From the NCBI RefSeq assembly GCF_046119375.1, contig NW_027362761.1, positions 454,522,001-454,586,000 of the forward strand: DNA of 64,000 nt. Reading direction: 5' to 3'. Under the pieces are notes generated by a model, which did no database searches, had not been told where the DNA came from, and saw only the letters and a list, made by a program, of their open reading frames with translations. The position numbers were made by a program, and so were the translations under genes. The stretch is from Phyllobates terribilis (Eukaryota). This document shows positions 1 to 64,000 of this stretch, in pieces (the stretch's first letter is position 1; each line of letters opens with the position of its first letter).

Positions 1-2650
1 CAAAAAATACATAGTTTGAGTACTTCATGCATGAACCGGCACATGGATATGAAGCATAAGTTGCAGAGGGAAGCTCACTGTGCTACAATGCGGCCTAGCC
101 GGCAGGGCCAACCACCGTCGGCCACATCTTGTGCATCCGTGGCCTCTTCATCCTCTGTGACTGGGGGGACAGCAGTCACATCTGTTTTGGGACCTCTTTA
201 CCCGCAACAGCCAGCGTGATTGGCAGGTCATCATTTTCTTTGGAGGTGGAAACACCAGCTGGTGTTCAGCGCTGTCCGACATCGATAGCACCACCTTTGG
301 ATCAAGGCAACCTAACATGTCCACCTGCATCTTCCTCACAGACCGGCAGTTTGCCGGGGACACCCTTCTCAACCCCGTCTAAGCACAACAGCCAGCCCTT
401 GGTCCCTCAGATGTGGACAAGTAAAAGACCATTTCCTCCTAGCCATGAGAAAACTAAGAGGTTGAATTTCACCATCTGCAAGCTCTTGGCTACAGAAATG
501 CTGCCTTTCCGCCTGGTGGACACAGAGGATTTTCGAGACCTTATGTCCGTCGCAGTGCCCCAGTACCAGATGCCCAGTCGGCACTACTTCTCAAAGAAAG
601 GTGTGCCTGTGCTCCACCAGCATGTCGCACACAACATCACCGCTTCTTTGAGAAACTCTGTGTGTGACAGGGTGCATTTCACCACAGACACTTGGACGAG
701 TAGGCATGGACAGGGGCGTTACATGTCGCTGACTGGGCACTGGGTAACTATGGTGACAGCAGGACAAGGGGCTGCTGTCCAAGTCTTGCCGTCCCCACGA
801 ATTGTGCGTCAATCCTCTTTATCTCAAAGTTCCTCCACTGCTTCTGCCTCCTCAACCTCCTCTCGGTCCTCCACCTGCACCCAAAGCCTGTCTGGTCATG
901 CCACAAGCTTTCTAACTGCGCAGAAGGGATCCTGCACGCCTCCTTACTATGCTGGCAGCAGGGCTCAACGTCATCAGGCGGTTTTACTTTGAAATGTCTG
1001 GGAAATGTGAGTCACACAGCTGAGGAGTTGTGGTCAGCTCTGGAGAACCAATTTCATGAATGGTTGTCTCCACTGGACCTGAAACCAGGGAAGGCCGTGT
1101 GCGACAATGCTGCAAACCTGGGTGCGGCCCTTCGCCGGGGCAATGTCACACATGTGCCTTGTATGGCTCACGTGTTGAACCTGGTTGTCCAGCAATTTTT
1201 AGCCCACTATCCCGGACTGGATGGCCTTCTGCAGAGGGCACGGTCGCTGTGTGCTCACTTCCGCCGTTTGCATCCCGCAGCTCAACGACTTACATCTCTA
1301 CAGAAGTCGTTGGGCCTGCCACTTCACCGGCTAAAATGCGATGTGCATACCCGGTGGAATTTTACTCTGCACATGTTGCAGCGACTGTGGCAGCACCGAC
1401 AAGCCCTGGTGCAATACGTTCTGACGGATAGCCTGGGCCAACGAGATCCAGAGGTGGGGCAAATCATGCTGGTGGAGTGGTCTCAGATCAGGGACCTAAC
1501 CACCCTTCTGCACATTTTTGAAATGGCGACGAAGATGTTTAGTGCTGACGATGCCATTATCAGCATGACTATTCCGGTGAATTACATGCTGGAGCACATG
1601 TTAAACAGAATTCGGAGTCAGGTGGTGGCACAAGAGGAGGTGGAGGAAGTAGAGGAGGAGGAGTTGTATGCGGAAGGGCTAACATCTGCACGGTACAGAC
1701 GGTCGGCAGCACCAAGGCGGCAGGCATGTGAGGGTGGGGGAGATGGTTTTACCAGGGGGCATGGTAGCAGCCAAACTAGTGAGGAAGGTGCAGGAGCCCA
1801 GGAAGAAGTGGAGGACGAACTGATGGAAGACTCATCAGATGAGGGAGACCTTGATCACATTTCTGTTGTGCGAGGTTGGGGGGAGAGGGCAGAGGAAGGA
1901 AGCATGATTGTTACCTCGCCACCAACACAACAGGGACTTGGTGCTCCTGGATGTGCAAGACACATGAGTGCCTTCTTGCTGCACTACCTGCGACATGACC
2001 CTCGAATTGTGAGAATTAGAAATAATCCTGACTACTGGGTTGCCACACTGTTAGATCCCCGGTACAAAAGTAAATTAGCAGAAATTATTCCTGCCATAGA
2101 AAGAGATGCACGCATGCAGGAGTATCAGCAGAGACTGTTGCAGAATCTTACATGTGCTTTTCCCCAAAACACTAGTGGTGCACGTAGTGAATCTCACAGT
2201 TCCAACTTGCCAACCGTGGGACCGTCGAGTGTTCAGCACTCAAAACGTAACAGAAACACAGTATCTGCTGGTAACATCAATTTTGCGGAATCATTTCACC
2301 ACTTTTTTAGCCTTTCCTTTGCAAGGCCACAGGAGACAAGAAGTCTGACACATAGTCAACGCCTAGGAACGATGGTACAGGAGTATCTCCAAGTAAACAT
2401 TGAAGCCATGACTGTGTCACTGGACCCTTGCTCTTTTTGGGCTTCCAATCTGGATAAATGGCCGGAGCTTGCCACTTACGCCTTGGAGATCTTGTCATGC
2501 CCCGCAGCCAGCATTCTGTCTGAACGTGTGTTCAGCGCTGCTGGTGGTGTGCTGACAGATAAGCGCACGCGTCTCTCCACTGATGAACAAATCATGGATC
2601 CGAAACGACTTTTCTACCCCTGTGTCATCCTGGGGAGAGTAAAAGCTTGA
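1..2650 (+). pseudogene. hAT-superfamily (ZBED-like) transposase, frameshifted near 990; element continues left of the window
   Basis: ORFs 129-992 and 989-2650 contain TTDTWTS, CDNAANL, CMAHVLNL (CxxH), RWN and the hAT C-terminal dimerisation motif WPELATYALEILSCPAASILSERVFS. Near-identical to the copy at ~41920-45754. Confidence 0.92.
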
Positions 2651-2689
2651 TGATTTGTTAAAATCACCTCACCAACCGTTTTAAGCTTT

Positions 2690-2852
2690 CAAATTACTAA
2701 TCATGTTTATCTGTATCTTTGCTGGAAAATAATTTGGGCCTTGTAGCATTGTGCAGTGCTAATTCTATTAGGCCATCTATACTAAACTCCACCAGATTTA
2801 AAATTACTAATAATTTTTAGCTGCATCTAGCCCGGAAAATAATTTTGGGGCT
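2690..2852 (-). repeat. ~1.5 units of the 110-bp hAT-internal repeat (gctagatgcag motif), reverse orientation relative to the 48490-49570 array
   Basis: The reverse complement reads gggctagatgcagctaaaaattatt...ggtggagtttagtatagatggcctaatag, matching the unit at 48510-48600. Confidence 0.75.
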
Positions 2853-2967
2853 CCTAGATGCGCAAGACACATGAGTGCCTTCTTGCTGCACTACCTGCAA
2901 CATGACCCTTAGATTGGCAGAATTCGAAATAATCCTGACTACTGGGTTGCCACACTCTTAGATCCCC

Positions 2968-4340
2968 CACACTCTTCGATCAACCTTTTCATTTTAATAA
3001 AGAACAAAAAAATGGTCATTTTTGAAATTATAAGCATTAGCAGGTTATTACAAACTGAAATCAAACAGTTTTCAACTCAAAACTTTATTCTAGGTGATGT
3101 TACATTTGCACATAGGACCCCTTGTTCGAAAGGAGCTTCTGAACTCTCTCGTCCATTGAATTTGTCAGGTTTTGGATGGTTTCTGCTTCAATTGTTTTGC
3201 ATGAGGACAGAATACCCTCCCAGAGCTGTTGCTTAGATGTGAACTGCCTCCCGCCATCATAGACACTCCTTTTGATGATGCTCCAGAGGTTCTCAATGGG
3301 GTTGAGGTCAGGGGAGCATGGGGGTCACAACATAAGTTTGTCCCCTTTTATGCCCATATCAGTCAGAGATGCAGATGTGTTATGTGCAGCATGAGACGGT
3401 GCATTATCATGCATGAAAATGATCTTGCTGCGGAATACACGGTTCTTCTTCTTGAACCATGGCAGGAAGTGCTGTTTGAGAAACTCCACATACATTATGG
3501 AGTTCATCTTTACCCCTTCTGGGATCCTAAAGTGGCCGACAATCTCTCTCCCCATGATTCCAGCCCAAAACATTACTCCACATCCTCCTTGTTGGCGCCG
3601 TAGCCATGTTTGCGTGGGGTGTCCATCAGCCAGCCATCCTCCACTCCATCCATCTGGACCATCGAGCGTTGCTCGGCACTCATCGGTGAACAAAACAGTT
3701 TTGAAGTCAGTCTTCATGTATTGTTTGGCCCACTGGAGCCATTTCTGCTTGTGTACAGTGGATAGAGGAGGTTGACAGGATGGCTTACGCACAGCTGCAA
3801 ACCTCTGAAGGACCCTGCATCTTGTTGTTCGGGGGACGTTGGAGGCACCAGCAGCTTCAAAAACTTGTCTGCCGGTATGACAGGGCTTTTTTGCCGCTGC
3901 TCTTTTAACCTGACGTAATTGCCTGTAGGAAAAAGTCCTCAATTTTCCATTATCAGCATGCACATGTGTGTACTGTGAATCAGCTACATGCTTCTTGATT
4001 GTGCGATGATCAGGATGAAGTGTCTTGGCAATGTTGATTGTAGTCATGCCTTGACCTAAACACTCCACAATTTGTTGCTTCTCAGCCGCCGACACATCCT
4101 TTTTCTTTCCCATTTTGGCAGAAAATGTAGGCTGCTTAATAATGTGGGACAGCCTTCTTAAGTAGTCTTGCCTTTCATTGGACACACCTGCCAAACTAAT
4201 TAGCACAGGTGTCTGCAATTGCTTACAGTGATATAAAGAGCCCTGACACACATCACCATCAATGAGTTTAACTGACAAACAAAAAAATTCTTACCTTATC
4301 ACTCCTAAACACTTTTTGCATAATAATTTGGAACACAGTG
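2968..4340 (-). mobile_element. Tc1 DNA transposon, 3'-truncated, inserted at a TA in hAT sequence
   Basis: The terminus cactgtgttccaaattattatgcaaa (minus) ends at 4340, followed by TA at 4341-4342. No matching second TIR was found. Confidence 0.85.
3325..4278 (-). pseudogene. Tc1-like DDE transposase, C-terminally truncated
   Basis: Paired-like HTH N-terminus (MGKKKDVSAAEKQQIV...), FTDEC, GVMFWAGI, FMHDNAPSH. The third catalytic motif (SPDLNPIE) is missing. Confidence 0.85.
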
Positions 4341-4409
4341 TACATGTGCTTTTCCACAAAACACCAGTGGTTCACGTAGTGAATCTTACAGTTCTAACTT
4401 GCCAACCGT

Positions 4410-5017
4410 GGTCTGTATGGAGTTGTTCAATAAAGGGCCCAAAATTAAGATAACATAGACGGGAGAGGTCTCTATGAATACGAATTACTAAGTATTTGAT
4501 ACCCTGTGAGGGCCAGGCAAAGGGAAAGTTGGACTGGATGGAATCCTGTATGGATTTGGGGAGGGAGACATCGAGGGCCTCAGACTTCGCTGCATTGATT
4601 TTAAAATTTGACCATATAACAAAGTGATCTATTTCAGCCATAACAGCAGGGATGGATATATGTGATTGAGTGATATATACTAGGACATCATCAGCAAATG
4701 CAGAGCACTTGTACTTGGTGCCTCCCACCTGAATCCACCTAATATTGGGGTTATGGCGAATTGATGAGAGCAGGTGCTCCGTCACTAGGATGTATAAGAG
4801 AGGGGACAGAGGACATCCCTGCCTTGTCCCATTGGTGATTATGAAAGGTGATCAAAATGTTCCATTTATCTTCAGCCTAGGTGACGTATTGTGATACAGG
4901 GCCGTGATTTTGGCTATAAAAGGGTCCCCTAGACCCGTACCCCAAGATTTTTAAGAGAATAATATATGGCGTGCCAGGAGACTCTATGGAATGCTTTCTC
5001 AGCATCCAACGAGAGTA
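4410..5017 (-). pseudogene. L1-clade reverse transcriptase fragment carried as cargo inside the hAT left arm
   Basis: The minus strand translates SLDAEKAFHRVSW...LKINGT...NGTRQGCPLSPLLYIL...SAFADDVLVY...KINAAKS. The same fragment with the same upstream junction occurs at 63404-63560. Confidence 0.88.
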
Positions 5018-5129
5018 TCTAATTACAAATTTTTAACTGCATCTAGCCCAGGAAATACTTTATGCCTAGTAGCAGTGTCTGCTAGTCAGCGGATTATCCC
5101 AGCTGTTAAGCAAGCTACACCACCTGTAG

Positions 5130-5319
5130 TTTGGACACTTAATTTTTTTGAAAGGAAATGCTTCGGGCCCCCGGGACACTCAGTGAAGAGCATCGGGAGG
5201 CACCCCAAGGCACAGGGGCTGGGACTGGCGGTAGGACGCCTTGCGGTGGACCGCCAAGCTCGATCGTTATAAAAGCTTTTTAGCTGCAGCAGCTTTAGTG
5301 GACGCTACTGGAGCTGGAA
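5130..5319 (-). pseudogene. 18S rRNA-derived fragment, 3' part (downstream of the Tx1 insertion)
   Basis: Minus strand ttccagctccagtagcgtccactaaagctgctgcagctaaaaagct...gatgctcttcactgagtgtcccgggggcccgaagcatttcctttcaaaaaaattaagtgtccaaa aligns by eye to vertebrate 18S TTCCAGCTCCAATAGCGTATATTAAAGTTGCTGCAGTTAAAAAGCTCG...GGCCCGAAGCGTTTACTTTGAAAAAATTAGAGTGTTCAAA. Confidence 0.9.
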
Positions 5320-6641
5320 CTCTATTTTTGTTATAAAAATAGAAAATCATACAAAATACATATTCCACACTTAACCAATTCCCCTACCACAACCCAACCA
5401 TAAACACAAAACCATAACGAAACATGTCCTCATCTGGATCCACACTAAAATGGGAAAGAAAACATATAAATTTTATAGACCTTATACAAGGCCCGTATGA
5501 CCTCAAAAATAAGAAAAAAACAAAAACCCTAGCAGAGTTCAAAGAGATTTTTAGGAGTCCCGGATGTCCATCAGGTTCTGTCAAAAAGTTTCCTTACCGG
5601 AGGGAGCATAGAGTCCATGAGTCTTTGAGTCCTAGAGTCTCTTGTGAGTCCTGGCATGGGTAAACAAAAGTCCGTTTCCCAGCCTGCTCTGCTCTGATCC
5701 TTTCCTCTCCTTAGTTTTAGTTTATACTTCACTCCTTAGCTTACTCCTCTTCTTCTCCTTGTCCTTCTCTTTGACTCCTTAACCCTTCTCCTCCTCCCGA
5801 GCTCCTCACCCTTCATTCTCCAGGCTCCGACATAGGACAAGGAGAGAAAAAAAAGAGAAGGGCCCGCATTACACACTATCACACTTCCTTTACTTCTCAA
5901 CCTACAAAAAATCCCGGTCCACCGCCCCAACATAATTCATATGGCAATCCGCCAAACCTAACTATAACTAAAACTTATCCCATCCACACTATATATATAT
6001 ATATATATATATACACATCTATTTATATACACCGATATATATATATATTTTTTTTTCCCCAACTCTTATCACAAAAGAAAGGATCATAGCTTTAACACCT
6101 AAAACATATATAACACATATAACACATATATAACACCTCAAAACACATATTTACTCTTACCCATCAACCTAACCTGTGGGGTTTACCTTCACCCCACTAC
6201 TGCAATTTTCCCCTAATATTTATCACAGCCGACTAACAACTGTGCACATTTCTCCCAAAACAAAATGACATAACAACATTACATCTCACCAAAAAACAAT
6301 ACATTTCTCAGCCATGGCTCGGTGCTTGCGAGCCCCATACATTGCCTAGAGTTTTGAAAACAAAAGACTGCGGTGGAAGTTGACAGCCCACCACCAGGAG
6401 GCGGAAAGACAGGCACTTTCCCTACTGCACAAAAATAAACCTATCTTACCCTCACTATCTCAAAACTGTCCCTAATTAAAAACCTATCTCTATCTATCCC
6501 TCCCTGCCCCTATCGCTCTATCTACCTCACCACGTGCCTAACTATCTTTCCCTCCTCTGTCCCTAGCTGTCCCTATGCGTATCTCTCCCTACTGCCTAAA
6601 TACCTGCCCCTACTGCTGTAACACTGAAATTAATCTGGCCC

Positions 6642-9600
6642 TCAAGGCACTTCAAATGAATGACCCCTCCAGAGGCGGGAGGCCTTCTTAGTGCCCAGCC
6701 TGTCAAATTCCAGCGAGCGCACTTTACCGAGGTCACCCAGAATATTCCTAACCACCTCATCCATGGGGAGGGTTTTCTGCTGAGTGGACACTAGACAGCG
6801 TGCATTCCATGTGTAGAACCTGACCACTAAACTAACTAGAAATAACGTGCACCGATCTCGGCCACCCAGAGACCCGAATGCTCCGTACGCCCACTCCAGA
6901 TAGGAGAGGCGAGCCAGCCTAGGCCAGCCTATGGAAGCACCCACCCTGTTGTAGACCCCTGTATTAAAGGGGCACTGAAGGAGGAAGTGCTCCATACTTT
7001 CCAGCACGTCGCAGCATTCCTCACGGGAGCAACCCCGGTCATCGGAATTCCTGTACTTCAAATTGCCCCTTACATACAGCCTCCCGTGAAAGCAGCGCCA
7101 GGCCAAGTCCCAAAACTTCAAGGGGATCCGAGTAGAATTTAGCAACCTCAGCCCCCCCTCCAGATCCCGACCTGGGCTATCCTTGAGGACCAGAGGCTTC
7201 TGGAAACGGGCCAAAGAACCTTTCTGTCAAGGAATTTCCTCGGCATAGTTCTGATCTCCCACATTCCCAGACCGCACTGGCGGATCACCTTCAAAACCAG
7301 GATAGCATAAGCCGGGAGATGCCCGTGCGGTGTACGTAGGTCCTTCACTCACCCACCTAACTCCCATTTCTGGAAGAAGGGTCGAAGCCATTTCCTGCAG
7401 GAGAATACCCACGGAGGAGCCCTCTCTGGCCAGAGGTTCCCTATGTTAGCTTTAAGGAAAGCATTCACTAAGAATACCACCGGGTTGACCATACCCAACA
7501 CGCCTAGTCTCCTCGTACGGTACGTGACCTCCCTCTTGACTAGGTTGAGCGTATTTCCCCATAACATCTGGAAAAACAGGCAGTAGACCCGTGTCCAAAG
7601 AGGTTCCGGCAAAATGCAAACGCTGCCCAAATAGCTCAGCAATGGCAGAAGGTAACCCTTGATTAGGTTCACCCGCTCCCTTAGGGTCAAAGTCCAACCC
7701 TTCCACTGGTACACCTTTTGAGCGGCGATCTTTAGCCTGCCCTCCCAATTTAGCTGGGGGTAATCACCCGGGACGAAATTGATGCCTAAGATCTTAGCTG
7801 TGGCTTGGGGTTCTGGGAGGGTGTCCGGGAGACCAAAAATATGGTCTCCCCCCCCCCCCAGCCAGAGACTCTCACACTTCTCCTGGTTGATCTTAGACCT
7901 AGATGCCTCCGAGTAGCGGTCAACCTCAGACATCACCCAGTCCGCCTCCTCTTTCGAGGATACAAACAAGGAGACATCATCGGCATACGCCACTGCCCTC
8001 AAGGTGGCCTCCGGGGCTGCCTGGTCGATCCAGACTCCCACCAATGGTCCATCCTCGATCCTCCTTAAAAAGGGGTCGATGGCGAACACGTATAACAGCG
8101 GGCTCAACGGACAGCCCTGGCGAACCCCAGACTCCACCTCAAAAGGGCAGCCAGACCAACCAATTACCAGCGGGAAAGTCTCAGCCCCTGCATACAATGC
8201 CCTGGCGAACCCCAGACTCCACCTCAAAAGGGCGGCCAGACCAACCAATCACCAGCGGGAAAGTCTCAGCCCCTGCATACAATGCCTTTAACCAATTTAC
8301 GAACCCCCCGGGCAGACCGTACCTCAAAAGGACAGACCAGAGGTAGTCGTGGTTCACCCGATCAAACGCCTTTGCCTGATCTAGGGACAGAAACCCCTTC
8401 CAGAGGCCAGCCCTACCCTGCTCCACTGCCTCTCGGACACCGAGCACCGCACTAAATGTGCTGCGGCCTGGAACAGAGCAATGCTGGGACCCCGAGAGGA
8501 GCCGGGGTGCAAATTTCACCAACCGGTTAAAAAGCACCTTTGCCAGAACCTTCCTGTCCGTATTGAGAAGCGCTATGGGACACCAGTTCTCAATACGGGA
8601 TGAGTCCTTACCCTTTGACAGGATAATCAGGGCAGACCTCCTCATTGAACGGGGAAGAGCACCCGAGGAAAGGCACTCGTTGAACACCTCCGTCAAGAGG
8701 GGGACCAAAGAGTCCCTAAAGATCTTATAAAATTCAGACGTTAAGCTGTCTGGACCTGGCGATTTTTTGAGCCGAAGCCCATCAATGGCCAGTCTCACTT
8801 CCTCTTCCACAATTGCCTCGGTCAAAACGCCGAGAGAGGGGTCATCCCCTGGCTCAGGAACGGCTTCGGCCAGGAAAGTCGACGCCACGTTTCGATCTAG
8901 TTCCCTCTTTCCCAAGAGGCGTGAGTAGAAAGACCTGACGATTTCCAGGATCCCTGATTTGGATCTGTTCAGAGAGCCTGTACCATCGATCAGGCCGGTC
9001 ACTACTTTATGATTCACTGACATCTTACAGTTTCTGTAGGGGTCAGGCGAGCGGTACTTCCCGAAATCCCTCTCAAAAACCAAAGATGTGTATCTATCAT
9101 ACTGACACCTCTTAAGCAAAGACTTCACTCTGGAGATTTCCTCACGGTCACCTCCAGTCGAGACGAGCTGCTCGAGTCTCCTCCTCAGGCTCTGGTACAG
9201 GCGGTACCTGCTCAGGTTCCTGAAGCTAGAGAGCTGGCGGAAGAAACTCGCAACCCGATCTTTGAACATCTCCCACCACTCAGACTTAGTGCTACACAGA
9301 TCCAACAGTGGTACCTGGCTCTGAAGAAAATCCTCAAAGCATTGTCTCACTTCCGCTTCTTCCAACAGTGATGAATTCAGCTTCCATAGTCCTCTCTCCA
9401 TCCGGGGGGTTTCTGAAACATTCAAGGAAAAGAAAATTAGACAGTGATCGGAGAATTCCACCTCCACAGCGGACACTGCTGAAGAAACGGCCTCCTCCTT
9501 TAAAAAAAACCTGTCTATTCTAGACCTACAACTACCCCTATAATAGGTGAAACCACTGTGACCTGGGGTGTGCCGGATGTGGAAATCCACCAGGCGAGCA

Positions 9601-10124
9601 TCACTAGCTATACTATTCAGAGTCACGCTATCGTAAGCCAGCCTGCCATTGGAGCCTCCCCAGTCACGTAATCTTGTGACGGTGTTGAAGTCCCCTCCAA
9701 AGACCACCTGCCGACTCGTAAAAAGATAGGGCTTGATCTTCAGGAGGAGACATTTGCGGTCCCACTTTGATTGGGGACCGTAGATGTTTATGAGCCGAAG
9801 CTCCTGTCCCCCCATGAAGACATCTAAAACCAAGCACCTCCCCATTTCTACTTCGATAACCCTCCGGCATTCTACCACTGCGGTCTTAAAAAGGACCGCC
9901 ACCCCACTATACGGCTCGGCCGCAAGAGACCAGTATGAGGGCCCACACCTCCACTCCCTCCTTGCCTTGTGAATGGCCCCCATGTCTGTTAGTCTGGTCT
10001 CCTGCAAAAATAAAATTTCAGCCTCAAATCGGGTGAGAAAATCAAAGGCCGTAAATCTAGCCGCATCTGATTTTATGATGGCGACATTAATGGACGCCAG
10101 CGTCAACGGGGTGGGTGCAGCCAT
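6642..10124 (-). pseudogene. Tx1 ORF2 (AP endonuclease, reverse transcriptase, C-terminal zinc-binding domain), disrupted
   Basis: LASINVA, FLQET, GGDFN, SRIDRF, FSDH (APE); KSPGPD, SLDQAKAFDRV, VRQGCPLSP, AYADDV (RT); ESMEHFLLQC (zf-RVT). Broken by an 85-bp duplication (8114-8283) and by frameshifts near 7355 and 7150. Confidence 0.9.
8114..8283. repeat. 85-bp tandem duplication inside the Tx1 RT
   Basis: gccctggcgaaccccagactccacc...gcatacaat starts at 8114 and again at 8199; two substitutions between the units. Confidence 0.92.
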
Positions 10125-10136
10125 TGGGTGATCGAA

Positions 10137-13100
10137 TTAGATGGCTTTCTTCTTCCCTCCACCCCCCTCACCATCTGACAAAGACCCCTTGTTGTCACGC
10201 TCACGGCGCTTGAGGGACACTGTCATATCCATATCACCCCCTCCTCCCCTTTCTTCCTCACCCCCAGGTTCAGGGACAGTCCCTCCCCCAGAGGAAGATG
10301 GCATACCCCCCGATGGAAGGACTCTGTCGTCCCCCACAGGCTCCTCAGGTGGTTCCCCCGGCTCTTTGCCCCCAACCCCCGCCACATCAGGGTCCTCGAG
10401 GACTCCAAACCGGTTGGAGACAGAGATCAGAGGGGAGATCCTGGAGCCCTCTGCCGGCACCTTGCTGGTCAGGAAGGGGGGCATATTTTTTAACCCCCTT
10501 CCCATTGATCTTCCTCTTCCTCCTTCGCCTCTTTTTTTGGGTTTCACTGTCACCCTCTGCTGTAGGCCGCGCGTCCTCGTCCTCCTCAACACTTTCATAT
10601 TGGGAGGAATCTGAGAGCGCAGCCGCCTCCTCCCTCTCCATCCTCCTGGTCTCCTCTCTCAGCGCCTCCTCCCCCAGGGCCTCAGTGGCACCGGTCGAGG
10701 CCCCGGGAGGGGGGACAGTCATCACCCTAGTTACCAGGGGATCCCCCTGCCCTTCCCCAACCAGGCGCCTCTCCTGCCTTCGATGATAAGAGGGGCCCCG
10801 GACCTTCTTGTTCTTCACTGGCCCTTCAGCCCCCCCGCTTCCACCAGCCTCAGGCTCAGCAGAGGGCGCACCGCCGGGATCCACCCCGGCACGGCCACCG
10901 TCCACCTGACCAAAGACGGCGTTGGCGAAGGAACAAGGGCAGCAACTGAATGGATGCCCGATGGCCTATCCCACCACACAAGGTGTATTTCTGCACCCTG
11001 CATGCTGCACTAAAGTGCGTGGGATCACCACACCTGTGGCATACTTTCGGCTGCCCCTGGTAGAAAACCAGGATGCTGTCCCTCCCAAGGAAAGCCGAGG
11101 AAGGGATGTGGGTGACAGTGCCGCCGGACCTCTTCAACCTCACCATGAAGGTCCAGCCCCCTGACCAAATGCCCTCGTCCATGATCTTTTTTGGTGCCTC
11201 CACCACTTCTCCGTACCTGCTGAGCCAGGTCATGATATCGACTCCCGAAAGTGACTCATTGCACATCAGCACGGTCACCTTCTTAGGGCCATTCTGGTGG
11301 GATATCGCCACTGCGACAAGACCCCGCCAGCCAGGCGTCTCCTTTGCCAGCTCATAGTTCGACCAGAAAAGCTCCATACCCTCCGGCCGAGCAAAGCTAA
11401 CTTCAAAGATGGAGGCGCCAAAGGATGTATCAGGGCAAAAATGTCATTCGCCCTGAATCCCATCTCCAGGAGGAGCTTCACTACCCTTGATCTTGGTGGG
11501 CACGCATCATTATCCCTCCACCGGAGACGGACCACATTTCTCCTGGACACCCCCCGCCCGGCTGTAGGGAGAGACCATACAGTCTCTCCCCCCTTTTTCT
11601 CTTGGAAAGCGGCCTGTCCAAATTTGTCCAACCAAAAAGACAGGTCCACATCCCTCCCCTCTACTTGGATCGCCTCAGGGCCTGCACAAGATGGCGGTGG
11701 AAATCTCCCTCTCCTGAGCCTGAAGGTGAGGAAGACCCCTCCACAGCCAGTGAAAAATTCATTCTGGCGCCGCCATTAGTGCCGGCACCCCTCACATGAT
11801 TGGATGGTGGACCGGCCCTCACCTCACCATTCACCCCCCTTGCATCACCAGCCTCGCCACTCACCCTGCCCCCTCCCAAAACTGGCCATTCATCCATTTC
11901 CACACATTCCCCATTTTCTCCATTTTTTCCATTTTCACCATTTTTTCCATTTTCACCATTGGCGCCATCCACACCATAAACCTGCGTTTCCCCCCCCCCT
12001 GCGTTTTTCCCCTCCCCCCACTCATATCCTGCCTCTCCCCTGCCACTCTCACACCAGACCCCGTCTCATTATTCCCTCCTTTGTTATTATATTTCATATT
12101 ACTCACATTAACCATAGTGTGCTGATTAGGAGCAGCTGGTGTTATCCTATGGAGCCTGGGCTTAGGAATGGGCAGTATGGGTGCCTTGGGTGTAGTCTCC
12201 TCTTTCCTTCCACAGCCCTCACTGCTGCCAGCCAAGCTGGACACGCCCCCTGTCTTAGCAGAGCTTGCAGCCACAGTGGGAGCTGCTGCAGAGCGTTGCT
12301 CCTCCATTCCCGCCTACAGAACGTTTCCCCTGAGTGGACCAGCCACCGCCGAGGACCCCACCGACCCAGGTAAGACCATGCCAGCGGGGGCCCCCGACGG
12401 TGCGACCCCCCCTCCCGCGGATGGGGGCGGGGCCACAGTTGCTACTGTAGTTTTTACTGTTTTTACTGATTTTGCTGATGTTATTGCTTCTCTGGGTTTT
12501 AAAACTGGCACTGGGACTTCTGCAGACCCTGGCAGTGCCGTGCCCCCTGCCAAAGTGGCAGTCAGGGACACGGCCGGCTGTGTAGCTGCAGTTTCAACCC
12601 CCAAATGCCCGCCCTCACTCACTGCTGGCGCCGAGGCCCCTATGGCCCCAGATGGTGGCAGGCACACAGGGGACCCCAGCGACACCACCCCCACCGCCGG
12701 TGGTGCGGTCCGGGACATGGCCGGCTGTACCTCAGCCACGACAGACCTCTCGCCCCTTGATGTTACTGGTGTCAAGGCCCCCGCAGCCCCAGGTGGAAAC
12801 AGGCCAGCAGGGGGCCCCGGCTGGCCGGCCCCCTCCGCCGAGCGTGCGGGCGGGCGTAGGATGGCGGCTATCACAGCCGACCCCTTGCTGTTACTAGCCG
12901 GCCCCGGGGCCCCCGCAGACCCGGTAGATGACACACTTGCCAGGGACCCCGGTAGCACAACCTCCCCCACCAAGGTGGGGTCGCGGGTCAGCCGGACCTC
13001 CGGCACCATCTTCATGTTAGGTACCCTTCCCCCAACCATGCTACAGCCAGCATGGATGGCAGCCTTCACCATAGTTACATTTTTCTTCCCGCCCCCTTGC

Positions 13101-24530: not shown

Positions 24531-27500
24531 TGTAAGGATACTGTTGTCTGATAACCCGTGACCAGGGGCTCCTACCCTGTCCCTAACGCTAGGGACACCC
24601 TAGCTATCCCTGCTCCCCAGGTTATTTCTGATGGTGAAGATGCTGAGGCCACGTACTTTGCTGTTCTCCTGAATCAGCCCTTTTCTGTCCCCTCCGCCAC
24701 CTAGGTAAGTGGGGAGGAATAGTGTATGTAAATACACAAACAATATAAACAAGGAAAGGACATACAAGGATAAATGAAAATATGAAACCTGCAAAATATG
24801 CACTCACAGGCAACAGAGGGAAAACACAAGGTATTACGAAGGTAAAAATAGAAGAGGAAGGGACTATGCATGCAGCCAAAACACCAAGCAACAGTCACAG
24901 AACAACTCTCCTTAACCACTTCGTGCCAGAGCCTGTTTTCGCCTTCGTGACCAGGCCAATTTTTTCAATTCTGACCACTGTCACTTTATGAAGTAATTAC
25001 TCTGGAACGCTTCAATGGATTCCCCTGATTCTGAGAATGTTTTTTCGTGACATATTGTACTTCATGATAGTGGTAAAATTTCTTCGATATCACTTGCGTT
25101 TATTTGTGAAAAAATCAGAAATTTGGTGAAAATTTTGAAAATGTTGTAATTTTCAAACTTTGAATTTTCATGCCCTTAAATCAGAGAGATATGTCACACA
25201 AAATAGTTAATAAATAACATTTCCCACATGTCTACTTTACGTCAGCACAATTTTGGAACCAACATTTTTTTTTGTTAGGAAGTTTCTAAGGGTTAAAAGT
25301 TGACTAGCGATTTCTCATTTTTTCAACAAAATTTACAAAAACATTTTTTTAGGGACCACATCTTATTTGAAGTGACTTTGAGGGGCCTTTATGACAGAAA
25401 ATGCCCAAAAGTGACACCATTCTAAAAACAGAACCCCTCAAGGTGCTCAAAACCACATTCAAGAAGTTTATTAACCCTTCAGGTGTTTCACAGGAATTTT
25501 TGGAATGTGGAAGAAAACAATGAGCATTTAACTTTTTTTCACAAAAATGTTACTTTAGACCCAATTTTTTTATTTTTACAAGGGTAACAGGAAAAAATGA
25601 ACTGCACAATTTGTAGTGCAATTTCTCATGAGCACGCTGATACCCCATATGTGAGGGAAAACCACTGTTTGGGCGCACTGCAGGGTTCGGAAGGGAAGGA
25701 GCGCCATTAGACTTTTTGAATGTAAAATTTGTTTGAATAATTAGCCGACGCTATATTGCGTTTGGAGAGCTCCTGATGTGCCTAAACAGTGGAAACCCCC
25801 CACAAGTGACACCATTTTGGAAACTAGACCCCCTTGGGAACTTATATAGATGTGTGGTGAGCACCTTGCACCCCCAGGTGCTTCACACAAGTTTATAATA
25901 TTGAGCTGTAAAAATAAAATTTTCACATTTTTCCCACAAAAACGTTTTTCATCCCTTAATTTTGCATTATCATAAGGGTAATAGGAGAAATTGCACCATG
26001 AAATTTGTTGTGCAATTTCTCCTGAACACGCTGATACCCCATATGTGGAGGAAAACCACTGTTTGAACGCACGGCAGGGTTTGGAAGGGAAGGAGCGCCA
26101 TTTGACTTTTTGAATGTAAAATTTGCTTGAATAATTAGCGGATGCCATGTTGCATTTGGGGAGCCCCTGATGTGCCTAAACAGTGGAAACCTCCCACAAG
26201 TGACACCATTTTGGAAACTAGACCCCTTAGGGAACTTATCGAGATGTATGGTGAGCACCTTGCACCCCCAGGTGCTTCACAGAAGTTTATAATATTGAGC
26301 CGTAAAAATAAAATTTTCACATTTTTCCCATAAAAAATGTTTTTCATCCCCTAATTTTGTATTATCATAAGGATAACAGGAGAAATTGCACCATGAAATT
26401 TGTTGTGCAATTTATCCTGAGTACGCCGATACCCCATATGTGGGGGAAAACCACTGCTTTGGTGTACGGCAGGGTTCGGAAGAGAAAGGAGCGCTATGTT
26501 GGCTGGGATAGGTTGCAGACACCATGTCACATTTGAAGAGTCGCTGACATGCCGAAACAGCAGAAACCCCCACAAGTGACCCCATTTTGTAAACTACACC
26601 TCTCAAGGAATTCATCTAGGGAAGCAGTGAGTATTTTTTAATTTTTAAATTTATACCATTGGGCAGTGAAGAAAACATAATTATATTTTTACCACAAAAA
26701 ATGTTTTACCCTCAGATTTTACATTTTCACACAGGGCAATGGGTAAAAATGGTGCCGAAATGTGTCACACAATTTCTTCTAAACGTGGCAATACCCCATA
26801 TGTGGCTGTACCGTACCGCTTAGCCATACAGCGAGATCTGGGAGGGACGGAGCGCTATTTGACAATTGGAGAACAAATTATTGTAAAATAGGCATTTGGA
26901 TTTGGGAGCACAAAATTTTCTGAATTTCTGTTGGGGGGCAAGGGCCATTTTGCATTTCCAGAGCCTTTCTGCTACCAGTAACTTACTTAGAAGTCCCTTA
27001 TATTTTTAACAGATAACGGACCTGAGTGGGGACTAGCTTTTTTTGAGGACTGAGTTGAAGTTTTTATTGGGAACATTTTACATAACATTTATCCGGCGCT
27101 CTAGGCTGAGCACTTACATCGGGGTTTCCATCTAAATTTCCAAGTGATGTAATTCAGATGAAACCCCTGCGGGATCCATTCACTGTAATGAGGCAGCAGA
27201 GTCTCCGTCTGGCCTCTGTTTAGCAGTGTCCTTTTTTCAGAAGTCCACAAAACTGTGGCCAACCGCACCTTTATGCACGCCTAAAAAAACTGACACCGTG
27301 GGATCACAGGCCAGACGGCATCCACAGTGGCCTATATCTGCCTCATTACAGTAAATCTTCCGTCATGGGTTCCGTCTGAATCACGTATTTCAGAGATTTA
27401 CACAGAAACCCCGGTGTAAGTGCTCAGGGCAGAGCGCAGGATAAATGTGAGCAGAGCCTTACTGCGATCTTTGGGAGACATAATAAACAAATCAGTAGCA

Positions 27501-29145
27501 GGTGAAGAATTGGTTTTATTTCTTTTTTACGCCGTTCCTCGTGCGGTATAAGTGATGAGATTACTTTATTCTTCGGGTTGGTGCGATTACAGAGATACCA
27601 GATTTATATCGGGTTTTTAAGACTGACAGCTGTCACACACTAAAAGACGCTTTTTTTTGCAAAATCTAGTTGACGAGTTGACATTTTTTTTGGTACCATT
27701 TTTGGGTACGTGACAATTTTTTGATCGCTTTCTATTCCGTTTTTTGGGAGGTAAAATTAACGGAATCCAACAATTGAGGAATTGTTTTTTGAGGTTTTTT
27801 TTATGCCGTTCTGCGTGTGGTAAAAGTGATAAGGCAGCATTATTCTTCGGGTCAGTACCTTTACAGCGATACTACACTTACCGTATATATTTTTTAATGT
27901 TTTGGCGCTTTTACACAATAACACAATTTTTTAGAAAAAATATTTTTTTTGCATTGCTTTATTCTGAGAGCTATAACTTTTTTTACTTTTCGGCTGATGG
28001 AGCTGTATGGCGACTTTTTTTTGCAGAACAAGATGACGTTTTCAGCGGTACCATTTTTATTTCAATTTTGCTTTTTGATCGCATTTTATTCCACTTTTTG
28101 TTTGGCGATATGATGAAAAAGCATAGTTTTTTGCTCCGTTTTTTATTTATTTTTATTACGGTGTGCACAGAAGGAGTTAATTAGTGTGAAAGTTTTATAG
28201 ATCGGATTGTTTCGGACGCGGCAATACCAAATATGTGTACTTTTTTTGTTTTTGCATAAATATACGGATTTATTGGTTTAATTTTTTATTTATTTATTTT
28301 TAGTTATTTTGCAATTTTTTTAACAGTTTGAAAACATTTTTTAGACTTTTTTTTTTTTACATTTTTACTTAGTCCCTGTATGGGACATTAATTTTTATTT
28401 TTCTAATCACTGTTCTCATGCAATGCAATAGACATGTATTGCATTGCATGAGAGCTTTGCTGACAGTTTCACACTGTCAGTGTCTCTTGCTAGACTTCAG
28501 CAGACCCGGAGGTGGTCATGTGACCTCTGGTTGCCATGACAACGGCAGGTCCTCTCAGACATCAGGGGGCCGTCGGAGAGGTAAGTGGATGACCCCCTCT
28601 CCTCTTATTATCTTCTAAATGCCGCGATTGCTATAGATTGCGGCATCTAGAAGATAGAAAAGGGTTAACATCATTGGGACCTGATCCAATCTGGTCCTGA
28701 TGATGTCCCCTGTCACTGCTACTGATCTGAACCGCAACCGTAGCACCTGCAGGACCCTGTCCTGAGTGCTGCGGGACCACCGACCGTTTATAAACGTCGG
28801 CGCTGCACAGACCCCAGGCAGCGCCGACGTTTATATACAGTGGGCAGTCGGGAAGCGATTAAACGCCTCTACCGAACACCAAATCCTCCACTCCTCACCA
28901 GGCAGTACAAGACTTACACTGGCAATCCAAATTGCCAGAGCAGAGACTATATAGGAGATAGGAGTGGCTGATACTGCTCAGCTGAGAACTTCCAAGAAGG
29001 AAGCTACTGAAACTCTGAGCAGATTAACTCTTGAACTGCTGAAAGAAACTAGCACCATTTAATAAGAGAGAGAAGTGCTTCTATTCAATGCAGGAATACA
29101 TGAACTCAGACGCTGGCTCCTCTCTGTGACAGTAAACCCGTGACA
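24531..29145. mobile_element. Solo LTR (tgtaagg...cgtgaca) with 5-bp TSD ctgtg, interrupted by a piggyBac-like element
   Basis: ctgtg at 24526-24530 and 29146-29150; TG...CA ends. Confidence 0.8.
24916..28858. mobile_element. Non-autonomous piggyBac-like element with TTAA TSD and ~390-bp internal tandem repeats
   Basis: ttaa|ccacttc... and ...gtcgggaagcga|ttaa; acaagtgacaccattttggaaactagacccc recurs at ~25802, 26198 and 26573; no transposase ORF; a palindromic MITE remnant lies at ~27085-27461. Confidence 0.78.
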
Positions 29146-29422
29146 CTGTGTCTGCGTGGGTTTCCTCTGGGTTCCCCAGTTTCCTACCACACTCCCAAGA
29201 CATACAGATAGGGAATCTAGATTGTGAGCCCCAATGGGGACAGTGATGATAATATCAGAATTAATGGTGCTATATAAGTGAGTAAAATAAATAAACAAAT
29301 AAATAGACATTTGACGCATCAATTCTGGAGGCTAGGAGATTGCACCAAATCATATTCCCCACTCTCCCCAGATGTTTTTGTGAAAGATGTTCTGCGTAAT
29401 CACAAATATGGAATTTGGATGA

Positions 29423-32400
29423 TGTTATGTTCTGCTACCAAAGCTAAGGAAAGAGAGGAGATCTGTCCCTACTATAGGACTCAGCTGAATCCCTACGATG
29501 TAACAGGGAACCTGATCCTGCGATCAGACCTGCTAAAGTCCTAATCTAGTCTGTACGGAGACCTATAGATGTGGGAAGGGAATCCCTACAAGTACTAAGG
29601 ACTGGGAGGAATATGGGACACCTCCTAACAGAAATAGTAGCAGACAGACGAACAAACAAAATAGATAGAACATAGAGGTCCGTAGACCAAGCAAACTAAC
29701 AGAGCTAGATACAGAGCACAGGCTAGCTAGAAAGTAGATATACAATGAAGTCCAGCAAAGCCAGAAGGGCGGAGCAGGATTAAATAGGCCAACAAGGTCA
29801 TGTGACCAGCAAAGGAAAAAAAACCTAACAGCAAGGTTCTAACAGTACCCCCCCTTCTAAGAGGATCCTCCGGATCCCCTAGGACCAGGCTTATCAGGAA
29901 ATCTCCTGTGAAACGCTCTGATAAGTCTGGACGCGGAAACATCATCTGACCTCACCCAAGAGTTATCCTCGGGTCCGAAACCTTTCCAGGCCACAAGATA
30001 CTGCAAACTACCTCTATACCGTCTAGAGTCAAGGATGCGAGAAATTTCATATTCCCCGTCCTCCACCACCGGAGGAACAGAGGCAGAGGCGTCACCATCA
30101 GACACAACAGCTTTTTTTAACAGAGAGACATGAAAGACCGGATTAATTCTCCAGGAGGTAGGAACCTCCAACCTAACAGCAGATTGGTTGACAACCTGAA
30201 GCACCTTAAAGGGCCCTACAAACTTGGGACCCAATTTCTTAGAAGGAATCCTCAACCGCAGATTCCTAGAGGACAACCAAACCATGTCACCAACAGCGAA
30301 CAAAACCTCCTGTCGTTTCCTATCAAAGTAGTCTTTAGATTTTCTGTTGGCCTCCTGAAGATTACCACGCACATCCGTCCAAACTCTTTCCAAATCATCG
30401 GAAAAATTCTCCTCCTCAGGCACGGCAGATCCCAACTTGGAGAACGACCCAAACGACGGATGTCTCCCAGAACAACAAAAAAAAGGCGAACAACCAGCAG
30501 AAGAAGATGTATGATTGTTCAGAGCAAATTCGGCAAGTGGCAGAAACTCAGACCACCCCTCTTGATTGTCTGCCACAAAACAACGCAAGAACTGCTCAAC
30601 ATCCTGGTTTTTCCTTTCTGTCTGGCCATTAGATTCAGGATGATATCCGGACGAAAACGACAAATGAATTCCCAACCTGTCACAAAAGGCACGCCAAAAA
30701 CGAGCCACCAACTGAGGACCCCTATCAGAAACAATGTCAGTAGGAACGCCATGAAGTCTGACAATTTCCTTGACAAAGGCCTTAGCGAGAGTTTTAGCGC
30801 AGGGCAGTTTGACGAAGGGAACCAAGTGACACATCTTGCTAAAACGGTCCACGACCACCCAGATGACAGTAAAACCCTCAGAGGGGGGAAGGTCAGTTAT
30901 AAAGTCCATAGCCAAATGTGTCCAAGGAGCACTGGGGACCTCCAAAGGACAAAGTAACCCCGCAGCAGGAGTATGTGAGGACTTAGATCTAGCACATATA
31001 GTACATTGGCGCACCCACTTAATGACTTCCTTCTGCCATCCAGGCCACCAAAAACTGCGACCCACCAGTCTCTTGGTCTCAGAGATTCCGGGATGACCTG
31101 CCAACCGAGATTCGTGACACTCAACAAACAAATCTCTCCTAAAGGTCCCAGGCACAAACAACCTCCCATGAGGAGTGTTAGATGGGGCATTCTCCTGAGC
31201 TTTAAGAATCTCATCTTCCAAAACGGAGTCTAAAGCAGCTATCACAACACCTTCTTGTAAAATGTTTTCCTCTTTCTCAGCACCGACTATGGGAGAAAAA
31301 CTGCGAGACAAGGCATCCGCCTTAACATTCTTAGTACCAGGGATGTAAGTAACGGAGAAATTAAACCGCGAGAAAAACAGTGCCCACCTAGCCTGACGGG
31401 CATTCAGGCGCTTGGCAGCATCAAGATATATCAGATTTTTATGATCCGTAAGAACCTGAACGGGAAATTCCGCACCTTCCAAGAAGTGGCGCCAGTGTTC
31501 AAATGCGAGTTTAATAGCCAATAATTCCCGATTACCAATATCGTAATTCAATTCAGTCTCCGAAAATTTTTTTGAAAAAAAGGCACAGGGATGTAATCCA
31601 TCCCCGTTATCCTGAGACAATACTGCGCCAACCCCCACAGAGGAAGCATCAACCTCAACCAAAAACGGCCTAGTAACATCAGGCTGCATAAGGATGGGAG
31701 CAGAGGTGAACCTCTCCTTGAGATACACAAAAGCTTCAATGGCCTCAGAAGACCACTGAACCGCATCAGCACCTTTCCTGGTGAGATCACTCAGAGGTTT
31801 GACAATACTAGAAAAATTTTTTATGAATTTTCTATAGTAATTGGCGAAACCCAAAAACCTCTGTATCGATTTCAAACCAATAGGCCTAGGCCATTCCTGC
31901 ACAGCCTGAACCTTAACCGGATCCATCTCAAAACCTTTGCTGGAGATAATGTAGCCCAAAAAACTAATTCTCTGTACAGCGAACTCACATTTCTCCAGCT
32001 TAGCAAAAAGCGAATTGTCCATTAATAACTGTAATACCTCACGCACGCTCCGCCAATGAGACTCCAGATCTGGCGAATAAATCAAAATGTCATCCAAATA
32101 CACAACCACATTTTTACCGATCAAAGGTCTAAGGATGTCATTAATCAGATTCTGAAAAAATGCAGGAGCATTAGTAAGACCAAAAGGCATAACCAGATTC
32201 TCAAAATGACCCACAGGAGTGTTAAAAGCAGTCTTCCATTCATCACCCTCCTTCATGCGCAACAGATTGTATGCCCCCTTAAGGTCAATTTTAGAGAACC
32301 ACTTGGCCCCCAATAACTGGTTAAACAGATCAGGAATCAATGGCAGTGGGTAAGGATTGCGTACCGTAATTTTGTTAATCTCACGAAAATCCAGACAAGG

Positions 32401-34410
32401 ACGTAAACCGCCGTCCTTTTTTTTTACAAAAAAAAATCCAACCGCCACAGGAGACTTAGAGGGCCTAATGTGACCGGCGGCCAAACTTGTCTGTATGTAT
32501 TCTTCCAAAGCCTTCCTCTCAGGAATAGTAAGGTTAAATAAACGACTTTTAGGAAGAATCGCTCCAGGGACAAATTCAATAGAACAATCATAGTCTCTAT
32601 GGGGAGGCAAAACCTGCGATTCTTTCTCAGAAAAAACTCTCCAAAAATCCTGAATAGGAACAGGCAATTCTCCCCTATCCAAAGCTGCAATACGCCCGTT
32701 ACAACACTTGTCATAACATTTATGGCTCCAGGATTTAATTTCACTGGTAGACCAATCCAGTACAGGATTGTGAAATTTTAACCAGGGCAAACCCAATATT
32801 ACTAGAGAAGGCAAGTTATTCAACACTACCAAATCCAATTTCTCATGGTGAACATCATTAATAGTGAGAGGAAATTCACTGACCTTGAGAGTAATATTCT
32901 TCAAAGGGGAGCCATCCACAGAAACCACAGCAATGGGGGATGATAAAGGTTCAGGTTTTAAATTGAGTTTTTCCACGAATCCCCCATCAATTACATTCAG
33001 TGTAGACCCGCAATCAACAAACACCCGAAATTCCATTAATTTTTCCTGAGCAATCGTGGAAGCAGCTAAAAATATACCCTTGGAATTTAAACAGGCAATA
33101 CGGGCGTGACTGACCATTTTTTTTTCTTTCTTCATACGAAGCTCACAGCCTTTAATCAAATGACCAGATTTTCCGCAATAGAAACACAAGCCTTCCGAAA
33201 AACGACGGTCTTTTTCTTGAGAGCGAGGTGCCACCGATCCAATCTCCATCGGTTCACCACTGTTAGTACACACATTATCATAACCAGAAACTGACATAGC
33301 AGAGAATTTGCTCTCATTAACCCTAGCACGCAGTCTTCTATCCACCCGTATAGCTAATTGCATAGCCTGTTGCAAATCCTCAGGTGTAGGATAAGCAATT
33401 AGCAGGTCTTTAACCCTTTCACTGAGCCCAGCAAGAAATAGACTTTTCAGAGCAGAATCGTTCCACCCTGTTTGAGTGGACCAACGACGAAAATGAGTAC
33501 AATATTTTTCCACATTACCTGATCCTTGTTTTAAACGTCTCAACTCAGTCTCAGCTGATGCCACACGGTCAGGATCATCATATAATAATCCTAAAGCAGA
33601 AAAAAAACTATCCACTGATCTGAAGCATGTATCACTAGGTTGCAAAGAAAAGGCCCACTCCTGAGGCTCTTTGCGCAAAAGTGACATTATGAACCCTACG
33701 CGCTGGGATTCATCCCCAGAGGACTTGGGTCTCAAACGAAAATACAATAAGCAAGCATTTTTAAATGAAAAAAATTCTCGATGTTCACCAAAAAATAAAT
33801 CCGGCAAACATACCTTAGGCTCCAAGAAATATGCTCCAGGACAGTTACTCACGTGCTGACGGAGCTCGGCCACTTCCAGAGAGAGTCCCTGCAGGTGTTT
33901 AGCCAAATCCTGAACCGACACCATGATGGAACAAAAAAAAAAAAAAAAAAAAAAATCTTTCCTTAGAGAATTTGCAGGCTGGACTTACTGTTATGTTCTG
34001 CTACCAAAGCTAAGGAAAGAGAGGAGATCTGTCCCTACTATAGGACTCAGCTGAATCCCTACGATGTAACAGGGAACCTGATCCTGCGATCAGACCTGCT
34101 AAAGTCCTAATCTAGTCTGTACGGAGACCTATAGATGTGGGGAGGGAATCCCTACAAGTACTAAGGACTGGGAGGAATATGGGACACCTCCTAACAGAAA
34201 TAGTAGCAGACAGACGAACAAACAAAATAGATAGAACATAGAGGTCCGTAGACCAAGCAAACTAACAGAGCTAGATACAGAGCACAGGCTAGCTAGAAAG
34301 TAGATATACAATGAAGTCCAGCAAAGCCAGAAGGGCGGAGCAGGATTAAATAGGCCAACAAGGTCATGTGACCAGCAAAGGAAAAAAAACCTAACAGCAA
34401 GGTTCTAACA
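29423..34410 (-). mobile_element. Intact Tf1/sushi-type chromovirus (Ty3/Gypsy) LTR retrotransposon
   Basis: 422-bp LTRs at 29423-29844 and 33989-34410 differ at one position; 5-bp TSD gatga; PPT at ~29845-29858; PBS at 33977-33988. Confidence 0.97.
29857..33924 (-). CDS. Gag-Pol polyprotein (gag, CCHC knuckle, protease, RT, RNase H, integrase, chromodomain), 1355 aa, uninterrupted
   Basis: CFYCGKSGHLIKGC; VDCGS; YLDD; DAS; H-X-H...CTIC; DFIT, SDRGPQ, NGQTER; GPFKV; YEISRILDSR...QYLVAWKGF...WV. Confidence 0.97.
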   Translation of the reverse strand: MVSVQDLAKHLQGLSLEVAELRQHVSNCPGAYFLEPKVCLPDLFFGEHREFFSFKNACLLYFRLRPKSSGDESQRVGFIMSLLRKEPQEWAFSLQPSDTCFRSVDSFFSALGLLYDDPDRVASAETELRRLKQGSGNVEKYCTHFRRWSTQTGWNDSALKSLFLAGLSERVKDLLIAYPTPEDLQQAMQLAIRVDRRLRARVNESKFSAMSVSGYDNVCTNSGEPMEIGSVAPRSQEKDRRFSEGLCFYCGKSGHLIKGCELRMKKEKKMVSHARIACLNSKGIFLAASTIAQEKLMEFRVFVDCGSTLNVIDGGFVEKLNLKPEPLSSPIAVVSVDGSPLKNITLKVSEFPLTINDVHHEKLDLVVLNNLPSLVILGLPWLKFHNPVLDWSTSEIKSWSHKCYDKCCNGRIAALDRGELPVPIQDFWRVFSEKESQVLPPHRDYDCSIEFVPGAILPKSRLFNLTIPERKALEEYIQTSLAAGHIRPSKSPVAVGFFFVKKKDGGLRPCLDFREINKITVRNPYPLPLIPDLFNQLLGAKWFSKIDLKGAYNLLRMKEGDEWKTAFNTPVGHFENLVMPFGLTNAPAFFQNLINDILRPLIGKNVVVYLDDILIYSPDLESHWRSVREVLQLLMDNSLFAKLEKCEFAVQRISFLGYIISSKGFEMDPVKVQAVQEWPRPIGLKSIQRFLGFANYYRKFIKNFSSIVKPLSDLTRKGADAVQWSSEAIEAFVYLKERFTSAPILMQPDVTRPFLVEVDASSVGVGAVLSQDNGDGLHPCAFFSKKFSETELNYDIGNRELLAIKLAFEHWRHFLEGAEFPVQVLTDHKNLIYLDAAKRLNARQARWALFFSRFNFSVTYIPGTKNVKADALSRSFSPIVGAEKEENILQEGVVIAALDSVLEDEILKAQENAPSNTPHGRLFVPGTFRRDLFVECHESRLAGHPGISETKRLVGRSFWWPGWQKEVIKWVRQCTICARSKSSHTPAAGLLCPLEVPSAPWTHLAMDFITDLPPSEGFTVIWVVVDRFSKMCHLVPFVKLPCAKTLAKAFVKEIVRLHGVPTDIVSDRGPQLVARFWRAFCDRLGIHLSFSSGYHPESNGQTERKNQDVEQFLRCFVADNQEGWSEFLPLAEFALNNHTSSSAGCSPFFCCSGRHPSFGSFSKLGSAVPEEENFSDDLERVWTDVRGNLQEANRKSKDYFDRKRQEVLFAVGDMVWLSSRNLRLRIPSKKLGPKFVGPFKVLQVVNQSAVRLEVPTSWRINPVFHVSLLKKAVVSDGDASASVPPVVEDGEYEISRILDSRRYRGSLQYLVAWKGFGPEDNSWVRSDDVSASRLIRAFHRRFPDKPGPRGSGGSS

Positions 34411-34891
34411 GATGACATACTGTATATGCAATGCAGTGTGCTACTTCACTCTCTTAACTTTTAGTATGGAAGAATTGACAGTGTGGCAATGATATAATCA
34501 TATTTTTAGAATGATGGCTGTTGAACCTTAACAGATCTTTTTTGTTTGTTATGTATAAAGAGAGGTCGGGAATCTGTGGTCCATTAAGTTGATCCACACT
34601 TCAACAAACTGTATATTGTCAAAGGAATTCATAAGTGTAAACTTGATGTCAGGGTCCATCTGGTTCAGAAACTCATGGAAGTTATGCAGTTCAATAAATG
34701 TACCTTGCCAAAGTAGAAAAAAATCAACTTTGTACCTCCACAGATAAGAAAGTGGGACACAAATACAAGTTCCTACTCTAGGGCTGCCATAATAATGTTT
34801 GCGCATGCAGCCGCTATGTTTTCACCCATGGTGGACCTGCATAGCCGCATTTAAAATTTGCCACTAAATAGAAAATAATTCTGCTAAGGAC

Positions 34892-37800
34892 TAGTGTTGA
34901 GCCACCCCCGTAGTGTTCGGGTTCGGTTCGGTTCGTCGAACACCGGGATGTTCGAGGAACTGTTCGTCGAACTGTTCGTCGAACACCTTAGAACACCGTC
35001 GAACACCGTTAAAACCAATGGCAGGCAAACAAAAACACATAGAAACACATAGAAAACACCTGCAAAGGTGTCCAAAAGCTGACAAACTGCTCAGAAGACA
35101 CTCTCTTTAAAAAAGCCGGCCGGCAAATTCAGCAGCGGCATACACCGGTACCCGACAATTTAGACAAGAAGGAATAGAGCATCACACATAGATTAGATAG
35201 ATAGAAACATGTCAGTCACACATATAAGAAGCACAGTGACAGTGTTGGTTACTGCACTTGTCATTTAGTGTAAAGGATTTATTAAAAAAAATATTAGTGT
35301 TTTCATGCACCGTCTCTTTAAAAAAGCCGGCCGGCAATTCAGCATCTGTACCCGACAATTTAGAACAGAAAGAATAGAGCTTCACACATAGATTAGATAG
35401 ATAGAAACATGTCAGTCACATATATAATAAGTACAGTGATAGTGTTGCTTACTGTACTTGTCATTTAGTGTAAAGGATTTATTTAAAAAAATAATAGTGT
35501 TTTCATGCACTGTCTCTTTAAAAAAGCCGGCCGGCAATTCAGCAGCGGTACCCGACAATTTATAACAGAAAGATAGAGCATCACACATAGATTAGATAGA
35601 TAGAAACATGTCAGTCACATATATATGAAGTACAGTGATAGTGTTGGTTACTGTACTTGTCATTTAGTATTAAAATAAAGGATTTATTATTAAAAAAATT
35701 GGCGTGGGGTTCCCCTTAATTTTAGTCTCTAGCGGAGGTTAAGCTGACGGCTGGGGCAGATGTTTGAAGCCTGGGAAGGGGGTAATACCCACGGAGCTTC
35801 CCAGGCTACTAATATCAGCCCCCAGCTGAATACATAGCCTTTACTAGCTATTAAAATGGGGGACCCCCCAAAAAAAATGACGTGGGGTCCCCCCTAATTT
35901 AATAGCTAGCAAAGGCTAGGCAGACAGCTGGGGGCTGATATTAATAGCCCAGGAAGGGAGCCATGAATATTGGCCCCCTCCCAGGCTAGAAACACCAGCC
36001 GTCAGCCGCCCCAGAAATGGCGCATTCATAGGATGCGCCAATTCTGGCACTTAGCCTCGCTCTTCCACGCTGCCCTGGTGCGGTGGCAGGGGGTAATAGG
36101 GTTGGGGTTGATGTCAGCTTATAATGCCAGCTGACATCAAGCCCAGGTTAGTAATGGAGAGGCGTCTATAAGACACCCCCATTACTAACCCCATAGTCAA
36201 AGTTAAAAAAAACACAAACACCCAGAATAAAGTCCTTTAATTGAAATAAAGACACAATCCTTTATTGTTCTAAATTAAACCATACTTACCATCACGCCCA
36301 TTCCAGCTGAAGCCAACGATCTCCTGCAATAAAAGAAAAATAATAAAGCAACCTCATCCTTACCTTTCCATGGTTCCCACGACAGCTTCAGCTCTGCTAC
36401 ATCGAGATGACAGGCTGGACCGCAGCAGAACGCTGCCATCCAGCCTGTCATCCCGCAGACACTGAGAAGCGCAGGCTTGCTTGCGCTGCTCAGCGTCTCT
36501 CTGTGACGACATCCAGATGAGCCGAGTTCATGTCCAATGAACTCGGCTCACCTCATGCACGTCACTGACAGCGTGGGAAAATTCTCACGCTGAAGCGGTG
36601 AGTGCAGGAGAATTCTCCCACGCTGTCAGTGACGTGCATAAGGTGAGCTCATTTTCATGCACGTCACTGACAGCGTGGGAGAATTCTCCTGCACTCAGCG
36701 CTTCAGTGTGAGAATTCTCCCACGCTGAAGCGCTGAGTGCAGGAGAATTTTCCCACGCTGTCAGTGACGTGCATGAGGTGAGCCGAGTTCATTGGACATT
36801 AACTCGGCTCATCTGGATGCCCTCACAGAGAGACACTGTGGAGCGCAAGCAAGCCTGCGCTTCTCAGTGTCTGCGGGATGACAGGCTGGATGGCAGCGTT
36901 CTGCTGCGGTCCAGCCTGTCATCTCGATGTAGCAGAGCTGAAGCTGTCATGGGAACCATGGAAAGGTAAGGATGATGTTGCTTTATTATTTTTCTTTTAT
37001 TTCAGGAGATCGTTGGCTTCAGCTGGAATGGGCGTGATGGTAAGTATGGTTTAATTTAGAACAATAAAGAATTGTGTGTTTATTTCAATTAAAGGACTTT
37101 TTTCTGGGTGTTGTGTTTTTTTTAAATACTTTACTAGAAATTCATGGTGGTCATGTCTAATATTGGCGTGACCCCATGAATTTCGGGCTTAGGGCCAGCT
37201 GATAATGCCAAGCTGGCCCTAACCCCTTTATTACCCAGTGAGCCACCGCATCAGGGCCCTGGATGAGTTGGGTACAGCGCCAGAAGATGGCGCTTCTATG
37301 AACGCGCCATTTTCCGGGGTGGCTGCGGAAAAAATTTAGAACAATAAAGGATTGTGTCTTTATTTCAATTAAAGGACTTTATTCTGGGTGTTTGTGTTTT
37401 TTTTAACTTTGACTATGGGGTTAGTAATGGGGGTGTCTTATAGACGCCTCTCCATTACTAACCTGGGCTTGATGTCAGCTGGCATTATAAGCTGACATCA
37501 ACCCCAACCCTATTACCCCCTGCCACTGCACCAGGGCAGCGTGGAAGAGCGAGGCTAAGTGCCAGAATTGGCGCATCCTATGAATGCGCCATTTCTGGGG
37601 CGGCTGACGGCTGGTGTTTCTAGCCTGGGAGGGGGCCAATATTCATGGCTCCCTTCCTGGGCTATTAATATCAGCCCCCAGCTGTCTGCCTAGCCTTTGC
37701 TAGCTATTAAATTAGGGGGGACCCCACGTCATTTTTTTTGGGGGGTCCCCCATTTTAATAGCTAGTAAAGGCTATGTATTCAGCTGGGGGCTGATATTAG

Positions 37801-38786
37801 TAGCCTGGGAAGCTCCGTGGGTATTACCCCCTTCCCAGGCTTCAAACATCTGCCCCAGCCGTCTGCTTAACCTCCGCTAGAGCCTAAAATTAAGGGGAAC
37901 CCCACGCCAATTTTTTTAATAATAAATCCTTTATTTTAATACTAAATGACAAGTACAGTAATCAACACTGTCACTGTACTTCATATATATGTGACTGACA
38001 TGTTTCTATCTATCTAATCTATGTGTGAAGCTCTATTCTGTCTGTTATAAATTGTCGGGTACAGATGCTGAATTGCCGGCCGGCTTTTTTAAAGAGACAG
38101 TGCATGAAAACACTATTATTTTTTTTGATAAATCCTTTACACTAAATGACAATTACAGTAAGCAACACTGTCACTGTGCTTCGTATATATATATGTCTGA
38201 CATGTTTCTATCTATCTAATCTATGTGTGATTCTCTATTCCTTCTATTCTAAATTGTCGGGTACAGATGCTGAATTGCCGGCCGGCTTTTTTAAAGAGAC
38301 GGTGCATGAAAACACTATTATTTTTTTTGACAAATCCTTTACGCTAAATGACAAGTACAGTAAGCAGCACTTTCACTGTACTTCGTATATATGTGGCTGA
38401 CATGTTTATATCTATCTAATCTATGTGTGAAGCTCTATTCTTTCGGTTCTAAATTGTCGGGTACCGGTGTATGCCGCTGCTGAATTGCCGGCTTTTCATG
38501 TTTCACTGTTGGCACTGTTCCCATCGATTTGGGCAATCGCTGTAATGCCACAACCACCATGGCTGTGGCATTACAGTGAGTGGCAGACAATCCCTGCATG
38601 ATTGGTGCTCTAAATAGCGCCAGACATGCAGGACACGCTTTTGGTGCACGAACAGTTATCGAACATAACCTCGAACAGCCGAATTTTTTGCAAATTGTTC
38701 GGGTTCGTCGAACAACTCGAACACCGCCCAAAACAGCTCGAATTTGAGATTGGCGAACAGTTCTAGTCGAACACCGCTCATCTCTA
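34892..38786 (+). mobile_element. Non-autonomous hAT derivative carrying a giant internal palindrome
   Basis: Ends tagtgttgagc / gctcatctcta; perfect 8-bp TSD ctaaggac; shares the left ~210 bp and right ~150 bp with the 39428-50484 element. Confidence 0.95.
35103..38495. repeat. ~3.4-kb inverted repeat with nested sub-palindromes at the centre and ~190-bp tandem repeats in the arms
   Basis: aaaagccggc...ggcatacaccggtacccgacaattt (35111-35160) mirrors 38451-38495; ccatggttccc (36368) mirrors gggaaccatgg (36951); centre near gagctc at ~36645-36650. Confidence 0.93.
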
Positions 38787-39004
38787 CTAAGGACCAGTTC
38801 CAAAAGATAAATCAGAAATCTACTGCTGTGGAGTTTATTACACATAGCAGGCAATCCAATGCCATAATCCATGGATGTATACAAAGAATATATTAAAATA
38901 TGCCAATATAACATCACGTGAGATGTCAATCTGTTATAATTTACATAATAAATTTGTAGTATCTCAAGCAAAAGCGGATGTCTTTCTAGCCAATGGACTA
39001 CGCA

Positions 39005-39315
39005 TAGTGATGAGCGAGTATGTTCGGTTAACCCTTTCGGCAAGTATACTCAGGCGAGTACCGAGTATCTTCGGCGTACTTTGTGATATGTTTGAATCAC
39101 TCCCATGTGCATGATTTACCGCTGTTTGACAGCTTTAATACATGTGAGGAATGCGAGAGAAACAAGCATTCCTCACATGTATTAAAGCTGTCAAACAGTC
39201 GCAAATCATGCACATGGGAGTGATTCACACATATCACCGAGTACGCTGAAGATACTTGGTACTCGCCCGAGTATACTCGCCAAAAGGGTTAACCGAACAT
39301 ACTCGCTCATCACTA
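39005..39315. mobile_element. 311-bp palindromic hAT MITE
   Basis: tagtgatgagcgagta ... tactcgctcatcacta; TSD actacgca/actacgta (7 of 8). Confidence 0.92.
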
Positions 39316-40574
39316 ACTACGTACCCAATGTAATAAGATCCATAAATTACTAAACACAGACCCTGAACCTGATACGGTAGGATGACCTGATGGTGGTGGG
39401 TCTTTTAGAGATTTGTGTATTTATGGTTAGCGTTGAGCCACCCCCGTAGTGTTCGAGTTCGGTTCGGTTTGTCGAACACCCTTGTGTTCGCCGAACTGTT
39501 CGTCGAACTGTTCGTCGAACACCTTCGAACACCGTTAAAACCAATGGCAGGCAAACGAAAACACATGGAAACACATAGAAAACACCTTCAAAGGTGTCCA
39601 AAAGCTGACAAACTGCTCAGAAGACATAACTAACACATGGAAAAGTGACAAGTACATATAGTCATGCGAAAAGAAAAGAGGTGGAGGAGTAAAAGGAGGG
39701 GGAGACACAGATATAGGCATGTCATGCCCTTCTAAAATCCAAAAAGTGAGAAGCCGACATGGCCAGTCCGTTCCTGCCCGTGCCACCTCCGTGTCGCCGG
39801 GTTTGTGCCAGAGCCGCGGTGGACCCTGATGGCCAGCCCCCCTCTCCCAATACTGGTGCCTGTCCGCTGGTGGGTCGAGCCCCCCCGCGGTGGGGGGGGA
39901 GTAACATCTGCAGAAGAAAGACCATCTTCCAGCCAAACTAACATGTCGACTTCTTTTCGTGGACAATGTGATACGATCCCTTCGTTACGGACACGCCCAT
40001 CGCTACAAATTCCAGATGAGGCACAAAAACAGCAGGTGCTTCAGCGGATATCAAGTGCTTCTTCAAGTGGGCTCTCCTCCACCTCAATTTCAACATCACA
40101 AATACTCCAGTCCTCAGAGGTGTCACCCCAATCGCACTTGCTTCCTCACAGCTCCCAAGTCTCCAGCTGCCCGTCTGAGTATGGGGTAACACAGATGGTT
40201 GAGTCTGCAGAGCTGTTCACTCATACTATAGCCTGGGAAACGGAGGTCTGCTCCAGAGCTTCTGTTAATCCAGATGAGGAAATGATCTGCACTGATGCCC
40301 AGAATCTTTATAAGTCGGATCCAGGACCAGATGAAGAAGGTTCTGAGCATAATGTAGACCCTCGTTCCCAAACTGTAACTCCTGTTGGTGGAGACAATGA
40401 TGAAGACAATGATGAGACTCAAATACCTGATTGGAGCGACAACTTGACCTTTCGGTCAGGGCAGGAAGAGGTTGGCTTTGAGGACGACGGGTGTGATAAC
40501 ACACAGGGTGATGATGACAAGGTTGGAGATCCCACTTACTGTCAACCCACAGTCACCCAGTCGATGAGGTCACC

Positions 40575-41680
40575 CGGGCCTTTGCCTGGCCTTGGGGATG
40601 TCGCGGTGATCGGCTCCCTGGCCCGTACCCTGGGGTCACTCTTTAAAAGGGTGGATAATTGTTAATTTTATAAGAGTTCGTGACGCCACCTGTGGTATCT
40701 GGTGAGAAGCACCAGCGCTGCAGCAGTCCACTGAGGCCCTTGATAAGGCAGCTCGATGGTATAGCTCCCCACAGGTGGAGCTAGGTCTCAGGGCAGCGTA
40801 TGCAGGGGGAATGCAGGACAGGCGAGACCCAGCTGGGTCAGAGCAAGAACGGGAACGGACACGGTAGTCACTTCAGTACCTTTTACTGGAGGAAATTCAG
40901 GCACCTCCCGGAGCACTGTAGGGTGAAGGGTGCATATCAGGATCCTCCCCAATGAGCGGGTGTAGGGCCTCCTGTTTCTTGCCTCTGTGTAGTAAGTTTC
41001 TGACCTGCCTGGAGCTAGGCCTAACTTTGTCTCTGTCCTGCGCTGGCTGACCTTGTGGTAGGGCCTTCTCTTGGAGTTCACGCTCCCAGTATGCGGGGCC
41101 TAAGCGTCTCCTGGCTCTGTTACGTATCAGCACCTTAGCGATCCTGGGACTTGTAGTTCTCCAGGGATTCCGGTTATGCCTTACTGGGTCATAGAGATCC
41201 CCGTAAGCTCGGATCCGGTGTCCGGTAAATGCTTCGGGGTGAGCTGGTTAAGCTCCTCTGCCCCTTATGTACTAACTCGCCACTCGCCTTCGGCCTACTC
41301 GGGCCCTCACTAGGCTATACACACTAACGGCAGCTTGCCGCGCTTCACTGATCTTATGGCGCCGGCACACCTTAAGCTCTATCTGGGCTCCCTGAATCTA
41401 GCTAGCAGGAGCCTCATGCTCCACTGCTGAACTATTAACTGAGTTCTCTAGACTAGACTGAGCTCCACTGCAGGCTGACCTCTCTAAGGCTTCTCTACTG
41501 CAGGAACTCTTCAGAGGAACTGAACTGCCTAGCTCTACCTTCCCTATTTATATCCCTAACGGGCTCCCTCTGCTGGTCTGAGGTGGAAGGTGGAGATGTG
41601 TGAATGTTTATGGGGGCCTCTTGTGGAGGATTCCATCAATACACTCTTCTAGGATCTGTGATACCAAGCGCAGCGTCACA
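40575..41680 (-). mobile_element. LTR-like insertion (~1.1 kb) in the hAT ORF
   Basis: Related to 43389-44575 (gacgccacctgtgg, ccacagg...cagggcag, cctatttata); minus-strand 5' end tgtgacgc; left boundary approximate; no TSD seen. Confidence 0.55.
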
Positions 41681-43388
41681 GATGCTATTGACGACGAGGT
41701 TAGGTTGCGCCTTCCTGGACAGAGACGGAGTACTGGAAGCACGTCAACAACTGCATCCTCAACCACAACTCTGCCTCTGACCACAAGTCGTAGTAGCTCT
41801 TCAGGTCGAATGGGCTCTAAGCCTTGCATAGCCTGGGCATTTACTCAGATCGATAAGGATGACCCAACTCGTGTTATCTGTAATATTTGTCACCAAAAGC
41901 TAAGTAGAGGCCAAAAAATCCATAGTTTGAGTACTTCATGCATGTACCGTCACATGGATATGAAGCATAAGTTGCAGTGGGAAGATCACTGTGCTACAAT
42001 GCGGCCTAGCAGGCTGGGCCAACCACCGTCTGCCCCATCTTGTGCATCCGCGGCCTCTTCATCCTCTGTTTTTGGACGCAGACCTGCCACCTCTTTACCT
42101 GCAACAGCCAGTGTGATTGGCAGGTCGTCAGTTCATTGGGAAGTGGAAACACCTGCTGGTGTTGAGCGCTCTCTGACATCGAGAGCACCACCTTTGGATC
42201 AAGGCAACCTAACATGTCCGCCTGCATCTTCCTCACAGACCGGCAGTTTGCCGGGGACACCCTACTCAACCCCGTCAAAGCACAACAGCCAGCCCTCGGT
42301 CCCTCAGATGTGGAAAAGTAAAAGACCGTTTCCTCCTAGCCATGAGAAAGCTAAGAGGTTGAATTTCACCTGCAAGCTGTTGGCTACAGAAATGCTGCCT
42401 TTCCGCCTGGAGGACACAGTGGATTTTCGAGACCTTATGTCCGTCGCAGTGCCCCAGTACCAGATGCCCAGTCGGCACTACTTCTCAAAGAAAGGTGTGC
42501 CTGCGCTCCACCAGCATGTCGCACACACATCACCGCTTCTTTGAGAAACTCTGTGTGTGACAGGGTGCATTTCACCACAGACACTTGGACGAGTAGGCAT
42601 GGACAGGGGCGTTACATGTCGCTGACTGGGCACTGGGTAACTATGGTGACAGCAGGACAAGGGGCTGCTGTCCAAGTCTTACCGTCCCCACGAGTTTTGC
42701 GTCAATCCTCTTTATCTCGAAGTTCCTCCAGTGCTTCTGCCTCCTCAACCTCCTCTTGGTCCTCCACCTGCACCCAAAGCCTGTCTGGTAATGCCACCTG
42801 CTTTCTAACTGCGCAGAAGGAATCCTGCACACCTCCTTACTATGCTGGCAGCAGGGCTCAACGGCATCAGTGTTTACTTTGAAATGTCTGGGAAATGTGA
42901 GTCACACAGCTGAGGACTTGTGGTCAGCTCTGGAGACCCAGTTTCATGAAAGGTTGTCTCCACTGGACCTGCAACCAGGGAAGGCCGTGTGCGACAATGC
43001 TGCAAACCTGGGTGCGGCCCTTCGCCGGGGCAATGTCACACACGTGCCTTGTATGGCTCACGTGTTAAACCTGGTTGTCCATAAATTTTTAGCCCACTAT
43101 CCCGGACTAGATGGCCTTCTGCAGAGGGCACGGTCGCTGTGTGCTCACTTCCGCCGTTCGCATCCCGCAGCTCAACGACTTACATCCCTACAGAAGTCGT
43201 TGGGCCTGCCAGTTCACCGGCTGAAATGCGATGTGCCGACACGGTGGAATTCAACTCTGCACATGTTGCAGCGACTGTGGCAGCACCGACAAGCTCTGGT
43301 GCAATACGTTCTGACGTATAGCCTGTGCCAACGAGATCCAGAGGTGGGGCAAATCACGCTGCAGGAGTGGTCTCAGATCAGGGACCTA

Positions 43389-44575
43389 TGAAGTTGACGC
43401 GCCTCCTGGGCCGTGGGGTACCCTGAGCCGGGCCGGTAGACGCTGGGGGTTGTAGTCACTGTGGCGGTGACCCGGTCCGTGACCCAGGGCGGTCAATCCA
43501 ATGGTAATTTGTATATATGGATTTTATAATGTCCGACTACGTCACCTGTGGAGTGCGGCCAAAGGGGCCGCCGCTGCGGAACAGTCCTCTGAAGCTGGTG
43601 GTTTTGCAGCAATGCTATTACTCACCACAGGAAGAGTGTAGCTTCAGGGCAGTGTGGGTGGATGATGGTGATTGTAGTGCAGGGAGTCAGTAATGAACAA
43701 AGAGTCCGTGTGATGCAGTCCCAGGATCTTTACTCACAGTTGTTGCAGTCCAGATTACAGGTACCAGAGCAATCTCACCCGTCATGCTGTGCGTACTCAG
43801 TGAAGGGCTCAGTCCACCCCCAGATAGCTCCGGAGTACTTAGCAGGACCCCCTTCTGTGTGTCCTTTCTCTGGCCTTCTCCCTGCACCTCACAACCAGTG
43901 ACACTTCTATCCGGTATCCTCGGGCCTTGGCGGGCGACTTGTGTTCCGTCCCCTGGGTCCTATGTGGCTACCTTCTTAGTGAGACTGGTGTGGACTTTTG
44001 CCTGCAGTACATGAAATGCTGCAGCCTCCGGTTTCTAGTTGAGCCTTGCTGTTTCTCCTCTAGTTGAGGGACCGGTTCCCCTTATCTGGCCTGACCCCTC
44101 TACCTCCTGGTAGCAGCAGGAGTACGGGTGGCCTTCTGCACGGCCCGTAGCCCTAGGGTCCCTTCGGTTCCTGGAGCCTTCCTGCTCCCACTCCTCTCTT
44201 CTCTCCTTCAGTCCTGGGCCTCCCAGGCTAGGCCCGCCTCCGGAGCAGAGCTCATGCCGAGCCTCTGCTCCTGTCACTTTTCCTCCTCTGACTGGCTTGC
44301 TCTTTCTAAGATGGATTCCTATTTATACTCTCCCTGTCATGTGCTCCCCTAAGCTGCTCCCCTAAGCACCCACTACATAGGACCCTCCCACCAGCTAGGG
44401 ACCTGGGACTGTGCTCTCCCTTAGGAGCAATCTTGCCCTACCCCCACTGCGGGTATGTGTTGGATGCAGGTGTTAGGGTCCCGAGCCATACGCCTTCCTT
44501 ACTTGCGGGTGAGATACCACACCTCTGGGTGAGATGCAGTAACTCTGTGGCGACTGAACCCTCAGGGGCGCCACA
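43389..44575 (-). mobile_element. Solo-LTR-like insertion (~1.19 kb) in the hAT ORF
   Basis: hAT sequence stops at gggaccta and resumes at cacccttctgcac. Minus strand starts tgtggcgccc, with TATAAATAGG ~250 bp in. Homologous to 63561-64000. No TSD. Confidence 0.7.
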
Positions 44576-46628
44576 CACCCTTCTGCACAGTTTTGAAATG
44601 GCGACGAAGATGTTTAGTGCTGACGACGATGCCATTATCAGCACCACTATTCCGGTGATTTACATGCTGGAGCACACATTAAACAGAATTCAGAGTCAGG
44701 TGGTGGGACAAGAGTAGGTGGAGGAAGTAGAGGAGTAGTTGTATGCGGAAGGGATAACATCTCCAAGGTCCAGACGGTTGGCAGCACCAAGGCGGCAGGC
44801 ATGGGAGGGTGGGGGAGAGGGATTAACCAGGGCGCATGGTAGCAGACAAACTGTTGAGGAAGGTGCAGGAGCCGAGGAAGAAGTGGAGGATGAACTGGCG
44901 ATGGGCATGGAAGACTCATCAGATGAGGGAGACCTTGATCACATTTCTGTTGTGCGAGGTTGGGGGGAGAGGGCAGAGGAAGGAAGCATGATTCTTACCT
45001 CGCTACCAACACAACAAGGACTTGGTCCTCCTGGATGCGCAAGACACATGAGTGCCTTCTTGCTGCACTACCTGCAACATGACCCTCAGATTGCAGAATT
45101 CGAAGTAATCCCGACTACTGGGTTGCCACACTCTTAGATCCCCGGTACAAAAGTAAATTTGCCGAAATAATTCCTGCCATAAAAAGGGATTGACGCATGC
45201 AGGAGTATCTGCAGACGCTGTTGCAGAATCTTACATGTGCTTTTCCACAAAACACCAGTGGTGCAAGAAGTGAATCTCACAGTTCTAACTTGCCAACCGT
45301 GGGACTGTCGAGTCTTTATCACTCAAACCGTAACAGTAACACAGTATCTGCTGGTAACAGCAATTTTGTGGAATCGTTTCACCACTTTTTTAGACCATCC
45401 TTTGCAAGGCCACAGGAGACAAGAAGTATGACACATAGTCAATGCCTAGAGAGGATGGTGCAGGAGTATCTCCAAGTGAACATCGAAGCCATGACTGTGT
45501 CACTGGACCCTTGCTCATTATGGTATTCCAATCTGGAAAAATGGCTGGAGCTCGCCACTCACGCCTTGGAGATCTTGTCATGCCCTGCAGCCAGTGTTCT
45601 CTCTGAACGTGTGTTCAGCGCTGCTGATGGTGTGCTGACAGATAAGCGCACGCGGCTGTCCACTGAGAATGTAGACAGACTCACGTTCATAAAGATGAAC
45701 AAATCATGGATTCGCAAGGACTTTTCTAACCCTGTGTTATCCTTGGGAGACTAAAAGCTTGAGGATTTGGTCATAACACCTCACCAACCGTTTTAAGCAA
45801 CTGTGGGGCAATTGATGCCACTTAACCCTAGAACGCATGACCATAAAAATCTACACTTTCATATACCTGGGGCCTTTTAGGCCCGTGTGCAAATAACATG
45901 GAATAACTCAAACTCAAATGACAAACAACTATATACATGAAGAATACCTAGAGTTTCAAAATTCTAGCGAAAGTAATCTTGCAGAAAATAGAAAACAATT
46001 AACAGGGCGGGACTGCGAGGCCCCAGGTATGCGTTCTAGGGTTAAGTGGTGTCTGGGCCACAATTTTGGGAAAAAATGGAGACTCTTTTTGGAGTCCCCT
46101 TGCTGTGTCTTACGTGACGTTGGCATCGTCAATTCCAGGTGGGTTGGGTCGCCCCCCCCCCCTTTTAACTGTAAGAAACTACATACACTATGGCTTGGGG
46201 TAACACAGATGGTTGAGTCTGAAGAGCTGTTTACTCAGAGGTCTGCTCCAAATCTTCAGTGTCTGCTAGTCAGCGTAGAATTTTTAACTGCATCTAGCCT
46301 AGGCAATACTTTGGGCGTAGTAGCCCAGCTGCGAAGCAAGCTGCACCGCCTGTGTATCTAATAAGAATTTTTAAATGCATCTAGCCTAGGCAGACTGTGG
46401 GGACCCCAACCAAACCCAGACGCTCAGCCCCCCTACCGCCCCCCTTTCCTTGACAATACAATAATGTAACTCTTCCAACTGGATGGGTGAGGATCGGTTT
46501 ATTAACTCTTTATACTCATTCCATTAGAAAGGCATTTTATTTCTAAAATAATTCAGCTTGTTGCAGCATGCCCTGGGTCTCCACTCCGGCAACTTGGCCA
46601 ACAAGTGTAACTCTCCAACATGTCCTTT

Positions 46629-47275
46629 CTATTTCCAGGCCACGGAGGATCCTGCGTACTCGTATGCAGGACTCTGACCCCCACCCATCACTCTTAACGC
46701 TTGTTCCACTCCATCCTGGAGTCCTGACAGGAATATGTCCAGTCCAATATCCATTAAGTGAACACCGTCAGGCCGTATGAGGCCTGCTTTATCTCCTTCC
46801 AGTTGTCGGTGTCGTACCACTACACCGCCTCTGTCTCTTCTAAATTTTGCCATCCGAATATTTATTACCCGCCTTGTCCGTTCGATGGCCGTGATGTCTC
46901 GCGCACCTTGCCATACCGCTATTGGCACAATCTCTGACCATACTATAGCTAGTTTTGTGAAAAATTCTCTGAAGCGCTCAGTGTCTAGTTTCATTATTGC
47001 CATTAGTTATGCGCTCTTGTGATGACCTATGTTGTTTCCCCCGGCCTGTATAACTAAGATGACCGGACATCTTGCCTCTCTCCCTACCTTGATTACCTCC
47101 ATTAGTACCTGTGGCCATAGCAGGCCTCTAATACCTCTCCAGTTGAAATATGTGTTATGAAACTCTAATTTCCTCCCGCCTGGGCGGACTTTCGCCCTTT
47201 TTTCTGCCCAATATATATACGAGTGGCCTATCACCCACACTATTGGCTTAGCGTCACCTGTGAAAGAAACAAACC
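46629..47275 (-). pseudogene. SGNH/GDSL hydrolase domain downstream of YR; one in-frame stop at 47007-47009
   Basis: VWVIGHSYIYW (block I Ser), RGIRG, AGGNN (block III), DGVHL (block V His). Confidence 0.8.
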
Positions 47276-47278
47276 ACG

Positions 47279-48166
47279 TTAGGATAACAAGTCCGGTCTT
47301 ATGTATCTTGCCAAACACGTGGATCGCCATCTCCCTATCCTCTGAACTTCCGTTTCTGATAGTCCTGCTCTTGCTGCTTCCGTGGCCGCGCCTATGCGGA
47401 ATGAGTGTGTCCCGTAATCTTTGGGGTGGTTCCCTGCTGATGTTATGCATTTATTAAATATAGCTTGGAACTGGTATCTTGATAATGGCGTTCCATCAAT
47501 GTGTGATAGGAAGAAATTACTTTGTGATCTGATGGTTAGATATGTTTTTACTATTGTTACCCGACTCAGTGTACCGTTTGTGGGTTGTAGAAGTACCCAA
47601 GTGCCCCTGCCCGCTGGAACCGTTTTCGATTTGTGTATGCGTAGACGTATTGCATTATTGGCTATGACTACGTCCTGGTGTAATAAGCCTCCACTGGTGG
47701 TAATTTTGGATTGAGGGACTAACTCACTTATGCATAGCGCCCCGAAGAAGGCAATCACAAATGCAGTAGACAGTAGTGTTGCTTCAAATTGTGAGTGTCA
47801 TGTTAATGGCGTTAGGGATATGATGTGAGAAATCAGTTTTGGTGACACGGGACGGGACGTCTACACTCCTGACTTGGCTGACCCCTTTTCCACCCTTTTA
47901 TGGATTGTCTGATGATGAATCTTTGTCACATCTCCCCAATTCAGTAGTTGGTAGTGAAATGCTACTCCGGTCAGACACCACTGCGCTGACGCCCCTGATA
48001 TGCCCCTCATCATTAGCTGGTGGAGAAATTCTATGGTGACTTGTGATCTGGCTTGTTCACATTGGTCAACCCGTCTGCCTGCTACTAGTCGTGTCCACTC
48101 TTCCCATGCCTTACCGTATGCTTGCCACGTCGACGGGGCAACTGACGCTCTGATTAATGGTATCAA
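47279..48166 (-). pseudogene. Tyrosine recombinase of a DIRS-order element (frameshifted)
   Basis: AFFGALCISEL (catalytic R position altered), KSKT, HSFRIGAAT, IGRWRS..LARYIRP. Confidence 0.88.
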
Positions 48167-48489
48167 CTATTCGCCACTAGATCCCATAGGGAAGGTGGGC
48201 AACTGTTGCCCGATGGGTGGGCGTTGTGGAAGAGCTCTGTGAAAATCTGCCAATTGAATTGCTATAAAGCGTTAGCAGCAGCTTTAGACCCCTTAGCATA
48301 GTGGCTAGCGCGGACCCATACATTGTGTTTTAGGCACAGGAATGCTAGCCTTGGTAGTAAGCCTAGCACTGGGAGAGACGATGATGCCATCTTATTAATG
48401 CAGTGCGCTAGGCTGGTGTTTTTTGTTATGAAGCATATATTTTTGTAAGCCAGGAGCGCGCCCCATATTTCTATTGCTACCACTATTGG

Positions 48490-49570
48490 GAAGAAAAATT
48501 ATTTTCAGGGCTAGATGCAGCTAAAAATTATTATTAATTTAAAAGCTGGTGGAGCTTGGTATAGATGGCCTAATACAATGAGTCCCACACACTGCTAGAA
48601 GGCCAAATATTTTTTCAGAGCTAGATGCAGATAAAAATTATATTCAATTTGCAACCTGATGGAGGTCAGTATAGATGGACTAATAGAACAAGTCCCACAC
48701 ACAGCTAGAAGCCCAAATATTTTTTCAGAGGTAGATGCAGAAAAAAATTATTTTGAATTTGCAGCCTGATGGAGGTCAGTATAGATGGACTAATAGAACA
48801 AGTCCCACACACTGCTAGAAGGCCAAATATTTTTTCAGAGCTAGATGCAGAAAAAAATTATATTCAATTTGCAACCTGATGGAGGTCAGTATAGATGGAC
48901 TAATAGAACAAGTCCCACACACTGCTAGAAGGCCAAATATTTTTTCAGAGCTAGAAGCAGAAAAAAAATATTTTCAATTTGCAACCTGATGGAGGTCAGT
49001 ATAGATGGACTAATAGAACAAGTCCCACACACTGCTAGAAGGCCAAATATTTTTTCAGAGCTAGATGCAGATAAAAATTATTTTTAATTTGCAACCTGAT
49101 GGAGGTCAGCATAGATGGACTAATAGAACAAGTCCCACACACTGCTAGAAGGCCAAATATTTTTTCAGAGCTAGAGGCAGATAAAAATTATTTTGAATTT
49201 GCAACCTGATGGAGGTCAGTATAGATGGACTAATAGAACAAGTCCCACACACTGCTAGAAGGCCAAATATTTTTTCAGAGCTAGATGCAGAAAAAAATTA
49301 TATTCAATTTGCAACCTGATGGAGGTCAGTATAGATGGACTAATAGAACAAGTCCCACACACAGCTAGAAGCCCAAATATTTTTTCAGAGGTAGATGCAG
49401 AAAAAAAATTATATTCAGTTTGCAACCTGATGGAGTTCAGTATAGATGGACTAATAGAACAAGTCCCACACACTGCTAGAAGGCCAAATATTTTTTCAGA
49501 GCTAGATGCAGATAAAAATTATATTCAATTTGCAACCTTATGGAGGTCAGTATAGATGGACTAATAGAAT
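48490..49570 (+). repeat. Tandem array of ~10 x 110-bp units inside the hAT right arm
   Basis: g(g/c)ccaaatattttttcagag at 48601, 48711, 48821, 48931, 49041, 49151, 49261, 49371 and 49482. Confidence 0.97.
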
Positions 49571-51170
49571 GATGCTATGCCCAAAAGTTTTACTTCACTA
49601 GGTGCAGTAAAAAAATTGGTATTCTATACACAGGTGGTGTAGCTTGCAACACAGATAGGCTACTCCACTGACTAACACACTCTGCAATAGGCCAAAAAGG
49701 ATTAGCTTTGCTAGATTTAGCCAAATGCTGTGAAAAAAACTTGCACAGCACTGGCACAGACCTGCCTGGCAAAAACTGATAGGAACGATGTAACTTAGTC
49801 CTGAATATGACTGCAATTACAATTAGTCTTTACTCCCACAACCTATCTATTTAAGAGCACAGACCTACCTGATAAAAGTCGTAGGAAATGCTGTAACCTA
49901 GTCCTTAAAAGGACTGCAATCACAACTATTCCCTACTCCTAAGCTATCTGTAGATTTTTGCGAAAATTGGCTTGAAATTAACAAGGTATAGCGCACACAG
50001 CAACAGCGGTGCCGTCTAACATGCAGCTGCAGCAGTGCTAAAATGGTGGCGACGGGGAAAATGGCTGGGTCTTATAGGGCAAGGACATGTGACATACACT
50101 GCCAATGACACATGCCCTTGCTTGTGTGAAAAAAAGCACTTCGCTCTGTGTGTGCGCTGCTGATAGGCTGACAGATTGCACCTCCCCACTGTAAATGCGG
50201 GAAAGAGAAAAAAAAAATGGACATCTTCAATATTCCTGTAGAGATCCATCCCCTGCCCCTCCCCCCACCCCGCTGTACACTCAAACTGCGTATTAACATT
50301 AATTTTCATCATGACTGAGAAAAAATCCAGTTATGATTTTGGTGCACGAACAGTTATCGAACATAACCTCGAACAGCCGAATTTTTTTCAAATCGTTCGT
50401 GTTCGCCGAACGGCTCGAACACCGCCCAAAACAGCTCGAATTTGAGATTGGCGAACAGTTCGAGTCGAACAACGCTCATCTCTATTTATAGTACCACATA
50501 TATAGCATGAGTAACAAGGTACTCAGTCAACAGAAATAATACCATCAACTTTAAGACCAACACACTTTAGATGCATAATGATGTCAAACTTAGGGTCAGA
50601 CGAAATCTCTCTGTGCACCACAATGTATGAACTAGTATTCAAGACAATGAAAGCACCCCCCTTATTGGCGGGTTAGTAATGATGTCACCGTCATGTACCA
50701 GTTCTCACATGGCTGAGATTTCCTTACTTGTCATGTTAGAACTTGCAAACCAACTATATTGCCAATTAGCTTACTATAAGACCTTAGTAATAGCAGAGAT
50801 AAAGGCATCAATGGAAGTAAAAGATGTACGTGGCACAAGCTTACTTTTGTTACAGCAAATTGCTGTAAAAACAATTCAACATTTAAAGTTTTAGGTATGG
50901 GTATGCATATGAATAGTTTGAAGGAACTAAAGAGCCTAGATAAGTCCAATTCTAACTGAATCCAGTCTATATCTATGCTGCAGCAGGAGGTTGACCAAGG
51001 GAGTATGCTTTGATCCATACTCACTCTTAGACCTTTACTCACTCCCATGCCTCTGGCTTCTACTCATTAGCCTACACATTTTGAGTATCCATAGCCAGGT
51101 TTTAATATAGTGCTTTTGTGGCTTCTCCACTTGATTTTCACTGCTGGGACATACACTACACTTTGGTATA

Positions 51171-51928
51171 TGTTACATGCACGCCGCTAGGTTCAGATAG
51201 GTTTTCATGAATTCTTTGGAATCTTGGGGGAACCGTTACACAGGGCGACTATATACTGCAGCTTCTCTCAGGCACAAAGAGGTATTGACCCTCAGGCACA
51301 GTCACGTGGATGGATTCACTTGCTGACCAGACACACTTGACAAAAGTCTTCATGAACAGTAGATTTTAATGCAACAGCTCGGACAGTCCAAAACATTAGT
51401 CTCTTAAAGCAACAGGCTTCAAAAATAGTAATAGCTTCTTCCTGCAAAGGCACATTAATAAACAGTCTTTCTTAGTAGCACAGTACGGCACATATCAAGT
51501 CTCTTTAGTAGCACACTTCTATGCACCCACAACAATAGTACTCTCACCAGCAGTCTCCGATCCACATTATCACAGGCTTTACCTTCTAGTGCGGTGAGGT
51601 ACAAGTGGAGGGTTAGAACAGAAGGATTAGTCCAGTCCTTAGATGTGGTGTTCAATCCTTGCTTCTGCTAAACAACAGTTAACTCATTTCTCCACTACTT
51701 TCTCCTGTAGATACCACTAGCAACCAAGCGGCAGTTGCAGCGAGAGAGTCTCAGAACCCTTATCAGCCTGGTGAAGAGGTCTGCATCCTTTAAGCTTGCT
51801 CTCTAGATCAGAACGACACTACCCAGTCTCTCTGAGGCAGACCTGGCCACTCCCCCCTAGCTGCACCCTGTTAACCCCCTTAGTTGCTGGATGCTTAACA
51901 ACACCATGTGTGGTATCTACCTGTCACA
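51171..51928. mobile_element. Probable solo LTR
   Basis: tgttaca...tgtcaca ends with a possible 4-bp TSD tata; boundaries not cross-validated. Confidence 0.5.
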
Positions 51929-52924
51929 TATACTTAAGCCCGTCTCTGAGATGCATATATTTATGCACTATAAGGCTGTCATAAATGTTGAACCATTATT
52001 GGTATGGTGATCATATTCAACCTTGGTTAGCATTTTGGTCTTATGGTGAACATGCTACATTGTTTGTTATACATATTTCATTTTTTACCGATACCAATTC
52101 CCCATTAATCTATGTATGTGGTACATATCCTGTATGTCAGTCCACAATAAGCTATACTCATTTACAGAGAGCTGTGAGTTACATATTTTTCACATTACCT
52201 CCAAGACATTTTTACCTTTGTTTAGACTTTATGGCACAAATACTCTTAAAGGGCTTTCCGGTCCAAATCGATAAGTCTGAAATCACTTTGTGTGACTGCA
52301 GACTTACGAATCTCCCCAGCTCAAGCACTGTGCAATGCGGGGATTTACCAGTTTCTGAGCTGGGATGGAGGGTATGTATGTGCTATACATACTACCGGCC
52401 AGGGCCCGTCTAGTGGGCGTGGCCTCACTCCATACACTTGTATAGAACGAAGCAGAGCCCCGACTAGTGATGTGGCTGTCCAGTGGGCAGGGCCGACTAG
52501 AGGGCACGGCCTTGCTCCATACAAGTGTATAACGCATACATACACTTTAGTCCTGGCTCAGAAATCGACGAATCCCCACATCGCATAGTGCGTGTGCAGG
52601 GGGGATTCATAAGTCTGCAGTCACACAGATGAATATATATAACCAAATGTGCCATTTTGCAGAATTTGTCACTTAAAGCATTAGCCAATATCACAAGACA
52701 AAAAAAGAAAAGTGACTTCAATAAATCACAAATGATGAATGGGCCCATAGATGAATCCATGTAGGAGCTAATTATCCAATTGTACGTTTACCAGTGGAAA
52801 TACGTTATTTGACCATCATATGTTTACTTAGGGGCAGACACCAATAGCTTGGGGCTGCAAGAAGTGAGGCTGAGCCCTTTCCTTTTATAGTGACAAAGCT
52901 GCAAATTATTAATACTGCGTGTAT

Positions 52925-52937
52925 GTATATATACTGC

Positions 52938-52978
<41 letters not shown>

Positions 52979-52988
52979 TATATGTATA
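52925..52988. repeat. (TA)n microsatellite at a Tc1 insertion site
   Basis: Visible TA run immediately before cagtggggaaaataag. Confidence 0.9.
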
Positions 52989-53960
52989 CAGTGGGGAAAA
53001 TAAGTATTTGATACATTGCTGATTTTGCAAAGTTTTCCTACCTAGTTTACCTACAAAGAATGGAGAGGTTTGTAATTTTTATCGTAGGTACACTTCAATT
53101 GTGAGAGTCAGGATCTGAAATAAAAATTTGAAAATCACATTGTAAGATTTTTAAATAATTAAATAGCATTTTATTGCATGAAATAAGTATTTGATCACCT
53201 ACCAACCAGCAAGAATTCTGGCTCTCACAGACCTGTTAGTTTTTCTTTAAGAAGCCCTCCTACTCTGCACTCATTACCTGTATTAATTGCACCTGTTTGA
53301 ACTCGTTGTATAAAAGACACCTTTCCACACACTCAATCAATCACATTCCAACCTCTCCACAATGGCGAAGACCAAAATGCTGTCTAAGGACACCAGGGAA
53401 AAAATTGTAGACCTGCACAAGGCTGGGATGGGCTACAGGACAATAAACAAGCAGCTTGGTGAGAAGGCAACAACTGTTGGCACAAATATTAGAAAATGGA
53501 AAAAACACAAGATGACTGTCAATCTTCCTCGGTCTGGGGCTCCATGCAACATCTCGCCTCGTGGGGTAAGGATGATTCTGAGAAAGGTCAGGAATCAGCC
53601 CAGAACTACACAGGAGGACCTGGTCAAAGACCTGAAGAGAACTGGGACCACAGTCTCAAACATTACCATTAGTAACACACTACGCTGTCATGGATTAAAA
53701 TCCTGCAGGGCATGCAGTGTTCCCGTACTCACATCAGCACACGTCCAGGCCCATTTGACATTCGCCAATGACCATCTAGAAGATCCAGAAGAGGCATGGG
53801 AAAAGGGTATGTGGTCAGATGAGACCAACATAGAATTTTGGTATCAACTCCACTCACTGTGTTAGGAGGAACAAGAAGGATGAGTACAACCCCCCAAACA
53901 CTGTCCCAACCATTAAGCATGGTGGGGAGAAGCATCATACCTTGGGGGTGCTTTTCTGAT
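52989..53960 (+). mobile_element. Tc1 element, 3'-truncated; transposase ORF 53362-53865 frameshifted after WSDET
   Basis: TA|cagtggggaaaataagtatttg terminus; [25 protein letters not shown]...WSDETNIEF. Confidence 0.88.
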
Positions 53961-55099
53961 GGAGGAGGCTGATGAACTGGTCTTCTGTTAAGATGTTGCT
54001 TCATAAGCAGTCATTTTCTTTTATGTCTAACAAAAGAGAACCCTATGTAATAAAGAGAACGCTATGAATAACAAAAGTAGCAAAAGAATACTTTATGTAA
54101 TATGGGATGGTGCTATACATAACAAAAGATAACCCTATGTAATAATGGAAAGTTGTGATACATACCAAGAGGGGATGTCATGTAATAAAGGACGATGCTA
54201 TATATAACAGTAAAGTGTACTATATAGTAAGGGAAAGTGCTATACATAATAAGTTTACATTCACACATCCATGTGAAATGTTGATGTACTGCTCAATTTT
54301 TTTCTAGAAAATCATACCAGAATATGACATGCTCTGAATCTCAACAATCTCATTTTCAAATCCATGATTATCACGGATGAATCTATGAAGCTCTATGGGT
54401 CGCTGTGCCGTCCAAAAAAAAATCTGTCAGCACACGAACATTTTATATGAATGTGTGAAAGTAGCCTAAGGAAGTTTGTTTTACAAACAAAAATATTACT
54501 CAAATCATCTCTCTGCATGTCCTACAATATAGATACAAAATAAATATTTACCTCCAGTACATCAAGCTAATTAGTCATTTTTTCTTGTTTTCCTCCATCT
54601 GGTCAGATCTTCAAGTCGACATATTTCAGTCACAACTCATCTTACCAAATTGATCATTTTGGCTATGAAAACAAAGTCACATATATATTATATAGATACA
54701 TTTTCCCCCTGAATAAAAATCACCACACTGTGTCCCTGAATATAAATATGTCCATACCTTAAGAAACTATTAGACTTGCATCATTCAAATTATAAATTGA
54801 TAAGCCGGCACTATCCACCCGATTAACTGTTGCTCAATAAATATAAATTAATCAGTCAATGTGAATCCCCCAATTCATTGTACGTCCCTCTTCTCTGTCA
54901 TCTCTTCCTCAAATTCATTGCAAGTGCCTGTGTCCTCCCCTAGTTCATAATAATTCCTTGTGTAGAGTCCCCCAGTTCATTTTAAGTCCCTGTATAATGT
55001 TCTCTCCCACCCCCAATTTATTATAAGTCCCAGATAGTGTGCTCTCTCACCCCCCGATTCATTAATAGTCCCTGTAAAGCGTTATCACCCACTCTCCAA

Positions 55100-55372
55100 A
55101 TTTATTTATTTATTTTACTAACTTATATAGCTCCATTAATTCCACAGTGCTTTACAGACATTATAATCACTATCCCCATTGGAGTCCACAATGTAGATTC
55201 CCTATCAGTATGTTTTTGGAATGAGGGAGGAAACCGGAGTATCCGGAGGAAACCCACGCAAACACAGGGAGAATGTACAAACTTCATGCAGACATTGTCA
55301 TTGGAGGGATTTGAACCCATTACGCCAATGCTGAAAAGCTGCAGTGCTAATCACTGAGCCACCGTGCTACCC
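55100..55372 (-). mobile_element. V-SINE, near full length
   Basis: A-box tggctcagtg, B-box ggttcaaatcc, V-domain, (ttta)n tail. Confidence 0.85.
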
Positions 55373-58300
55373 ATCATTATAACTCCCTGATTGTGTCCTC
55401 TCCCAGCCCCCAATTCATTCTAAATCCCTTCATAGTGTTGTATCCTCCTTTTCTTCCCATCATGCTGAACCCCTCTTTGTTAAAAAAAACATTCACCTCT
55501 CCAGATCATCCCCCTTTGCATTGCTTCCTTCCTCTTCTATCCGGGTGCTTTCTAAATGATGCAGATGATGTGCCAACGTCATCACACCACATGTGGAAAC
55601 TTGGTGGCTATCCAGAAGCGTGAACCCACTGCTGGGATTGGTGCTGCTTTATTTTTGCTTTTCAATCTCTATTTTTATACCAATCTTAAAATATTCTGGT
55701 ATGCTTATTATAATAGTAGATCTAGTCTATAGTTTGTATGGAACTCTGCTGTTTCCTATATTTTCTAGTTTCAGAAATACACATCTCATTTAGAAAATCC
55801 CATTGCTGTATGTCTGTTAGCTTTCATTCTTGATACAAATTGTGTAATTTAGAAAACAAAATTAAATTCTAAATGTGTAATCCACGCTTCTTGATACAAT
55901 TCAGGGCTGATTTTAGGAGGTGGCAAACTGAGCAATTTTGTAGACCTTTATCTGCTTTTGGACCAAAAGTGATCTCAAGTGGAAAACAACACTCCACGTG
56001 ATTGTAGTTCTGGCAGAGAATGTTCTTTTACAATGTGTGGTTTCACCAAATCCCTGCTGCACAGTCTGCTCTGCCTTCTCTGCACTGATTTGCATGTTCG
56101 TAGTTGTGGAGAAAGGAAAAGTTGAATGTGGCCAACTTGTACAGTTTGCTATAAGATCAAGACATCACAAAAGTCTAGAGAGATAAGTAGCAAGTAACCC
56201 CTTTGCTTTTCTACACTAACATGCAATCACTAGAGATTTTTTTTATTAACCCCTTCACTATGCTTCATAATCACATACTTTATAATTACCATTTCAATGT
56301 TTAGATATTGTTTGATCAAAATAATAAATATGAGACATACTACCACCTTCTGCAATTCAATGGATTTTAGTTTGTTAACTGCTATACTTCATAACAGATA
56401 TTTCCATTTAGTCCATTTTCAACATAGGAAATGCTAAAACTCTCAATTTACACAGAAAATTATTGTGCAGGAAATAGAAAATATTAATATTATTACTTAA
56501 CATCAAATATATTTATTGCAATTGAGCAGCCTTTGGGCATTAAAAATATTTAACCTCTATAAAAGCAGCTTCAAGGATCTGTTAATTTCTTTTGTGTGTG
56601 AGCCAAGTGTGTGTGACACAGGTATGCCCTAGAGTGCTTGAACCCTAACCTTGGCTCATGGATTGTTTTATGCAGAAAACACTCATGATTATTACCATTA
56701 CATTTTTTCAAGCTTACTTTTCACCGTCAATTAGAAAGGGTCATAATAAGGCCCTGGCTCTTGTTATACTTCTTAGGCTGGAAAAATACCGTGGTAAAAA
56801 AGCTATTTTAGGTTTATGGCATTATTGGTTTTCAGAACACATTCTACAAGGTAATTAGCATTGTTACTGCTATCCTCATCTCGTGCATTGCTGTTGACAG
56901 GTAGAGAGTTTAGATTAAGAAGAAAGGTAATATTATAATAATGATGTAACCTATTTGACTTTCATGTTTTTATTGAGAATTCCCATGTGGGTTATAAGTA
57001 GAAAAAAATATTATCTTAACCCTTCCTCTTTCACACAAGATGCAAAGTTTTCAGCTCTTTGATGATCACGCACAAAAAATGTATGGTTTTTCAGCCATAT
57101 GGCTAATAATCTGCACTGATTGTAAAGCCTAAAAGGGCATTTAAATTTCTCCAATTGTGTTATTTTATGTAGTTTAAGATTGTTAGGACCAATAATCAAC
57201 TAATATAAAGCACATTGCCTGCCTGGATCTGGATACAAAATGTGAAGGTCAACAATACAAGCCACATAACTTGTCAGCATTCATCTGTAGTTGAAAGTAG
57301 TTTTATTGTAATACTGGAGAGAAAGAGAGAGGAAGAAAGAAAAAGAGATTTAGCAATTAAAATGTGATGACGATGATTATTATAGTAAAATCTGTGAAAA
57401 TATTTGTATTCATTCATTAGAAAACACAAACATCTGTCTCATTTTGTATAGCTGAGATATATCACTTAGTGGCATTAAGTTCACTAAGAGCCTTGGGGTT
57501 TTGGAGCTTCGATCAAGATGATAGCTTTTCAATGTTTAAGAGACTTGAGCTTTCTTAAAGAGTTGAGAGAGACATCAACTATTTCTGAAAATAGATAGTT
57601 TAGGGATTTCCTTAGGCACTGGTGGAAATGCTGTCTCTATAAAAAAGATTATGTAACTTTAGGATTTGGAATTAAATGTCATATTTACGAGATATTGTCT
57701 TGGAATATCTATCCAGTAAAATGCGTCTTTGCCTAAATAGTAACACTGTACTGGTATTCATGAATGTTTCTGTTTTTGTTGCCCTAAAAAGTTGCAGGAC
57801 TTTGCAGGTTTCTAATCTTCGTCAGAAGAATGTTTAAAATGTGTAAGCCATTTTGTGGTCTGCTCAGTTTTTTACTGTTCTTCTTGCTTCAAGCAGGTAC
57901 TAATTGTTGCAGTCTATTTTTATTGACCTGGTCACCCACCAGACTGCTGATTATTGTTCCTACTCCCATATTTACCAAATTTTTTTTGTATGTATTAATA
58001 CACTACTAGTCTGTATGCACAATATGGGAGCTAGTATACTAAACTTGTCCTTTTTGGGTTTTAAATTTCAATTATCATCTTGTGCACTTCTTAGTTTCAT
58101 TGACAGCACTCTTTTCAGGCACTAACTGAATGGAATCCCCAGTCCAGTGCATCCACACTGACACTGCAAAAGCTGAGCACACACAAACATTGTCAGTGCA
58201 GGTGTGCTCTCAACTCTCTCTTCTGCCTACAGCAGATGCTTGCAGCACACAGGGACACACAGTAGGGAGAGGCTGCGGCAGACAGGAGAGAGGGATACAT

Positions 58301-58879
58301 TTTTGCATGTGTAAGCTTGGCTCCTGCGTGCGTGAGTTCAACTCCTTCACTGTCAGCGTGGATACATATGGCCAGTGAATCAATTCAAGCAGAGTTCAAA
58401 GTGAGCACTATTAATCACTCTAAGAAGTGCAGAGGATGCTAACTGATGTATTTATTAAATCAGAGAGAGCAGCCACAGCTCTGACTTCCTCTTGATTACT
58501 TATTTGTCCAAAAGTGGGGACAGTGACACCATCGCTGATTGGGCAGAGGGCTAGTATGATGTAACAAGCTCATGTGAGCCCCGGGAGAGTGAGTGCCAAC
58601 ACCACTAGAATGGCGCCGGCACGGAAGATGGGTATAAATGTTTTTATTTTAATGAAGGCAAACACTCAGATTTATGGTGATAGATTACTTTTAACATTAA
58701 AAAATGAGGTTTGCCATTAGTTTTGTGCTGGGAGATGGGGCTACTGCTGGGAGAACATGATATGCCCATTTTTAATTTGTCATTGAATACAACCAAATGG
58801 GTCCTGTTTAACTGAGTGCTGTCTGGTAAATTTGGGACAAGGTACCAAGCCCTCGCTTTTCAGAGGAGTCGTTGCAGAG

Positions 58880-59310
58880 TGTAACGCTGGTGAGTGTGGA
58901 CCCACTGCGCCATGGGCCAGGCTTAACCTGGAGGGGTGGTATTAAGTGTCTACCGGGTCTTTACTAGGGCCTCTGATGGTGAGGATAGGCTGGGCTTCTG
59001 GTAGGAACCAGGTACCACTCCAGGGCAGTTTCCAGGACTGCAGCAGCTGACCAAAGGGTCAGAGGCATGGGTACGAGGTACAGGAGGCAGAGACAGAACC
59101 AAAGTCAGATAGTCCAAGGTCAGGACAGGCAGCACGGGTTCACAATACAAAGACTGAGTCAGGGATGGAGAAGTCAAACAGAAAGGGTCGATAATAAAAG
59201 GTGCTAGCAGCCTAGGAACCAACATTCGGGCAAGGAATGGTGGGAGAAGCTGAATACTATAGACCTTGTTGGCACAGGATAGGCCAGAGGACCTAATCTC
59301 TGCAGGACAC
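58880..59310. mobile_element. LTR-like fragment related to the 24531 solo LTR
   Basis: Starts tgtaacg; shares ctctgatggtgaggat / tctgatggtgaagat; right boundary uncertain (possibly 59801, with TSD cagag). Confidence 0.45.
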
Positions 59311-59434
59311 AGCAGGGTTAAACTCTTTCAAAGAATGTTCACGCCTCCCTAAAGCGAATTGAAAACTTGCAGGTGCAGAAGTACTGAGGATTGCTGCAAG
59401 TGGCAATCCCAGTGAAACAGCCTGACATGAAGAG

Positions 59435-59636
59435 AAAAAGTTGAAGAAACCAGCTTCCAAAAGTGCAAATATTTATTGAAGCAAATCCACGCAGTTTAAA
59501 AATTTGACAAAGAACACAGCTCTTTGTTGCGTTTTTTCCATGTGAGATTCCCCGATGTAATTTGGAAATTTTTAAACTACGTGGATTTGCTTCAATAAAT
59601 ATTTGCACTTTTGGAAGCTGGTTTCTTCAACTTTTT
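59435..59636. repeat. ~71-bp near-perfect inverted repeat with a ~60-bp spacer
   Basis: 59435-59505 is the reverse complement of 59566-59636 with one mismatch. Confidence 0.9.
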
Positions 59637-60539
59637 TTCATGCAAACACGTGAGGCCACACGTACCCGTGCTTCCTTCCAAAGCCTACAGCAATCAGGTG
59701 AGCTGAATCTACTTTCCTCTTTTTTGACATGAAGAGAAACGGCGAGGTCACCACAGTGATTAAGGCGGCACTGAGGAGGCATGCGAGTTACCGCTGTAGC
59801 ACAGAGTCTGGGTAAATCCTCTCCTCTGCCAACGGACTACAAGATGCCATTTTGCACGTCTGTATGAGAGCTACGCAGGCAGTAAAATTCTTTGTTTTTG
59901 GAGGAGCTTCGGCCAGGCATCACTTACTAGAAAACACGTTTCTGGCGATGTATTTTAGCCAAAGAGCGACTGATGGTGACCCTGAGGTAATTGAACTATT
60001 CATGTTTTTAATTTCTTGTTATTGTTGTAAAACAATGATGTTACATCTATGTGGTTCTATTTTTCCTGTTTGAACCTTTTTTTTGTCAAATTTCAGAAGA
60101 TTGAACTCATGTTATTCCACTTGCAATACTACAGGGTCAGCTTTACACCGTTAGAGTGTTTGTGATTTTTTCTTTAGGCCTAACTTACATGTTTTGTGAG
60201 TCACATCATGCCTCTCGTTTTTCCTAAGCTCGTTTCCCATGCAAAATTCTGTCCTCTCGTGTAGCTGTCATTACAGGCTGTATGTGTTTTGGGTCTGCTT
60301 TCCTACCCTCAGATGTGTGTTTTGCTATTTTTGGCAAATATAATTTTATTAACATCTCAACTGAGACCTTTACTTAATTTAATTAGACATCTCCTTCTGT
60401 TTATACTTTCCTTTATGTGTTATTGGTTTTCACACATTTTTTTGGTTCATTTTCCCATTTAGATTTCTTTTGACTAGCCACTAATTTGTGGCGCTCGTTT
60501 TGAGGATCTTTTATTTGCTGGCAGGTATTTCATTGTATG

Positions 60540-62518
60540 AAATACCTGCCCGCAAATCGGAATCATCTACAGCCCAAAGTCATGCTTGAGCCAACCCCTG
60601 AAGACTGTATATCATATGCCAGTTCCCAAACTGTATTAGGGCAGTTGACGTAAAACACATTCATATGATGAAGACGCCGAACGCAGGGTCCCAATATTAT
60701 TATAATTACAAACAATACTTTTCAGTAGTGCTGTTAGCCTTGGTTGACAGTAACTACCAGCTTGTAATTGTAGATATTGGGGCCTATGGAAGAACTGGAG
60801 ATACGTGAATCTTCAATTCTTAATGGGTTGGCAGCTTCAGACCAATGAAATGGGTGTGCCACCCCCTCAGATACTCCCTGGCTCAAGTGGAGAAGCTCCA
60901 CTTCTGGTTGGGGATGAGACATTTCAGCTGGGTCATCATGTGATGAGGTCTTATCCCCCGCTGTGGTTTGGACTAGCGATGGTGGATTTTCAATTACAGG
61001 CAAAATGTCAATGATGCCATCATGGCCAGTGTAATACTACATAATTTCATCCACATCCATGACTCACCTGTGTCTGTGGAGGCTTAGGGAGGATTGGTCA
61101 CCAATCCTGGTTCAGTATCACAGGTTGGGCCCAGACGCCATGATCCTTCTGGCCTCAGAGTCCGCAGATTATTTTATTACACCTGAGGGGTCAACACCCT
61201 GGCAAGAAAATTATGTTGTGTAATGTTTGGAATATATGAGGTTTTTTTTCCTTTCCCCCACAACCAAAAAAAGCACATGACTTGTGTATTTTTTTAAAGT
61301 TCTGCTTAAAAAGAGTATGAATAAAAAGACACAAGCAAATGTCAAACGAAACCTAAAGATATGTTTACTTGTCACAAACAAGAAAAACCTGAAGTCGAAA
61401 ACGATGGCAAAACCACCGATCTAATGAAGAAATAAAGTCTTTTTCCCAAAACAAACCTACAAAAACCATTATAAATGATAAAATAAGGTACGATATGTGG
61501 GAGGGGTGGATGGACTGGCAGAAGGATTATGTTGTGAAGAAGGATGAGGGGAGGGAATATATGTCATCCAGGATGGCTGTGGGCTGAAAGAGGGGTGGTA
61601 TGTGTGTGCCTATGGAGGCACATAGCACCCATGGGCACTAGGGCCACATGCTCCCCACTGGTGGCGCTCCCTGAGATGGCGTTGGCTCCTGTGACCTACA
61701 TTGTAGGTATGTGAGCATGGACCATGGTGTCATCTTTCCCCTGTCCCACTGATGTGGTGCTGCTCAAATTGCCCAGCATATCCATGGAAAGATGGTGGTA
61801 ATGGTGGTAGTGGTGGCCGGGAGGCAATGCTGTTGCATGTTGTCTCTGGCCACATCTCAGCTGCCTTTGTTCCAACATCTCAAAAGGGGATCATTGGGTG
61901 GTATTGCATCATCGAGGAGGAGCAGTATGGCTGACTTTGTGAGGAGCTTCAGATTCACAGTAACCTCTCACAGTTGCAGCGCCATATTGAGGCAAAAGGC
62001 CTCCTTCCCATCATCATTCACTGTGTGAGACAGATAATCATTGAATCGACTATCTACCTTGCTTCATGTGGCGTTGCAGAGGGGCTTCCTTCTTTGCCGG
62101 GCTCAGCGGGGTGTGGGTGCCGCTTGAGGTGAGGTGTCAAGCGGCAAGGTGAGGCTGCTGCTCTGTGCCTGATCCTCATGCTCAGGGTCGATTGCTAGCC
62201 CTGCTGATGGTCCTGGCTCCTCCTCTTGTGGGTTCACCACCTCGGACTCAGATAGTGTGTCCATGTCCTGTAAGTTGGTATCAGTTTTGTAATTAAAAAT
62301 TTGCATGATAAGTAAAACTATAAAGTGCATATAAAGTACTAATTTTAACAAATACACAGAGGTTTGAACATACGGTCTGAGATCCATGATGGGCGCAAGG
62401 AAATTCATCCCATCCTTGTAGAGATATGGTCTTTTTGGGGGGCCACTTCTCCACTTTTGGCTTACTGCTGGTGCTCCCTCCTATACTGATCCATGCAGCT
62501 GTGCCATCTTCTTGTCAT
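60540..62518. mobile_element. PIF/Harbinger remnant: DDE transposase (+, ~60540-61200) and convergent Myb/MADF-type partner ORF (-, ~62100-62518)
   Basis: FPNCIRAVDVKHI...YNYKQYFSVVLLALVDSNYQLVIVDIGAYG; LVGDETFQL; minus strand RPYLYKDGMNFLAPIMDLRP. Confidence 0.78.
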
Positions 62519-63021
62519 TAGTGTTGAGCCACCCCCGTAGTGTTCGAGTTCGGTTCGGTTCGTCGAACACCCATGTGTTCGCCGAACTGTTCGTCGAACT
62601 GTTCGTCGAACACCTTCGAACACCGTTAAAACCAATGGCAGGCAAACAAAAACACATAGAAACACATAGAAAATACATTCAAAGGTGTCCAAAAGCTGAC
62701 AAACTGCTCAGAAGACACAACTAACACATGGAAAAGTGACAAGTACATATAGTCATGCGAAAAGAAAAGAGGTGGAGGAGTAAAAGGAGGGGGAGACACA
62801 GATATAGGCATGTCATGCCCTTCTAAAATCCAAAAAGTGAGAAGCCGATACGCTCAGTCCGCTCCTGCCCGTGCCACCTCCGTGTCGCCGGGTTTGTGCC
62901 AGAGCCGCGGTGAACCCTGACGGCCAGCCCCCCTCTCCCAATACTGGTGCCTGTCCGCTGGTGGGTCGAGCGAGCCCCCCTGTGGTGGAGGCAGCTCTAA
63001 GCTTTTTAATTTAAATTGTCT

Positions 63022-63289
63022 CTCTAATTTGAATAAATACACTTTAAATCCATTTACAAGGATCTATTGGAGGGCAAGTCTCATGCCAGCAGCCGCGTAA
63101 TTCCAGCTCCAGTAGCGTCCACTAAAGCTGCTGCAGTTAAAAAGCTTTTATAAGGATCGAGCTCGGCTGTCCACCGCAAGGCATCCTACTGCCAGTCCGA
63201 TCCCCTATGCCTTGGGGTGCCTCCTGATGCTCTTCACTGAGTATCCCGTGGTCCCGAAGCATTTCCTTTGAAAAAATGAAGTGTCCAAA
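63022..63289 (+). pseudogene. Uninterrupted 18S rRNA-derived fragment (~268 bp; helix 18 into V4)
   Basis: ...ggagggcaagtctcatgccagcagccgcgtaattccagctccagtagcgtccactaaagctgctgcagttaaaaagct...; one G is missing from GCCGCGGTAA. Confidence 0.92.
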
Positions 63290-63403
63290 CTACAGGTGGT
63301 GTAGCTTGCTTAACAGCCGGGATAATCCGCTGACTAGCAGACCCTGCTACTAGGCACAAAGTATTTCCTGGGCTAGATGCAGTTAAAAATTTGTAATTAT
63401 ATA

Positions 63404-63560
63404 CTCTCGTTGGATGCTGAGAAAGCATTCCATAGAGTCTCCTGGCACGCCATATATGATTCTCTTAAAAAGCTTGGGGTAGGGGTCTAGGGGACCCTTT
63501 TATAGCCAAAATCACGGCCCTATATCGCAATACGTCACCTAGGCTGAAGATAAATGGAAC
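63404..63560 (+). pseudogene. L1 RT fragment (cargo), cut by an LTR-like insertion at 63561
   Basis: SLDAEKAFHRVSWHAIYDSLKKLG...RLKINGT. Confidence 0.85.
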
Positions 63561-64000
63561 TGTAGCACCCTGAGGGCTCGGTTGCTACAGAGGTATTGCA
63601 CCTCACCCAGAGGTGTGATATCTCACTCTCAGGTAAGGATGTAGTGTGGATCAGGACCCGACACCTGCATGCATTACACCACATTGCCGTGGGGCAGGGC
63701 GACCAATATGCCCCTGAGATGGGCACGACAGTCCCTGTCCCTGGCTGGAGTGGGGGGAGGGAACACTGAGGAAGGGGAACCCTGTAGTGCAGGAGCAGGG
63801 AGGAAGCAGTTCCTGGGTGCATTGAGAAGGGAGTATAAAAGGTGGGCACCATCTTAGTTCAGTGCAGAGAAGTCTGAGCAGAAGTGGCAGGGAGCAGGGG
63901 CTCTGCATGAGCTCTGCTCCGGAGGCGGGCCTAGTAACAGAGGCCCAGGCCTGGAAGAGGGAGAAGGAAGGAAGAGGAGCGGAGAAGGCTCCAGGAACGA
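63561..64000 (+). mobile_element. LTR-like insertion of the same family as 43389-44575
   Basis: tgtagcaccctgagggctcggttgctacagag...cacccagaggtgtg matches the reverse complement of 44575-44470; TATAAAAGG at ~63833. Confidence 0.7.

Follow-up and report, generated by a model that had tools for sequence, protein, structure and literature searches.

The window, the whole 64-kb stretch of DNA analysed here, carries members of one hAT transposon family, two of which (copies 1 and 2) contain a fragment derived from 18S rRNA and two of which (copies 3 and 4) are free of it. Copy 1 lies at the end of the window, with its parts in the following order:

62519-62991, plus strand: hAT terminal module of ~474 bp, with the TIR TAGTGTTGAGCCACCCC at 62519-62535 and subterminal CGAACA motifs
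62840-62991, plus strand: GC-rich part inside this terminal module
62992-63007, plus strand: junction filler of ~16 bp between hAT module and 18S, origin unassigned, with identical letters in copy 2
63008-63289, plus strand: 18S rRNA-derived fragment, from the helix-18/530-loop region through V4, decayed and no gene
63290-63399, plus strand: one ~110-bp hAT repeat unit (the "ctagatgcag" segment)
63400-63560, plus strand: start of an internal L1 ORF2 RT fragment, with the LDAEKAF motif region in its translation
63561-64000, plus strand: LTR-like repeat that starts with TG, interrupts the L1 fragment and runs past the window end

Copy 2 belongs to an element at 1-14857 and, from its TIR inward, comprises:

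14401-14857, minus strand: hAT terminal module, with the TIR at 14841-14857
14291-14400, minus strand: filler and 5′ part of the 18S, ending ...GCAGCCGCG
5320-14290, minus strand: full-length L1/Tx1-like LINE that splits the 18S
5136-5319, minus strand: 18S, 3′ part, with 91.8% identity to copy 1
5013-5135, minus strand: hAT repeat unit
4411-5012, minus strand: L1 RT fragment of ~600 bp, internal to ORF2, ending where a hAT transposase fragment starts
2845-2967 and 4341-4411, plus strand: duplicated hAT transposase piece, with 94% identity to copy 3 at 45022-45143 and 45232-45302
2968-4340: Tc1-like element, truncated at one end, that splits the duplicated transposase piece
2684-2860, plus strand: hAT repeat units right after the transposase 3′ end
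1-2650, plus strand: hAT transposase gene truncated by the start of the window, C-terminal part only, with 88-93% identity to copy 3

The 18S-free copies are:

39428-50484, plus strand: copy 3, the 18S-free reference, with left end, transposase with BED and hAT-dimerisation domains, repeat array, native right end and nested insertions
34892-38786, plus strand: copy 4, a non-autonomous derivative with both ends of copy 3

The hAT family and its two 18S-bearing arms

Copy 4 is flanked by a perfect 8-bp target duplication (ctaaggac) and copy 3 by the pair tttatggt/tttatagt. The ORF region of copy 3 contains a zf-BED domain (E 1e-9), Dimer_Tnp_hAT is found in two copies (E 1e-11 to 1e-12), and the transposase gene at 1-2650 contains the latter domain at E 1e-11 and matches the Hermes transposase (E 4e-15). 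Together, the 8-bp duplications of copies 3 and 4, the BED and hAT-dimerisation domains, and the likeness to Hermes show the family to be a true hAT. The nearest database relatives of the transposase are ZBED4/6-like proteins from dendrobatoid and other frogs, with Anomaloglossus and Ranitomeya among the closest, which agrees with a frog as host, probably one akin to poison frogs.

The TIR present at 62519 on the plus strand and at 14857 on the minus strand is matched four times in the window, where chance alone would give 0.15 matches. The right terminus of copy 3 differs from the left one and is related to it, with agreement at 9/12 positions when the left end TAGTGTTGAGCC is set against the reverse-complemented right end TAGAGATGAGCG. 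The motif CGAACA occurs 6-8 times per terminal 120-150 bp, including 7 times in 122 bp at the end of copy 1, against a window-wide density of 0.9 per kb, and these subterminal repeats are presumably binding sites of the transposase.

The 18S-free copies contain further structures of their own. Inside copy 4 (34892-38786), ~200-bp repeats, some inverted and some direct, are nested over 3.4 kb and form a palindrome made up of palindromes; because this palindromic copy sits between the common ends, the family is prone to internal rearrangements. Inserted in the copy 3 transposase gene is a 1.19-kb TG...CA LTR-like repeat on the minus strand (43389-44575), and just past the transposase stop lies a ~250-bp MITE-like insertion on the plus strand (45800-46050) with inverted ends of ~30 bp (…cttaaccctagaacgcat / atgcgttctagggttaag…), which is absent from the hAT copy at 1-2686. 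Other elements in the window include a complete Ty3/gypsy-type LTR retrotransposon on the minus strand (29423-34411), with a single 1355-aa gag-pol ORF that includes a chromodomain, and a Sleeping-Beauty-like Tc1 transposase ORF of 359 aa on the plus strand (17502-18581) with HTH_SB, HTH_Tnp_Tc3_2, and DDE_3 domains. The 423-bp LTRs of the Ty3/gypsy-type element are 99.8% identical, so its insertion is very young. By eye, the flank of copy 2 beyond 14857 looks Tc1-derived.

The terminal module of copy 1 shares 95% identity with 39428-39896, where the transposase-encoding copy 3 begins, and the likeness stops at 62991 in the arm and at 39896 in copy 3. Because the 18S-free copy diverges from the arm exactly at 62991, the 18S sequence is an addition to the hAT. 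The TIR, hAT left end, 18S fragment, repeat segment, and L1 RT fragment were all found where a first-pass annotation, made from the letters alone, had placed them.

The same annotation had described two arms with a common order and common junctions between differing flanks, and alignment of copies 1 and 2 bears this out. Identity is 93.6% between 62519-63097 and 14857-14291 and 94.6% between 63101-63560 and 5319-4859, with each module, taken separately, 92-97% identical and all modules alike in this respect. Junctions and derived substitutions are identical in the two copies. Homology sets in precisely with the TIR, between flanks that are unrelated; since nothing outside the TIR is common to the two copies, the arms are independent insertions and not a segmental duplication, the outcome that would have spoken against transposition.

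The copy 2 arm is continuous with the transposase gene at 1-2650, which lies in the opposite orientation, and no hAT terminus intervenes. Read along the plus strand, the element at 1-14857 thus consists of transposase, repeats, scraps, repeat, 18S in antisense, and an inverted left-end module ending at 14857. In this element, at least, the arm serves as an inverted duplicate of the left end, positioned beyond the transposase. The arms had been described as Pack-type left arms, and they do carry host-derived internal fragments; given the transposase gene on the opposite strand, neither the term "left arm" nor a non-autonomous status is established, and the arms are no longer read simply as left arms that belong to deletion derivatives. 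Both 18S-bearing copies run off the window (copy 1 at its end, copy 2 at its start), so neither has both ends in view.

The 18S fragment and the other pieces of the mosaic

In a scan of the whole window against Rfam, the single family above its gathering score was SSU_rRNA_eukarya (RF01960), at 62999-63118 with 61.2 bits against a threshold of 50, which settles the 18S identity proposed in the first-pass annotation. A permissive local scan with the SSU model raised the score to 80 bits (E 1.8e-21) and gave a confident alignment of model positions ~487-780 to window positions ~63008-63289, with nothing past 63289 aligning credibly. Only these positions of the 1831 in the model are covered, far short of a full-length SSU gene, and the fragment is internal to 18S at both its ends. 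Sequence native to the hAT brackets it on both sides at fixed junctions.

The 18S piece departs from the model at universally conserved positions and has several base pairs broken. The 530-loop motif, itself universally conserved, contains substitutions and has lost 1 nt (GCCGCGGTAA / GCCGCGGUAA). The departures from the 18S consensus that had been quoted as common to both copies, CTCATG for CUGGUG and GCGTCCACTAAAGCT, are indeed present in both. The piece is a decayed fragment or pseudogene and no rRNA gene. Between copies 1 and 2, the 3′ part of the 18S has the lowest identity of all modules (91.8%), and the piece appears free of constraint, as would passive cargo decaying like the modules next to it.

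The "ctagatgcag" segment that follows the 18S was correctly recognised and placed at first pass, though not as regards its status as cargo. The unit at 63290-63399 matches, in the same orientation, an array at 48494-49569 and 49630-49716 in the 18S-free copy 3, and inverted, shorter units lie at 46257-46390 (matching at 46279-46324) and 2684-2860. In the 3′ region of copy 3, the stretch 48494-49569 (plus strand) consists of ~10 tandem units of 110 bp that are 93% alike. Joints leading back from 63399 to 63290 in read contigs reflect tandem duplication of the unit in other copies. The segment is thus one unit of a ~110-bp internal repeat native to the hAT, and no cargo.

The L1 piece corresponds to the interior of ORF2 (human ORF2p ~590-800), and its copy 2 part matches residues ~673-796 of human L1 ORF2p (E 2e-14), the sole match among solved structures. 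In amino acids it shares ~40% identity with the RT encoded by the window's 9-kb LINE, and for this reason is assigned to another L1 lineage. No 3′ end, poly(A), or target duplication of the kind that marks a canonical L1 insertion was found for it, and its immediate neighbours are the hAT repeat at one end and a fragment of hAT transposase at the other. An ORF2-internal piece lacking those features, with hAT sequence on both sides, is a captured fragment and no normal L1 insertion.

The Tc1-like piece in copy 2 (2968-4340) is related by tblastn to the SB-like transposase of the window (E 3e-16), and a search for inverted repeats around it found none, which marks it as a truncated element. The LTR-like repeat at 63561-64000 of copy 1 is 70% similar to the 1187-bp TG...CA insertion at 43389-44575. 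It is lacking from copy 2, is very deep in reads (~3 million summed depth), and is entered across the 63560 junction by contigs of organisms B and F. An insertion private to copy 1 is ruled out by these contigs, and the LTR-like insertion is instead a feature of the commoner subfamily. The arm is thus pieced together from short segments of at least four origins (18S, L1 RT, Tc1-like, and transposase fragment). The 18S and L1 RT sequences named in the first-pass annotation belong to this content, whose extent had been drawn too narrowly, as it takes in the transposase fragment, the Tc1-like piece, and the LTR-like insertion of the subfamily.

In copy 2, the 18S is split by an 8.97-kb LINE that lies in sense orientation to the 18S and interrupts the helix-18 motif at GCCGCG/TAA/TTCC, with the target TAA missing at the LINE/18S junction. 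Both ORFs look intact, ORF1 encoding a ZCCHC3-type RBD and a CCHC motif and ORF2 an APE endonuclease, RT, and zf-RVT; the best solved relative is L1 ORF2p (E 3e-46). The combination of LINE and 18S occurs once within the 64-kb window, and among the loose ends listed for read contigs on 62400-63660, none is dominant at 63097-63101. An Engystomops locus with a relative of the 9-kb LINE contains rearranged LINE pieces, no 18S, and no hAT arm, and is silent on site specificity.

Copy number and distribution among organisms

The family was followed in Logan contigs of four sequencing runs, taken at ≥90% likeness and placed on 62400-63660. In the organism A run, words from the unique flank have a depth of 12-18, and every module of the arm sums to 1.5-4.5 million (~33,700 contigs), a factor of ~1e5 over that flank; the depth does not jump at the junctions hAT/18S, 18S/repeat, and repeat/L1. 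Summed contig depth is, by the tool's own warning, no copy number and is good for an order of magnitude only; read in this way, it puts the family at the order of 1e4-1e5 copies. That a 64-kb sample from a multi-gigabase genome should contain two arms also points to a high copy number. The estimate is not absurd, given that a poison-frog genome paper counts 265,361 hAT pieces (PMC11152451). Copies resembling 18S probably far outnumber the real 18S genes in this frog genome. The 18S and L1 RT fragments are, as the first-pass annotation held, fixed internal parts of the hAT family.

The outermost ~140 bp of the terminal module have about twice (~2x) the depth of its interior, and the depth of the interior is about that of the 18S. 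This last agreement suggests that 18S follows most terminal modules and that the canonical junction from module to transposase is a small minority. A picture of one normal left arm and one 18S arm per element is accordingly incomplete.

According to the read contigs, copy 1 differs from the majority letter at ~14/1142 positions. At 63035, 63199, 63201, and 63278, the majority letters are the copy 2 states, which we take to be the 18S-like states of vertebrate 18S, and such 18S-like majority states are what decay of a single captured ancestor should leave. From TIR to L1, the arm is covered wholly or for the most part by contigs of organisms B, D, and F, with 7-14 differences (~99% identity), and one 2777-nt contig of another organism starts exactly at the TIR and runs through the 18S, the L1, and the LTR-like part. 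Because B, D, and F carry the arm, the capture is older than the split among these organisms, or the arm has been transferred among them. The capture took place once, before the amplification, as had been proposed: its junctions and derived substitutions are common to the two insertions in the window, to most genomic copies, and to contigs of three other organisms.

A run of organism A of only 10 million letters holds about half of the 31-mers of the arm, as do small runs of several other organisms, in keeping with an extremely high copy number and a broad distribution across related species. Of the cargo-specific 31-mers, 57-67% are present in RNA-seq assemblies of organism A; with so many copies, this may simply be read-through transcription. 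A 138-aa ORF through the copy 2 arm had no match in a protein database search. The cargo-specific 19-mer GGAGGGCAAGTCTCATGCC was set aside as a marker in metagenome contigs, where it led to four loci sharing only 19-22 bases with the arm, either by chance or as unrelated rRNA variants.

Origin of the mosaic and its significance

The arm probably goes back to a rearranged hAT in which 18S filler came to lie between an inverted left end and the element's own repeat region, and which was then amplified as a transposon. An internal rearrangement of an ancestral hAT would have joined an inverted 474-bp left module to its own 110-bp repeat region, and ~280 bp of 18S gene sequence, with the ~16 bp of unassigned letters, would have been copied in at that junction as filler, the donor being host rDNA or another source. 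The L1 RT fragment and the transposase piece with its Tc1-like element would have been added in the repeat region before or early in the amplification, and a later subfamily would have gained the LTR-like insertion. Since the terminal module carries the TIR and the CGAACA repeats, presumably bound by transposase, the whole mosaic was mobilised with the transposon; it has been amplified to the order of 1e4-1e5 copies and is found nearly unchanged in related frog species. We infer that the capture itself proceeded by template switching in break or gap repair, and the order of events given here is to be read in the same spirit. A patchwork from at least four sources fits serial template switching; microhomology at the junctions is ambiguous and at most ~4 nt, and the capture mechanism has left no unique signature here.

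In the strongest alternative, two inverted hAT left ends were used together as a macrotransposon, and contiguous, TE-rich host DNA with an orphan 18S and L1 and Tc1 remnants was captured between them in one step. The far end of the element at 1-14857 is an inverted left module, unlike the native right end of copies 3 and 4, and a stretch of several TE scraps would be ordinary in so repeat-rich a genome, both of which agree with such an event. It is nevertheless unlikely, because hAT-native sequence directly brackets the 18S and the other scraps sit within the hAT repeat region beside a duplicated transposase fragment, and because no remnant of the body of a second element or of unique host DNA is visible.

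Considerably less probable is an RNA-mediated origin, in which 18S rRNA, alone or as an rRNA-L1 chimera formed by template switching of the L1 RT, was reverse-transcribed into a break in the hAT. L1-driven chimeric retrocopies of small RNAs are known, 18S rRNA is an extremely abundant RNA, and the L1 RT fragment lies ~110 bp downstream of the 18S in the same orientation. The pieces themselves argue otherwise: neither the 18S nor the L1 is accompanied by poly(A), an L1 3′ end, or a target duplication, the L1 piece comes from within ORF2 (~590-800), a hAT repeat unit separates it from the 18S, and the 18S lacks both of its natural ends. Finally, explanations that dispense with transposition (segmental duplication, assembly artefact, or hAT insertions into dispersed rDNA units) could appeal to there being only two copies in the window, neither with both ends, but have next to nothing left in their favour once it is considered that homology starts exactly at the TIR between unrelated flanks, that an independent read set yields ~33,700 contigs at ~1e5x flank depth, that the TIR is the exact point where contigs from other organisms break, and that the 18S is only ~280 bp long and hAT-bounded on both sides at fixed junctions.

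Several known systems offer comparison. DNA transposons that capture other sequence have been amply documented in plants, and in animals they are rare. Non-plant cases include a fungal hAT that has amplified a housekeeping gene (PMC6710886) and Turmoil-1 of C. elegans, which has incorporated gene fragments in its terminal inverted repeats (PMC2572040). As with these elements and with Pack-MULE and Pack-TIR elements, a TIR transposon here multiplies unrelated host fragments from several sources, and the cargo is non-functional and decaying; the differences are that the cargo consists of an rRNA fragment and transposon scraps without protein-coding pieces, that the host is a vertebrate, and that the copy number is very high. 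Unlike in a classic non-autonomous Pack element, the cargo lies beside a transposase gene in at least one copy.

Abortive gap repair of Ac/Ds yields filler DNA in internally rearranged hAT derivatives. These derivatives are alike in keeping the terminal modules around an interior that is deleted, duplicated, or inverted, with short stretches copied from other places at new junctions, and a palindromic relative is present in the window; the filler of the present family differs in being unusually long (~280 bp), in coming from rDNA, and in being fixed in a hugely successful subfamily. 5S-derived SINEs and Cassandra LTR elements with 5S obtain a Pol III promoter from their rRNA part, which has a function for the element. 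Here too, a mobile element has spread rRNA gene sequence across the genome, whereas the part dispersed is an internal 18S piece with no known role and no sign of constraint. In Xenopus, Tx1L and Tx1D represent an L1/Tx1-group LINE at a fixed site inside a DNA transposon. The L1/Tx1-like LINE of copy 2 similarly lies inside 18S borne by a transposon, in sense orientation and at the most conserved 18S motif, with the differences that the carrier is a hAT, that the target is rRNA-derived, and that a single LINE instance is present in the window. Both Tx1 terms occur in passages of PMC4494074 and PMC6719617.

A full-text literature search returned no rRNA gene fragment carried by a DNA transposon and no cytogenetic hint from dendrobatid rDNA FISH, and the keyword-matched passages of the poison-frog genome papers do not link rRNA to hAT. 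What is unusual is the cargo; the event, transposon sequence capture, is of a known kind and is no new mechanism.

In these frogs, tens of thousands of 18S-like copies of helix 18 and V4 would receive an "rRNA" label in repeat annotation, and they could distort estimates of rDNA copy number, seed rRNA-like RNA-seq reads, and confuse probe or primer design. The family is also a clean example of a successful hAT that builds a mosaic arm from filler DNA.

In one copy, the hAT-borne 18S has been the substrate for a LINE. The helix-18 motifs scattered by the hAT, tens of thousands in number, might conceivably be harmless landing pads, available genome-wide, for a Tx1-type LINE specific to a site in 18S, which would make the 18S more than passive cargo, though this reading of the one instance is more doubtful than not. 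If true, landing pads of this kind would let a retrotransposon bound to rDNA escape from it, and the arrangement would be a natural intermediate toward the "LINE inside DNA transposon" partnerships exemplified by Tx1L and Tx1D.
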